Assembly: GCA_965223905.1 (NCBI GenBank)
Contig: CBDCXV010000010.1
Span: 32,001 to 96,000, forward strand
Length of the DNA: 64,000 bases
Source of the DNA: Candidatus Latescibacterota bacterium
GTDB taxonomy: Bacteria; Latescibacterota; UBA2968; UBA8231
Reading direction: 5' to 3'
Notes under the pieces: generated by a model
Database searches by the model: none
Told to the model about the DNA's origin: nothing
Seen by the model: only the letters and a program-made list of their open reading frames with translations
In this document: one piece after another, positions 1-64,000 of the stretch
Layout of the letters: the number at the start of each line of letters is the position of its first letter
Numbering within the stretch: position 1 is the first letter of the stretch
Position numbers and translations under genes: made by a program

Positions 1-248
1 CGAGATTGGCCCGCTGAATCCGATCGCTGCCCCAGTCGGTCCAGTAGATCTTGCCCTCCCCCAGGTCGAGGGCGAGGCCGTAGGGCTCGTTCAGACCGGT
101 GGCGACCAGGTCTTCGATTTCGGAGCCGTCGAGGTTGGATCGCTGGATGCGGTCGGTCCCCCAGTCGCTCCAGTAGATCTTGCCGCCGCCCAGATCGAGG
201 GCGATCCCGAACGGCTCCTTCAACCCCTCGGTAACCAGGTCTTCCGCA
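1..248 (-). CDS. Partial YWTD (LDL-receptor class B) beta-propeller repeat protein, running off the window start and apparently truncated at its 5' end
   Basis: Minus-strand translation EDLVTEGLKEPFGIALDLGGGKIYWSDWGTDRIQRSNLDGSEIEDLVATGLNEPYGLALDLGEGKIYWTDWG contains two YW(S/T)D repeats. Confidence 0.85.
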
Positions 249-715
249 GTTGTAATGTTGTAAGTTGCTGTTAATTCGTAACTTGAAAAATAACCCGAGA
301 GCCGTTATGCCAGCAGTTATCACTCGCGGGGGATTTTTTGGGTCGCGCTGTCCAGACGGGAGTTTAAGGTTGGGTTGCTACGGTTCGTGCGGTTTCAAAA
401 GAGCTTCTTTGACGGGGCCGCATCGTCGTCTCCCAGTTCCGATAGTATTGCCACTCAATTTTGCCGCCGAACCTCTTTAAATCCCCCCCCCAGGGTTTTG
501 GGCCCTCAACCGACGTTTCGCGGCGGCCCAAGATCGATTTCGAGGGAGACTCGTTTTCAAATATTGGCGACGATTCGTGCCCTGGGTTCTGATCCTCAGC
601 GCAGGCCAAAAAAGCAGCGCGACGAGCGAAAGGGAGACGATGACATCAGGAAATTAAAAAGGGGAACTGCCCACTTCAGGCAGTTCCCAAAAAAAGACCG
701 ACCTACCCCGTGATC

Positions 716-931
716 TCAGGAACCGGAAGGAACCTCGCTGTCATCTGGGGTGGTCAACCGCTTCTGAACCACGGGAAGGCCCACGTCGATACACTCCCGG
801 ACCGTCTCGGCCAGCGACCAACCCGCCCGGTCGGCGACCTCCTCGACGGCTTCTTTCGTGGCTTCGGTCACGGCGGCACTCAACTGCCCGGGATAGTGGG
901 ACCTGCGTCGGTATCTTCTGTTCTCAGCCAT
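716..931 (-). CDS. Small ribbon-helix-helix (CopG-like) DNA-binding protein
   Basis: 71 aa with ATG start; pattern LSAAVTEATKEAVEEVADRAGWSLAETVRECID fits an RHH fold. Confidence 0.5.
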   Translation of the reverse strand: MAENRRYRRRSHYPGQLSAAVTEATKEAVEEVADRAGWSLAETVRECIDVGLPVVQKRLTTPDDSEVPSGS

Positions 932-1161
932 TGTTCATTGGTTTTACATATTCATTTAGGAGATGGGATGCCGATGCTCTTTCTCCCCCTTGGCCTGGCG
1001 ATGGAGGCCACCCCAAAAAGCCAGGTTTGAAAGGGTTTGCGGATCATCCCCAATCACATCCCATCTCCCGGATTTTTCTGGAAAGAAAGAAGGGGTGGGA
1101 GGGAGACGACGAATGGTCTCCCTTCCCAACCCCCCTCTGTATCCGTACCCACATTTCTACT

Positions 1162-4100
1162 TTACTTCAGCAACAGCATCTTTCTGACCTGCGCGAACTC
1201 TCCCGCCCGCAGGCGATACAGGTAGATCCCTGAAGACACCGCGTGGCCACGGTCGTTGGTCGCGTCCCACGTGAAGGCGTAGCGACCTACGCCCTGATGC
1301 TCGGCCACCAGGGTTCGCACCTTCTGGCCGAGCGAATTGTAAACCACCAACTCCACGTCCGACGCCTGAGGAAGCGCGTATTTGATCGTGGTCTCCGGGT
1401 TGAAGGGGTTCGGGTAGTTGAACCCCAGAGCGTACACCTCCGGCAGCGTCTCCATCTCCACCGGGGCCGGCAAGGCCAAGGCGTTGACGGCAAAGGTACC
1501 GTCGCGGACCTGGCCTTCGGTGACCCTGATGAAGCCGGTTTCGAACTCCCTGAGAGCGCGGAAAACCACATCCACGGCCACCGTGCCTTCCGAGACGGCA
1601 TCCCCGTAGGCGACAATGGCCCGTTTCCCGTCGGCTGCGCCCAGGACCTGCGGTAAGGCCAAGGGGCCCTCGCCGAGGCCGTTGTCGGCTGCCACGGCGC
1701 GGACGACCTCCAGCTCCTCGCCGTTGAACTCGAGCTGGAAACCGTAGCCCTTGAGCAGACCGAAGTCGCTCAGGTGCAGGGTCAGGACGAACTCCTCCCC
1801 GACCTTAGGCATCGGGACACCCCCGTAGAAATCCAGCCGCGTCTGCTCGTTGCGGCCGGCTCGCAGCGGGATCACCTTCCCGGTCGAGGCCGTCTGACGA
1901 CCGAAGTTCTGGGCAAACACCGCCAGTGATTCCCAACCGATCGACTGGTTCGAGGCCAGATCGAAGGCCGGGTCCCACTCGGCATCCGTCGCCGTGAACC
2001 CGTAGTTATCGGCGAAGTGGAAGAAGTCGTCGAACCCGACTGTCCGGTCGGCTCCGAACAGACCGAAGACGTACTTGCCGGTGACATCCACCTCCCGGTT
2101 ACGGATGGCCATAGCCGATTGTTCTTCGGAGGTGGTTTCGTTGTCCTCGTCGAAGGCGGCCACCGTGTAGGTGAAGCGCTCCCCGTTGAGGGCCGTCGTA
2201 TCGACATAGGAGGTTGCGCTCCGTCCGACCGTGTCCAGAAGCGCAAACGCCCCGTCGGCTGGCTGGCGGTAGATGCGATAGCCCGCAACCCCACGGCTCA
2301 TGTCGGAGACCGTCGGACCAATCGCTCCTTCGACCCGGCGGTTCACCAGGCTGTCCGACAACGAGCCTTCCCAGGTCAGGAGAATGCGGCCCCCGTCGTC
2401 GTCGGGCGCGTCGACCGCACGGAACCGACGAACCGCCGACGGCGCGACGTTGTCGACGGCGCGCACCGAACCCGACCTCGTAACCGAGGAGCGCCGAACC
2501 TTCTTCGGGTCCATTTCGGGATCCTCCTCCATGTCGGGATCTTCCTCCTCCATCATGGGCGGCTCCGGCGTGGCGAGAACGATACCCGACGACAGGGTAA
2601 TACTCGACGATCGCCCAACGGTCAGGGGCTCTTCGGGATCGTTGGGCGGCGGGGGCGTCACCGGGGTATCCCCTCCTCCCGAAGTCGGCTCCATTTCGAG
2701 CTCGAGCTCGGCGGCAATCCCCCAGGCGGTGGTGACCGTGTCCAGCGTCGCCACCACGGCGCGGCCCTCCTCAGCTTCCAGATCGGCCGCCACCCGGCCC
2801 CACTCCATTGGCTCGCCGTTGATCGGCGTACGGAAAATGCGGTAGCCGTCCAGGATCGAATGATCCAAGGACAGATCCCACGTCAGCTCGATGAATCCAC
2901 CCTCGTCGCCGGGAAAATCGGCGGAAACCAGCTGATCCGGCGCATCCAGAGGCCGCACGATGACCGTCTCCGACTGGCTCACCGCGCCATCCTCCGAATC
3001 ACGGAAGGTCAGAACCAGCTCCTCGGTCAACAGCGAATCGCTTTCTACCCAGAACCGCCCGGTGCCTGCTTCCAGGTTCACCGGGCCCGAACGGACGCCG
3101 GCCTGGTTGGCCGAAAGCACCACCTCGCGGTCGTCGTCGGCGACGCGGACGTTGCCGTAGCGGTCAAGAAGCGTCACTTCACCCCAATACTGGCGGTTCA
3201 CGGTCAGGGTGTCCGGCAGGCCGTCCACCCGAAGGCCGTGAGGCACCTCCGGGTTGTAGACGATCTTCGGCTCCAGCGCGGCCACCTGCTCTCCGTCCGC
3301 ATCCTGAAGCACCACCGACAAGGTGTCCACCGCTACCGTGTCCTTCAAAACCACGGTGCGCTGCTGATTGTTCGACCAGGACTCGGCATCCAGCCGGGCC
3401 CGGCCTGAACCCTCGTCGGTGACGCCGGTCCCGCTCAGGGTCACCCCCCGGCCTCCGGTCACTTCCAATACATAGGAGGCGACGGTGGCCACCGACACGG
3501 TCAGGGTCACTTCCTGGCCCGCGTCCAGATGCCCGGCCGGGTCCAGACCCAGACTCGACCGCTGGGAGCGGTCCCCGCGCGGCTGCTGCGCACTGGGGCC
3601 GCGCACGTCCCCTTTCAACCCCCCCGCGATCCGGTTGGACGGCTGGGCCTTCCGGGGCGTACCGGTCAACTCCTGTGAAGCCGGACCGTCGCCGTGCTCG
3701 TTGTAGGCGACCACCCGCACCGTGTATTCGGTCTCGTGACTCAGGTCCCCTATGGTATGGATCACCCACGTGAGCGGGCCGGTAGCGGTGTCTTCGCGGG
3801 CCGCGGCATACGACTCCGACCCGGATTTCCACTGCACCTTGTAGCCGCTCAACGAGCCCCGGAAGCCGGCTTTGGCCAGCGACAGCCAGCGGACCTGAAG
3901 CCCGCCATCGGTCGCCTTCAGGCTGACATGCTTCACCTGGGGCGGCGCCGAAACCGCCACAGGCGGTTTCGGGGTCGGTGGCTGAGGAGTCGGTGGCTGA
4001 GGAGTCGGCGGCTGTGGAGTCGGCGGCTGTGGATCGGGCCGCCTGGGCGGCTGCGGATCAGGCCGCGGTGTCGTTGTCGTCCTCGTCGGCGTGCCCATTC

Positions 4101-7100
4101 CCTCCGATGAGGGCGGTCCGTCGATCCCGTTCACGACAGCAATCACCTGCACCGTGTACTCGGTGTCTGCCACCAGATCCGTGATCGTATGACTCGTACG
4201 GGTTCCCACGTCCATTTGGCGGTTGGCCGCGTACTGCTGCGATCCCGACCTCCACTGCACTTTGTATCCGGTGGCTCCCGAGACCGGGTCCCACCTCACC
4301 GCAAGCTGCGTCCGGCCGGGAGTCACCTGCACGTTCGCCACCTGGTCTGGATTGGCCCCCGCCGTGGCGGTGCGTTCGTCCGAGGGCGGTCCTTCCAAAG
4401 CTCCCTTCGTGGCGATCACCCGCACCGTGTACTGGGTGCCTCCCATCAGGTTTGTAATCGTATGCCCCGTGGCGGTCGGCGTGGCTTGGCGGCTTTCCGA
4501 GTACTGCTCCGCCCCCGACTTCCACTGCACTTTGTATCCGTCGGCCCCCGGGACCTCGTCCCACGATACCGTGAGAAGCTCCACATCGTCGGAGGTCACC
4601 CGCACGTTCGCCACCTGGTCCAAACTCGGTGTTCCGAATGCCTCGTCCGACTCCGGGGGGGCCAGCACGCCGGGCAGCATGGCGGTCACCTGAACCGCAT
4701 ACTCGGTGCCTCCCTTCAGATCCTCAATCGTATGCCTCGTACCGGTCACCTCAGCTTTGTCCTCCGTCGCGAAAGTCCCCGGCTCCTCCCTCCACTCCAC
4801 GGTGTATCCGGTAGCCTGGAGAACCGCTTTCCACGATACCGTGAGCTGCCCCACCCCGGGGATCACCTGCAGGTTGGTTACCTGGCCTTCCTGGACCGAC
4901 AACGGCGTACCTCTTACTTCGGCGGAAACCGATCCGTCGCCGCTCGCGTTCGAGGCGAAAACCTGCACCACGTACTCCGCGTTCGTCAGATTCTGAATCC
5001 CATACCTCAAACCGTCTGTCCTGCCTCGGCGGCTAGACGCGTAATCCTGGGACCCCGTCCTCCACTGCACCGTGTATCCCGTAGCCCCGGTGACCTCCTC
5101 CCAGTTCACCGAAAGCTGCCCCGCGCCGGGAGCCACCGTCACGCCCGTAACCTCGCCCGGCTTCGGCCTGCCCGGGACCTCATCGGAGGCCGGGCCGTCG
5201 CCGCCCGTGTTCACGGCGATCACCCGCACCGTGTACTGGGTGTTCGCCTCCAGACTCGGGATCGAATGACTCGTGCCACTCACCGCAGTTTCGCGATCGG
5301 TGGTGTCGTAATCCTGGGACCCGAACTTCCACTGCACTTTGTAGCCATCAGTGGAAGCGACCCCCGTGACCGCGTCCCACATCACGGTGAGGCTCGTGGA
5401 GCTTCCCCCCACCCCGGGGGTCACCGTTACCCCGGTCACCTTGCCCGGTTGCGGGGTACCCATGGCACTTGCTCCGGTATCATCTGAAGGCGCTCCGTCG
5501 CCGCCGTCGTTCGTAGCGGTCACCTGCACCGTGTACTCGATGCCCGCCTCCAGATCCCCAATTTTATACTCCGTATCGGTCGTCGTGCGTTGTTGACCAG
5601 TAGGGTACGTCGTCTGACTCGCCGTCTTCCACTGCACCTTGTAGCTGGCCGCCCCCGGGACCGCGGTCCAGGATACCGTGAGCTCCTCCGAGCCGGACAT
5701 CACGCCCTGTCCCGTTCCAAACGTCACCTGGGCCGGCTTAAGCATTCCGGTGGCTTCGCTCGACCACGGCCCCCCTGGAGGCTTGGCAGCAGAATCGGTC
5801 GCCTGCACCCGCACCATGTACAGGGTGCCCGCTTTCAGATCATCGTCAGCGACAGAAATTGTATGTGTCGTTGTACCGGCTTCCTCCGTTCCTTCGCGAG
5901 TTGTGGCGTACTGCTGAAAGCCCGCTTTCCACTGGATCTTGTAGGCAGCCCCGGGGATTGCTTTCCACGTTACCACGAGCTGAGTCACCTCGGAAGCCAC
6001 CTTCACCTCCGTCACCTGGGCGGGTGTAGTCGCCGTCGGCGTGCCCATGGCCTCCACAAATGCGGTCGGGTCGGCTGTTTCCCCGGACACGGTAGCCTTT
6101 ACCCGCACCGTGTATTTGGTGCCTCCCGTCAGACCCGTGATCACATGCCTCAGCCTGCGGATCCCCGTGGCCTGGGTGGTCGATGACGGCGTTTCGTCGT
6201 AGGAGCCCACTGACTCCTTCCACTGCACCGTGTAGTCAGAGGCCCCCCGGACCCGGTTCCACTGCACCGTGAGCTGCTTGTCGCCCTCAGTCACCCGCAC
6301 GCCCGTCACCTGGTTCGCCTCGGCAGCCGTCGGCCTGCCGGTGGCGTCGGCGGAGGGCTCGCCGTCGACCGAAGCCACCGTAGCGATCACCTGCACCATG
6401 TATTCGGTTGCTCCCGTCAGGCCCCGAATCACATGGCTGATCTCTGTCGTAATGGCCTGGCGGCTGGCCGCGTATTTCTGGTCCCCCGACTTCCACCGCA
6501 CCTTGTAGCTGGTGGCCCCCGTAACCGCGGACCACGATACTGTAAGCTGCTCCGGGCCCTCTACCACACGCTCACCCGTCACCTGGGCCGGCTTCGGCGT
6601 ACCCATAACCCCAGCGGAGGCCGGGCCGTCGCCCCCGTCGCCGGGGTCGGTGTCGTCGCCGCCATCGTTCGTGGCGATCACCCGCACCGTGTACCGGGTG
6701 CCCGCATCCAGACTGGGAATCGTATGGCTCGTAGTGGTCGACGTGGCTTGGCGGTCGGTCGCATCGTAATCCGCGTCCGTCGCCGACTTCCACTGCACTT
6801 TGTATCCATCAGCAGAGGCGACCCCCGGGACTGCGTTCCACATTACCATGAGCTCCCCGGCGCCGGGAGTCACCGTCACGCCCGTCACCCGGCCCGGCTT
6901 CGGCGTGCCCATGACTTCGGCTGATGCCGTGCCCTGGCCGCTCCCGTTCCTGGCGGTCACCCGCACCGTGTACTCGGTGTCCGCATCCAGATTCGGAATC
7001 GTACGGCTCGCACCGGTCGCCGTGGCTCGGCGGCTGGCGGTGTACTCCTCACTTCCCGACTTCCACTCCACTAGGTATCCCGTGGCCCCCGTGACCGCGC

Positions 7101-9878
7101 CCCACTTGACCATGAGCGCACCGACCTCGGAAGTCACCACCACATCATCCTCTGTCCCATCTGCCGCCCCCACCGTGCCCGGCTTCGGCGTGCCTGTGGC
7201 TTGGTTTGAGGACGGGCCGGGTCCGCCGGCGTTCGTGGCGGTCACCCGCACCGTGTGCGGGATACCGTCCAGAGGCGTGTCCTCTGTTGGCGTCGCATCC
7301 CCAATCGTAGTATTCAACCCCGTCACCAGGACTCGGCGGTTCGCCATTCCGTCTTCGTCCCACTCCTGGGACCCCGACTTCCACTGCACTATGTAGCCTT
7401 CCGAGGCAGAGACCCCCGAGACCTCGTTCCACGATACCGTGAGCTGCTGCGGGGCGGTGGGAACCACCACCTGCACGTTCTGCACTTTTGCCGGCTTCGG
7501 CGTGCCTGTGGCTTCGGCTGATGCCGTGCCATCGCCGCTCGCGTTCGTGGCGATCACCCGCACCGTGTACTGGGTGCCCGCCTCCAGATTCGGAATCGTA
7601 TGGTTCGTACCGGCTGGAGTGGCTTGGTTGGTCTCGTTGTAATCGGTATTGGATGGGCTTTGTGCATCCGTCCACTGCACCTTGTAGCTACTGGCCCCGG
7701 TGACCGCGCCCCACTTCACCATGAGCCCCCCGACCTCGGAAGTCACCACCACATTATCCTCATCCCCATCTGCGGCCCCCACCGTGCCCGGCTTCGGCGT
7801 GCCTGTGGCTTCGTTTGAGGCCGGGCCGTCGCCGCCCGCGTTCGTGGCGATCACCCGCACCGTGTACTGGATGCCCTCAAGAGGCGTGTCCGCGTCTGTC
7901 CCCGCCGTCCCATCCCCAAGCGTAGTAGTAATCGGATCCGTCGCTTGGTCCACCAAGACTTGGCGGCTGGCGTCGTACTGCTGAGACCCCGACTGCCACT
8001 GCACCTTGTATCCACCAGTAGAGACGACCCCCTCGAGCCGGTCCCATGATACCGTGAGCTGCTGCGGATTATCGGCTTGAGGAACCACCTTCACGTTCTG
8101 CACCTTGCCCGGCTGCGGCGTGCCTGTGACTCCAGATGAGGCCGGTTCATTATCGACCTCGGGAACGTCAGCCGTCACCGTCACCGTATACGGGGTTCCG
8201 CTCGTCAAACCCGGAATCACGGTACGCGTACGGGTCCTCTCGAATGGACCATCATCCGGCTGGGGGTTCAAGCTCACTGTGTATTTTGTGGCCCCCTGTA
8301 CCGGGTTCCACTCCACGGTGAGTTGCCCCACGCCGGGGGTCACCTTCACCCCCGTCACCTGGTTCTCTGAAGCAGCAGTCGGCGTGCCTGTGGCTTCGCT
8401 GGAGGGCAGGCCGTCGCCGCTCGCGTTGGAGGCGAAAACCCGGACTGAGTACTGGGTGCCTCCCGTCAGATCATAAATCACCATTTCCGAATTGGCCGTA
8501 GTGGCTTGGCGCTGGCGCCGTACAGCTGATCCCCCGACTTCCACTGCACCGTGTATCCCGTAGCCCCATCGACATCATCCCAATTCAAACCGAGCTGCTC
8601 CCTGCCAACTGTCGGCGTCAAGGTGACCACCTGGGCCGGCTTGGGCGTGCCCATGGCCTCAGCGGAGGCCTTGCCGTCGCCGCCGGCGTTCGTGGCCGTT
8701 ACCTGCACCGTGTGCGGGATGCCCTGCAGACCCGTAATCGTATGACTCGTACCGGTCGATGTGACTTGGCGGTCGCCCGTGTTGTAATCCTCCGGCCCGG
8801 ACTTCCACTGCACCTTGTATCCCTCAGTGGCCCCCGTGACCGGGTTCCACGATACCGTGAGCTGCTGCGGCGTTGCGGCAGCCCTCACCCTCACGCCCAT
8901 CACCTGGCCCGGCTTCGGCGTGCCTGTGGCTTCGTCTGAGGCCTCGCCGTCGCCACCCGGGTTCGTGGCGATCACGCGCACCGTGTACAAGGTGCCGGCC
9001 CTCAGGGTTATCGTATGTTCCTCACCGGTCGCCGTGGCTTGGCGGCTCACGTCGTACCGCTCCGCACCGGACTTCCACTGCACTTTGTAGCTACTGGCCC
9101 CCAAGACCTCGGTCCACTCCACCTTGAGCGCCCCCACCTCGGAAGTCACCGTCACATCTGTACCCACCTCGCCCCCCACCTTGCCCGGCTTCGGCGTGCC
9201 CATGGCCTCATCGGAGGCCGGGCCGTCGCCGCCGTCGCCGGCATCGTCGACATCGCCGCCATCGTTCGTGGCGGTCACCTGCACCGTGTACTCGGTGCCC
9301 GCAACCAGATTCGCAATGTCATTACTCGTAGGAAGAGGATCATCATCCACCAGTGTGTTACGGGTACCCGAGGTTTCGCTGTACTTCTCCGTCCCCGACT
9401 TCCACTGCACCCTATAGGCAGTGGCTCCCGGGACCTCGTCCCACGATACCATGAGGCTCATGGCGTTCCCCCCCACGCCGGGAGTCACCGTCACGCCCGT
9501 CACTTTTCCAGGCGCCGGGGTGCCTGGGACCTCCGAGGACATGCGATAGTCGCCGTTTTCGTCCCAAGCGGTCACCTGCACCATAACAGGGTTATCGGGG
9601 TCCGCCTTCAGACCCGGAATCGTATGACTCGTACCGGTCACCCTGGCTTGGCGCTCGGTCTCGCTGTACTGCTCATCCCCCGACTTCCACTGCACCGTGA
9701 ATCTAACGGCCGTCGAAACCGCTTCCCACGATACCTTGAGCGCCCCCACCTCGGAAGTCACGGTCACCATAGGAGCCTCTGGCTGTGCTTGGGCACCCCC
9801 GGGGACAAAGAACATGGCCAGAAAAACGAGCATTCCTGCCCATCTGTATGTGAACGGTGCTTGGTAGCTGGATTTCAT
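1162..9878 (-). CDS. Giant secreted fibronectin type III repeat protein (~15 FN3 domains, Pro-rich linker, EF-hand/dockerin-like and cohesin-like regions, C-terminal FlgD-Ig/T9SS-like sorting domain), split by a 1-bp frameshift near 8510
   Basis: ORFs 8478..9878 (signal peptide) and 1162..8544 share the repeat LxVxW..V.GA..YKVQWKSG...YTVRVIATN.GGDG.AS.EA.GTP. C-terminus is NYPNPFNPETTIKY...VRKMLLLK. Adding one C restores 'YGASRQATT' across the break. Confidence 0.9.
3961..4070 (-). repeat. Intragenic 15-bp tandem repeats encoding a (PQPPT)n / PRPDPQP linker
   Basis: GGCTGAGGAGTCGGT-like units; the protein reads PDPQPPTPQPPTPQPPTPQPPTPKPP. Confidence 0.85.
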
Positions 9879-9977
9879 CGAGATTTCCCCCCCTTGATGG
9901 ATTTTGTTCGCGTTTTCACGCGGTTTTTCCCGGTTTTTGTTGCTAAGGCTTACTTGCGATACGATGCGTTATCGCTA

Positions 9978-11647
9978 CCTGAATCCGTGAAGTCCAGAGC
10001 TTGATTTTCGGTGGTTTTCCGAGGGGAATGTGGGCTATCTTAGAGGAGGATATCCACTCACCTTGGAGGTGAAGAATTGCGACTGGTTTCGTATGAAGTT
10101 ACGCAGGGCGAAGAAGCGCTGACCTCGCATTCGGGCTTGGCCTTGATCGGGGCCTTGATGGGACGCACGCGCTTGGCCGCGCGGGTGGATGAAATCCTCT
10201 TGCCGGAGCGACCCTGCCCCGAGGTTTCTCACGGCGACGTGATGACGTCGATGATCGGCTTGCTGGCGCTGGGCAAGCCGGATTTCGAGGCGGTGGAAGC
10301 GTTTCGCACCGATCCCTTCTTCGCCCAGGCCCTGGGCCTGGATGCGGTGCCGTCGGCGGCCACGCTGCGGCAGCGGCTCGATGGCTTGGGCGCACAGGGG
10401 GAGACCGCCATTCGAGAGGAGTCGGCCGACATGGTGGCCCGTCACGCGCCGCCGCTCACCCCCTGTTACGAAGTCGCCGACGGGCGCTACGGTCCCTGGA
10501 TCGCGCTGGATATCGACGTGTCGGTGTTCGACAACTCCCACACCAAAAAACAAGGGGTGTCGTGGACCTACAAGAAGGTCGACGGCTTTGCCCCGATCTT
10601 CGCCTACCTGGGCGAGGAAGGGTATCTGCTCAACTGCCAGCTGCGCGAAGGCAGTCAGCACTCCCAGGAAGGAGCCCCGGACTTTATTCGAGAGACGCTG
10701 CGGCTGGCGCGCCGCATCACCAAGGAAAAGCTGCTGGTGCGCATGGACAGCGCCCATGACGACATCGCCACCGTACAGCAGTTGCGCCGCACTCCCAAGA
10801 CCGACTTCATCGTCAAACGCAACCTGCGCAGCGAATCGAAACAGACCTGGCTGGAGGACGCCGAAGCCCTGGGCGAGCGCACCTGTCCGCGGCCCGGCAA
10901 GGAGATCTTCACCGGCTCGCTGGTGTGCGAGCGCAAGGACACCTTCGAACGCGTCGTTTACGAGGTCGTGCGGCGCACGATCAGCGTCGACGGTCAGGCG
11001 CTGCTGATCCCCGAAATCGAGGTGCAGACCTGGTGGACCAACCTGATGGCGCCGCCGGCGCACGTGATCCGGCTCTACCGCGAGCACAGCACCTGCGAGC
11101 AATTCCACTCCGAGTTGAAAACGGACCTGGATCTGGAACGCCTGCCGTCGGGCAAGTTCGCCACCAACGCGCTCCTGCTGCTGCTGGCCATGATGGCCTA
11201 CAACGCTCTGCGCCTGTGCGGCCAAATCGGTCTGCGCGAGTCCGGCAATCTGCCCCCCGAAAAGCACGTGGCTTTTCGTAAAAAGGCCGGCCGTCGTCGT
11301 CTCCGCAGCGTCCTTCTCGATCTCATGTACCAAGCGGCCCGCTGGGTCCGGCATGCGCGCCGTTTCGGCCTCAGCTTCGGGTGTTTCAATCCCTGGTTCG
11401 ATGTCTGGAGACGGACCTACCTGCGTGTGTGCACCTGAAGGCGACGATCTCACCCGCACTCGACTCTCCGCCGTACGCAAGGCACCCGTATGCCCGTTCT
11501 TGCGACTCCAGCCGACGTCGAGAGCCACCGACAGCGGCATCAGCCGTAATGGCGAGTCGTTGACACCCAAATCCTCTGTTGAGAAGTGCCTGATCATGCT
11601 AAATATCAAACTTGACCATTTGCTATAGAAGTGATCACGGATTCAGG
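9978..11647 (+). mobile_element. Complete IS1380-family insertion sequence
   Basis: 13-bp terminal inverted repeats CCTGAATCCGTGA (9978) / TCACGGATTCAGG (11635-11647); 5-bp target duplication CGCTA on both sides; transposase inside. Confidence 0.93.
10077..11438 (+). CDS. IS1380-family DDE transposase
   Basis: LTSHSGLALIG, IALDIDVS, LLVRMDSAHD, YREHSTCEQFHSELKTDLDLERLPSGKFATN motifs. Confidence 0.92.
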   Translation: MRLVSYEVTQGEEALTSHSGLALIGALMGRTRLAARVDEILLPERPCPEVSHGDVMTSMIGLLALGKPDFEAVEAFRTDPFFAQALGLDAVPSAATLRQRLDGLGAQGETAIREESADMVARHAPPLTPCYEVADGRYGPWIALDIDVSVFDNSHTKKQGVSWTYKKVDGFAPIFAYLGEEGYLLNCQLREGSQHSQEGAPDFIRETLRLARRITKEKLLVRMDSAHDDIATVQQLRRTPKTDFIVKRNLRSESKQTWLEDAEALGERTCPRPGKEIFTGSLVCERKDTFERVVYEVVRRTISVDGQALLIPEIEVQTWWTNLMAPPAHVIRLYREHSTCEQFHSELKTDLDLERLPSGKFATNALLLLLAMMAYNALRLCGQIGLRESGNLPPEKHVAFRKKAGRRRLRSVLLDLMYQAARWVRHARRFGLSFGCFNPWFDVWRRTYLRVCT

Positions 11648-12298
11648 CGCTAGTAATCCGGGCCCCTGGAGGCGTCCATTTCCGACCCGGGGGACTTGGA
11701 AGGAACCGGGCCGCATGTGGCCAAATAGGCCATTTCCCGGGGGTCAATTCCGGGGGTGGGCAGGTCCCATAACTGGCGGGCGTCGGCCTCGGGCACCCTG
11801 GCGTCGATGAAGCTGCCGAAGGCGCGGGGCCCGGGTCGCCAGGTCGGCGCGGGCCAGTTCGGAGAGGTCGACCCGGATCTCGGGCCCGACCTTGGCCTGC
11901 CGTTCGACCTCCAGGCGACGAGGCAACCGGGGGGGGCGTGGACGAAGTGGGCGCCAGCCGTCGCGGGTGTCGACGGCCTCGGGAACGCCGCAAACGGCCA
12001 GCAGGGTCGCCCAGGCGGCGGTGCGCTGGGAAACCAGGGGATCGGGCGGATGGGCGCAGAGGCGTTGCGGTACGCCGTGGACCCCGGAAGGGTCGCGGAG
12101 ATACCACAAGAATGGTCAGGCTGGGAACCTTCCGGAGCTGACGCAGGAACCGAGTTTTGGCCGCTTTACCGTCGCCCTGGCCAGTGACTTCGCTGCTGAG
12201 GTGGGGGCCTCTGGGCGCGAGGCCAGTTCGCCTGATAAGGTTGCCCCCGGGCGGCGGTCGCCCTCTTCAGGGGGATCGCCCCGAGTCCGATTCCCAGG

Positions 12299-12577
12299 TC
12301 AGGAGAACCTATACCAACCGGCCGCCACGGTGGGCCGGGGCGCCTGTCGGTCGAGGCCGGGTTGGGGCATGTCGACCTGGTAGCACGCCAGGATCGGCCA
12401 AGCGCCTACCACGTCCCATTCGGCGGGCGGCAGCACGAGGCGGCCGTTGACCACCTCCAGGACGTGGAGGGACTCTCCGTTTCTCACCAGGTCGCGGCCG
12501 ATGCGGGCGAGCACCGCCGGGGGTGGATGGCGGCGACGGTGGGGGGCGATTCCACGGGCGCCCCGGGGCGGGATCAA
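12299..12577 (-). pseudogene. Possible degenerate fragment of a phage portal-like gene
   Basis: PAVLARIGRDLVRNGESLHVLEV..RLVLPPAEWDV..YQVDMP resembles portal-like proteins from memory; no intact gene. Confidence 0.25.
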
Positions 12578-12758
12578 TCGAGGGCCGATCCGACGTTTAC
12601 CGTATGGCCGGGGGGAAGGAAACCGTCGTTTAAGGCGCCGTTCTCGTCAGCGAGATCGTGAGGGCGAAAATTGGAAACAACTTGCGTCGCTCAGACTGCT
12701 TATCCGTCGGGTCGGCTTGTCGGTCGGGCGAAAAAAAGCACTTGACATATACGTCAGG

Positions 12759-12804
12759 ATTTTTGACCCTATGGTGACAATATTTTTGACCCTATGTTGA
12801 CAAT
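12759..12804. promoter_or_regulatory. Tandem 23-bp repeat (operator-like) in the AT-rich region upstream of the recombinase
   Basis: ATTTTTGACCCTATGGTGACAAT followed directly by ATTTTTGACCCTATGTTGACAAT; TTGACA just upstream at 12742. Confidence 0.55.
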
Positions 12805-13242
12805 GAATTGGTAAATAGTTTGTTTATCGCATCTTATAAAAACCATTTTTTAGCATTTTAAAACCATCAGGTCGCGTTTAACTATACGCTCGCGCACTCC
12901 CGCCCGGGGGGGCGCTACTGTCGCCACAAGTTGGATTTCGGGGCGCTGGATACCGTCGACAGCAAGGTTGACTGGCACCTCTGCGAAAACCGCTGGCGGC
13001 GGTTCGAGACCATGCCTTTTCGGCCCCAATCTTCCAGGGAACTGAACGGTTACCTTTCGAGTTAATAACTTGGGTCGCTTTCACTAAGCGCTGGGGAATG
13101 CCACCATCCCGTACCGGTACTCGGTACGGGAAACAACCCCGGTCCAGGAAGCATGAAATGCACCTTATTTCACCCCATTTTTTCTGTCAGTTGACGGAGT
13201 ACACCTCAGGTCCTCCTAGAGGACAGCTTATCGGCACATTAA

Positions 13243-14184
13243 ATGAGCACCCACGCCGCACCAGTCGCCGTCAAACAAGCGCCGTCGCTCACTGTCTCAA
13301 GTCAGGCCCTCGAGCTCGTCCAGGCCAGCATTTCCGCCAACACCAAGCGGGCTTATACGGCCGCGCTGGCGAGGTTCGACAAAGCGATCGGCGACAACCC
13401 CGTCACCGATACCGTCGTTGCCAACTACCTCGCCGCCCTGTACGATGCCGAGAAGTCGCCGGCGACGTGCTCCCAAGTAGTCGCTGCGCTCAAGTTCCGG
13501 GCCAAGCTGCAGGACCTTCCACCGCCGGTAGGTCCCCGAACCAACCGGGTTCTTGCCGGGATCCGCCGCCAGGGGCGAGGAAGAGGACGAGGGCAGGCGA
13601 CCGGCGTGAACTTCACGCAAGCCGAGGCCGCCGCGGCTATCGCCGCTGGCGAAGGGTCCCTCCAAGGGCTGCGCGATGCGGCGATCATCTCGGTCATGTC
13701 GGACGGCTTGCTGCGCGTCTCCGAGTTGGTAGCCCTCCAGGTCGACGATCTCGCTTTCGAACCGGATGGGGGCCGCGTTACCATCCGCCACTCCAAGACG
13801 GACCAGGAAGGGATCGGAGTCGTGCTCTATCTGGGGCCCCCTACCGTGGCCAGGGTCAAGGCGTGGCTGGAAGCGGCCAAGATTACCTGTGGGCCTCTGT
13901 TTCGCCGCCTCCATCGAGGCGGAAATGTCGGCGGCGAGAAGGAACTAAGCACCCTAAGCGTCCGACAGATCATTAAACGCCGATGCACGGCCGCTGGCGT
14001 AAGGGGGTCGGTTTCGGGTCACTCGCTCCGCGTCGGCGGCGCTGAGTCGCTCGCCGCCGGCGGTGCTTCGATTGCCGAAATGCAGACGGCCGGACGCTGG
14101 CGGTCACCGGCGATGCCAGGTCACTATGCGCGGGGCCAGCTTGCTGTTCGTGGGGCCGTAGCTCGCATCCGCTACCGCAGGTGA
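13243..14184 (+). CDS. Cre-like tyrosine recombinase (intact)
   Basis: LRDAAIISVMSDGLLRVSE (R), HSKTDQ (K), GHSLRVG (HxxR), GRW, HYAR (Y). Confidence 0.92.
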   Translation: MSTHAAPVAVKQAPSLTVSSQALELVQASISANTKRAYTAALARFDKAIGDNPVTDTVVANYLAALYDAEKSPATCSQVVAALKFRAKLQDLPPPVGPRTNRVLAGIRRQGRGRGRGQATGVNFTQAEAAAAIAAGEGSLQGLRDAAIISVMSDGLLRVSELVALQVDDLAFEPDGGRVTIRHSKTDQEGIGVVLYLGPPTVARVKAWLEAAKITCGPLFRRLHRGGNVGGEKELSTLSVRQIIKRRCTAAGVRGSVSGHSLRVGGAESLAAGGASIAEMQTAGRWRSPAMPGHYARGQLAVRGAVARIRYRR

Positions 14185-14205
14185 ACGGAACCCCGGCAGG
14201 ATATT

Positions 14206-14490
14206 TCATCCTGGTGGCGATTCGGGTCCATTGTGGCAGCGGTGGCCGCTGGCCATCTGCTCCTGCAGAACCCCTGCAAGGATGGCCAACGGAAGGGTGA
14301 ACTGCCCCGACCGGTCCGTGGCGGCCGCCAGCGGAGCGGCGCGCAGATCCGACAAATCGAACAGCAGCACCTGCGCGCCGGGCACCGGTGCGCCTGAGGG
14401 CAGCCGCACCCGGCCCTCGACGAGGGGCTCGGCCCCGCCATGCCCCCATGATCTTACCAGCCCGAGGATGCCGATGATGGCTGCTTTCAT
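14206..14490 (-). pseudogene. N-terminal fragment of a secreted protein with a carboxypeptidase-regulatory-like domain
   Basis: Signal-like N-terminus followed by EGRVRLPSGAPVPGAQVLLFD...TDRSGQFTLPL; truncated. Confidence 0.55.
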
Positions 14491-15029
14491 ACCCTCAACT
14501 CCTTATGGGCTAGGTATCCCCATCGACCCCGTCCCCGGCTTGGGCGAATGGCGAACACCGGGACCCTCCGTCACCCCGAATCCACAACCAGGCCGCGGCG
14601 CGGGGCTGCCGCCAGCCGGTCTCCTCGACGTTGACCATTGCCTGTCGGCGAAGGAAGCGCTCGCCTCCTCTACCGGACCCGCCAGGGCCGCGGCCACTTC
14701 CGCAAACGAGCGTACCCTACCGGAACTGGGTCAGGCCACGTACAGGGTACCGACCCAGGAAGTCGTAGGTGCCGGAGGTGCCGAGGAACCCGTTGAAGAT
14801 CACCGCCGGCGGCTGATCGAACAGGTTGTTGACGCCCCACCCACCCACACGGAGCCTTCTTTCCCTTCCCACCGAATCAACGGTGCCGTTTTACTCCTCC
14901 ACCGTCAGTTCGATCTGGAGGCTCCGGGTCCCTTCGATATACAGACCGACCGCCGCCGCCGCCGAAACAGTGGGCGGCGAGCCATCGGGGGAAAAAAGTC
15001 CACTACCGAGTGGAGAAACTTCCTCCCCC

Positions 15030-16664
15030 TCAGGGAGAGGGGAGGGCTCGGAAAACGTCAGGCGCGCCTTCAGGACGAGGTTCTCGTCGGGTTTGTTCAG
15101 CCGGGCGAAGACCTCCTCCAGGGTCTCTTCGTCCTCGAACCCCCCGAATCCCCCACACCCCGAAATCCCCTTCGGTGTCGTCCGCCAGGCTGGCGGCGGA
15201 AGCCACCTCGAGCCGGTACCTACCCGGAGGAATCGTATCCGGCAGGGCGAGCTCCAGCTCGATTTTCCGGTCGTCGCGCCGGCCCACGCGCAGCGACGCG
15301 GAAATGGCCAGCGTACTTCCCAGACCGGCCACGGGGTCGGCGGTGACCTCCACCACCTGGGCGAAGCCAGGCTCCGGGATCATTTCGATGCGGACCTCGG
15401 CGTCGCGGACCCGCAAGGCGTAGTCGTTCCTCATCATCAGCTCGGAAAGTACCAACGACAGGTCGCCCGAGGCAGCCCCGATCAGGGAGAAAAGCCTTCC
15501 ATCCGGCCCCGCGTAGAGGCGGGTGCGGGAAAGCACCGAATCCCGTGCCGGCGAACGAGATATTCGTCGCGACGCGGAGACTGTGGTCCGGCTCGTCGTC
15601 GACCCGGGTGTACAGGGGTCTGAAAGAAGCATCGGTGGCGAGACTGAGCGTGGTGTACGAGTCGAGGCCGACCGTGGGCATCCGGTGCGTGAGTTCGAGC
15701 TCGCTCCCGGAAGGAAAGGGTGTACTGGGTCCGGATCGGTACCAGCTCCGGCTCCTCGTCGAGGAGGCCGCGGACCGCGGGCAACCGGTCTTCGGTTATG
15801 GTTCCGCGCACCGTCGGGTTCAAGGTCGCGAACTTGAAGGGAGCGGTGAGATTGGAAATTTCACCGAGCACCTTGGCTTCGATAATGGGAAGCTCGACCG
15901 GACCGAGGCTGTAGAAGGGATGCCCGAATCCGTATATCCGGTTTTCGTCGACGTAGGATATGGTTCCAATCGCCCCTCCGGTGATTTCACCGAGCAGCAG
16001 ACCGACGGCCAGCGGCCTGCCGGCCTCGAAGCTCTCCTAGCGCTCCTGGGTCAGACCCGCCGAAACCGCCTCACCCAGGGGAAAGGAACCCCCTCCGGGC
16101 GGCGGCTGCAGACCGTTGAGCCCCGTGCTCACCAGGGGGATCTCCAGGGGGGTGATACGGGCTTCCGTCCCACGTGGCCGCCGGTTTGGCCGCGGGCAGG
16201 GTTCCCTGCGAGCCGATCACCCATTCTATGGGGGTGGCGAAGAAGTAGTACGGCGGGCTGTCCTGGTAAGCGAAACCGTAGGCGATGGCGCCCAGGGTGC
16301 CCTGTTCGGAAAAGACGGGGGAGCCGCTCATGCCCTGGGCGATGCCCCCCAGCTGGATCAGCACCGGATCGGAAGATTCCACCATGATGACGGGCATGGG
16401 CGCGAGAAAATCGTCGACCACCTGGACGAAGGTCATCTCGAGGTCGGCGAGCTCGCCGTTGGCAAACTCCGTGGGCAGGAACAGGAGGGTGCCCGGGGGA
16501 AGGGCGCGGACCGAGTCGATCGGCACGACGGCGGAAAGATCCCAGGGCATCAGTTCCCCGCTGGGGCGCAAAACCTTTCTTTCCGGAGCCGCCGGTGGAG
16601 CGTCGTCGTCTCCACAGGACCAGAGGCAAATCCCGAGCGCGAGCAGGGCCAATCGAATCGTCAT
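15030..16664 (-). pseudogene. SpoIVB-like peptidase S55 lipoprotein, frameshifted into several pieces
   Basis: Lipobox LWSC; GGIAQGMSGSPV...GAIAYGF...ATPIE; continues in ORFs 15482..15871 and 15030..15632. Confidence 0.75.
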
Positions 16665-17100
16665 GTGTGTTCTCCTTGTTCTCCAGGGCCTAATGGTGTT
16701 CTCCACGGCTCCAGCACGAATCGGTGGCGCTTCATCGGATGGAGACTATGATGGGGTCTTTCTGTCCTGACTCCTCCCCGTATTCCAGCCCCATGTAGAA
16801 ACCGCTGTCCCGAGCGCACGTAGCGCCTGTCAGCAAGACACCGGCCGATAGCAATTGAATACCTGTCATGGCGGTTGGGGTTTTCGCTGTTTTGATGGGG
16901 AATTGTATACCATCCACCCACGGCCCTGAGCGCAGGCCGCAGGGATGCAACGGGCCGGGGGATGCCGTCTCGGGGAGGGAAGGGGCAAGCCCCCATCACA
17001 CCCACTGTAATTTTGAACTGGCCTTCAACAGGCTGGATTTGTCCAGCCTCCTCTTTTGCCCGGCGCCGTGATCGAGGCATGGCTCTCCCCCCCGGATACG

Positions 17101-17922
17101 TCAAGACCAGTTGACAAAATCCTGGTTTGCCAGGTCGTCTATGATGATCTCCACCGCACTGGCATCCACTGGCTCGAAGCCATCGAATGAATAATCCGGT
17201 ACCTGGATTCCCCTCCCTACCGTGTATCCAACTTTGAATGGCTGAAGCCAAGGAACTTTCTCCAGGGCCTCCTCATCTCGCCGACTGAACACCACGTGGT
17301 GCCGGGGCGATGCCCCCAGGATGGTTCCCGAATAGTCATCGTCCAGAATCCCCTCCTCCAGGGAATTGTCGGCGACTACTACGAGAGCACCCACCCCAAA
17401 CACATCAGCCAGCAGTGCTTCCATCGGGGGCGCTTTTTCGAATTCCAGCGTGAAGGTTCCCGTCTCCAGGTCGATTCCCCCTGAGCCGTACACGTAGGTG
17501 TAGTCCCCTTCTCCCGTGTCTGAAGTCCAGAACACAACGACCCGAGCGCTGTCGGGAAGGTCTTCCTCGGTTTCGTTGGTGATGGTTCCTGACACGGTGA
17601 ATCCGGCCCAGGTTATTTCGGATCTTATGGTGGTGTCCCCCATCGCCGTGTCCGGCATGGAGACCATGGTGGTGTCCATCACGGTCGAATCAAGCATAGT
17701 CGTGTCGATCATCGCGGTATCCGGCATTGCGTTGCCGGAATCTGGCATGGATTCCTTCTCCTCCATCATGCGCTTGCGGCCTTCACTGGTTCCGGCCACC
17801 GGCTCCGAGAAGGTTATGCTGCTGCTGATGCGCTTTCCGGCGGGTTCGCTCTTGACGGTGTTGCCCTTCTCCGAGCAGGACGTCCAGAGCAGAGCAGCGA
17901 AGAGGCACAGCGTGAACTTCAT
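17101..17922 (-). CDS. Hypothetical lipoprotein with DTTM-type pentapeptide low-complexity repeats
   Basis: MKFTLCLFAALLWTSC lipoprotein signal; AAGGAG RBS upstream; DTAMIDTTMLDSTVMDTTM repeats. Confidence 0.75.
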   Translation of the reverse strand: MKFTLCLFAALLWTSCSEKGNTVKSEPAGKRISSSITFSEPVAGTSEGRKRMMEEKESMPDSGNAMPDTAMIDTTMLDSTVMDTTMVSMPDTAMGDTTIRSEITWAGFTVSGTITNETEEDLPDSARVVVFWTSDTGEGDYTYVYGSGGIDLETGTFTLEFEKAPPMEALLADVFGVGALVVVADNSLEEGILDDDYSGTILGASPRHHVVFSRRDEEALEKVPWLQPFKVGYTVGRGIQVPDYSFDGFEPVDASAVEIIIDDLANQDFVNWS

Positions 17923-17934
17923 GATCTTCTCCTT

Positions 17935-18100
17935 CGTGGGATGGGCCTGGGCGGCCTTGCGGGCGATTTCGGAGCGCCGGTGAGGGCTCACCTTGGCGAC
18001 ACGGGCGGCCCTTGCCGCGGGGCGCTTCCGTCCTCCACGGCGCCGATGGCGGAGTCGACGATGAGCTTGGCGCTGTTCGAGTCGCGCCGGACGCTTCCTG
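17935..18100 (-). pseudogene. Remnant of a small basic IS-associated protein (RD.N.AKLIVD.A.G...SP.RRSEIARKAA.A type)
   Basis: Fragments RRDSNSAKLIVDSAIG and SPHRRSEIARKAAQA lie in different frames. Confidence 0.45.
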
Positions 18101-18231
18101 ACGCCTGATGTTGTTTTAGAATCAACCAGTTTATTATAAGGAACTCTTCGTGACCTTTAAGTGATTTCCTGGGCAATGCAGATTATATTTTGGTGATAAT
18201 TGGGAGGCCCCCGTACCCACGGCCCGGCCAG

Positions 18232-18325
18232 CGGTTGAAGATCTCCAGCCGCACCGGACCCGGGCTTGCGAGCCGGTAGACGATCCGGGTGCTGCTGTTG
18301 AAGGGGTTGGGGTAGCTCCAGGCCG
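18232..18325 (-). pseudogene. Isolated FlgD-Ig/T9SS-like C-terminal domain remnant
   Basis: SYPNPFNSSTRIVYRLASPGPVRLEIFN. Confidence 0.6.
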
Positions 18326-18497
18326 ATGGCGGCCGGCTCCCCCTGCAGGGAAACCGCCTTGGCCGCGTCCAGCCGTGCGCTGGCTCCCAAGGGAGACGCC
18401 CTCGCAACCCGTTTTCGGTTTTCTGTTTACCCCAGTTCCGAATTGACCGTATCATCAAGCACGATAATTTTCGGGCAGGCAGCTATTGCGTTAGACT

Positions 18498-18530
18498 AAA
18501 TGTACGCGAAATGTACGCGAAATTTACGCG
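18498..18530 (+). promoter_or_regulatory. Three 11-bp direct repeats, candidate OmpR/PhoB-type operator
   Basis: AAATGTACGCG AAATGTACGCG AAATTTACGCG upstream of the kinase-regulator gene. Confidence 0.55.
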
Positions 18531-18716
18531 TGCATGTATGATTTTTTGATGATACTTTGGCGTTTCAGATGATATATTGGTGATTATCCGGGACCTGTGG
18601 CGGTCCCGTCCTCAAATCCGTCCCGGCTGGGCTTATTTTGCGGCCCGCAGGCCGGTACCCGCCTCGAGCCGGAGCCGGAGACCCCGGAAGAGGTTGACCG
18701 CCCGTTCCTACGGGCT

Positions 18717-21113
18717 ATGGAGGGTGAATTGAAGAGAGCCGACTCGCGCGACCAGGAGGAGATGGAGGCGTTGCGGGAGCGCCTGTCCCGGCTGAGCGAG
18801 GCCAGCCTGCGCATCAACGAGAGCCTGGACCCGGACACGGTGCTGCAGGAGGTGATGGACAGCGCCCGGTCCCTGACGGAGGCCCGCTACGGCGGGATTA
18901 CCACCTTCGACGACTCGGGCGGACTGCTGGACTTCATCACCTCCGGGGTACCTCCCGAAGAGTACCAGCGGACATTGAGCCTGACCCAGGGCGAGCGGCT
19001 GTTGGACTACCTCCGCTCGATTCGAGGCTCCCTGAGATTAGGGGACGTGGCCGGCCACATGCGGTCGCTGGGGTTTCCCGAGGACCACCCACCGGTCAAG
19101 ACCCTGCTGGGGGCGCCGATGCGCCACCGGGGCGAACACGTAGGCAATCTCTACCTGGCCGAGAAGGAGGGGGGCCGGCAGTTCACGCCCGCAGACGAGG
19201 AGATTCTGGTCCTGTTCGCCTCCCAGGCGGCGCTGGTCGTGGCCAACGCCCGCCGCTACCGGGACGAGCAGCGGGCCCGGGCCGACCTGGAGACCCTGAT
19301 CGACACCTCTCCGGTGGGCGTGGTGGTGTTCGACGCGAGGACGGGAGCGCCGGTGTCCTTCAACCGGGAGGCGAGACGCATCGTCGACCGCCTGCGGAAG
19401 CCGGACCAATCGACGCCGCAGCTCCTCGACGTCGTGACCGTTCGCCGCGCCGACGGGCGGGAGATCTCCCTGGAAGAGGTCTCCCTGGTCCAGGCGCTGA
19501 GCGTCGGGGAGACGGTGCGCGCCGAGCAGATCGTCTTCCAGGTGCCCGACGGACGGTCGGTCACCGCGCTGGTCAACGCCACGCCGATCCCCTCGGAGGA
19601 GGGCCGGGTCGAGTCCTTCGTCGTGACCCTGCAGGACCTGACCCAGCTTCAGGAGCTGGAGCGGCTGCAGGCCGAGTTCCTGAGCATGGTCAGCCACGAG
19701 TTGCGCCGGCCGCTGACCTCGATCCGGGGCTCGGCGAGCGCCCTGCTGGACGCCTCGGCCGACCTCGACCCGGCCGAGCTGCGCCAGTTCCACCGCATCA
19801 TCCTCGAGGAGTCCGACACCCTGCGCGAATTGATCGGCGAACTGCTCGACGTGGCGCGCATCGAGACGGGCACGCTGCCGGTCGCACCCGAACCCGCCGC
19901 GGTCGCCGATCTGGTGGACCGGGCCCGGAACACCTATCTGAGCGGAGGGGGCAGGAACCCCCTCGAAATCGACCTGGACGCGGATCTCCCCCTGGTGATG
20001 GCGGACCGGCGGCGCATCGCCCAGGTCATCGGCAACCTGCTGTCCAACGCGGCCGGGCACGCCCCGGAGTCGTCCGCCATCCGGGTGACCGCGGGGCGCC
20101 GGGACGTCCATGTCGCCGTCGCCGTCGCCGACCAGGGCCGGGGGATTGCCGCCGAGCGCCTGCCCCACCTGTTCCGCAAGTTCGCCCGGATCGACGGCCG
20201 GGACGGGGCGCGGGAGATCGACGGGTCGGGCCTGGGCCTGGGCATCTGCAAGGGGATCGTGGAAGCCCACGGGGGCCGCATCTGGGCCGAGAGCGACGGT
20301 CCCGGCCTGGGCGCGCGCTTCACCTTCACCCTGCCGGTCGTCGAAGAGGCCGCCGACGGGGCCTCGCCGCCTCCCGCGCGCTCGAGGAAGGCGGCGAGAA
20401 AGGCGGCCCGCATCCTCGTGGTCGACGACGACCCGCAGACGCTCGCGTTCGTGCGCCACGCGCTTACGGAGGCGGGCTTCGAGCCGATCGTGACCGCCGA
20501 CCCGGACCAGGCGCTTCCCCTCATGCAGAAGAACCGGCCCCACCTGGTCCTGCTCGACTTGGTGCTGCCCGGCTCCGACGGCATCGAGCTGATGAAGGAC
20601 CTTTTCGGCATCGCCGACCTGCCCATCATCTTCCTGTCCGGCTACGGCAGCGACCAGACCATTTCACGGGCCTTCGAGTCGGGGGCCACCGATTACATCG
20701 TCAAGCCCTTCTCGCCCACCGAGCTGGTGGCCCGGGTCCGGGCGGCCCTGCGCCGGCAGGGAGCCGGGACCGCGGCCGAGCCGACCGAACCCTATGTGCT
20801 GGGGGATCTGACCATCGACTACCCCAAACGCCGCGTCACCCTGGCCGGCCGTACCCTGAAGCTGACCGCTGGCGAATACGACCTGCTCTTCGAGCTGTCG
20901 GTCAACGCCGGACAGGTGGTCACCCACGACCAGCTGCTGAGAAGGGTATGGGGACCGACCCACTCCGGGGATTTGCGGGTGGTCCGCACCCTCGTCAGAA
21001 GACTCCGCCGCAAGCTGAAGGACGACGGGAACAACCCCACCTACCTCTTTTCCGAGCCGCGCGTCGGATACCGAATGCCCAAGGGGCAAGAACCGGATCC
21101 GGGGACGGAGTGA
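18717..21113 (+). CDS. Cytoplasmic hybrid histidine kinase fused to an OmpR-type regulator (GAF-PAS-HisKA-HATPase-REC-wHTH)
   Basis: SHELRRPL H-box, NLLSNA, DQGRGI, GSGLGLGI, ILVVDDD..LLDL..KPF, and C-terminal wHTH LTAGEYDLL..RVGYR. An alternative start lies at 18597. Confidence 0.92.
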   Translation: MEGELKRADSRDQEEMEALRERLSRLSEASLRINESLDPDTVLQEVMDSARSLTEARYGGITTFDDSGGLLDFITSGVPPEEYQRTLSLTQGERLLDYLRSIRGSLRLGDVAGHMRSLGFPEDHPPVKTLLGAPMRHRGEHVGNLYLAEKEGGRQFTPADEEILVLFASQAALVVANARRYRDEQRARADLETLIDTSPVGVVVFDARTGAPVSFNREARRIVDRLRKPDQSTPQLLDVVTVRRADGREISLEEVSLVQALSVGETVRAEQIVFQVPDGRSVTALVNATPIPSEEGRVESFVVTLQDLTQLQELERLQAEFLSMVSHELRRPLTSIRGSASALLDASADLDPAELRQFHRIILEESDTLRELIGELLDVARIETGTLPVAPEPAAVADLVDRARNTYLSGGGRNPLEIDLDADLPLVMADRRRIAQVIGNLLSNAAGHAPESSAIRVTAGRRDVHVAVAVADQGRGIAAERLPHLFRKFARIDGRDGAREIDGSGLGLGICKGIVEAHGGRIWAESDGPGLGARFTFTLPVVEEAADGASPPPARSRKAARKAARILVVDDDPQTLAFVRHALTEAGFEPIVTADPDQALPLMQKNRPHLVLLDLVLPGSDGIELMKDLFGIADLPIIFLSGYGSDQTISRAFESGATDYIVKPFSPTELVARVRAALRRQGAGTAAEPTEPYVLGDLTIDYPKRRVTLAGRTLKLTAGEYDLLFELSVNAGQVVTHDQLLRRVWGPTHSGDLRVVRTLVRRLRRKLKDDGNNPTYLFSEPRVGYRMPKGQEPDPGTE

Positions 21114-21137
21114 CCGCGGGAGAGGGGGGGGGTAAGC

Positions 21138-22211
21138 ATGATAACGGCTTTGCTCATCTTTGCCGCGGCGGGCTTGGCGGCCGCCGAATCACCGTACTTC
21201 GAGAGCGGGGACACGCGCCTGTCGTGGTCTCCGCAGGGAGACCGCCTGGTGTATGTTGCCGAGGGGGAGCTGGTGGTGGTGGACGCGTACAGCCGACAGG
21301 CCACCCCCCTCGGGCCCGGGTATGATCCGACGTGGTCCCCGGTCGGCGACCGGATTCTGTTCACCCACCTGGACGAGGCGTCTTCCTACAAGACGTTTAT
21401 CGTGCAGGCGGACGGCTCCGGCCGGCGACGGGTTGGGGATGGATGCGCGGTGGGCTGGTCGCCGTCCGGAGACCGTTATGCCTATTGGAGGCGCGTGTAC
21501 TTTGATGAATGGAAAACAGGGAAGAATCAGGTTGAGCAGGTGCCGGTGATTTTCATCGAAGATGCCCGGGACGGATATTCCCGCGGCCTGATTCCTCTCG
21601 GCTACCTCGACTTCCAGGTGGCCGACTGGTGGTCGATCGGAATTGTCTACTACTCCGTAAGTGGGTGGGCCATACGATCGTCACAATACCGGTACGCGTC
21701 TATTGTGAATCCAGACATGTGGGATCCATCCAAATGGGCCCTGGAGGAACGCCGACACCGGGGCTCGGGTTGTCAACCCGGGACCCTGGCTTGGTCTGCG
21801 GCTGCTTCCCGGCTGGCGTGTTTCTACGTGCAACCCGAAGGCACGGACACATCACCGCCGGAGGGTTGGGTTCCCGAGCGCAGACTCAACGTGCGGGAGA
21901 TAGGTGGCGACTTTTGGGAAATCGGGGAAAACCTCAGAGGCTACCAGCTCTCGTGGTCTCCCGACGGCCAACGGCTGGCGTTTGACCTCTGGCTTGAAGA
22001 GGAGGACACCCGGGACATCTTCGTCGCCGAGGGCGAGAGGCTGGACCGGATCCGGCGCCTCACCTTCGAGAAAGGGTGCTGTCCCCACTGGAGCCCGGCC
22101 GGCGATCAGATCGCCTACTTCAGCAAAGGGTCTTTGAAGTTCGTGCAGCCAGATCAGCCTACCGGAGTCAGGGCGCTCAGCTGGGGCCAAATCAAAAACC
22201 AGCACCAATAA
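21138..22211 (+). CDS. Secreted TolB-like/PD40 beta-propeller protein with a C-terminal SWGQIK motif
   Basis: Signal peptide; repeated WSP(Q/V/S/D/A)GD motifs. Confidence 0.85.
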   Translation: MITALLIFAAAGLAAAESPYFESGDTRLSWSPQGDRLVYVAEGELVVVDAYSRQATPLGPGYDPTWSPVGDRILFTHLDEASSYKTFIVQADGSGRRRVGDGCAVGWSPSGDRYAYWRRVYFDEWKTGKNQVEQVPVIFIEDARDGYSRGLIPLGYLDFQVADWWSIGIVYYSVSGWAIRSSQYRYASIVNPDMWDPSKWALEERRHRGSGCQPGTLAWSAAASRLACFYVQPEGTDTSPPEGWVPERRLNVREIGGDFWEIGENLRGYQLSWSPDGQRLAFDLWLEEEDTRDIFVAEGERLDRIRRLTFEKGCCPHWSPAGDQIAYFSKGSLKFVQPDQPTGVRALSWGQIKNQHQ

Positions 22212-22304
22212 AACGGGGGCGGCTGCGGACAACGGCGTCGCCGCACTGGGCTGCAGCGCCTGACGGCACTGTGGGAAGGCGCTCAACAACGCATACGATA
22301 ACCT

Positions 22305-22580
22305 TGAAGCTGACCGCCCCCGAATACGACCTGCTCTTCGAGCTTTCCGTCAACGCCGGACAGGTGGTCACCCACGACCAGCTGCTGCGAAGGGTATGGG
22401 GACCGACCCACTCCAGGGATTTTCGGGTGGTCCGCACCCTCCTCAGGAGACTCCGCCGCAAGCTGAAGGACGACGGGAACAACCCCACCTACCTCTTTTC
22501 CGAGCCGCGCGTCGGCTACCGCATGCCCAAGGGACAAGAACCGGATCCGGGGACGGAGTGACCGCGGGAGGTGGGGGGGG
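22305..22580 (+). repeat. Second copy of the 3' ~275 bp (wHTH, stop and downstream) of the kinase-regulator gene
   Basis: Near-identical to ~20857..21131; both encode LKLTA.EYDLLFELSVNAGQVVTHDQLLRRVWGPTHS...QEPDPGTE*. Confidence 0.9.
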
Positions 22581-22854
22581 TCGTCAATTCAACCCTCCAT
22601 CTCTTTCGACCGCGTTTCCATCCTCTTCCCAAATGAGGCTGCACCGGTCGGGCGGCAGCAGGCCCAAAGCCGGTGCTGATTTGAAGATAGGGCCGCCCCC
22701 CTGGAAGTCATTTGTTTGTCATCTGATATGGGGGAAATATCACCCTGAAATCATTCATACTTGAGTATATTGTGTATTTATCCAGTTACTCACTTTCTCC
22801 CTAAGACTAAGTTACCACATTTCCCCAAGCGCCAAGCCGGGACATAAGGCACCA

Positions 22855-23861
22855 TTGGGGGTATCCATTTAACCGGAACTCCTGAACATGGGGGCAGCCT
22901 TACTCTTTGTTCAGTATAGACGTGCTCGTCCGGGGCCGTAAGTACCTTGAGGGCCGGAAAAGGAGTGCCGCCATCGAGGAATTCCAGGCAAGGCCGGGGC
23001 ATTGCGGCCGAGGAGACCATCATGAAGCGCCTGACAGCAGCCATCATTCTGGGGCTGGCCAGCCTCTTCTTGGCAGTGAACCCCGCCGTTGCCCAGGACG
23101 ACGCGAGGGTAACGGCCAGTGACGTGGTAGACCGGGAATCCTTGAAAGCCTTCGTGCTGGAGGCGAGGGAGTACCTGGATAGCTTCGAGACCCTTTCCGG
23201 GTACCGGGACGCCTTGGAGAGCTTCAGGGCCGGCGGGGATTGGAAGCAGGGCTCCGTCTACCTCTTAACCGGACTGCTGAAACACCAAGCCAAACTCTCG
23301 GGGTGCTTCGGAAATTTCAAGTCTTCCCGAGATGACTTCAGCGGTCATTGCGTCACAATACTCGGTGACCAGTTGAATCTCCTTTGAGGCGATGCTGGAT
23401 GACTGAGTCAGTTCTGTCCAAAAAAAGGCAATTTCAATCTGGCTTTTCCTTTGTGGGAAGGGGGGGACGACAGAGAATACACATCCTTCCGGGCTAAGCC
23501 GGGAATGTCGCCCCGCCCAAGGGAGGAAAGATTTTGATTTCGCAGCATCCAGTAGAGAAAGCGGGGGATGTATGCCATTTGGTTCAACGAAATAAAAAGG
23601 GAATTCTGGAGTATTCCATTTAAGCGGACTCCTTTAACCCCCCCGCTCTTGCAGCCGTGGTATGATGTTCTATCGCGTGCTCGAGCTGGCTGTCGGCCAC
23701 GCCCCGGTGCGCTATCTGGATCTCGTCGCCGGCCGGCGCCCCAGAAAGGTGCCACCAGCGCCGCTGGCTCAACGTGGACGCCCGGGGAGCTCGGAACGTC
23801 CGGCGGCGAACCGACCGTAGCGGGCTATCAAGAGTAGGTCCAGTTAAATGGATACCCCCAA
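22855..23861. mobile_element. Non-autonomous, inverted-repeat-bounded segment (IS1595-like ends inferred)
   Basis: TTGGGGGTATCCATTTAACCGGA (22855) and TCCAGTTAAATGGATACCCCCAA (23839-23861) match 22/23 as inverted repeats; no transposase and no TSD seen. Confidence 0.55.
23022..23265 (+). pseudogene. Truncated secreted Cache-domain-type protein
   Basis: Signal peptide then VTASDVVDRESLKAFV..A..Y...GDWKQGSVYL; resemblance breaks off near 23265. Confidence 0.6.
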
Positions 23862-24044
23862 ACCCCCAACCCCCAAGGGAATTATATACGTGAGTAGACA
23901 CGAACGCTGCTGGCCGCTTCTGCTAGTTCTGACAGTCTGGATGGTCAGCTTCGCCACGTCCTCGGGGAAGAACCCGAGGACAGCCGGGGCCGTTCTTTCT
24001 CGGAGGCAAGGGACCGCGACGCCTTCAGCCAAGAAGAAGGCGTA

Positions 24045-24999
24045 GTGAAACTAACCCCCGGCATCGCTCTTATTGGCGGTTTGCTGTCCGCCTGCCAATC
24101 CTTATCTCCGCTCAGCCCTGAGCAAATCGAGCTGGCACGGCAGTTTCTAGACGACTTGGAAGCGGCCAACGAAACCGCTACCAACCCCTCAGGCAATCCC
24201 GCTCCAGCCGGCAAGTTCAACATCAAGCTGGTCTACACGGTGGACATCTTCCAACAGCGGCACAAGGATCTCATCCGGGAAGCGGCAGACCGTTGGGAGA
24301 GCGTTATCGTCGGCGACCTGCCCGACCAGCCCTACTCCGTGAACGATCCCTTGGTCCTCCCCGACTATCGACATTGGTGGATCAACGAGCATTCCGGCCA
24401 GAGAAGGTACAGAATTACCGAGCCCATTGACGACATCGTGATTTACATCGGCCAAGTAGAAGCAGCCGACGAAGACACACATTATGGATGGGGAGGGGCT
24501 TCTCTCTTGCGTCCAGTATTGGCGCGGTTTGCCGATTGTGGGTGCGGTCCTGTTCAGCCAGAAACACTTGGGCCACGAGCTATTCTACACCACCGCGTTA
24601 CACGAGATCGGTCACGCCTTGAGATTCGGCACCATCTGGAAAGATCATGGTCAAATAGGCGGCTACCAGAGTCCGTATTTCCGGGGAGAGAATGCCCGGG
24701 CGGCCTTCAACTCAGTGGGAGGGGACAGGTTTACCGGAAGCAAGGTGCCAGCGGAAGTCCCGCCGCATGAAGGCCATTGGCGGGAATCTGTATTCGGCGA
24801 TGAGCTTATGACCCATTTCGTCATAACCAGCGACCAAGAGCCGCTAAGCCTCGTTACAGTGCAGTCTCTGGCCGACTTGGGCTACGAGGTAGACGCCGGG
24901 CAAGCAGAGCCCTACACCCTCCCTACGGCGGCCAGCAAGCCCGTAGCCTCTGTCGGGCTACGGTGCAGGGCCATTCAAATAGGAGCGGAACAGCTATGA
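24045..24999 (+). CDS. Leishmanolysin-like (M8) zinc metallopeptidase lipoprotein, frameshift near 24510
   Basis: LLSAC lipobox; AADRWESVIVGDLP; HEIGHALRFG; HWRESVFGDELMT. Confidence 0.85.
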
Positions 25000-25229
25000 A
25001 CAAGCCCGACCGGGAGCACATTTTCTCCCTCCTGTGCGAGATCGAATCGATCCTTGAGCAGGAAGTCAAAACGCTGGAACTCGACCTGAAACCGGGCCTG
25101 AAAACGCGGCTCGCTTTCCGGAGATCCGACCTGAAACTGGTGCGATCTCTCAAGCGCGGGAGGAACAACCAGTTCGGATTCCTGTTTCCCCGGGAGCGAG
25201 AAATTCAGGAGAATAGGAGGGAAGGGTAG
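24996..25229 (+). CDS. Hypothetical protein (77 aa)
   Basis: ATGA overlap with the peptidase stop; RBS-like GGAG upstream. Confidence 0.5.
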   Translation: MNKPDREHIFSLLCEIESILEQEVKTLELDLKPGLKTRLAFRRSDLKLVRSLKRGRNNQFGFLFPREREIQENRREG

Positions 25230-25381
25230 GGGGTGCCGCTGTTTCGAGGTGGTGGAGCGCTGCGGATCAAACCGCTGCCCCGGAAGTTCGAGGCATGGCG
25301 CGGCATGGCCTCGATTCATGCACCCCCTACCCACTACCAAATATCACCCTGTTCTTGTTTACCTTTCTATATAATTCCCGG

Positions 25382-25592
25382 CATAAGCCCTCCTACGCGG
25401 GGATAGCCCCGAGACGATCGACGGGCGCTTTGTGGAAGTCGCGGTTCCCCCGCACGCGCGGGGATAGCCCTTATCCGCAGATGGACGCGGCCTCTCAGGA
25501 GGGGGTTCCCCCGCACGCGCGGGGATAGCCCCGCCCTCCTCTCGATACAGCTCGACCTCATCAAGGTTCCCCCGCACGCGCGGGGATAGCCC
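25382..25592 (+). CRISPR. Orphan type I-E-like mini CRISPR array: 3 perfect repeats, 1 5'-degenerate repeat, 3 spacers of 33 bp
   Basis: GGTTCCCCCGCACGCGCGGGGATAGCCC at 25443, 25504 and 25565 (61-bp period); half repeat ending at 25409. Confidence 0.9.
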
Positions 25593-25646
25593 CCTCGATT
25601 CGGTCTATTTTTCAAAACCCCTACTCTGACTGGAGGAAAAACACCT

Positions 25647-26804
25647 ATGAATCCAATCCTGCTACTGCTCATTATCCCGGTCGTTGCTGTCTCCGGGCAA
25701 GTTCATGAACCCGACCCGGGATGGCCGGTCTTCGCTCCCGATTCCAACCCCGACAGTCTCAACGTGGAACGGGTCGGCGAGATCGTGCTTCTCCCTACTC
25801 CGGAAGCCGGCGACGTAGGGTATGGAGCCGATTTCTATGTCTCCGGAAACCATGCCCTAATGTGCGACGTGCGCCGTTTTGTCCATGTCGTCGACATTTC
25901 CGACCCGGCCAATATGCGCAAAGTGGCCGAGGTCCAGACTCCGGGAGCGCCTCTGGACATCAAGATTTCCGGCAACCTGGCGGCGGTTGGAGTGCAGGAA
26001 ACCGATGACTTCGGTCTGCTCATCCTTGACCTGTCCGACCCGGCCAATCCCGTTGAATTATCCCGGCTGCACAAGGAAGGATGGGGCGGGATTCACAATC
26101 TGTTCGTTCACGGAGACCGCATTTACCTGGCCCACGCCGAAAGCTTGGGCATGACCATCGTGGACATTTCCGATCCGGCCAATCCGGTAATCTCGGGTTT
26201 CTGGAAGCACGATACCTTCAGCAACGTGATTCACGATGTATTCGTCCGGGATCATCTAGCCGTCGTCAGTGACTACGATTCCGGGCTGGTTCTTCTGGAC
26301 GTCAAGGACCCGGACAACCCCGAACTGTTGGCGTCTGTGTCCTTCATCGACGGCATGCACAGTGCCTGGGCGGAAGGCAACTACGTCTACTGTAACCAAG
26401 AGTTCGGCGGCTGGCACAAGGGGCTCAAGGTGGTCGATATTACGGACCCTCGTTCTCCGCAGAAGGTCCATGAGTTCGCCCCGGACTACCCGCCACCGAA
26501 TGAAGATATTCTCGGCTCTCACAACCCTTGGGCCCGGGACGGGCTGTTGTACTGGGCCTACTACGACGCCGGCCTGCGCGTCTTCGATCTCAGTAACCCG
26601 GCGCAGCCGGAAGAAGTCGGCTACCATACCTACCCCGGTTCCGCATGGAGCGTGCAGCCGCACGACGACGGCCTACTCTACGTCGCCGACAGCACGGTTG
26701 GCATTCAGGCGTACCGGTTCGACCGGTCCATCGGCGGCACTTCTACTGCCGTGAAGCCAGCCTCATGGGGCCGCGTAAAAACCTTGTTCAGAGACCGAAA
26801 CTGA
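25647..26804 (+). CDS. Secreted LVIVD-repeat beta-propeller protein with a C-terminal SWGRVK motif
   Basis: Repeated (V/I)(V/L)D(I/L)SDPANP units; signal peptide. Confidence 0.9.
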   Translation: MNPILLLLIIPVVAVSGQVHEPDPGWPVFAPDSNPDSLNVERVGEIVLLPTPEAGDVGYGADFYVSGNHALMCDVRRFVHVVDISDPANMRKVAEVQTPGAPLDIKISGNLAAVGVQETDDFGLLILDLSDPANPVELSRLHKEGWGGIHNLFVHGDRIYLAHAESLGMTIVDISDPANPVISGFWKHDTFSNVIHDVFVRDHLAVVSDYDSGLVLLDVKDPDNPELLASVSFIDGMHSAWAEGNYVYCNQEFGGWHKGLKVVDITDPRSPQKVHEFAPDYPPPNEDILGSHNPWARDGLLYWAYYDAGLRVFDLSNPAQPEEVGYHTYPGSAWSVQPHDDGLLYVADSTVGIQAYRFDRSIGGTSTAVKPASWGRVKTLFRDRN

Positions 26805-27083
26805 AACCCGATTGTACTTAACCTACTGCGGTAAACCTAAAAGAGAGGGACATCCATGAAAGCAACTATCGCCCCGGTAAGCCTCCGGCAGCCGCGCGGT
26901 CACCGTGTCCTCGGCTAGAGGGCCTCGAGAAAGGGGTGCCTTTCCTTCTCTGTGATGGTATTCACCTGACAGTTGTCCATTGTCGAGGACAACCCATTCT
27001 GCCACATAGTACCTTCGCTGTCCATTTCCGTCTTATATATGAAAAGGCTTTTGAGAACAGCCCACCGGGGGGACAAAAACAAC

Positions 27084-27479
27084 ATGTCGAGAATGCGAGA
27101 CTTGGAAATCCGCAGTGACGAAAAAGAGCCGGATGGGCGCGTCCACGCCTGCATGAAAGGATCGCCGCGCCCTCCGGAGGATCTGGATTTCGGCAAAAGG
27201 CCGGAGGTGCCGGCGAAACTCTGGAACCTCCTGGACGAGATTCCTCGGGAAAGTCGCCGGATCTTCGTTCTCTTCCATATCGAGGGAAGCTCCTGCGAGG
27301 AGATCGGGGGCTTTCTCGGGCTCGCCGAGGAGTTGGTGAGAGCGCATCTGTCGAAGGCGGAAGGCCACGTACTGCATCGCGCACCCTGGATCAAGCTGTC
27401 GGAACTGACCGTCAGCAAGGCGCGCCACCAGCGGCTAGTGCTGCAGATCATGGCTTCTCTGCGATCCCGGGCAGGTTGA
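27084..27479 (+). CDS. Protein or fragment with an ECF sigma-70 region 4 HTH
   Basis: LDEIPRESRRIFVLFHIEGSSCEEIGGFLGLAEELVRAHLSKA; no region 2 recognisable. Confidence 0.6.
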   Translation: MSRMRDLEIRSDEKEPDGRVHACMKGSPRPPEDLDFGKRPEVPAKLWNLLDEIPRESRRIFVLFHIEGSSCEEIGGFLGLAEELVRAHLSKAEGHVLHRAPWIKLSELTVSKARHQRLVLQIMASLRSRAG

Positions 27480-27826
27480 CGCCCCGGGAGAGGCAGTTGG
27501 GAAACGGCAGGATGAACAAAGAACCGCCGGAGTAGCGCAGGGACAGGCCCTGTCCCCGCTCAAGGTTGCCCCGACGGCGGGCCCTTTCTTCCTGAGGTGC
27601 CCACGCGGACGAGCGAGCCAGCAGCTTGTTCCCGGTTGGGTCCCTGTTCAACGTATTCGTCATATCCGGGGCAATCCGGGCAACGAAAAGGACCGCCCTC
27701 GAGGGGATCGGCCGAAATGGCAGGTTGGACGAACAGCGGAATCGGTCAACACTTGCCTCGTCCCCTTTTTCCTGGTCAAGCCGCCTTCAGGACGAACTTG
27801 GCCGAACGGGCTGATCTCTGTGCGGG

Positions 27827-28291
27827 CTATTTCATGCAGACCGAGTTGGTTTTGCCTCGGTACACGCGCCGGAACAACGGCCCCTCCTCGATTCGGGCCG
27901 CTTCCAGCCACGCCTTGATTCTCTCCACGGTGGGAGGACCCAAAAACAGCATGACCCCGACGCCTTCCTGGTCCGTCTTGGAGCGCCGCACGGTAGCCCG
28001 GCCGTCGCCTTCCGGCTCGAAGGAGACGTCTGAGACCTCGAGGTCGGCCAGCTCGGAGATGCGCAGCAGGCCGTCGGACATCACCGCGATGATCGCCGCA
28101 TCGCGCAGCCCGAAAAGAGAGCCGTCGCCGGCGGCGATGGCCGCCGCTGCGTCTGCCTGCGAGAAGTTCACGCCCTGGGCTTGGCCCCGCCCGCGGCCGC
28201 GGCCCTTGCGCCGGATACCGGCCAGCACGCGATCGGTGGCCGGCCCGGTCGGAGAAGGCTCCCCGTTCAGCTTGGCGCGGAACCGGATCGC
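27827..28291 (-). pseudogene. Internal fragment of a Cre-like tyrosine recombinase
   Basis: Homologous to 13243..14184; lacks the N-terminus and the HxxR/Y residues. Confidence 0.88.
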
Positions 28292-28473
28292 CGGAACCGC
28301 CGCCGGGCGCCGACGCGGACGTGTGGTATTCGATCCCGGCGAACATACATCGCAAGGCATCCGAAGTGGCCCAAGTGCTCCTGGGGGCCCGGCCCAACAA
28401 ATAACGCGCAAGCTCATAGCCCCTTGCCAAAGGGGCAGGGTGTAGGATAGATTGAGCAGTTAATCGGAAAGGG

Positions 28474-28546
28474 ATGGGGGACGGGGACTTGCACCCGACA
28501 TCTCGGCCCTCAAAAGGCCGCGTCCTACTTGTTGGACCGCACCCCA
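28474..28546 (-). tRNA. Atypical or degenerate tRNA-Gln(TTG)-like gene
   Basis: Minus strand TGGGGTG CG GTCC-AACAAGTA-GGAC G CGGCC-TTTTGAG-GGCCG AGATG TCGGG-TGCAAGT-CCCCG TCCCCCA T. D and anticodon stems are perfect; one mismatch each in acceptor and T stems; no CCA. Confidence 0.65.
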
Positions 28547-28575
28547 TTTCCTTTCGCCTTTAAGCCGCCGCAGCC

Positions 28576-28938
28576 CTATGGGTCTGTGGCGGCTTGCGTT
28601 TCTGGTAAGATGTACCGATTTGGATTCTTGGAGGCGACTTCCACGCGCCCAATCCTGACAAGATTAGATACGTAGGCGTGAAAATTGGCCTTGGGGGATT
28701 TCCCGCTGCAAATCAATCCCGAGGCTGAAAACCGTTCCCAAATCTGGCCGATGGTCTGTGGCTCGGTGGCTTCTTTCAGAATCGAAATGATGGCACCGAC
28801 AACTTCCGGCCCTTGGATCTCCTTTTGTTCGTTCTCATTGCCAATGACTAGGCCAATACTTTCCGCCGTTTGCCTCGGGGCCTTGCTGGCGTCTGCCGGT
28901 TGCGACCGCGTACTCGGGTCGCGCCCCGAGCTGGTCAA
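28576..28938 (-). CDS. Winged-helix (HARE-HTH-like) domain protein, start uncertain
   Basis: AIISILKEATEPQTIGQIWERF...SGKSPKANFHAYVS...RYIL. Confidence 0.55.
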   Translation of the reverse strand: MTSSGRDPSTRSQPADASKAPRQTAESIGLVIGNENEQKEIQGPEVVGAIISILKEATEPQTIGQIWERFSASGLICSGKSPKANFHAYVSNLVRIGRVEVASKNPNRYILPETQAATDP

Positions 28939-29293
28939 GTTTATCCTGGCGGACGAAATCCGCTCGCCGGCCGGCGTCTACGTGCTATCGGATTCCCGTT
29001 TTGAAGCGGGTGTCGTGCGGGGCGTATTCCTTGAGGTTGCCCTTGACCAAAGGGACAGCAGCAGTATGCACACGCCGCTTGGGGAATGGGCTCGGCACAA
29101 GGGGTGGGGTTCGATCACGTGGGCCGTAGTACCGGGGGCCGTTTGGATCAATGACCGCCACGAAAGGCTGAAAGGGACCACCGTTTGGGTTGCCCTTGGA
29201 TAAGCCCCCCGGGAAAGGGCCGATTTTCCGGGCGTGCCAAAATCAATATGAAGCCGAAAACCTGGCCGCCCTGCCGGTAAGACCGGAGAACCG

Positions 29294-29422
29294 CTGCAGC
29301 GCTACGTTGACGAGTTTGCGGGGAGGCACAACACCCGGCACCTCGACACCATTGATATGATGATCCGCACGGCAGCCGGCTTGGTAGGGAAGCGGCTGCG
29401 TTACCGGGATCTGACAGCATGA
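29294..29422 (+). pseudogene. C-terminal remnant of an IS1595-family transposase
   Basis: Translates LQRYVDEFAGRHNTRHLDTIDMMIRTAAGLVGKRLRYRDLTA*, the characteristic IS1595 C-terminus. Confidence 0.85.
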
Positions 29423-29810
29423 AAGAGGGGGTTGTCATCCACCATGATGTCCCTGCCTTGCGGTGCCTCGCACTGCCAAGCTGCACCTTGGCATGCCAAA
29501 CCGCGTGGTGCCCAGCCCCGATGTCAGGATGACAACCCTCATTCATTACACTAATGGTGGTCTCGGAATCATAACAGCTGTACAAACGGTCAGGACGATC
29601 TCACTTGCCTGCCATGCGGTCCACGATCGCTTGGTTGTGACCCCATGCGTAGGCCCCTTTTTCCCTATCACTTAGGTCGCCTGGGCATTGATCGGGCAGG
29701 ATGATGAACTGTGCTCCATTGCCGTCAGCCTCGTCGTATCCTCGGTTATAGACTTTGTCCATAACCCTTCTTTCCTTCAGCTTGTGCCTTGAGAAACCCA
29801 TGGGGAAAAC

Positions 29811-30428
29811 CTATTCGTCCAATCGGAGTTGCAGTCCCAGAAAGAACTTGGTGTAAAGCGACGTGCTTGAGTCGTAGGAGTATTCGAGAACGCCGTTCGG
29901 GTCGCTGATGAATAGCTCGTTCAACGACTCGGTAATGGTCAACGACGGCTGGTCATCCTCATCGAAAGTGGCGGCGAAGTCATCGAACGGCTGCCAATCC
30001 ACAGGCCCTTGACCAACACGCAAGCCGTAACCGACTAGCTTGTTGACGAACGCCCCTTGAAAGTTCGTGGTGATGTCCTCGTCGTAGTAAGCCCAGCCCT
30101 TGCGGCCTTCAATCCACTGGAGCTGATAGCTTCCGCTGGAAGACTTCAGATTAAACACCAGTTCCTGCCACTGGAAAGCACCGACAGACAGGGAACCTCC
30201 ATCGGAACCTACCTCGACGGTGTCGTAGACCGTGACGGTGTTGGTATCGGGGTTGTCGCCCTGGTAGACGACGTTTTCGCCGCTGATATTGATCACGACT
30301 TGGCAGCCGGTCGTATCAGCGGCTTGTTCGGCAGCGGCTGTTTTTGGTGAGCCAGCAGGTCCCATTGGCCCTTCTGGACCTTGGCAGGCGAGGAGCAACA
30401 GCAGTGAGGGTAAGGCGAGCAGGCGCAT
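29811..30428 (-). CDS. Hypothetical lipoprotein with a short collagen-like N-terminus
   Basis: MRLLALPSLLLLLAC-QGPEGPMGPAG; GGAGG RBS. Confidence 0.8.
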   Translation of the reverse strand: MRLLALPSLLLLLACQGPEGPMGPAGSPKTAAAEQAADTTGCQVVINISGENVVYQGDNPDTNTVTVYDTVEVGSDGGSLSVGAFQWQELVFNLKSSSGSYQLQWIEGRKGWAYYDEDITTNFQGAFVNKLVGYGLRVGQGPVDWQPFDDFAATFDEDDQPSLTITESLNELFISDPNGVLEYSYDSSTSLYTKFFLGLQLRLDE

Positions 30429-30704
30429 GTTCCGTCCTCCGTGAGATTGGTCTCATGGTGCGGCTCCCCTGCGGGAGCCGGGCCTACCAATCCATCACCG
30501 GATGACGGGACGGCCCACTTATTTGCCAAGACAAAAGGTAGCTAACCCCTTGCCTCCGTGGTACTTCGGCTGTTCTATTCAGCGGGAGACCCGACAACTA
30601 CGCGGGTTTCCGATGACAGATTGGTCCTATACTGGCTCTCAAGAAGAAAATGCGTATAATCGCAGTATTCTATTGACCATTGGAAGGAAAAGGACAATCT
30701 CCCC

Positions 30705-30733
30705 TTGACATTTTGTTCTTGTCTAAGTAAGTT
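30705..30733 (+). promoter_or_regulatory. Sigma70-type promoter
   Basis: TTGACA-17 bp-TAAGTT. Confidence 0.6.
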
Positions 30734-30741
30734 AAAGACAA

Positions 30742-30858
30742 CCACCCATGCCTCGTTGCATGGCCCCCATGGGTTTCGGCTCTTGGGGCAACGTACAGCC
30801 ACCCATACTGGCTTGCCAGTATGGCCCCCAGGGGTTTCGGCCCCTGGGGTATTTTTTT
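30742..30858 (+). ncRNA. Two tandem double-hairpin RNA units ending in an intrinsic terminator, upstream of the NYN gene
   Basis: Unit 1: CCAC-CCATGC/GCATGG-CCCCATGGG/CTCTTGGGG. Unit 2: CCAC-CCATACTGG/CCAGTATGG-CCCCAGGGG/CCCCTGGGG, followed by a T7 tract. Confidence 0.6.
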
Positions 30859-30873
30859 GACAGGGGCTCCAGT

Positions 30874-31539
30874 TTGGATACGGGGAAAACGGAGAAGAAA
30901 AAGAAAAAGACGGAGAAGAAAAAGAAAGTTGACGTATTCATTGATGGGTTCAACCTCTATCACGCTATAGACAATCTGAATAAACCTCATCTCAAATGGG
31001 TTGATCTTTGGAAGTTGTCAGAGTGTTTTATATCAAAGAAAACACATAAAATAGGAAGAGTTTTTTATTTCACATCTATGGCCAGATGGAAACCTTGTTC
31101 GCATAAAAGGCAAGAGGCATTTTTGGATGCTATACACTCTAAAGGAGTCGAAGTTTGGTACGGAAGGTTTCAGAGGAAACCCTTACAGTGTGATAAATGC
31201 AAGTACAAGTGGTTCACCTGGACAGAGAAACAGACCGATGTTAATATTGCCTCGTTTCTTGTCGGACGTGCGGCATTGAATAAATTCGACTCAGCTATTT
31301 TTATTTCTCAAGATTCTGATTTCGTCGTTGCTATTAGAACGATGGGTCATTTCAAAAAACCAATTAAAATTGTTACGCCACCTCGAAGAAAACATAGCAC
31401 AGAGCTTGTAAATGCCGCATCGGGAAACAAGGGGAAAATAATAATTCCTCAACTTGAGAATTGTCAGCTTGAAACCGTAGTCAAAGACAGCGATGGGAAT
31501 ACTATTGCAGTACGTCCACCAGAATACATGCCACCTTAA
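30874..31539 (+). CDS. NYN-domain (LabA/DUF88, PIN-like) ribonuclease, low GC
   Basis: VFIDGFNLYH, EKQTDVNIA, SQDSDF motifs; TTG start chosen after the terminator and an AGGGG RBS. Confidence 0.88.
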   Translation: MDTGKTEKKKKKTEKKKKVDVFIDGFNLYHAIDNLNKPHLKWVDLWKLSECFISKKTHKIGRVFYFTSMARWKPCSHKRQEAFLDAIHSKGVEVWYGRFQRKPLQCDKCKYKWFTWTEKQTDVNIASFLVGRAALNKFDSAIFISQDSDFVVAIRTMGHFKKPIKIVTPPRRKHSTELVNAASGNKGKIIIPQLENCQLETVVKDSDGNTIAVRPPEYMPP

Positions 31540-31555
31540 GCATAGGAGAAGGGAA

Positions 31556-31714
31556 ATGGCTAAGAAGCAAAGCTCAGATGATGTGTCCTCTTTGGCAGGA
31601 CGTGTATTAGCTGGAAAGAGGCCCACTCCCAAAGAAGCCAGAAAGTTAGCTGGTTCTGTATTGTCTCAAGATGAGAATAAAGGAAAGAGAGGATCTTCTA
31701 GAAAGAAGAGATAG
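31556..31714 (+). CDS. Small basic hypothetical protein
   Basis: MAKKQSSDDVSSLAGRVL...ARKLAGSVLSQ; AGGAG RBS. Confidence 0.6.
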   Translation: MAKKQSSDDVSSLAGRVLAGKRPTPKEARKLAGSVLSQDENKGKRGSSRKKR

Positions 31715-31724
31715 GCAGTTTGAA

Positions 31725-31889
31725 ATGAGACTTTTGGACCGCTTACTGAGGCGCAGGCCCGCTGAGCCTGACTATACGGACATGCATGAGCCGATCCCCG
31801 ATACGCCTGAGAACATCGCTCGGGCGCTTCTGATGAGCCCGCCAGAAGATGACTGGGTTGAGGAAGAGGTTGATGGAGACCCCCCGTGA
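31725..31889 (+). CDS. Small IS1595-associated-type hypothetical protein
   Basis: EPIPDTPENIARALL..PP motif, recalled from IS1595 passenger ORFs. Confidence 0.55.
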   Translation: MRLLDRLLRRRPAEPDYTDMHEPIPDTPENIARALLMSPPEDDWVEEEVDGDPP

Positions 31890-32157
31890 AGCCTTGGTAA
31901 ATTGCGTCTGCATTATCAGGCTGATGAGGGAAAAAGGGCTTGGTTATGGGGAAGCCTGCGAAGAGGTTAGAAGGAGAGATCCCAAGGGCCGTGTATTAGG
32001 CACCTTCTGGGATTCATGTACGCGGTTCGGGAAGGGAGGGAGAAACACCTTGTCGGTCCACGAGGTTGACAAACAGGTTGAAAGCGGAGAGATTGTGAAT
32101 ACCCTGATCCGTAAATTTCCAGAGTCCAGGGATTGGATCAGGGAATCTCTGATTTAG
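31873..32157 (+). CDS. Hypothetical protein
   Basis: Overlaps the previous ORF; GAGG RBS. Confidence 0.45.
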   Translation: METPREALVNCVCIIRLMREKGLGYGEACEEVRRRDPKGRVLGTFWDSCTRFGKGGRNTLSVHEVDKQVESGEIVNTLIRKFPESRDWIRESLI

Positions 32158-32265
32158 CAAGAGATTGATGTGGAGAAGCGAGCCTCCGCTTCTCTGTGCA
32201 CTTTCATATATAATTCCCTTCGGTAAATATCGTGATTGCCTACCTCAATTGCCTTGCCGGTTCCG

Positions 32266-32803
32266 TCATCCCTCACCTGGAACGTCTGAGACCTCGAGGT
32301 CGGCCAGCTCGGAGATGCGCAGCAGGCCGTCGGACATCACCGCGATGATCGCCGCATCGCGCAGCCCGAAAAGAGAGCCGTCGCCGGCGGCGATGGCCGC
32401 CGCTGCGTCTGCCTGCGAGAAGTTCACGCCCTGGGCTTGGCCCCGCCCGCGGCCGCGGCCCTTGCGCCGGATACCGGCCAGCACGCGATCGGTGGCCGGC
32501 CCGGTCGGAGAAGGCTCCCCGTTCAGCTTGGCGCGGAACCGGATCGCGGCCACGATCTGGGCACAGGTGGCCGGCGCCGGGGATTTCTCCTCGTCGTCGA
32601 ACAGGCCGGCGAGATAGTTGGCCACCACTTCATCGGTGACCACCGGCCACCCGGCAACCGCCTCGTCGAACTTCTTCAGCGCGTGTCGGTAGGCCCGCTT
32701 CGTGTTGGGCGCGATGCTGGCGTCGACGAGCTGGCGGACCTGCCCGGAGACCGGAAGCGAGGGCGTCGGCTCGACGGGGACCGGGGGCGGTGTTGGTATC
32801 CAT
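32266..32803 (-). pseudogene. N-terminal half of a Cre-like recombinase, frameshifted and truncated
   Basis: About 260 bp essentially identical to the 28026-28290 copy; N-terminus (ASIAPNTKRAY) homologous to the 13243 gene. Confidence 0.88.
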
Positions 32804-33310
32804 GGGGGTGCCTTTGGCTTTGCGATAAGCCGGGATTATCGAAAGTGGCCAGGGCCTTGTCAACCGTATGGGCTTCCCCGAAATTGGGTGAAACCTTCAA
32901 AGCAGAAAATGGCAAAGTCAGGAGGAACCAAAGGCGGAAGCCAGCAAAGCGGCAGTAAGGGAGGGAGCCGGGGGAATGTTCCCAATTTGCCCTCCACGAC
33001 CGGTAATAAAATCGGGTGGGAATCGAGGCAATAACCCGACGAAGGGGGGGAAACGGTAATGTCCAAGTACCCCCAGCCGCGCGGGGAACGCGGGGAGCCT
33101 CCGGTGGATCCAGGAGTTCGTGAACGACCGTCCCGGGGTTCTGGATTCAGCCATCGTTTCGGCTTCGGGACAGAGAATCCAGGGGCCGATCAAATGGCTT
33201 TCTCCGCTTGCCGACGATGACTACGCCGCGTATCGCGACGAGGCGTTTCTCGAGAAACTCGGCATCGAGCTCTCGAGGTGAATCTTCAAAAAACAGGGAG
33301 GTGATTTCAA

Positions 33311-33454
33311 ATGCGAGGACCCGACGAGCACAGCCCGCAGGAAGAGCAGGATTTATGGTCGGACGTCAACAACCCGAACAACGACGCCGACATGGATGAC
33401 TGGGCGGACGCCCATAATCCCAACAACGAAGACTACATTGATTCCGCGTCGTGA
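33311..33454 (+). CDS. 47-aa acidic peptide with two NPNN repeats
   Basis: GGAGGTG RBS; MRGPDEH...WSDVNNPNNDADMDDWADAHNPNNEDYIDSAS*. Confidence 0.55.
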   Translation: MRGPDEHSPQEEQDLWSDVNNPNNDADMDDWADAHNPNNEDYIDSAS

Positions 33455-34525
33455 ACCTGTTCCTCGTGTGGATGCGTAGACCCTGCCGTACACACACCGA
33501 AGGGGGGTGGCTGTGTGCAGCCCCCCCTAAAGGAGAAGACCGATGATAGACCCAGAAATTGCCACTTCGATTGTCATCAATTCCGAACAAAACTTGTCGG
33601 AAAAAAGCATAGATGAAATTGCCATCCGCCAGGCTTCGGGATCAGGCAAGATCGCAACTTTATTCGTTTCAAGACCCGAAGGATGGCAATAAAGCGAAAC
33701 CTACCTGTCCATCCTAGGCAGACCTCAAAGCCTTGAAGGAATGGGTTGAAATCCGACAGATTGAAGTGACCCTACTTACCGTACCAAAACTCATCGAGGA
33801 GCTTGCGGAGCTTTTCGCTCGTCTCGGTAAAGACGTTCCCATTGAGGGAAGCGTCAGGCTGGGGACTCCGCGTTCTGCGGAATAGGTCTTCCTGCCAGCC
33901 CTCCCGCAGTCGGTTGCGGGGGCGCTGTTCGTTTGGGAAATCGGTTTCCATTCACACCCCACAGGGATTAAAACCAAAATTTAAGGCCGTTCCAAGTCTC
34001 CTACTCTCATCGGGATTTTCTGAAACCATGAGAAACGAAAAAAAACAACCGCTCGACTCACTGAGATAAAGGGACAGCCTATCCAAGCGCATACAGGCCC
34101 GCCTTAACGAAGCCGCCGCCGCATTATTGAGCCGGTAGCACCCTTCACACACACATTAGGACGAGGAGAAAGAAATGGCTAACCGAGAGAAAAACCACAC
34201 AGCTATCGGGAAACTCGTCGAGGACTACAAATCGGCACAACAACGGGTACTTGAATTGAAAAATAAAACGACGGAGGTTGCTGAGGAATTGTCCGAATCG
34301 CTCAGGGATTAAAGCGGGGAGTTACCGATAAGCGTATCCGGGGACGACGCCATAATAGTCAAGATTCCCGACCAGCCTTTATCCCGAATAACTTCCTATC
34401 CCTCACAGGAAGAACTGGTCCAGTTGATTCGTGAGAAGGCCGAGGCCCTTAAGACTCTCGAGGGCTTGCGTACAGAGTGGGACAAGGTAAAGCCGCCGGA
34501 ACTGTAAAACCGTTCGCATCGGGGC

Positions 34526-37476
34526 GTGTCCCGGATATGTGCGGGTGGGAGTGGACCTGAACGACGAAAGAGGGAAGAATTGCCCCGAACCAACGAAATC
34601 GCTTTCAACGTCAAGCTGTACGAGGTGCTTCTGACCAAGCATCCGCGCTGGCGCGATCTTGCCGGCGTGGAAGCAACAGGACATCTCCGCGGAAGGGCAG
34701 GGCAGCGTCCCGACTTAATCATCCGGACCCCGGGCGGGGTCCCGGTCGTTCTGGAGACGGAGTTTGTGCCGGCGCGCGGCGTCGAAATCGATGCTCAAGC
34801 TCGCCTGGGGCAAATCCTGCAAGCTACCGGCGACCCGATTGAACAGACCATCGCCGTCCAGATCCCGCCGAAGCTGCGCGAAGGTCAGAAGAACCTGGCA
34901 CAACGGATCGAGGATGCGAGTTTCCGCTTACTGCACCTACTCGGGTCCTGCAGCGGACGCGGCGGTCCGCTGGCCGGCCAAAGGCTGGCTGACCGGGAGC
35001 CCCGACGACCTGGCCGCCTGCATTGAAAACGTCTCCCTGTCCGAACGGCTGCTCGTCGAAGGCGCGAACATCCTGGAGGAAAGCATCGGCGCGGCCGCCG
35101 GAAAGCTGCGCGAATCGGCCGGTCCCCAAGTACTGGCGACGATGGCCGGGGAGCTGCACCAGGAGGACGGCGAGCAGACCTCGCGCATGGCCTGCGCCAT
35201 CATCGCCAACGCCTTGGTCTTTCACACCGCCATCGTCGATCCGCACGGCATCGAGACCATCGACGAGCTGCGCACGCAGCGCGGCCACCTCAGCAAGACC
35301 CGACTGCTGGCCTGCTGGAAGCGGATCCTCGAGATCAACTACTACCCGATCTTCCATATCGCTTCCGAGCTGCTCAAGCCCATTGCCAACGGCGCGGCAA
35401 ACGCGGTCCTCAACCGGCTTGCCGAGGCGGCCCACGCCTTGGCGGGTCTGGGCGCTACCACTCTGCACGACCTCTCCGGACGCATGTTTCAGCGGCTGAT
35501 CGCCGATCGGAAGTTCCTCGCCACGTTCTACACCCTGCCGACGTCGGCGGCCCTGCTGGCCGAATTGGCGGTTTCCCGTCTGGACGAGCGGACAGACTGG
35601 TCCGACCCGGACGCGCTCACCCGCCTCCGGATTGCCGACTTGGCCTGCGGCACCGGGGCCCTGCTCTCGGCCGCATACCGCGCCCTGGCGGCCCGCTATC
35701 GACGGACCGGCGGGGACGACCAGGAGCTGCACGCGGCGATGATGGAACAGACCCTCATCGCCGCCGATCATGCCGGCCGCGGCGCACCTTACCGCGTCCA
35801 TGCTGTCGAGCGCCCATCCGGGCACGACCTTTCTCGGTACCCGCGTTCACACCTTGCCTTATGGACAGCAGACCCAGGAAAAACGGCATACCATGGCCCT
35901 GGGCGCTCTCGACCTGATAGAGGTAGACGCGGCACCCTCTCTGTTTGGTACCGGCGTCCAGGTGGCGCACGGCGCCGGGGCGGACCGGAAAGGCAAGGGG
36001 AGCCTTGATATGACTCTGCCGTATGAAACAGCCGACCTGGTGATCATGAATCCCCCGTTCACGAGACCGACCAACCACGAAATTGCCGAGGTTCCCGTCC
36101 CGTCGTTTGCCGGGTTCCAGACCAGTGAAGATGAGCAAGAGAAAATGAGCCGCCGGTTGAAGGGGATCTGCGCCAAACTCAAGGCCGGGGGATCCCTGGC
36201 CGGCCACGGCAACGCCGGGCTGGCATCCAATTTCATCGATCTGGCCCACACCAAGGTCAAGCCGGGCGGCGTTGTGGCCCTGGTGTTGCCCGCCGCCGTG
36301 GTGAGCGGCGGTTCCTGGGAGGACGCTCGCAACCTGCTGGAAATTGAGTACGAGGACCTCACCGTATTGACGATCGCGACGCACGGCCAGACGGATCGGT
36401 CCTTTTCGGCCGACACCGGGATGGCCGAAGCCCTGGTAGTGGCCAGCAAGCGCCAACCGGGCAAACAGGGAAAGGGAGAAACCGCGCTGTTCGTCAATCT
36501 CTACCACCGGCCCCACAGCTTCGCGGAAGCCTTTGAGATGGCCCGGGCGGTACGGAAACTCGGGAAAAGGAATCGACAGGGACGGCTCAGCGTCGGGAAT
36601 CAGTCTATCGGAACGTACATCCGCGCCCCTCTGAATCAGGGGGGCTGCGCCTCTCTACGCGAAACCACCTTGGCGGCCGCCGCCATCGGATTGACGGAAG
36701 GAACGCTTTGGTTGCCCCAACGAGGTTACTCTGGGCAGTGTCCCACGACCCCCCTCGAGGAGCTGGGTCAGAGAGGTTTGGTCCATCGCGATATCTCCGG
36801 ATGGGACAGTAATGGAGATCCCCGAGGGCCGTTTGAGATCGTGTCCATTCAGGGGATACCGGAGTATCCGGCGTTATGGAACCACGACGCCGAGCGTGAA
36901 CGGGGCCTTGTCGTTCAGCCCGACAGCGAAGGCGAGGTGCGCCCCGGCTGCAAAGATCAAGCTGTTGAAGTGTGGGATGGGGCCTCGCGGCTGCACTTCA
37001 ATCTCGATTTCCGGATCAACTCCCAAAGCCTCGCCGCCTGTCTCACGCCGACCAAAACGATCGGGGGGCGGGCCTGGCCCAACTTCGTCCTTGAGCAGGA
37101 GGAATGGACGCTGCCCCTGGTCCTGTGGTCCAATACGACCTTGGGAATGTTTGCCTTCTGGTGGATTGGGGTGCGCCAGCAACAGGGCAGGGCGGTGCTC
37201 ACGATCACCCGGCTGCCCGCCCTGACGGTCCTGGATCCCCGCGCGCTTCGTCCGGAGCAACTCGCCACGGCCGAGGAGCTCTTCGAGCGGTTCAAAGGGG
37301 AGGAGTTCCTGCCGGCCAACGAGGCGTACCGGGACGAGGTTCGCCAAGCCCTCGACCGGGCCGTCCTGGTGGAGCTGCTTGAGCTGTCCGAAGACGTTCT
37401 CGGGCCGCTCGAAGTGTTGCGCAACCAGTGGTGCGCCGAGCCGAGCGTCCACGGGGGTAAGGGAACGCGGATTTGA
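34526..37476 (+). CDS. Type IIG-like fused restriction endonuclease / N6-adenine methyltransferase, two frameshifts (~34925, ~35770)
   Basis: N-terminal RPDLII..VVLETEF (PD-(D/E)xK-like), FYTLP, IADLACGTGALL (motif I), DLVIMNPPF (motif IV), long C-terminal TRD-like region. Confidence 0.85.
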
Positions 37477-37629
37477 GCCTGAAAAAGGGGAGGCCAAATG
37501 ACATTCAGCTGGAAAACCGGCTCATGCCGTGCAGACCGCCATCGGCCAGACGCTGCGAGCGGCGGCGCTGCAGGCGGAAGCAGGCCGCGAATCGGGCCGC
37601 GGGCGAAATCTCGCTGTCGAGTTGTTGCA

Positions 37630-37948
37630 GAAGCGAAAAGCCAGTGCCCGCGGCGAGGACCTCGGCCTTTCGGAAGACGAGCTGGCTTTCTACGACGCGC
37701 TCGGCGTCAACGAAAGCGCGGTGCAAGTACTCGGGGACGAGACCCTGCGCACCATCGCCCGCGAACTGGTCGTAACCGTTCAGAACAATGTGACCATCGA
37801 CTGGACGCTCCGCGAGAACGTGCGCGCCAATATGCGCCGGCTAGTGAGGCGAATCTTGCGGAAGCACGACTACCCGCCCGACAAGCAAAAAAAGGCGGTC
37901 CAAACCGTATTGGAACAGGCCGAGGTGCTGTCCGCGGATTGGACCTAA
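37630..37948 (+). pseudogene. hsdR: C-terminal fragment (DUF3387-like) of a type I restriction enzyme R subunit
   Basis: [59 protein letters not shown]. Confidence 0.8.
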
Positions 37949-38113
37949 GTGGTGGTGCATGAGCCGTAATTCCCTGGAAATCTGAAGCAAGGCAATCTGG
38001 TCCCGCACCTTCGGGTTTTTTGCGTCCAGTGTGTAATAGAACCTTCGTCGTCACCGACATCATTTTCCTGCAAGAAAGGGTACGGCCCCGAGGTCGCCGC
38101 GCCGGCGTTCCGC

Positions 38114-39577
38114 GGCTATATACGGGTTTTTCAACGTGGTATTTATAGCGTTTCCCCAATGAGATTTTTAGGGTTTCATACTGTACGGAATCGGGTCGGG
38201 ATCTGCGCAGGGATATCGAGGTCTCCGACGCACAGGTAAATCAGGTCGGCAAAGGCATCCAGAGTTTTAAATCCACTGGCTCGATTCTTGACCATGCGGA
38301 TAATGCGATTGAGCCCTTCGGCGGCGGCGTTGGTCAGGTGCGTGTCGACGAAGGCGGTGATGCCGGCCGCCTGCTTGCGCACCGTGTTGACGAACTTGCG
38401 CAGGGGCTGCAGGCGGCTGCGCAGGGCCGCCGTCGTCCACTTCTTGAGGAAGCGTTCGGCGGCCCAGCGCGCCTTGTAGCGCCAGAAGTGCTCGAACTCG
38501 TCCTTCAGGCGCCAGGCGCGGTAGATGCGGCGGTTGGCCTTCTCCAGGGTTTGGAGCGTGCGCCGGTCCTTTGGCGAGCGCCGGGCGGAGTGATGCAGCA
38601 GCACCCAGCGCAGGCCCTTGAGCAGCTTGCGGTCCTCGCCGCAGGCTTGCCGCCACTGCTCCTTGCGCACCTCGTCGACGGCTTCGTTGAGGGCCTTGAC
38701 GACGTGGAATCGGTCCAGGACCAACTCGGCGTTGGGACCATGCTGCCGGATGGCGCCGATGAAGGTCTCGCTCAGGTCGCAGCAGGCCCAGCGGATGCGG
38801 TCCTTCCGGAAGGCGCTGAGATGGTCCCGGAAAAACGCGTCGATGGTCTTCCGTGCCTTGCCCTTGCCGATCCAGACGACACGGGAACGTTCCAGGTCGT
38901 AGACCAGGGTAGCGTATTTATGGCCCTTGGCGTAGGAGATCTCGTCGATGCCGAGGGTCTTCAGCCGGCGGATGCGGTGCCCCGTACGCCGGCGCTCGAT
39001 GAGCCGGTGCAGCTGGTCGGACAGGGTCGACGGGGCCAGACCCAGCAGGCGCGCGGCGGCGGCCTGCGTCATCCACTGGCAGTACCTCAGCAGCAGGTAT
39101 TCGAAGCGGTAGCTGACCTGGGCCGAGCGCGCCGCCCAGGGCACCTCCTCGACGCGACGGCCGTGGGTCGGGCAGCGGATCTCCCGAGGGGCGTGGTGCA
39201 ACCAGAGGGTACGGCCGCAAACGCGGACGTCGCGCCAGCGGCGGAACTCCATGACCTGTACGATCTTGCCGCGGCGCCCACACTCGGGACACCGGCACCC
39301 GTTCCTTTGGGGCTTCACCGCGACCACGACGGCCGCTTCTTCCCCGTGTCCTTCGAACCACACGCCCACCGCGCGAAATCCCTTGAATTGGAACAGCTTG
39401 GAGACGAACTTCATAGCGGTCATAGGTCGCCTTCCCTTCCCTTTCTTGGGGAGTGCTTGATGGGGATACACCAAGCATAGGGAACGACCTATGGCCTTGT
39501 CATGTACTCAGATGGACAGCAAGGGCTCAGGTACTTTCCGTACTTACGTTTCGGCGTTGAAAAACCCGGATAGACCC
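38114..39577 (-). mobile_element. Complete ISL3-family insertion sequence
   Basis: 23-bp imperfect IRs (GGCTATATACGGGTTTTTCAACG / CGTTGAAAAACCCGGATAGACCC); 8-bp TSD CGTTCCGC on both sides. Confidence 0.93.
38176..39474 (-). CDS. ISL3-family transposase
   Basis: CPECG zinc finger, LGIDE, CCDL, LDRFHVVK, TNAAAEGLN. Confidence 0.93.
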   Translation of the reverse strand: MVYPHQALPKKGKGRRPMTAMKFVSKLFQFKGFRAVGVWFEGHGEEAAVVVAVKPQRNGCRCPECGRRGKIVQVMEFRRWRDVRVCGRTLWLHHAPREIRCPTHGRRVEEVPWAARSAQVSYRFEYLLLRYCQWMTQAAAARLLGLAPSTLSDQLHRLIERRRTGHRIRRLKTLGIDEISYAKGHKYATLVYDLERSRVVWIGKGKARKTIDAFFRDHLSAFRKDRIRWACCDLSETFIGAIRQHGPNAELVLDRFHVVKALNEAVDEVRKEQWRQACGEDRKLLKGLRWVLLHHSARRSPKDRRTLQTLEKANRRIYRAWRLKDEFEHFWRYKARWAAERFLKKWTTAALRSRLQPLRKFVNTVRKQAAGITAFVDTHLTNAAAEGLNRIIRMVKNRASGFKTLDAFADLIYLCVGDLDIPAQIPTRFRTV

Positions 39578-39928
39578 CGTTCCGCGAGATCGTCGACGTC
39601 GACGGGGTACCGGTAAACGAGTACTACGCCGAGCGTCCGTCCATGATGCTAGGCAACCCCACGTCTCGGCCTGAGAGGAAGGAGACCTCATTTGAAAGCG
39701 TGCTTCCCGGTGTTCATCATCATTGTCCTGTTCTGGCCGAAGTTCAGTATATCCGGGAAGGAGGACATTTCGGTCGTAGAGGCCATGGTGGACGATATGT
39801 CCGAAAAAAACTATGTCTGGAGCGACACTACCGACGCGGATGTAAGAGCAGAGCTGACTATTACGACCCGGCGAAGGACCGCCGCGGGGTCGGACGGGAG
39901 AGACGGGAGAGCGGATTGTTGCGTCGAT

Positions 39929-40309
39929 ATGACTCCTGAAATGATTGCCATTGTTAGTGTAGGGGTTGTTGCGCTGCTAGCCCTGGTGTTTTTGCTGTGG
40001 CACCTGAGCAGACGCATCGACAGGCTTTTGGACGGCATGAAGAGCAACAAGCTCGAAGTCGTCAAAGAAGGCTTACGGCACGCGCAGAAGGCTCAGGAGA
40101 AGGCCAGTGAGATCCAGGCACCCTCTGACGACTGCGGCGAACCGTCAGTGGACGTTTTCGCCGCCCACGCCATGCAGGGCCTGCTCAGCCACGGGGTAAT
40201 CCCCTACGAAAAGGTGGCTGAACTGTCCTACAACATCGCCATCATCATGAGAGCCGAGGGGAAAATCCGCAAGGGAGCATCAGGGGATGAAATAAATGGA
40301 TTTGGTTGA
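39929..40309 (+). CDS. Hypothetical protein with an N-terminal transmembrane helix
   Basis: MTPEMIAIVSVGVVALLALVFLLW...; C-terminal DVFAAHAMQGLL. Confidence 0.55.
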   Translation: MTPEMIAIVSVGVVALLALVFLLWHLSRRIDRLLDGMKSNKLEVVKEGLRHAQKAQEKASEIQAPSDDCGEPSVDVFAAHAMQGLLSHGVIPYEKVAELSYNIAIIMRAEGKIRKGASGDEINGFG

Positions 40310-40324
40310 CGAGCGGGGAATCTT

Positions 40325-41659
40325 TTAGGACCTGACCGTCGGGAAAAGCCCGCCTTCCAGTAACGCAGTGACAATTTTCTGGTTGTCTTCTACATGCTCA
40401 TTGTGATCCGCCTCCTGCACTGGATCCCATCCGGAATGCCAGTCCTCCACACCTGGATCGGCTCCAGTCTTCAAAAGCAACTCGACGACTAGTAGAGTGT
40501 CTTCGACCGGTGACGTGGAAGCGGCCGCATAGTGCAGGGGAGTCTTCCCCCATTCGTCCTGTGCATTGGGATCAGCTCCCCCGTTCAGAAGCGCAGCAAC
40601 GACAGCCAGGTCGGTTCTTTCCTGTACTGCAGCGTGCAGCAAAGATCCGTCGGAGCGGAAATAGGAATTTGGATTGGCCCCGGCATTCAGAAGCACCGTG
40701 ATGGCAGCCAGGTTTTTTCTGCTTACCGCAAGAGACAGAGGAGTTTCGCCGGAGCCCCGCGCATCTGGATCGGCTCCCGCGGCCAAGAGGGTCATGAGGA
40801 CGGGAAGGGCTACGTTGGCCGAATCGACCGCTATCTGTAGGGAAGTTTTCCCCGAACGGTAGTTTTCATCCGGATCGGCTCCCGCTTTCAGGAGCGCGTC
40901 GATGGCAGCCAAGTCGTTTTCGTAGACCACCTGATGCAGGGGAGGGGCATCCCCCGGGCACAGATGACCGTATACCAGCGCTATCGCCTGTTCATGGGTC
41001 CTTCCGGATCGTTCCCGAAGCTGTTCGTACAACTCCACCGCCTGTCTCGCTTCCTTCCTCGCGTCATTCCTTCTCCGGCTCCGCGCCCGTTCGTCCAGCG
41101 GGTCCCATTTTTGGTCCCGTTGCTGTTCCAACCACCGCACTTTCGCCCGGACCAGAACCTCGGCGAAACAATCCCGAAGGTTGTCGTCTGAGAGAAGACT
41201 GTCTCGGTCGTACGGGATCGGGTCCGCCCCCCCCTCCAGCAAGGCATCAACGATCTCCCAACCCCCATCGGCCCAACGGGCTGCCTCCAACGCCGACTCC
41301 AAAGGAGTCCACCTTTCTCCTGTAACTCCTCCATCATCCACTGTCGGGCTGCCCCCCTCAGTTGCGTCTTCGCTTCCTTCTCCGTCTGGCTCGTCGGTGC
41401 CGGCATCTTGCTCCCTCTGCTTTCTTATCTCCTCACGAGCGAAACGCCGAATCATGCGCCGCACCGGTTTAGGGTCCCACCCGGCCTGATCGACCAGGGC
41501 ATCGGCCATGAGGTTCACGAACTCGCCGAGGCTCGCCCCGGCTGCTTTGGTGTCCGCCCATGCCTGCTGGAAGTAGGGCAGGGCGTTGTTGTAGGCGTCC
41601 TCATCGAACGGGAGAGTGCCCGTAGTGAGTTGGCTCGGATCCGGCTTGGACGCAGCCAC
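40325..41659 (-). CDS. Ankyrin-repeat protein
   Basis: Multiple G.TPLH.A...LL..GADPN repeats. Confidence 0.88.
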   Translation of the reverse strand: MAASKPDPSQLTTGTLPFDEDAYNNALPYFQQAWADTKAAGASLGEFVNLMADALVDQAGWDPKPVRRMIRRFAREEIRKQREQDAGTDEPDGEGSEDATEGGSPTVDDGGVTGERWTPLESALEAARWADGGWEIVDALLEGGADPIPYDRDSLLSDDNLRDCFAEVLVRAKVRWLEQQRDQKWDPLDERARSRRRNDARKEARQAVELYEQLRERSGRTHEQAIALVYGHLCPGDAPPLHQVVYENDLAAIDALLKAGADPDENYRSGKTSLQIAVDSANVALPVLMTLLAAGADPDARGSGETPLSLAVSRKNLAAITVLLNAGANPNSYFRSDGSLLHAAVQERTDLAVVAALLNGGADPNAQDEWGKTPLHYAAASTSPVEDTLLVVELLLKTGADPGVEDWHSGWDPVQEADHNEHVEDNQKIVTALLEGGLFPTVRS

Positions 41660-42094
41660 GGCCCGGACTCCGGGAAAATGGGTGTCTCGATCGGATTATC
41701 GGGTATTTCTTCCTCCTGGCGGGACCGCTCAACCGTCCACACGGCCCCGGGAGGAGGGACGTGAAAAAGGCGGACGCACGCGGAGAAAGGACCGGAGAAC
41801 CGGCTTCGTTCAGCTTTTCAGCGGATTCAGCGGGTGATGCGAAAGAGGGGGTGCGAGAGCACAGCGCATGAGTCGTCCTCCTGAAGGATGAGAGGAAACC
41901 CGGCTGTTTTAGGGTTGCCGGGCCCTGTCACCATCATCAACGGAAACGACGTGGCTCCGCCTATTCGCCAAGCATCGGGGAGCTACCCCTATGCCGGGAA
42001 TTCCTGGCTGTTGTATTCAGCGAAAAACCCGGCACATCGGGTTTTCCGTTGATGAAGTGACACACCAATTCTAATCGGGTGGCTATTAGGATGC

Positions 42095-42240
42095 AAAGGT
42101 CCTGGATGGTGATGGCCCTCAGGGTTTGCCGAAAACCATCCTTGATGGACGTCATGGTTTCGTGCCCCAGGACCGATTCACGCCAGTGACTGTCGTCCCC
42201 CTGGTTTGGTGGCAGGCCAGCACCTGGGGGGAAGTACGAG
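42095..42240 (-). pseudogene. C-terminal fragment of a second M8-like metallopeptidase
   Basis: DDSHWRESVLGHETMT...LRAITIQDL, homologous to the 24.8-kb gene. Confidence 0.65.
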
Positions 42241-42244
42241 ATCC

Positions 42245-43434
42245 AGCCAACAGGGGTGATATGTTGGCCCCCTGGGGCGTCCCTGCCTCTACGTCGATCC
42301 GCCTGCCCTCTTCCAGGACCCCCGCGTTGAGCCACTTCCTGAGGTGGCGTACCACGCGTCGGTCCCGCACACGGTGCTCGACGAACCTCTCCAGCCATTC
42401 GTGGTCGATGGTGTCGAAGAACCCACGGATGTCCGCGTCGAGTGCCCAGTTCACTTTGCGGTGTCGAATCCCCACCGCCAACGCATCCAGCGCCCTGTGC
42501 GGGGCTGCGCCCCGGTCGAAAGCCATACGAGAATCCCAGGAAATCGACTTCGTAGAACCGCGTTGAGCACCTCCACGGTTGCCTTCTGGACGATCTTGTC
42601 CTCCAGCGCCGCAAGGCCCTGCGGTCTCCTGCCTCCGTCGGCTTTCGGGAGGTAGGTCCGGTTGACCGGTTTGGCTCGATACGCGCCGCGCTTGAGCCGG
42701 GCCGAAAGGTCTTCAAGTCTGCTTCCAACCCCTGCCCGTACTCGCTCCACGTCATGCGATCAACCCCCGGTGCGGCCTCCCGCTTGAGGCCGAGGTAGGA
42801 CCTCCCGGAGGCGGTCGACGGCGTAGACGTGGTGCCACAGCGTCGTGAACGGCAGCGCCCTGTCTCGAACCGCTGCTTGCCGTACGCGTTCGAGCGCCTG
42901 GTTGCAGGCCGGTCCGAATCTGCGCCCGGGACCTGGGGTGCTCGCGCGCGTTCGCCTTGGCCAGCCCCCTTCCCTCCCCCCGCTCCGCCGGCGGCGCAGC
43001 GGGCCGACCGCCCTTGTTCGCGGGGTTCCCTGGGTTGTATGGGGCGGTCCGACTTCCGGCGGTCGTGCGTCATCGGCGTATCCCACATGGGTTCCCGATG
43101 CGGACCCGGGGACCATCCCCCCGGGCCAACCGCCGGACCTCCCGGTTCCCGTACGAGGTGCCTGGGCGCATGCACCGGGTCTCTGACCGCGCCGGGTCCG
43201 GTGGACTGGCGATATCGCGCCCCCCGATGTGGCCCTCCCTCGTCTCCTAGCGGGTCGGCACCCGAAAGTTGTTCATTTCTTTCGCGGCTCAATACCGGAC
43301 CTACGCCTCCCCCTGCCAACGCTTCGCCTGCGCCGTTACCGGCGCACACGCATGACTCGAGGCTGTCGTGGTTCGCTACACCTTCAACACAGAGGACTTT
43401 CACCTCTTACACCTCGCCGGTGTGACCGGCGCAC
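42245..43434 (-). mobile_element. ltrA: 5' part of a group II intron with a frameshifted, truncated reverse transcriptase/maturase
   Basis: 5' GTGCG at 43434; AAPGVD, FLGFSYGFRPGRS, LDADIRGFFDTIDHEWL, GTPQGANISPLLA; breaks off before YADD, and domains V/VI are absent. Confidence 0.88.
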
Positions 43435-43499
43435 AGGAGTCGAAGCATGGTCCGGATTTTTCTCCTGGAAAAACGCATCGACCGCCTTTTACCGGCGGG

Positions 43500-43615
43500 G
43501 GCGCCGAAAAACGCAACCTAGTGCACGTCAAGGACGACCAGACGAAAGCCGGCGTATTCGAAGGGGCGATCCCGTTCGATCTGCGCCAAACCCTGATGGA
43601 AGATTGGGAGACTTT
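43500..43615 (+). pseudogene. Degenerate 3' end of a P4-type integrase upstream of alpA
   Basis: AEKRNLVHVKDDQTKAG...FDLRQTLMEDWE aligns with ELALAHVNDDRTEAAY..FDLRRKLMEDWE of the 63-kb integrase. Confidence 0.55.
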
Positions 43616-43654
43616 AGGTTTCAAAAGGGATTTTTATGTTTCATATAATTCCAT

Positions 43655-43975
43655 AGTGGAATCAGTGCCAAAACTCGGATGTCACATGTCAGATGCTAAG
43701 TGCTTGCTATATAATAATTAATAATTAATAACCTGCAATAACTTTGATGTATCCCTCCCATAAAGACGTTTTTCGGAATGTCTTCCCAAGTGGAATCAGT
43801 GCCAAGACTGTCGGATGTCACATGTCAGATGCTAAGTGCTTGCTATATACTAGCAAGCAATAACTTTGGGTGTATACCTCCCAAAAAAAATTTAAATTCG
43901 TTCTTGACACCAGCGAGGCCACGTTTACCTTCGTTTGCAGAAGTTGTAAAGGCGTTTTTCGGAATGCCTTCCCAT
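43655..43975. repeat. Imperfect tandem duplication (~134-bp unit) in the AT-rich region upstream of alpA
   Basis: AGTGGAATCAGTGCCAA..CGGATGTCACATGTCAGATGCTAAGTGCTTGCTATATA at 43655 and 43789; CGTTTTTCGGAATG(T/C)CTTCCCA occurs twice. Confidence 0.85.
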
Positions 43976-44052
43976 TTCCAACCCCATTTCTAATTCACTG
44001 TCACAAGCAAGGGATATATGTTCCCACGCCAATAAAGAGCAAGGAAGAGGTT

Positions 44053-44253
44053 ATGGATGAAGCCAGAATTTTTCGTCTTCCGGAAGTTCTCGAGCGAACC
44101 GGTCTCTGCCGCACGACGATCTGGCGGAAGGTCAAGGCGGGCACCTTCCCCCCACCGGTGAAGCTGGGAGCGCGCGCCGTCGGCTGGCGATATTCGGATA
44201 TCAAGCAGTGGCTCGAAAACCTGCCCGAGGCGTGCCCCGCACCGACGACATAG
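44053..44253 (+). CDS. alpA: AlpA-family regulator/excisionase
   Basis: RLPEVLERTGLCRTTIWRKVKAGTFPPPVKLGARAVGW. Confidence 0.93.
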   Translation: MDEARIFRLPEVLERTGLCRTTIWRKVKAGTFPPPVKLGARAVGWRYSDIKQWLENLPEACPAPTT

Positions 44254-45410
44254 ACTGGTCGGCCCTTATGGGGCCGGTGGCACTCCACCTGCTTGGAAAA
44301 CCGACGTCGATCGAGAACGGGGAAAAGACCTGGCGATACGGCCGAAAGGGTTCTCTGGCGGTGCACGTTGGCGGTTCGGAGGGGCTGGTCGGCTCCTGGA
44401 CCGACTTCGAAAGCGGCGACCAAGGGGGCGTGCTGGACCTGATCGAGAGGGAACGCAATTGCGAACGTCGCGCGGCTTTGGATTGGCTTCGCGACCAGGG
44501 GTTGATGATCCCCTCCGAGGACCAGCGAGGTCGGATCGGGGCGCCTCGATCCTCCCGCCGCACCCGGGCCTCCCAGGCTGCCCCTCAACGCCGATCCCGG
44601 GAGCCCACCCCGACACCTGCCGGCACAGACGGAGACCGCGAGGCGACAGCCTACGCCCGCCAGCTGTGGGCAAAAGGGGTCCCCGCCGACGACACCCCCG
44701 GTCGCATCTACCTGACCGAACGATGGGTCTGGCCCGGCCTCCATGTGACCGGAGCTCCGAATTTGCCCGCCGAAGTCGTGCGCTGGCTGTCCCGGAAGAC
44801 GGCCGCCCGAACCGTGGCCCCTTGCACCGAAAAGGGGTTGTGGCTGCCCAAAGGCGCGGCCGGAGCCCTGATGTTCGCGTTCACCGAAGCGGACAACGTG
44901 ATCGCCGTTCAGTTCGAGGGCCTGACCGCCGACGGGGAGCGCACCCCCTACACCACTCGCAGGCAGGAAATGAACCGATTCCGCCAGTTCCGGGGGCGGG
45001 TAGCCGGGGCCTACATGCTCCTTCGCCGGGCAGAAAGCAAAAGCCTTCTGATACTCGTCGAGGGCCCGGCCGACGCCCTGGCGGCCTGGTGGCTCTGGCC
45101 CAACGCGGCGGCCGTGTGGAGTTGCGCAGGGACCAGCGGCCTGGCACAGGTGCAGCCCGATCATGTGACCGGTTTCGACACGGTAGCTTTGGCCGCCGAC
45201 GGAGACCGCGCCGGACAGAAAGCTGCCTGGCGGACCACGGTGCGGCTGTTCGAAGCCGGTATTCCTGTCAAAAGATGGCCCAGCCGCCGCGGTGCTGACC
45301 CGGTGGACTCCTTGGCCGAACGCCTCCAGGAACGGGCTGCCATCGTCGAATTCGACGGCCGACTACCTCGCCTCGAGGCCGAAGCCGTGGCTTGGACACC
45401 GTACCTCTAA
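44208..45410 (+). CDS. Toprim-domain DNA primase
   Basis: WRYGRKGSL, WTDFESGDQGGVLDLI, ILVEGPADALA, AADGDRAG. Confidence 0.85.
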   Translation: MARKPARGVPRTDDIDWSALMGPVALHLLGKPTSIENGEKTWRYGRKGSLAVHVGGSEGLVGSWTDFESGDQGGVLDLIERERNCERRAALDWLRDQGLMIPSEDQRGRIGAPRSSRRTRASQAAPQRRSREPTPTPAGTDGDREATAYARQLWAKGVPADDTPGRIYLTERWVWPGLHVTGAPNLPAEVVRWLSRKTAARTVAPCTEKGLWLPKGAAGALMFAFTEADNVIAVQFEGLTADGERTPYTTRRQEMNRFRQFRGRVAGAYMLLRRAESKSLLILVEGPADALAAWWLWPNAAAVWSCAGTSGLAQVQPDHVTGFDTVALAADGDRAGQKAAWRTTVRLFEAGIPVKRWPSRRGADPVDSLAERLQERAAIVEFDGRLPRLEAEAVAWTPYL

Positions 45411-46636
45411 CCAACCCCCCCATGGCCGATCCTGAACCTCTGAAAGAAGTGACCGCCGATCAGGTGGTGGCCCAAAAAGCCCTCAAAAAGTTGCGGAGGT
45501 ACGCCAAGGCAGTCGGCAAGCAGGAAGACACCGACTACGTAAACAGGTTGCGATCCGGACTCAGGAATCTGGTCGATCCCCCCGATGAGGGCGAAACGGA
45601 GGAAGAGGATCGGGAAGCTGACGCTCTGCTCGCCGTAGCCGAACGCTACTCCGACACCGAAGAAGCCGACCCGAAAGAACTCCTTGCCGAGATTCGGGCG
45701 GCTTTTTCCGACGACAACGACAGTTCCAAACACCTGCCGGACCCCGTAGTCGGCGACGCTTGGGATGTGGAGGACCCGGATCGCGAGTGGTTGGTTGACG
45801 GTTGGCTGCCCGCCGCCGAACTGGCCTTGCTGAGCGGCCCCGGAAACGTCGGAAAAAGCCTGTTGGTTCTGCAGCTCGCCAATGCGCTGGCTACGAGCCA
45901 GGAGGTTCCCAGTTGGCTACCCAAAGGGAAGAAAGCAACGGCCGAAGCCCCGGCCCTGAAATCGGAGGAGGGGGTGCCCGTGGTGATGGCGAATTGGGAG
46001 GACTCGGCTCCCGAAGCACGACATCGCCGTTTTAGACTGCATGCTTTCGGCGACTGCAAATGGGCGGATGCTTCCGACGTGAAAAAGCACCTGCACGTGT
46101 TGCCGATGCGCGGCCATGGCCCTACCTGGGGACCGGGCGGAACCGGACACATCTCCGTCATGGGCGAAGTGACCAAAACAGGGGAGGCCCTGCGTCGATA
46201 CTGTGAAGCCCACAAGGCCCGCCTGCTGGTGTTGGATCCGGTCAGCCTTGCCTTGGCGGTCGAGGAGAATTCCCGCCCCCTGGTTTCGGTGGCTTTGGAG
46301 AGTTGGGCCGGGTGGGCCAACGATACCGGCTGTGCGGTGTTGCTGACCGGACACCCCTCCAAGGTCACAGAAGGGGAAGGAAGCGACTACAGCGGCTCGA
46401 CGGCCTGGCGGGGCCTGGTGCGGAGCCTGTGGACGCTCAAGCCACTCAAGGATCCCGACCCCAACGCCGCAGAAACCCACGCGGAGTTGATCTTGAACAA
46501 AGCCAACTACGCCAAGGCCGGACAGATCCTGAACCTTGAGACCCACGGCAGAGGTGCTGCCTGGCATTTTCAGTCTACGGGCAGCGTGAAACGGAAGGGA
46601 ACCGGGGGGGGAAAAGAGGAAGTGAAACCGGCATGA
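45392..46636 (+). CDS. AAA_25 / RepA-like replicative helicase
   Basis: REWLVDGWLP, Walker A GPGNVGKS, Walker B LLVLDP, HPSK, SGSTAW, KANY. Confidence 0.88.
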   Translation: MDTVPLTNPPMADPEPLKEVTADQVVAQKALKKLRRYAKAVGKQEDTDYVNRLRSGLRNLVDPPDEGETEEEDREADALLAVAERYSDTEEADPKELLAEIRAAFSDDNDSSKHLPDPVVGDAWDVEDPDREWLVDGWLPAAELALLSGPGNVGKSLLVLQLANALATSQEVPSWLPKGKKATAEAPALKSEEGVPVVMANWEDSAPEARHRRFRLHAFGDCKWADASDVKKHLHVLPMRGHGPTWGPGGTGHISVMGEVTKTGEALRRYCEAHKARLLVLDPVSLALAVEENSRPLVSVALESWAGWANDTGCAVLLTGHPSKVTEGEGSDYSGSTAWRGLVRSLWTLKPLKDPDPNAAETHAELILNKANYAKAGQILNLETHGRGAAWHFQSTGSVKRKGTGGGKEEVKPA

Positions 46637-48036
46637 ACAACCCCAAATCCCAAAATGAGGAAGCTCGGAAGTACGCCAACGACCACCGGATCGAGACTGT
46701 CCGCTACGCCATCCACGACGTCGGACGCCTGCAGGACTGGGCGAAGAAGGATCCAGAACGGTTCCCTACGGCTGTGGAGCTGGGCAAACGCTTAGAAGGA
46801 TTCGAACTCGAAGGCCGGCGCTACGTCTGTCAGAATGACGATTTTAATCCCCCAGAACTCGTAAAATTAGTGGCCGAGGCCCTGTACCCAGAGGACGAGT
46901 CAGTTTTTCTGGTGTCGGGAACATGGCAACAACCCTCTGGCCAATATGAAAAGAATCAGGAGGGTGCTAAGCCCGTTTTTGACCAGAATGGTCGGATATG
47001 GATTCCCGACGAAGACCCGTTCGAGTGGATCATCGAGGCCCTCAACGAGGCCGCGGTAAGCGCCGACGGATTGACAGCGCTGGCCGAAGTAGTACCCATA
47101 GATCCAGAAACTAGCCGACCCGATCCCATATTGGCAGCCCCTCTCGTTATGGTCCATCGAGACCACCAACAGGCCAACCTGTTCAGCCCATCGAGGTGGG
47201 GGGAGACACAAAATGGGCAGTACGAAATGTTTTCCGGATTCGGCCGCAGCCAGGAAGACGGTCCGATCGTCCCGGCACTTCCTATGGCGTTGTACGACCT
47301 GGGAGTCGGAGGCCATCAACATATATCGCCCGGTAGTGGCGCCCCGATGGCCCTGCGTATCTTCGTCGAAATGTGCCTGTCAGTACCTCTTGCAGAACGG
47401 AACCGGCCCGGCCCTGTGGTGTTAAAACCCCAACGCTTCTGCGAATTTCTGGAAACGCTGTATCCCGACTCCTCGTCCTATCGTCCCGGCCGCCACTATG
47501 GCCCCATACGCGAAGCCCTGGAAAGCCTGACGACTCCCCAAGCTCGGGTACCCTGGGTTGATCCGGAAACCGGCGACGGCGCGGCCCGTTTCGTGGTGGT
47601 TCCCTTGGACGTTCCTCGCGAAGGAAGAATGAAGGATTGGATTCAGTTCCAGGTCCATTTACCTCCCGGCTCCCACCGCGGCGCCATCGTGGACCGACCA
47701 GCCATGCGGGTAGCGGGAGTTAGGTCGGTGACGATGTATCGCATGGCGTTGTCGCTGGCACTACACTGGCACGATCCAGGACGCCTGCGAGTCCCAATTT
47801 CAAGGGGGAAAGAAAAGCATTGGTACCAAGTCCGATCCCCGGAACGATACCCCGAAGTCACGGATGCCCAATTGATTGGGATGGCCTACCCTCGCACCAG
47901 TGACGACGACAACCGCCGTATGCGGTTAAAGCGAGCTCAGGAAGCGCTAGACGCCTTGGTGGAAATCGGGTATGCCGCAGTGCATCCCAGGCGGCTAATA
48001 TATCCAGGACCCAAATGGGTGGGATGGGGTACGTAG
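46633..48036 (+). CDS. Hypothetical protein, candidate replication initiator
   Basis: 467 aa, ATGA-coupled to the helicase and immediately followed by iterons; no motif recognised. Confidence 0.6.
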   Translation: MNNPKSQNEEARKYANDHRIETVRYAIHDVGRLQDWAKKDPERFPTAVELGKRLEGFELEGRRYVCQNDDFNPPELVKLVAEALYPEDESVFLVSGTWQQPSGQYEKNQEGAKPVFDQNGRIWIPDEDPFEWIIEALNEAAVSADGLTALAEVVPIDPETSRPDPILAAPLVMVHRDHQQANLFSPSRWGETQNGQYEMFSGFGRSQEDGPIVPALPMALYDLGVGGHQHISPGSGAPMALRIFVEMCLSVPLAERNRPGPVVLKPQRFCEFLETLYPDSSSYRPGRHYGPIREALESLTTPQARVPWVDPETGDGAARFVVVPLDVPREGRMKDWIQFQVHLPPGSHRGAIVDRPAMRVAGVRSVTMYRMALSLALHWHDPGRLRVPISRGKEKHWYQVRSPERYPEVTDAQLIGMAYPRTSDDDNRRMRLKRAQEALDALVEIGYAAVHPRRLIYPGPKWVGWGT

Positions 48037-48077
48037 GCCGGAAATCGCCGCTTAACCTAACGCCCGGAACTCAAGCC

Positions 48078-48482
48078 TAACCGACAAGCACCTTCCTCCC
48101 GGAGTTAGCGGATCGCGACGTCCGCCCTGAACCCCCAAAAAGGTCTCTAACGGGATTTTATCGGCCCCTTCGAAGCGTTAGAGACGTGCTTGTCGGTTAC
48201 GCCGACCCCCCTTTACAGCCCCTGGACGTTAACCTCGGTAGCGAAAATCCTTGAAAAAAGGGGCCGTATCCGATTTTTCTCCCCTTTTTTTTCCTAAAGA
48301 CGTGCTTGTCGGTTACGCCGATCCCTTACAGGCCCTTAAAAAACGTGCTTGTCGGTTACGCACGGGTGTGTCGCCCCTCTTCTTTCCTTGAGGGGAGGCC
48401 CCCCCGTCCTGTCGGTAAAAGACGTGCTTGTCGGTTACAAAAGACGTGCTTGTCGGTTACAAAAGACGTGCTTGTCGGTTAC
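48078..48482. repeat. Iteron cluster (putative replication origin)
   Basis: (G)ACGTGCTTGTCGGTTAC at 48183, 48299, 48343, 48421, 48443 and 48465 (last three at a 22-bp period), plus an inverted partial copy TAACCGACAAGCAC at 48078. Confidence 0.85.
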
Positions 48483-49402
48483 ATTTTCGCCCCTGCTAGT
48501 TCGGCTAACTTGTTGTCTGGCAACGAGTTGATTTTTCCGCGGAATGCCCACCGACCCCGACCCCCACGAGGGGAGGGGGGGGCCGCTGGGAGGGGACGAA
48601 GGGTGGCTCCCCTCCCGCGGCCATTCCAAAAAAAACCGTTTTCGTCATGTCGGCGATCACGGTATCGTCGTCGGCCAGGTATTTCCCGAACCGGCACCGA
48701 AACCCGACCTGGGTTGTCGATGTGGGTCCGACGACCTCGAGCAGCTTGCCGACACTTCCCCGGTTTTTTTGGAAAAATTTTGAAAATTTTCCACGAGCTC
48801 TGCGCGAGGGTAACTTCACCCCGCTGCGCAGCTCCGCGCGCTTCGCCGTCGATCTGAGATCCCCCCCCGACGGTCCCCCGGCCCCCTTCGCGCTCGTTCG
48901 TTCGCGTTCTTTCCGCCCCCTCGCGTTTCTCCGCCCCTCGCGGCGCTGACCGCCCCCCCTGGACGCGCTCCGGCCCCCTTCGTTGCACCGTGCAGCACCG
49001 TCAATTCAGCCTGCGGCGCCTCGTTTTTGAGTTCGTATATCAACCATTATCACAAGTAAAACAGCACCCAGCTAATAGCTATTGTCCGGTGGGTCGTCCG
49101 CCTTCGACCAGCCCGGCCGGACGGAACGAACTACTACGCCCTCGGCCCTTGAGAACCACCAACGGCCTTTCGATGGCTTTGGGAAACCGGCAAAAGGTGC
49201 CCGAGGTAGCAGGCCCCAGGGGATTTTCAAAGTGCTTGCTGACAAACAATCAGTACGCTAAGGGGCTCTCACTCTCACTCTAACTCTAACCCATCGCAGG
49301 TTGCCCCCCCGACTCAACAAAGCGAGGACCTGAACCTCCCCCTTTCGACTCGCCGGGCTCCAACCAATCGCGCGATTCGGCGCCCTTCTGCCGAGAAACA
49401 TT

Positions 49403-49431
49403 TTGCGCTACGTGGCGATAATTAGTATTGT
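49403..49431 (+). promoter_or_regulatory. Candidate sigma70 promoter of the ribozyme-punctuated operon
   Basis: TTGCGC-17 bp-TATTGT in an AT-rich patch, then an AGGAGG RBS. Confidence 0.45.
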
Positions 49432-49476
49432 CTTATCTAAATGAACACTTCACCCCCAACAGGAGGAACAAAGACC

Positions 49477-49914
49477 GTGCTGACCTACAACGACTACCGC
49501 AACGTCGATTTGCGGACGGACGTGATGGAAACGGCGTCGGGAGAGGCTGTGAAACTGCCTGAGGTGCCGTTGCCTGAGATGATTTCGTTCAGGAACAGCG
49601 TGGCGAGTGAAGGGGATTGGGTGCTTGCCGACTACCTGCGGCAGTTCGTGCCGGAGGTATTCCTGTCGAATCTCGGCGCGGCGATAGCGCACTCGATTGA
49701 CCCGGCTATGAACAGCGTCGGCGTCGAGGCGGCGATCAGGGTGTCTCATGAGACCCTGTCGGGGTTGGATGCGGAGACCTTCGCCCACGAAATCAACCTC
49801 GCCCGCGCCTGCGAGTTCATCCGGCCCGGCTACCTCGCCGCATGCGCCCGGGAGCAGGGTATGGATCAGGACTACTGCGCGGCGGCGAAGTATGTGCAGG
49901 AGGCGACGGCATGA
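49477..49914 (+). CDS. Hypothetical protein
   Basis: GTG start after AGGAGG; ORF open from 49441. Confidence 0.7.
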   Translation: MLTYNDYRNVDLRTDVMETASGEAVKLPEVPLPEMISFRNSVASEGDWVLADYLRQFVPEVFLSNLGAAIAHSIDPAMNSVGVEAAIRVSHETLSGLDAETFAHEINLARACEFIRPGYLAACAREQGMDQDYCAAAKYVQEATA

Positions 49915-50027
49915 GCTTCTCCCTCACGGTGCTGTTCACGCTGCTTGTGATCTACCTCGTGTTGCTTCTCACGGTGCCGATTTACATGGCATTAACCACA
50001 CGTCGCAACGGGCGACGATACAGGTAA
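49911..50027 (+). CDS. Small hydrophobic peptide (38 aa)
   Basis: ATGA overlap, GGAGG RBS, MSFSLTVLFTLLVIYLVLLLTVPIY. Confidence 0.55.
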   Translation: MSFSLTVLFTLLVIYLVLLLTVPIYMALTTRRNGRRYR

Positions 50028-50099
50028 CGGTGAGGGGGCGGGAGCCTTTTCGGGGCTTCCGCCTAAGCCTACGTGCCGGCGTCTCAAGTGCCGGCGCCC
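50022..50099 (+). ncRNA. Twister ribozyme, type P5 permutation (#1); predicted cleavage 50064/50065
   Basis: GGU-GAGGG-[P1 GGCGGGAGCC/GGCUUCCGCC]-U^AA-GCC-UAC-GU-[P4 GCCGGC GUCUCAAGU GCCGGC]. Confidence 0.8.
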
Positions 50100-50127
50100 T
50101 TTAACCCATTCAGGAGGAACAGGCAAG

Positions 50128-50703
50128 ATGAAAGAGATCACGATTCAACGCTCGGAGCTGGAAGGGGCTGGTATCCAGCCCTACGTCGCCATGCTCCTGC
50201 TCGGACACGACCCGGGCACCTTGTCGGCGGCGACGATGCCCAAGGCGATGCGCGAGTTCGCGGCGCGCCACAACGTGCTGATGGCGCTGATGATGCCGGA
50301 CGCCTCGGCGAACTTCCGGGGTGGCAACGTGTGGGTGACAGGTTGGGCGGGGCAGGGGGCAGAGGAGGATTGGCGGCCGGAGCGATGCCAGTTCGTGGTA
50401 GAGCAGGAGACCGAGCTGATGATGCCGGTGACTTTGGAGTTGAAGATGAAATTGAGCGGCCGCGTGCTTCGGTATGACGCGGACATTCCGTCCGGTCCGG
50501 TGTCCGTGGTCGACGAATGGACCACGCTCGGGGCGATACTCGCACAGTGTCCCGAGTTGGCCGACGAGGTGCTGCGGTCAGGCGACACGCTCGCGGTGGT
50601 TATCGAGCAGCCGGAGGCCCCGGAGGCCCCGGAGCTCGGAAGCGACAAGGACCGGGATCGAATGAACAAGGACGGTACCCCGCCCATTGTTTGGTCGAGG
50701 TGA
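50128..50703 (+). CDS. Hypothetical protein
   Basis: AGGAGG RBS; 191 aa. Confidence 0.75.
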   Translation: MKEITIQRSELEGAGIQPYVAMLLLGHDPGTLSAATMPKAMREFAARHNVLMALMMPDASANFRGGNVWVTGWAGQGAEEDWRPERCQFVVEQETELMMPVTLELKMKLSGRVLRYDADIPSGPVSVVDEWTTLGAILAQCPELADEVLRSGDTLAVVIEQPEAPEAPELGSDKDRDRMNKDGTPPIVWSR

Positions 50704-50772
50704 GAGGTGAGAGGGGCGGGGGGAGACCCCGCCCTAACCCCACAGCCCGGACATCTCAAGTACCGGGCCACC
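50699..50772 (+). ncRNA. Twister ribozyme type P5 (#2); predicted cleavage 50735/50736
   Basis: GGU-GAGAG-[P1 GGGCGGGG GAGA CCCCGCCC]-U^AA-CCC-CAC-A-[P4 GCCCGG ACAUCUCAAGUA CCGGGC]; P5 GGUG/CACC. Confidence 0.72.
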
Positions 50773-50792
50773 CATTCACAGGAGGTAGCAGC

Positions 50793-51368
50793 ATGTATCT
50801 CAGAGACGGAAAGGTCGGACAGACCTTCAAAGAGCCGAAGAGCGGCAGGTTCGTCACCCTCTTCGACATCAACGGCGGCGAGGCGACGTTCAGCTACACG
50901 ACGGGCGTCGAGGCGACGGGTATGGGACCTGTCGGCGAAGTGTTCCCGATGGGCGATTGGGAGCCTGTCCCGATCCCTGTCATCCCCGACAGCCCTTGGG
51001 GGCAAACGCAGTACGTTGGCGGCGTGGCGGAGGGCATCTACAGGATCATCACGGCCTCTCACGGCGGTCTCAGACTGTTGCAGGCTGCGCAGGACAAGCT
51101 GCCTCCGGGAGTGCGTCAGATGTTCCTGAACGGCCCCGAGTGGGCCGAAGAGGACTGCGAGGAGATCATCGTGCTCGCGTTGCTCGGGTTGACCGGCAAG
51201 CGGGAGATCCTGCTGGCGCTGAAGATGGCGCAACAGATCCCCCGGTATCAGCCGGCAGTGGCCAAGCTGTGCGAGCTCGCCGGCGTCGAGGTAGTCGAGA
51301 CCCCGGCGCTGAACCCGTTGCAGGGCTCGTACGCACACGCGGACGGGCGTACCGAGTACTCGGATTAG
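50793..51368 (+). CDS. DUF7007-like hypothetical protein
   Basis: SPWG....VAEGI..I.TASHGG.RL...W.EEDCE motif; AGGAGG RBS. Confidence 0.7.
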   Translation: MYLRDGKVGQTFKEPKSGRFVTLFDINGGEATFSYTTGVEATGMGPVGEVFPMGDWEPVPIPVIPDSPWGQTQYVGGVAEGIYRIITASHGGLRLLQAAQDKLPPGVRQMFLNGPEWAEEDCEEIIVLALLGLTGKREILLALKMAQQIPRYQPAVAKLCELAGVEVVETPALNPLQGSYAHADGRTEYSD

Positions 51369-51435
51369 AAACCACAAGGGGTAGGGGTATGACGAGCTCG
51401 TGCAGCCCCTACCCCTTGTGGAAAGGACAAACGAA

Positions 51436-51597
51436 ATGAGCTTGAACATCGAGAAGGTGCGGGAGCTGATGGAATCGGCGGCGGAGACCCTGGAGCTGTC
51501 CGGCTCCGAGGACCTGCACGTGACCGCGGCGGCCTGCCGCATCCGCTTCTACGCTTCACAGCTGGAAGAGTGGGAGTTGGAGGTCTACGAGGAATGA
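51436..51597 (+). CDS. Hypothetical protein (53 aa)
   Basis: AAGGA RBS following a long hairpin. Confidence 0.55.
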   Translation: MSLNIEKVRELMESAAETLELSGSEDLHVTAAACRIRFYASQLEEWELEVYEE

Positions 51598-51694
51598 CAA
51601 CCATCATCGAAGTCAGGCGCATCGTTGCTTTCGACGCCAACGGAGAGCCCGTGTGGCGGACGTTGCTGGAGGTGCGCATCAGGGAGAATGAACG

Positions 51695-52504
51695 ATGAAT
51701 CACGCAGGAACCAAGGTTTTCACGGACAAGATCGACGACGTAAGGATGCGCGAGATGTGCAGCATCATCGCCGCCTACATCGCCTCGCGCACCGCGGCGG
51801 TAGACTGGACGGGCGTCGAGGCCCTCGCCGCCGTCGCCGCCGAACTCGGGTTTGTGGACCGGGACGGGGTGATCGTCGGCGGACTCGCCGAATACCTCCA
51901 ACAGAGCTTGGGGGCGGAGCACGTCAACTATCGGCCCGCCATCAACATCCTGCAGGCTGCCGGCAGAGCGCGGGACGTGACGGACCTGAACAGCCTCACG
52001 GTGCACGTCGATGTAGAGGTGACCGAGGGAGACATCGCGGACGGTATCCAGGGGAATTGCGACCTGTGCGCCCTGGCGCTGGCGCTGCAGCGGGCAGTTG
52101 GCATCGAGGTCCACGTGCACGTGACGGGTACGATGGCCTACCTCGACGGGTTCTATCACTGCTGGCTGCCGGCAGAGGTCAAGACCTTCATCAGCCTGTT
52201 CGACAACAACTCCGACAACGGTGTGACGGTCAAGCCCTTCAAGGTGCACCTGATCTTCATCGCGACGGGACCGAGGGCGATTCCCGAGGAAGCGCGGTGC
52301 AACGCAAGCCGGTTCAGAAACGATGCCACGCCGACGTGGAGCTACTGGATCGAGACGGACGGCCCGGTGCTGGAGGATAGCGTCAGGGCGCACACGCTGG
52401 CAGAGGCGCGGCAGTTGATCCGAGCCGCACACCCCAACGACATCGGAGCGGACGGCGAGGTCACAGGGCCTGGCGGTCACAGCTTCCCGGTGTTCAGGAA
52501 GTAG
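51695..52504 (+). CDS. Hypothetical protein
   Basis: 269 aa; contains VEVTEGDIADG..GNCDLCALALALQR. Confidence 0.75.
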   Translation: MNHAGTKVFTDKIDDVRMREMCSIIAAYIASRTAAVDWTGVEALAAVAAELGFVDRDGVIVGGLAEYLQQSLGAEHVNYRPAINILQAAGRARDVTDLNSLTVHVDVEVTEGDIADGIQGNCDLCALALALQRAVGIEVHVHVTGTMAYLDGFYHCWLPAEVKTFISLFDNNSDNGVTVKPFKVHLIFIATGPRAIPEEARCNASRFRNDATPTWSYWIETDGPVLEDSVRAHTLAEARQLIRAAHPNDIGADGEVTGPGGHSFPVFRK

Positions 52505-52615
52505 CGGCGAGGGGACCGGGGTCCCGAAAGGGAGCGAGGGGCAGTGAGGAGCTGTCCCTCGCTTGGCAATCCCGGTCTAAGCCTACTGCCGGTGTCTCAA
52601 GTGCCGGCGCCTTCT
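52497..52615 (+). ncRNA. Twister ribozyme type P5 (#3) with a branched P1 insertion; predicted cleavage 52578/52579
   Basis: GGC-GAGGG-[P1 GACCGGGG...UCCCGGUC]-U^AA-GCC-UAC-U-[P4 GCCGGU GUCUCAAGU GCCGGC]. Confidence 0.8.
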
Positions 52616-52641
52616 ACCCCATTCAGGAGCAAGAAATCGAC

Positions 52642-53259
52642 ATGGACATGGAGCGAATGATTTACCCGAACCGGGCGCAGGTTCAAATCGACGTGGTGGA
52701 CCACCTGCGAAAGGCGGCGGACTTCCTCGCTGTCGATGAGGAATCGATGCGGAATCCGGCCAACGTGGCGGCCTTGATGCTGCGGGAGATGTACACAGGC
52801 GGCGGGACGCTGTCCGATTACGTGGGCTCCTCGCTCGGGGAGTACATCGTCGAAACGCTCGGACTGACCGAGGCGCGGCTCGATTGGGAAGAGGAGGAGG
52901 ACGTGTGGATGGTGAGGCACCACAACTACGGACGGGAGACGCTCTACGGGGCCTATACCTCGTATCAGGAGATGCAGGACGCGGTGACTGCATCCGGAGT
53001 GATGGCCGTGTTCGCCTCTGACGGAGCCTGGGAGCGCATCTGTCGCCTCGACCTGTTGGACAACCCCGGAGCCGAGCGGCTGCGAGGGGAGGCCCTGGTG
53101 TCCCGCGTGAAGGAGATCCTGCGCGGCGCCGGCGCCGGCATCAGAGAAGGCGGCAGGGCGGGGGAGCTCGCCGCGTTGGCCATTCACCGCGCAAGCGGCC
53201 AATTCAGCTACGAGGACCTCAACTGCGAGGACCTCTACGAAGAGGACAAGGGGGTGTGA
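52642..53259 (+). CDS. Hypothetical protein (paralog A)
   Basis: MDMERMIYPN...; clearly homologous to 53604..54206. Confidence 0.8.
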   Translation: MDMERMIYPNRAQVQIDVVDHLRKAADFLAVDEESMRNPANVAALMLREMYTGGGTLSDYVGSSLGEYIVETLGLTEARLDWEEEEDVWMVRHHNYGRETLYGAYTSYQEMQDAVTASGVMAVFASDGAWERICRLDLLDNPGAERLRGEALVSRVKEILRGAGAGIREGGRAGELAALAIHRASGQFSYEDLNCEDLYEEDKGV

Positions 53260-53375
53260 ACGGCGAGGGGACCGGGGTCCCGAAAAGGGAGCGAGGGGCA
53301 GTGAGGAACTGTCCCTCGCTTGGCAATCCCGGTCTAAGCCTACGTGCCGGCGTCTCAAGTGCCGGCGCTTCTCTT
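53250..53375 (+). ncRNA. Twister ribozyme type P5 (#4); predicted cleavage 53335/53336
   Basis: 5' half near-identical to #3, 3' half identical to #1. Confidence 0.8.
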
Positions 53376-53400
53376 TTAACCCATTCAGGAGAGGATTGGA

Positions 53401-53601
53401 ATGATCTACTGCGTGGCAGTGAAGAAGTACGAAGAATGGCACTGGAGCGTCAAAGACGAAGAGGACCGCCTGTGCTACACGACAACCGCCCGCACCAACG
53501 CGAATGCGGTGGCGGAGTTCCTGTCGGACCCAAGGACGCCTCATTTCGAGGGCATGAAGGCATGGATTGCCGACGTGACCGAAAACCGAAAGGACGGGTA
53601 G
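53401..53601 (+). CDS. Hypothetical protein (66 aa)
   Basis: AGGAGAGG RBS. Confidence 0.65.
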   Translation: MIYCVAVKKYEEWHWSVKDEEDRLCYTTTARTNANAVAEFLSDPRTPHFEGMKAWIADVTENRKDG

Positions 53602-53603
53602 CA

Positions 53604-54206
53604 ATGGACATGGAACGGATGATCTATCCGAACCCGACGCAGGTGAAAATCGACGTGATTCAGCATCTGCGGAAAGCGGCTGAGTTCCTCACCTTGGAAC
53701 ACCTCACGAGAACCCACCCGTCCAACGTGGCTGCCTGCCTGTTGCGGGAGACCTACGTCGGCGGCTCGATGCTCGCCGATTACGTGGCTTCCTCGCTCGG
53801 GGAGCACCTCGTCGAGACGCTCGGGCTGACCGAGGCGCGCCTCGATTGGGACCCGGACGAAAGCGTGTGGCTGGTGCATCACTTGGCCATGGAGCAGGAG
53901 ACGTTCTACGGCGGGTACAACTCATACGCGGAGATGCTACAGGCGATGGCGACAAGCGGAGGGATGGCCGTGTTCGCCTCTGATGGAGCCTGGGAGCGTA
54001 TCCGGCAGCTCGACCTCATGGACACCCCCGGAGCCGAACAGCTCACAGGAGAGCCCCTGGTAGAGCGCATACGGGAGATCATGCGAGGCGCGGGGGCGAG
54101 CATCCGGGGAGGCGGGCGTGCCGGCGAGCTCGCCGCGTTGGCCATCTACCGGGCAAGCGGGCAGTTCGCTTACAAGGACCTCACTCCAAAGGAGCAAGGG
54201 TTGTAG
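53604..54206 (+). CDS. Hypothetical protein (paralog B)
   Basis: MDMERMIYPNPTQVKIDVI...; paralog of 52642..53259. Confidence 0.8.
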   Translation: MDMERMIYPNPTQVKIDVIQHLRKAAEFLTLEHLTRTHPSNVAACLLRETYVGGSMLADYVASSLGEHLVETLGLTEARLDWDPDESVWLVHHLAMEQETFYGGYNSYAEMLQAMATSGGMAVFASDGAWERIRQLDLMDTPGAEQLTGEPLVERIREIMRGAGASIRGGGRAGELAALAIYRASGQFAYKDLTPKEQGL

Positions 54207-54277
54207 CGGCGAGGGGGCGGAAGGCTACGGTCCTCCGCCTAAACCCACAGCCGGTGCCCCAAGTGCCGGCGCAACCC
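54198..54277 (+). ncRNA. Twister ribozyme type P5 (#5); predicted cleavage 54240/54241
   Basis: P5 GGGUUGU/GCAACCC; GGC-GAGGG-[P1 GGCGGA..UCCGCC]-U^AA-ACC-CAC-A-[P4 GCCGGU GCCCCAAGU GCCGGC]. Confidence 0.78.
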
Positions 54278-54290
54278 ACAGGAGGAACGG

Positions 54291-55052
54291 ATGAAGTCAT
54301 TGGATGAGTGCCACGACCTGCTCGTGCAGGGAGTGAGAGAGAGGAAGAAAGAGCTGATCGAGGAGGCCCGCAACGAGGCGGCGCCGTGGTCCCTGCCCAA
54401 GATCGTGCTGAGCATGACCGGCGTGGATCTCGTCGGAACCAAGGGACACGGAAGCAACTACCTCCCGAAGGACGGCGAGCCCACCAGCGAGGTTGTCGAC
54501 CGGATCGCGATGGCCCTGTGCGGGTCGATCTTCATCGCCGACACCCTCGACAACGAGGCGAGGGACATCATTCAGAGCCGCATCTCCCTGTTGGATCAAT
54601 GGGCAGAAACGGAGAATCTGGAGACGGCGGCTCGGTTCCTGATCGAGAACCGTTGCGAGCGCAAGGTGCCGGCGACGACGGCCGCTGATTCCATCCTGTT
54701 GCTGAAGCCCTTCGTTTTTCCGCGCTACATCTCCGAGGCGGTGAAGGCGTACACCGAGCGCATCAGGCAGCACAACCGGAAGCTGATGCAGGAGGAGGAG
54801 GAGAGGGTGAGAGCGAGGCGGGCAGAGCAGGAAAACCGCGTTCACCTCGACATCATGCGAAACGGCCACTCTCTCGCCGCAGCCACCTTGAAGGGGCCGG
54901 GGGCGTGGGACATCGCCGAGGTGCTCTGCAAGAGCTTGGCGAGCGGTCCCCAATTCAGCGACTCGTTCCTGCGAATCACGTCGGGTCCCGAAAGCCGCGA
55001 GATCCCTCTTGATCTCGGCGGCAAGTTCGATGAGGAAGAGGAAGAAGAATGA
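54291..55052 (+). CDS. Hypothetical protein
   Basis: AGGAGG RBS; 253 aa. Confidence 0.75.
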   Translation: MKSLDECHDLLVQGVRERKKELIEEARNEAAPWSLPKIVLSMTGVDLVGTKGHGSNYLPKDGEPTSEVVDRIAMALCGSIFIADTLDNEARDIIQSRISLLDQWAETENLETAARFLIENRCERKVPATTAADSILLLKPFVFPRYISEAVKAYTERIRQHNRKLMQEEEERVRARRAEQENRVHLDIMRNGHSLAAATLKGPGAWDIAEVLCKSLASGPQFSDSFLRITSGPESREIPLDLGGKFDEEEEEE

Positions 55053-55206
55053 AACCGACTCCTCCCCGTGGAGGAACAGGACCGGGGGGGGAGTGATGAA
55101 TCCAGACTGGCAAGAATCGCCTTGCAAGGGGGAGGGGGAAGGACTGCGAGGGTCCTCCCCCTCCCGAACAACAACCACTCATCCCGAGAAGGAGAATGGA
55201 TAGCCA

Positions 55207-55934
55207 TGAAGATGCACAACTCCGCAGACCGCGTCACCTGCGCCCGTGAGGCGCCCGGCGCCGGCAGGGTATCGGAGGCCGGCCCGGTGTACGACGGCCC
55301 TCTGGCGGCTCCTACGTGCCGCGAGCGGCTGATTTCGGACGGTCCCGAGTCGATGCGCGATTCGGAACTGCTGACCGTCGCCCTGGGTAGTACGGAAGAG
55401 GACGCCCGCGAGATCGTCGAGCGCTTCGACTTCGGCGAGCTGGTCAACCTGAGCGTCGACAAGCTCGCCAACCTGAGCGGCGTCACCTCCTGCCGCGCGG
55501 CGCGGCTGCTGGCCGCCGTCGAGATCGCCCGCCGGGCGCTGAATCGCGGCATCGGCATCCTGCCGGTGATTACGACGCCCGTCGAGACGATTCCGCTGCT
55601 GGCCGACATCAAGGACGAGCTCAAGGAGTTCTTCGTCTGCCTGTATCTGAACGCCCGCAATCAGGTGATCCACAAGGAGGTCGTCAGCATCGGCTCGCTG
55701 TCGGCGTCCATCGTCCACCCCCGCGAGGTGTTCCGGATCGGCGTGGCCAAGTGCGCGGCTTCGGTCATCCTCGCCCACAATCATCCCTCCGGGGACGTGT
55801 CGCCCTCCAAGGACGACATCGACCTGACGCACAGGCTGCGGGAGGCCGGGCTCATCATGGGCATCGAGGTGCTGGACCACATCATCATCGCCCGCTCGGA
55901 TTTCTGCAGCCTGAAGGAGACCGGGATCGTATGA
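55207..55934 (+). CDS. radC: RadC-family (JAB domain) protein
   Basis: RERL...G..S..D.ELL, KEFF.CLYLNARNQVI, VHPREVF, AHNHPSGD..PS..D, VLDHIII. Confidence 0.92.
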
Positions 55935-56116
55935 GCAAGACAACGGCTTTTCCACCTGAGCGGATCGAGAAGGCGGCGAGGATCTACCACTCGACCGGCG
56001 ACGCGGCGGCGGCCCTCGGGATCGCCCCGTCCAGCTTCGGCCGTCTGTGTCGGCGCTACGGCATCGCCACCCCCGGCCAGCGGCGCCAGGCTCGCCGTGA
56101 GACGGGCGGCAACTGA
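55931..56116 (+). CDS. Small HTH protein
   Basis: ATGA-coupled; STGDAAAALGIAPSSFGRLCRRYGI. Confidence 0.7.
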   Translation: MSKTTAFPPERIEKAARIYHSTGDAAAALGIAPSSFGRLCRRYGIATPGQRRQARRETGGN

Positions 56117-56637
56117 AACCAAGGAGCAGGGGGGGGCCATGTCGAGCCCTCCCCTGCCTTCCCGTCAATCGACAATCGACTGAGGAAGGTTCACCTGATG
56201 GCCCCTTACGACAACGGGCAATACAACCAGAACGGCAACCGCTGACGGGGCTTCCCCCCCGAGGCGCCGGTGTCGCCCGTTGTCGAGGGGTACGCGGGCA
56301 AAAAGCTTTCTCGTCGAGCCGGAAACCGGAGTTGGAATCTTTCCCGAAGGGGAACAATCTTTGGGAAGAATGAGAAACGAGGAAATGGGCGAAGAAGAGA
56401 GCCGGAAACCCCACACGCCGCAGGATTTCGAGGCCGCCGCCGCCGTCGATCAGGAGGCCGCGGCTCGTCGGCGGCGGGAAAGCGAGCTGTTCAAAAGCGG
56501 CAGTGGATCGAGCGCAACAGGCAAGCGAATCTGGCCCGGCGCATCCTCAACCGCCTGCTCCGCGCATAGCTCTGCGGTTGTGACGACGGGAGGACGGACG
56601 GGTTGCGAGAGAAATACCCAACAGGGAAGGAAAGACC

Positions 56638-57162
56638 ATGAAGAAGTGCAGTGAATGCAATAACCCCATTCCAGAGGACCGGCTGAAATTGCAACCGAAC
56701 GTCAAGACCTGCTCGGACATCTGCTCAGCGATGCGCCAAGGGTCGAAGGGCAACCAGCGCTCGAAGTCCTATCGTCAGCGCGTTCGGAAGAGCCTGGGGG
56801 AGCTCGAACACGTTCCTCTGGTCGAGGACACCACCTTGATCGTCCGCCGTGGCCACGTCGTCGGGTGGCAACCGGAAGGAGAGGGGTGGAAACTGGTCGC
56901 AGTGGTTCGCGCAACGCATGAGGGCAGGGCAACCCATGTCTGCCCCGTCAGTTCCTGGGGACAGCAAAAAGCCACGTCGGCCACCCGGTTGTCGGGCGGG
57001 AAGATAGCCGTCCTGCCCCCCCAATGGGCTCAAGACCAGGAGTGGGTGAGGGACCTCGCCCAGGTATCATTTTCGGATTTGAAGGCTCTGGAAAAGTCGT
57101 TGGATACCCTGGCCCAGCGCCGCTCGTCCTCCGACTGCGCAGGTCAGGAAAGCGGGAGATAA
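56638..57162 (+). CDS. Hypothetical protein with an N-terminal CxxC..CS..C zinc finger (copy 1)
   Basis: MKKCSECNNPIP...KTCSDICS; paralog of the 58337 gene. Confidence 0.75.
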   Translation: MKKCSECNNPIPEDRLKLQPNVKTCSDICSAMRQGSKGNQRSKSYRQRVRKSLGELEHVPLVEDTTLIVRRGHVVGWQPEGEGWKLVAVVRATHEGRATHVCPVSSWGQQKATSATRLSGGKIAVLPPQWAQDQEWVRDLAQVSFSDLKALEKSLDTLAQRRSSSDCAGQESGR

Positions 57163-57190
57163 ACTCACCCGGAAAACGGGGGATGTGCTT

Positions 57191-57649
57191 TCATTGGTCT
57201 TTGGAAATCACCTTTTCTATATACTCCTGGAAACGGTCACGAGTCCGGCCCTTGTTGTGGCAGTTGAGCTCGACAATGGCTTTCTGGTAGCCATCCCGGA
57301 GTGCCTGCTCAATCATGTCTCGTTTCGTGCACTTGGTTTCGGTTTTGTATTGGCCGATCCGCTCGTACAGTTTCGGGGTGAAGGCGATTGTGACTGGTTT
57401 GCGGTCTTCAACTACCGGCGCTATTACTAAGAAGTTGTATGTGCCCTCCTTCAATTCCAGTCGTTTCTGCCAGAGCTCGTTCAGCTTGTGTTGTCGGGCT
57501 ATCTCCAGGCCGTAGTGGATGCACAGGTACATGAAGACCTGCCGTGAAACCTGGCATTCTTGGGCTCGATCCCCCAAAAAGGCGACGAAATCAGGGGGGA
57601 GTCTGAAGGTAATTCTGATCGTTTTGTGCGGGGGAAGTTTTCGGACCAC
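57191..57649 (-). CDS. Putative tandem ribbon-helix-helix DNA-binding protein
   Basis: RITFRLPPDFVAFLGDRAQECQVSRQVF and VTIAFTPKLYERIGQYKTETKCTKRDMIEQAL; AAGGA RBS. Confidence 0.55.
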   Translation of the reverse strand: MVRKLPPHKTIRITFRLPPDFVAFLGDRAQECQVSRQVFMYLCIHYGLEIARQHKLNELWQKRLELKEGTYNFLVIAPVVEDRKPVTIAFTPKLYERIGQYKTETKCTKRDMIEQALRDGYQKAIVELNCHNKGRTRDRFQEYIEKVISKDQ

Positions 57650-57728
57650 GGTGGTTCCTTTGTCGTTAATCGAGAGAATCCAAAGCCCCTTTTACGTCGA
57701 GCCTTTTCCACCCCAGCCCATCAACCAA

Positions 57729-57881
57729 GATTCTCTCGTAAAAACCCTACGTCGCTCAGAATGCCCGGTTTGTCATACAGCATATAGTGTATGCGTTGTC
57801 TTCTTTAGCCAATATATAGTGGTTCTCTAATGTGCTGAATCGCTGAACATCCTCAAAATGGGGTTTATACGGAGGAGTCAA
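57729..57881 (+). repeat. ~150-bp imperfect inverted repeat, left copy (partner 62277..62432)
   Basis: GATTCTCTCGTAAAAACCCT...AATGCCCGGTTTGTCATACA...CTAATGTGCTGAATCGCTGAACATCCTCAAAA...GGAGTCAA is reverse-complemented at 62277-62432. Confidence 0.9.
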
Positions 57882-58336
57882 CCAAGTAGACGCTTCGGAT
57901 ACTACCGAACTTTTGGGGGAATCGAAAAGCCTCCGACTGCGCAGGTCAGGAAAGCGGGAGATTTCGGCCTCCGGTCGAACCGGAGAGCGAGGGTTATAAG
58001 GTGCAGCCCCCCTGAAACGAAATGCAACTCCCGGCAGCCCCTCAGTTGAGGGACTGGCCTGCGACAGCGACCCGTCCGACTGCTTGCCGCCGCGGCGTCG
58101 CCTCCTGCACCCCTTACGCCACGGGATTTCGAGACCGCCGCCGCTCTCGACCTGAACGCCGCCGACCGCCGCCGCCAGGAAAGCGAGCGGCTCAAAGCGC
58201 TTTCTCTGCGGCGCCACCCGACCGAATCGGTGGGACGCCGCCTGCTCAACCGCCTCCTGCGCGCCCTGTCCGCCCTGCTGTGATAAGGGGGACGGGGACG
58301 GTCGGGAGGATACCAGGAAGGAACAGGGAGAGCACA

Positions 58337-58836
58337 ATGAAGAAGTGCACGGTATGTAGAAAGAACATTCCAGCCGCCCGGTTCAGAGCGCGGCCACACA
58401 CCAAAACCTGCTCGGTCGCCTGCTCCGGGATTCGCCAGGGGAACAAGGGCAGCAATCGCTCGAAGTCCTACCTCCAGCGCGTACGCAAAACCCTCGTGGA
58501 GGTCCCGCACGTGCCCCTGGTCGCCGGCACCGAACTGAAAGTCCGCAAGGGCCACGTCGTCGGCGTGAAGCACGCCGAGGGGGGCAGGTGGCACCTGGCC
58601 GTGGTGGTGCGCGCTACGCAGGAAGGCAAGGCGATTCATGCCTGTCCCGCCAGCGAATGGGCGACGACAAGTGCCACGCCGGCCACCCGGTTGGCCGGCG
58701 GGACGGTCGCCGTCCTGCCGCCCGAGTGGGCCGAGAATCAGGAGCTGGCCGTCGAGCTCGAGGAACAGCGGTCCCGTATCTGGAGGAACTGCGGCAGGCG
58801 GTGGTGGAACGGCGGGAGGCGGTGAGCCAGGGGTAA
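58337..58836 (+). CDS. Zinc-finger hypothetical protein (copy 2), frameshift near 58771
   Basis: MKKCTVCRKNIP...KTCSVACS; paralog of 56638..57162. Confidence 0.75.
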
Positions 58837-58932
58837 AACCAGAACCTGCGCTGCGGGGCGGGGGCGGGCAGTCGTTGATCTTCCTCGATCAGCGGCTGCC
58901 CGCTTTTTGATTCAGGTCACCGCTCGCGGCTC

Positions 58933-58968
58933 GCTTCAATGAGGCCGGGATCCGAGGACCCCGGAAAG
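58933..58968 (-). CRISPR. Solitary perfect copy of the type I-G-like CRISPR repeat
   Basis: GCTTCAATGAGGCCGGGATCCGAGGACCCCGGAAAG, 1 kb from the array. Confidence 0.9.
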
Positions 58969-59031
58969 AAGCTCAACATCCCTTCAAGGGTAAATCGTTG
59001 TCGGACAGATAGTTACTTCAAAATCTGTATC

Positions 59032-59430
59032 TCATCGGGTTGAGGGAACTTCTTCGGATTCCTGCTCTTGCCTATCGAGGAAGTTCAGCACTTCCTTGTT
59101 ACCCTCCTCTTCAGCTTTTTTCCTGATTGCCTTTCGTTCCTTCTCCTGGCCGCGTTCCTCATTGCGCTTGAGAACGTAATCCCGAAGAGCGCCCATAGTG
59201 TCCCATCCTATTGTTACGGAATAGGTTATAACGATCCAGGACCCGGCAATTTCGGCTAGGCCTCTGATGAGTTGCTTTGAAGTACAAACTCCCTTCGCCC
59301 AAGTCGAATAGTCATAATGCTGAAATGTGATAGCATAGATCAGCCAGGACAGGCTCGAGAGAACGATCCACCCGATACAGAACCGTAGCCTTTGGCCTTC
59401 CTTGATACTCCAAATCGAGACAAGTCCCAA
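59032..59430 (-). CDS. Small low-GC membrane protein with two predicted TM helices and a charged tail
   Basis: GAGG RBS; hydrophobic FCIGWIVLSSLSWLIYAITF and LAEIAGSWIVITYSVTIGW; lies between two stray CRISPR repeats. Confidence 0.6.
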   Translation of the reverse strand: MGLVSIWSIKEGQRLRFCIGWIVLSSLSWLIYAITFQHYDYSTWAKGVCTSKQLIRGLAEIAGSWIVITYSVTIGWDTMGALRDYVLKRNEERGQEKERKAIRKKAEEEGNKEVLNFLDRQEQESEEVPSTR

Positions 59431-59508
59431 TGGTATCCCTCACATTGGCTATCCCAGATGAAATAGGCTACCCCGAATCCATCAGGCTGCTGGCTTGCGT
59501 GTCTGGCG

Positions 59509-59537
59509 CTTTCTCCGAATCCCGGCCTCATTGAAGC
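59509..59537 (+). repeat. Inverted, internally deleted CRISPR repeat
   Basis: CTTTC-TCCGAATCCCGGCCTCATTGAAGC versus the consensus CTTTCCGGGGTCCTCGGATCCCGGCCTCATTGAAGC. Confidence 0.8.
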
Positions 59538-59938
59538 ATCTTGCCCGAATGAGGTCCCGCTTATTTGCCAACTCCGGGGAGCTACCCCCGAGCGTGGGTC
59601 TGAGGCTGTTCTATTCAGCGAGAGGCCCGACAACGGGGCTCTGTACTGGTGATAGGCATCCGCCAAAATAGACACCTTATCCACAGACAACAACCCCTCT
59701 TTGACGGTCACGGGCATCCTCAGTACCCCTACGGCAGATATGCCGTTAGGGGTACTTCCTTTCAGTCTGAAAACAGGGGAGAAGCAAGGAACGGTAGCCG
59801 TCCTGCCGGCCGAGTGGGCCGAGAATCAGGAGCTGGCCGCCGAGCTCGAGGAACAGCGGTTCCCGTATCTGGAAGAACTGCGGCAGGCGGTGGTGGTGGA
59901 ACGGCGCATTCGGAGACGCGGAGCATTGCGTCCGACAT

Positions 59939-60854
59939 GCTTCAATGAGGCCGGGATCCGAGGACCCCGGAAAGCCGCGTAGGTAGTTGGCAATTCGAGG
60001 TGTACCAAGGGGCTTCAATGAGGCCGGGATCCGAGGACCCCGGAAAGGACCTTCGCGAAGAACTTCGCGATCTCGACGAGGAGGCTTCAATGAGGCCGGG
60101 ATCCGAGGACCCCGGAAAGACGGTCCGCTCGCAGCTTTCCCGCTTCTCCCTGCTGGCTTCAATGAGGCCGGGATCCGAGGACCCCGGAAAGCTCCTCGAA
60201 TGAGCTGTTTCGATTAATCGAGCTCATAGGTTGCTTCAATGAGGCCGGGATCCGAGGACCCCGGAAAGCCCGGACCCTGGGAACCAACAGCCACGGGAAC
60301 CAAGAGCTTCAATGAGGCCGGGATCCGAGGACCCCGGAAAGCGATCGGCTGGCCAACGGGTGGCGCGAAGTTTGTCCCGGCATTGCTTCAATGAGGCCGG
60401 GATCCGAGGACCCCGGAAAGTTGAGTGAAGACGCGGAGGATCGGCTCCGAAAGGGATTGCTTCAATGAGGCCGGGATCCGAGGACCCCGGAAAGCAGCTA
60501 TAAAGGAGGAATTTGGGGGAAAGACCTTAGCTTCAATGAGGCCGGGATCCGAGGACCCCGGAAAGTCGATGATTGGGCCAACTTCTCCTCCGGATACTCG
60601 CTTCAATGAGGCCGGGATCCGAGGACCCCGGAAAGGTGAGTATTGAATAGTCATCCTTTTCAATGTTACCAGCTTCAATGAGGCCGGGATCCGAGGACCC
60701 CGGAAAGTAGAAGAATCGCATGAGTTTTACATAGAAGAGGAACCTGGCTTCAATGAGGCCGGGATCCGAGGACCCCGGAAAGCAGCGCATCACCTATCGG
60801 CCGGAAGGGCCGGACGGCGCTTCAATGAGGCCGGGATCCGAGGACCCCGGAAAG
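59939..60854 (-). CRISPR. Orphan CRISPR array, 13 repeats of 36 bp and 12 spacers of 34-43 bp, type I-G (I-U)-like repeat
   Basis: Repeats start at 59939, 60012, 60084, 60156, 60233, 60306, 60385, 60459, 60530, 60600, 60672, 60747 and 60819. The minus-strand repeat ends in ATTGAAGC; putative leader at 60855-61030; no cas genes in the window. Confidence 0.97.
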
Positions 60855-61072
60855 GGCCGGCCCTGACAACCGCAGTAATCATAACACGTTACAGAAGGAA
60901 ATGCGAGAGGTTCGCAAAAGGTCTGTCGGGCTGCGGTCCATCCTCTGGCGGTGAGAGGGATAAGTCCTTGTCTTGCAGAGGCTGCGAGCGACGCCGGGAT
61001 TATTTTCACCGTTCCGCCGCTCGCCTTAGTTGCATAGCTCGGTCGATGCAGGAAAACCGCCCAGCCTTCGTC

Positions 61073-61287
61073 AGGAACGGTAGCCGTCCTGCCGCCCGAG
61101 TGGGCCGAGAATCAGGAACTGGCCGTCGAGCTCGAGGAACAGCGGTTCCCGTATCTGGAGGAACTGCGGGAGGCGGTGGTGGTGGAACGGCGGGAGGCGG
61201 TGAGCCAAGGGTAAATCAGGAACCTGCGCTGCGGGGCGGGGGCGGGCAGTCGTTGATCTTCCTTCGATCAGCGGCTGCCCGCTTTTC
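61073..61287 (+). repeat. Third copy of the 3' end of the zinc-finger gene (others at ~58702-58907 and ~59788-59906)
   Basis: GCCGTCCTGCCG.CCGAGTGGGCCGAGAATCAGGA.CTGGCCG.CGAGCTCGAGGAACAGCGG occurs three times. Confidence 0.9.
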
Positions 61288-61450
61288 TTTGCCCCAAAAA
61301 AAGGCTCTCCCCGAGAGTCCGGAATTAGTTGTTTCAGGGCGTTCAAAGCGATTTCGAGAGGAATCTTGTATATTTGCTCTGAAAGCACCAAAGGCCCGTT
61401 TCTGGAGGATCTGCGGGAGGCAGGCGGAAAGGGCGGAAGGAGTGCTACCG

Positions 61451-61747
61451 ATGTCTGAATTATCCCACGAGGGATTTTTGCTGTGTCCGCACTGCGAGGG
61501 CGACTATACTCACCATGATCGCGTGACTGTGTATGCCAGAGTGGAAGACGCGCTGCCAGGACGCCATGTAATCGAGATTCCTGACGAGAATACGACACGC
61601 CCGATGTAAATTCCAGACAACCCTTCTGCTCGTCGCTCGGGTCTTGTCGTTGAAGGGTATTGTGAGTCTTGTAGCGGTCGCTGGGAATTGACTATTGAAC
61701 AGCATAAGGGACAGACGCTTGTCGAGGTCAGAACACAGGAGGATTAA
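61451..61747 (+). pseudogene. Small Cys-rich hypothetical protein, frameshifted
   Basis: LLCPHCEGDYTHH... then in another frame NPSARRSGLVVEGYCESC..LTIEQHKGQT; AAGGAG RBS. Confidence 0.55.
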
Positions 61748-62276
61748 TTCAGGGGGGGGCGTTGTCTTCAGGGTCTGATGATCGCGGCAGATGTTATAGT
61801 GGCTTATTCTCCAGAAGGAGTTTTGCTGGTTTATCGAAAAAAGAGTAGAATAGAAAAGCGAGCCCCGAATGAGGCTCGCTTTTGAAATTCGCCAGGAACC
61901 GGAAAAGGTTGGAGGACCGAAAGGTTCCTGATGTGAAGGTGGGCTAGAAGGCCCCCCTTCTTTCTTACAACTGCCCGGATTACGCTGCTAACACAGCATC
62001 CGGACTTAGCACGGAGGCAATCCGATGCCAATACGGATAGTACGGGATCCGTCCGATTATCGCAAGCGCCCGAGACAGATCCGGAAAGGAAATGAGTTTG
62101 GCTTCAAGTGTGAGGAGTGCGACCGAGAAAAGGATCAGGGAGAGATGTGGTCGAGACTGTGTCGCTCCTGTGAAAGCACTCAGCATCTTCGGTCCCCTTC
62201 CTGAAGATGCTGAGTGCCCCGCCCATCGGGAGCGTGGGACATGTTCTCTCTACAACCCGACATACGCCTCCCAATC

Positions 62277-62432
62277 TTGACTCCTTCGCATAAACCCCAT
62301 TTTTTTGAGGATGTTCAGCGATTCAGCACATTAGAGCGCCACTATATATTGGCCAACGAAGACAGTGCATACACTATATGTTGTATGACAAACCGGGCAT
62401 TTTGATCGACGCAGGGTTTTTACGAGAGAATC
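62277..62432 (-). repeat. ~150-bp imperfect inverted repeat, right copy
   Basis: See 57729..57881. Confidence 0.9.
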
Positions 62433-62435
62433 AAT

Positions 62436-62745
62436 CTTCCATCAGCTTGCGTCGCAGATCGAACAATAGGCCGCCTCCGTCCGAATCGTCGTTGACGTGG
62501 GCCCAGGGCTAGCTCGCAGACCTCGCGGGGCGCCTGAGAGCAACTCGGCCGCCCAATCGCGGAAGCTGCTGCGAACTTGGGGACACCAGCCCCAAGCCGT
62601 CGTCGAACGCTCGCGCCCTGATCCAGGACTGTCCAAGGGCTCGAGGAGCCAAGGGCACGCGGTGCTCCCGGCTTCCTTACATTGCATGCGCTCGCTCGCG
62701 GGGATCGTCCACGTCGCTCCGTCGATTTCGTCCCCCCAACGCCCC
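62436..62745 (-). pseudogene. Degenerate copy of the 3' half of the P4-type integrase
   Basis: EIDGATWTIPASERM...RSSFRDWAAE...; DNA similar to 63325-63705. Confidence 0.85.
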
Positions 62746-62924
62746 CCGCCTTGACTGGTTGACTGTGCTATCCCGATCCTTCCCATGTCTCGGTGCTATT
62801 GGCTGACGTCGCAGATTAACTCGCGCACGGGAGGAGCCCCCCACATGGCCTATCCAGTCTGGGATGTCGTCCGGTTCGTCGTGAGATCCGGTGATATCTA
62901 CGATGATGGTGATTCCATCACCAA

Positions 62925-63278
62925 ATGAGTTACAAAAGCCCGCTACTGGATGAAAAGGATGAATGCACAGCCATGCTGTTGGCTACGGTCCTAATCCGGA
63001 TTCAAACATCAACTCCCGAATCTCCTCTCCGAGAGTTTTCGCGCTTTGGGTATCGAAGCCGGGTTCGCCAGGCCAAAGAAGAAGGAAAAGAGTGGCAAAG
63101 CCCTCTGGAGCTATTTGGAGATGACGAAAAACACCTTTTTGACATTGTTGAAAATATTTCGCTTCGACCTCAATATCAGCCTGTTCTGGCAGTATGCCGG
63201 GCGATTGTGATGAAAGAACCGATGTCGTCCGAGGTCTCCGTTTTTGAGTCGGTTATCGAGGCTCTCGGGATAACCTGA
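62925..63278 (+). CDS. Hypothetical protein (lower GC)
   Basis: 117-aa ORF convergent with the integrase. Confidence 0.45.
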   Translation: MSYKSPLLDEKDECTAMLLATVLIRIQTSTPESPLREFSRFGYRSRVRQAKEEGKEWQSPLELFGDDEKHLFDIVENISLRPQYQPVLAVCRAIVMKEPMSSEVSVFESVIEALGIT

Positions 63279-64000
63279 TTTGATGGGTGCCGGGAACCTA
63301 CTTTCCCCAGATACGCCTCCCAATCCTCCATCAGCTTGCGGCGCAGATCGAACAGATCGCTTCTCCGGTAGGCAGCTTCGGTCCGGTCGTCGTTGACGTG
63401 GGCCAGGGCCAGCTCGCAGACCTCGCGGGGCGCTTGAGAGCACTCGGCGGCCCAATCGCGGAAGCTGCTGCGGAACCCGTGGGGCACCGCCTCGATGCCC
63501 AGTTCCTTGACGAACTGCGACAGCGACCCGTCCGCCTGCTTGCCGCGGCGCGAGCTGGGAAACACCAGCCCCGAGCCGTCGTCGAAGGCGCGCGCCTGAT
63601 CCAGCACCGCCAGGGCTCGAGGCGCCAGCGGCACGCGGTGCTCCCGGCCCTTCTTCATGCGCTCGGCCGGAATCGTCCACAACGCCCCGTCGATTTCCTC
63701 CCAGCGCGCCCCCCGGACTTCGTTGGAGCGGGTCGCGGTGAGCACCAGGAACTCGATAGCCAGCTTCCTCGGCTCCCATACTTCGGCGGCCCGCATCGTG
63801 CGCAGGGCCGCCACGACCTCGCCGTGCGGCAAGGCTTTGTAGTGGACCTTCACGGTCTCGTTCTTGGGCAGAGCCGCCTGGATGGCGTCGCCGGCCGGGT
63901 TGTCCTGGCGGTGGCCCTCGGCGACGGCCCACTTCATCACCTGCGAGATCCGCTGGCGCACCCGCTTGGCCGTCTCCCGGCGCGACGACCAGATCGGCGT
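63176..64000 (-). CDS. P4-type tyrosine integrase (5' part outside the window)
   Basis: LTATRSNEVRGARW, WTIPAERMK..REHRVPL, PHGFRSSFRDW, LAH, AAYRRSD. Confidence 0.93.
   Translation of the reverse strand, partial: TPIWSSRRETAKRVRQRISQVMKWAVAEGHRQDNPAGDAIQAALPKNETVKVHYKALPHGEVVAALRTMRAAEVWEPRKLAIEFLVLTATRSNEVRGARWEEIDGALWTIPAERMKKGREHRVPLAPRALAVLDQARAFDDGSGLVFPSSRRGKQADGSLSQFVKELGIEAVPHGFRSSFRDWAAECSQAPREVCELALAHVNDDRTEAAYRRSDLFDLRRKLMEDWEAYLGKVGSRHPSNQVIPRASITDSKTETSDDIGSFITIARHTARTG

Follow-up and report, generated by a model that had tools for sequence, protein, structure and literature searches.

The DNA analysed here (a stretch of 64 kb, hereafter the window) includes a run of genes on one strand with five similar elements located between them, and the question that this locus raises is whether the RNA of these elements cuts itself and divides a long operon message into smaller ones. 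The twister class to which they had been assigned, type P5 included, reportedly originates with Roth et al. 2014. Type-P5 twisters have been covered in reviews (PMC5408937; PMC6765202). Our analysis indicates that the elements are quite likely lineage-specific, divergent type-P5 (circularly permuted) twister self-cleaving ribozymes that punctuate the transcript of a mobile element. The genes involved, taken from the ORF list unless a family match is indicated, are the following.

44208..55934, + strand: same-strand gene run containing the elements (ORF list and family matches)
44208-45410, + strand: Toprim primase (family match)
45392-46636, + strand: AAA_25 ATPase (family match)
49911-50027, + strand: 38-aa ORF, last of several unknown ORFs, followed by element 1
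50128-50703, + strand: ORF between elements 1 and 2
50793-51368, + strand: DUF7007, first gene after element 2
51436-51597, 51594-51698 and 51695-52504, + strand: ORFs followed by element 3
52642-53259, + strand: ORF between elements 3 and 4
53401-53601 and 53604-54206, + strand: ORFs between elements 4 and 5
54291-55052, + strand: ORF after element 5
55068-55934, + strand: RadC (family match)

The coding pattern of the + strand was GC1~0.65, GC2~0.44 and GC3~0.83, and the long antisense ORFs were atypical. The neighbourhood encodes an integrase besides the primase and the AAA_25 ATPase, and no structural or transfer genes were seen in it. With this gene content the satellite-like replicon of the original prediction is plausible, if unproven.

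Re-reading of the sequence confirmed the five intergenic elements at the sites claimed for them and with the claimed layout, common to all five: GG(N)-GAG(G/A)G-P1 hairpin-CU^AA-(N)CC-(U/C)AC-P4, with the loop (G/CA)U C(U/C)C AAGU. Cleavage had been predicted at 50064/5, 50735/6, 52578/9, 53335/6 and 54240/1, and these readings are correct too. In the lines below the core extends from P2' through the end of P4, and the scores are those of R1, a covariance model made from the five elements and one paralogue.

50029..50097, + strand: core of element 1, 84.2 bits, without Rfam twister match
Element 1, 5' parts: P2' 50029-31; GAGGG 50032-36; P1 hairpin 50037-63; predicted cut U50064^A50065
Element 1, 3' parts: P2 50067-69; T2 'AC' 50071-72; P4 50073-80/50090-97; L4 50081-89
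50706..50768, + strand: core of element 2, 68.8 bits; predicted cut U50735^A50736; P2' is GGU, with a U/C mismatch adjoining the core; GAGAG; P1 of 8 bp; middle pair of T1 A-U; L4 with two additional nucleotides and an A/A closing mismatch
52506..52609, + strand: core of element 3, 73.8 bits; predicted cut U52578^A52579; P2 perfect, 3 bp; P1 a three-way junction (52514-52577)
53262..53368, + strand: core of element 4, 80.3 bits; predicted cut U53335^A53336; P1 three-way junction almost the same as in element 3; 3' half almost the same as in element 1
54208..54270, + strand: core of element 5, 67.3 bits; predicted cut U54240^A54241; C/A mismatch in P2 adjoining the core; T1 GGG:CCC; possible 6-bp P5-like pairing of 54198-54203 with 54272-54277
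50098..50127, + strand: leader after the P4 of element 1, ..ACCCAUUCAGGAG.., with the ribosome binding site (from the alignment)

The three-way junctions of elements 3 and 4, of ~65 nt, amend the earlier description of P1, and two of the distances given before had to be corrected as well. The elements had been said to overlap the upstream stop codon; the cores begin 1–2 nt past it and overlap only if the P5 flank is counted. They had also been said to end 13–30 nt from the next start codon, and the end of P4 is actually 20–32 nt before the next ATG. Every element is found on the coding strand, directly past a stop codon and ahead of the ribosome binding site of the next gene. The leader is common to elements 1–4 and a shortened version follows element 5.

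In total we have found eight copies of the family in two genomes of one genus: the five of the window, one that we call C9 and two in a sister genome, which R1 recovered independently (57.3 and 52.1 bits). C9 and the sister-genome copies carry a different leader, so the ribozyme and the leader appear to have spread as a single unit inside this operon. Before the cleavage site, at N-1, the five window copies have U and the three others G. The second sister-genome copy has lost the A of GAGNG and has ACG in place of AAG, which indicates that copies of the family can decay.

The order of the parts, P2 (3' strand)-L1-P1 hairpin-cleavage site-P2 (5' strand)-L2-P4/L4, was the same in all eight copies and is that of the Rfam Twister-P5 consensus (P2'-GAGgG-P1-UAA-P2-GC-linker-cCGG-UCcCAAGC-CCGg), with which the elements also agree in the unpaired core letters. 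These letters (G, A, GNG, AA, C, U, CNC and AAG) are in place in seven of the eight copies. In the eight-copy alignment, a small sample of related copies that was fitted to the model, 95.2% of the cells were paired, compared with 81.2% in shuffles (0/500 reached the real value), and the pairing dropped to 34–48% once the partners were slid. Seven of the eight P1 pairs differ on both sides across the copies, and the P2 pair adjoining the core is AU in three, CG in two, UG in one and unpaired in two. T1 was paired in 100% of the cells of these eight related copies (middle pair GC in four, GU in three and AU in one, never unpaired), while T2 was A-U plus C-G in all eight and is invariant inside the family. 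The T1 (GGG:CUC, GAG:CUC, GGG:CCC) and T2 (AC:GU) of the original prediction hold in this alignment, as do the extra nucleotide of L4 and the P2 mismatches of copies 2 and 5. Published twister mutants keep their activity with a G.U pair in T1 (C26U) and with base pairs swapped in T1/T2 (PMC5113685).

Could the elements act as DNA and not as RNA? They form an intergenic unit repeated inside a mobile element, with mosaic-looking copies and near identity between elements 3 and 4, as would be found in a REP/MITE-like repeat, an integron attC-type recombination site or a single-strand DNA promoter from the leading region of a transfer system. We regard this as very improbable. All the copies lie on the coding strand with a fixed placement between stop codon and ribosome binding site, and there is neither a single long imperfect palindrome nor an attC-type core. 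Besides, the alignment contains 17 G.U cells that become A/C on the opposite strand, indicating that the structure belongs to the RNA of the + strand.

The fold also departs from the known one. The P2 of the twister class has been described with four Watson-Crick pairs (PMC5408937), and the family has a shorter one, in which three positions pair and none of the eight copies pairs the fourth (C/U, C/C or A/C). The near-invariant G-C pair that closes L4 is kept in the eight copies (columns 92-105), and the loop has an insertion, a Y.G pair plus an extra G (two extra nucleotides in element 2). No consistent P5 was found: shuffled sequences equalled or bettered the flanks in fractions of 0.27, 0.89, 0.24, 0.62 and 0.06 for elements 1–5, 0.20 for C9 and 0.007 and 0.003 for the two sister-genome copies. 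The Rfam Twister-P5 model itself has no P5.

These departures could mean that the elements derive from twisters and no longer cut, their hairpins and leader now serving to stabilise the mRNA, to insulate translation or to be recognised by an RNase or protein of the host or the element, with any processing left to proteins. The shortened and partly mismatched P2, the enlarged L4 (at 0 loci among phage twisters), the absent or sub-threshold Rfam scores and the plainly decayed sister-genome copy are all in favor of such relics, and some natural candidates for twisters failed to cleave in CHiTA (PMC11662667). However, the unpaired letters of the catalytic core are invariant in seven of eight copies while the stems vary freely and the changes in T1 are compensated, a pattern that fits selection on the twister tertiary fold and not on plain hairpins. 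According to the same study, twisters tolerate imperfect P1, P2 and P4, any base at N-1 and insertions at the ends of L4. On balance we consider the relics unlikely and an active twister the preferable reading.

Searches with covariance models gave a less uniform picture. With filters off, R1 produced exactly five matches in the 64-kb window (67.3–84.2 bits, the runner-up having 11.6), a separation that is partly circular given that the model includes the five elements themselves. The original prediction had counted the lack of a covariance-model hit against itself, and this is what the Rfam twister models gave for the five elements: 0/5 at the gathering threshold (37.6 bits for RF02684, Twister-P5) or at E<=10 over 4.5 kb, and again nothing at E<=10 when element 5 (116 nt) and element 1 (96 nt) were searched alone. 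Membership in the curated family RF02684 is therefore not established. Twister-P5 was the best Rfam match for two of the eight family copies, C9 (28.3 bits, E 0.002 for the whole genome) and one sister-genome copy (22.0 bits), both below 37.6. A second model, R2, built only from 40 canonical phage twisters, ranked element 2 first (18.0 bits, E 0.01) and element 1 second (15.2 bits, E 0.048) in the window, with 128 kb searched and in the right register. Elements 3 and 4 had only partial matches (6.2 and 6.3 bits) and element 5 none at E<=10, so that the support from R2 is marginal by E-value and concerns two of the five elements, with nothing full-length for the other three. A generic twister descriptor found eight sites in the 7.9-Mb genome, all six copies among them, against three in the reversed genome and 0–2 in each of five shuffles.

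The failure of the curated model with all five elements would also suit an unrelated structured intergenic RNA, two hairpins working as a terminator or attenuator, an RNase III or E site or a protein-binding leader, with a chance likeness to twisters; a terminator scan did pick one P4, that of element 4, which is followed by a U-rich tail. Yet terminator-like sites were not enriched (16 versus 15.5 expected) and four of the five elements have no U tract. About 17 core positions agree with twister in order and topology, two elements top the R2 ranking over the 128 kb searched and the Twister-P5 match of the sister copies has a genome-wide E of 0.002. Elsewhere in public data the 3'-half pattern has 58 matches, and only one of them, that of the sister genome, has a fitting 5' half. 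Chance likeness is accordingly improbable, and the elements are kin to the canonical twisters. Of the type-P5 core proposed originally, the identity of layout, the covariation, the sub-threshold Twister-P5 matches and the R2 ranks stand in support, and the 0/5 of Rfam stands against.

How would such elements work as twisters? That the RNA cuts itself, that the genes are transcribed together and what follows for the fate of the mRNA are inferred here. The 3-bp P2 would enclose the loop GAG(N)G / N^AA together with the P1 hairpin, and the loop of the downstream P4 hairpin would dock on this core via the pseudoknots T1 (GNG:CNC) and T2 (AC:GU). The RNA would cut itself between N-1 (U) and A, leaving an upstream piece with the P1 hairpin at its end and a terminal 2',3'-cyclic phosphate, and a downstream piece in which a 5'-OH is followed by the P4 hairpin, the conserved leader and the ribosome binding site. 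By cleavage at each copy, the five elements probably divide one long operon message into mRNAs of one to four genes, whose stabilities and translation would be uncoupled. With a slight inclination only, we would go further and see in them active members of an unrecognised, Rfam-invisible twister subclass, marked by an open P5, a P2 of three pairs and an L4 enlarged by a Y.G pair and a bulged G. On this reading no self-cleaving ribozyme would have been noted in Latescibacterota before, and the integrated element, which is not a phage, would have multiplied and recombined modules of stop codon, ribozyme, leader and ribosome binding site within one operon.

If the elements do cut, the twister core can accommodate a larger L4 and a P2 of only three pairs, which would call for broader search descriptors and explain why curated models miss such copies. 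Ribozyme-punctuated operons would then be a habit not only of phages but also of an integrated element in the chromosome of a little-known phylum, most of it uncultured. The family would also offer a compact test set for the effect of punctuation on mRNA stability and translation: five natural variants, some of them with P2 mismatches and some without, and a decayed copy besides.

No new kind of mechanism is involved here. Ribozymes of this class are already known, and so is their arrangement; the novelty is modest and the elements are probably a lineage-specific twister variant. The serially punctuated operon had been thought undescribed for a satellite-like replicon in this kind of host, a claim that our results do not support. 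Phage contigs often have type-P5 twisters arrayed between their genes (L232, L235 and L243 with six per ~4 kb, L118 with five in 2.7 kb), and there is a hammerhead precedent from 2011 (Perreault et al. 2011, PMC3088659). In that work, hammerhead clusters flank single genes or short gene blocks of prophages and integrated elements near integrase genes, one example flanking the anti-restriction gene ardA. Its authors proposed that the clusters divide polycistronic RNA into pieces the length of a gene, and demonstrated such cutting in vitro with fragments of ~2 kb. As described there, the likeness lies in several ribozymes around single genes or short blocks in mobile elements near an integrase, while the ribozyme class is another and its cleavage demonstrated, that of our elements being predicted.

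With the type-P5 twister (RF02684) the family shares the strand order, the permutation, the core letters (G-A-GNG, N^AA, T2 C, U-CNC-AAG), the helices P1, P2 and P4, a covarying T1 and an L2 linker of 2–3 nt as in the phage examples. In contrast, its P2, GG(N):(N)CC, has three pairs where phage copies have a near-invariant CGCA:UGCG, its T2 is A-U/C-G where GC:GC is canonical, its L4 is enlarged by the Y.G pair and the G over the canonical eight nucleotides, a regular P5 is absent, two copies have a three-way junction for P1, and Rfam matches C9 and the sister genome below the cut-off and the five elements not at all. The enlarged L4, the three-pair P2 and the lack of a consistent P5 are specific to the family. 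The T2 is not: in viral contigs we found GC..AAGC at at least 118 loci, AC..AAGU at 16 and the mismatched AC..AAGC at 0, and AC:GU is, by these sequences, a natural compensated variant. The enlarged L4 was sought in the same kind of contigs and found at 0 loci. The AC:GU phage twisters resemble our elements in T2, in the placement between stop codon and ribosome binding site and in forming arrays of six per ~4 kb, and some even share a U/C mismatch at the P2 pair adjoining the core (GGGU..CCCC type, 39.2 bits). They differ by an 8-nt L4, a four-position P2 and scores above the Rfam cut-off at 14 of the 16 loci, and they are found on phage contigs, whereas the family described here is located on a chromosomal island of Latescibacterota.

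We have found five twister-like elements in the intergenic spacers of a + strand gene run, and re-reading of the sequence bears out the placement given for them by the original prediction. The cores start 1-2 nt past a stop codon and in all five cases end 20-32 nt short of the next ATG, and the spacers have in common a leader, from P4 to the start codon, with the sequence ..ACCCAUUCAGGAG..

Gene run and cores of the five elements (window positions)
44.2-55.9 kb, +, gene run: Toprim primase, AAA_25 ATPase, several unknowns, DUF7007 protein, two 66%-identical paralogues, RadC
50029-50097, +, core of element 1
50706-50768, +, core of element 2
52506-52609, +, core of element 3
53262-53368, +, core of element 4
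54208-54270, +, core of element 5

Readings of the elements as integron attC sites or as ssDNA promoters were ruled out by anatomy and strand. Just ahead of element 2 there is a duplication of the heptamer GGUGAGA (50699-50713, GGUGAGAGGUGAGAG), so that two registers of P2'-GAGAG are possible, and the stop codon falls within the first repeat.

The gene run, located in a source assembly of 7.9 Mb, has normal high-GC codon statistics, and codon-position GC ruled out as genes the long antisense ORFs that cross the elements, e.g., 50181-51542 (-). NCBIfam, Pfam and PHROGs gave names to few of the genes around the elements. Beyond the run there are TraR-type zinc-finger proteins and an integrase. 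Genes for capsid, tail or transfer were not found in the neighbourhood. The island is an integrated mobile element. Upstream of the primase gene, three sigma-70-like sites (43620-43851) provide no promoter evidence, because 3.0 are expected by chance. Tandem paralogue pairs are found in the operon (52642-53259 and 53604-54206, 66% identity; 56638-57162 and 58022-58825, 57%). Together with the near identity of elements 3 and 4 over P1, and of elements 1 and 4 over their 3' halves, these pairs suggest that gene-plus-element modules have been duplicated and recombined. One spacer of the stretch, the 67 nt from the DUF7007 gene to the next small gene, is the only one with a plain hairpin in place of a twister-like element; its stems, 51372-51387 and 51406-51421, pair perfectly over 16 bp around an 18-nt loop, and there is no U tract.

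In the window, just upstream of the island operon, there is a match to group II intron D1-D4 (RF02005, 161 bits, 43177-43400, -), adjoined by a short reverse-transcriptase fragment ORF (42152-42526, -), and the intron is probably truncated. A type I restriction enzyme R subunit is represented by a C-terminal fragment (T1RH-like_C, 139 aa) beside an ISL3 transposase (37529-39474), as if an insertion sequence had interrupted the restriction gene. Other genes for transposases and integrases are located at 10077-11438, 13243-14184 and 27827-28417. Besides, a protein of 2460 aa (1162-8544, -) carries 13 fibronectin type III stretches and, at its C terminus, a secretion sorting domain (Por_Secre_tail / FlgD_ig).

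To delimit the family we used R1, a covariance model built on the five elements plus one paralogue. With filters off, R1 gave five matches over the whole window at 67-84 bits, the next best scoring 11.6. Over the whole source genome (G000) there were six, the sixth being on contig C9 (G000:C9:422774-422844, -, locus L001), within a paralogous island with primase, DUF7007, RadC and zinc-finger genes. The orthologous island of the sister genome (G002) contains two independent copies 2 kb apart, L063:2521-2601 (-) and L063:614-682 (-), with 57.3 and 52.1 bits. In these two islands the elements occupy other spacers, around a TraR-type zinc-finger gene, and N-1 is G in the C9 copy and in both sister copies. 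In the second sister copy the A of GAGNG is missing and AAG is replaced by ACG; judging from these changes, this copy is probably dead. Among 61 relatives, R1 matched 4 genomes at E<=0.1, G000 included; the matches in G014 (32.3 bits) and G027 (26.6 bits) were dropped as members, their alignments lacking the core motif. Over 151 genomes of the phylum there were no matches outside the source and sister genomes. We also searched with 3'-half patterns that require NCC for P2 and CCGG for P4, and from which relatives with other stems would escape. The viral collection gave 14 loci, none matched by R1; genome_contigs gave 35, where the only true match was the sister genome (next best 27.4 bits); and the metagenome collection gave 39, none convincing (best 21.8 bits). 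Among 58 public-data matches to the 3' half, only that of the sister genome had a fitting 5' half too. Within reach of R1 and the 3'-half searches, the family is small (eight copies) and narrow. In a metagenome contig, L111:11357-11411 (-) shows a stop codon followed by a GC hairpin, CUAA-CCC-UAC and a P4 whose loop is AAUCCCAAGUG. This resembles P1 and the 3' half of the family, with no GAGNG ahead of P1, and may be either a chance similarity or a distantly related, altered form.

In the alignment of the eight copies, which are few and related and were fitted to the model, paired cells reached 95.2%. Shuffles gave 81.2%, none of 500 being as high as the alignment, and sliding the partners gave 34-48%. 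Both sides change in 7 of the 8 pairs of P1. At the middle pair of T1, four copies have G-C, three have G.U and one has A-U. Seven of the 8 copies agree in all unpaired core letters, and no regular pairing across copies was detected for the P5 stem. The 17 G.U cells in the alignment show that the structure belongs to the + strand RNA.

The original prediction had named a covariance-model match as a check on its twister assignment, and on this point Rfam counts against it: none of the five elements is matched at any threshold. Specifically, neither at gathering nor at E<=10 was there a twister match in the window, in a 4.5-kb region or in two single elements, and searches of the elements gave only chance-level names, e.g., GRIK4 3'UTR and suhB. 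Twister-P5 (RF02684, cut-off 37.6 bits) matched the C9 paralogue with 28.3 bits (genome-wide E 0.002) and one sister copy with 22.0 bits, both below the cut-off; over the 151 phylum genomes it matched six at E<=0.05, none above the cut-off. The consensus printed with the C9 match, P2'-GAGgG-P1 hairpin-UAA-P2-GC-linker-cCGG-UCcCAAGC-CCGg, is exactly the layout that had been read from the elements. Viral contigs scanned with the Rfam-consensus pattern yielded at least 118 loci, canonical type-P5 twisters, whose usual form among those listed was CGCA-GAGUG-P1-UAA-UGCG-GC-AGG-CCGG-UCACAAGC-CCGG. From 40 of them we built a second model, R2, and ran it on the window with filters off. Rank 1 was element 2 (18.0 bits, E 0.01) and rank 2 element 1 (15.2 bits, E 0.048), both in the right register; elements 3 and 4 gave only partial matches of 6 bits and element 5 none at E<=10. 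These scores are marginal, yet chance would not be expected to place both top ranks on elements. Their low values arise because P2 is GG(N):(N)CC against the near-invariant phage CGCA:UGCG, T2 differs and L4 carries insertions. A generic twister descriptor found 8 sites in the whole source genome, all six copies among them; reversing the genome left 3 sites, and five shuffles gave 0-2. This is a weak control, since the tolerances of the descriptor were chosen with the elements already known.

Among the deviations of the core, T2 is AC:GU in the elements, and in viral contigs compensated AC:GU occurs at 16 loci (14 above the Rfam cut-off, 39-62 bits) and mismatched AC..AAGC at none; some of these viral twisters have a U/C mismatch next to the core, as in element 2. 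The G.U and A-U middle pairs of T1 can be compared with the rice twister, which tolerates C26U and stays active when base pairs of T1 and T2 are swapped (PMC5113685). A test of 1948 natural twisters (PMC11662667) describes tolerance to imperfections in P1, P2 and P4, to N-1 = G and to L4 length, and its authors searched for the 5' strand of T2 as 'NC'. The L2 linker has 2-3 nt, as in phage type-P5 copies. The L4, enlarged by a Y.G pair and a G, is conserved in all eight copies and was found at 0 loci in the viral contig scan. A fourth P2 pair, part of the described twister class (PMC5408937), is never present in the family. We consider self-cleavage at N^AA rather likely, at least in the better copies (1, 3 and 4).

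Assuming a single co-transcript across the genes, cleavage at the elements would split the operon RNA into gene-containing pieces.

Predicted RNA pieces after the proposed cleavage (window positions)
..49911-50027, +
50128-50703, +
50793-52504, +, four genes and the 16-bp hairpin 51372-51421
52642-53259, +
53401-54206, +
54291 onward, +

On the upstream side of a cut, the RNA would terminate at P1 and bear a cyclic phosphate; on the downstream side it would start with a 5'-OH and the P4 hairpin, followed by the RBS. An RNase E/G homologue is present in the genome (314.5 bits); for RNase J the best match in the 93.6%-complete assembly had 43.4 bits against a cut-off of 400. RNase E prefers 5'-monophosphate ends, so that hairpin-capped 5'-OH ends should stabilise the RNA.

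Similar arrangements are known in phages. Among the matches listed, phage contigs often carry type-P5 twisters in arrays between genes: L232, L235 and L243 each have six per ~4 kb, and L118 has five within 2.7 kb. The phage copies follow the same order of stop codon, ribozyme and RBS as the family. That clustered hammerheads cut prophage transcripts into gene-length mRNAs was proposed in 2011, with in vitro support (PMC3088659), and the idea was restated for twisters in a 2019 review (PMC6765202). For Latescibacter, the literature searched contained no relevant report of a ribozyme, an Alba-domain paper being judged off-topic by its title. Set against the phage arrays and these two papers, the elements are probably a variant of an already known ribozyme class in an already known arrangement; what is new here is the putative divergent core variant that Rfam misses, the host phylum and the setting, a chromosomal island without phage structural genes.
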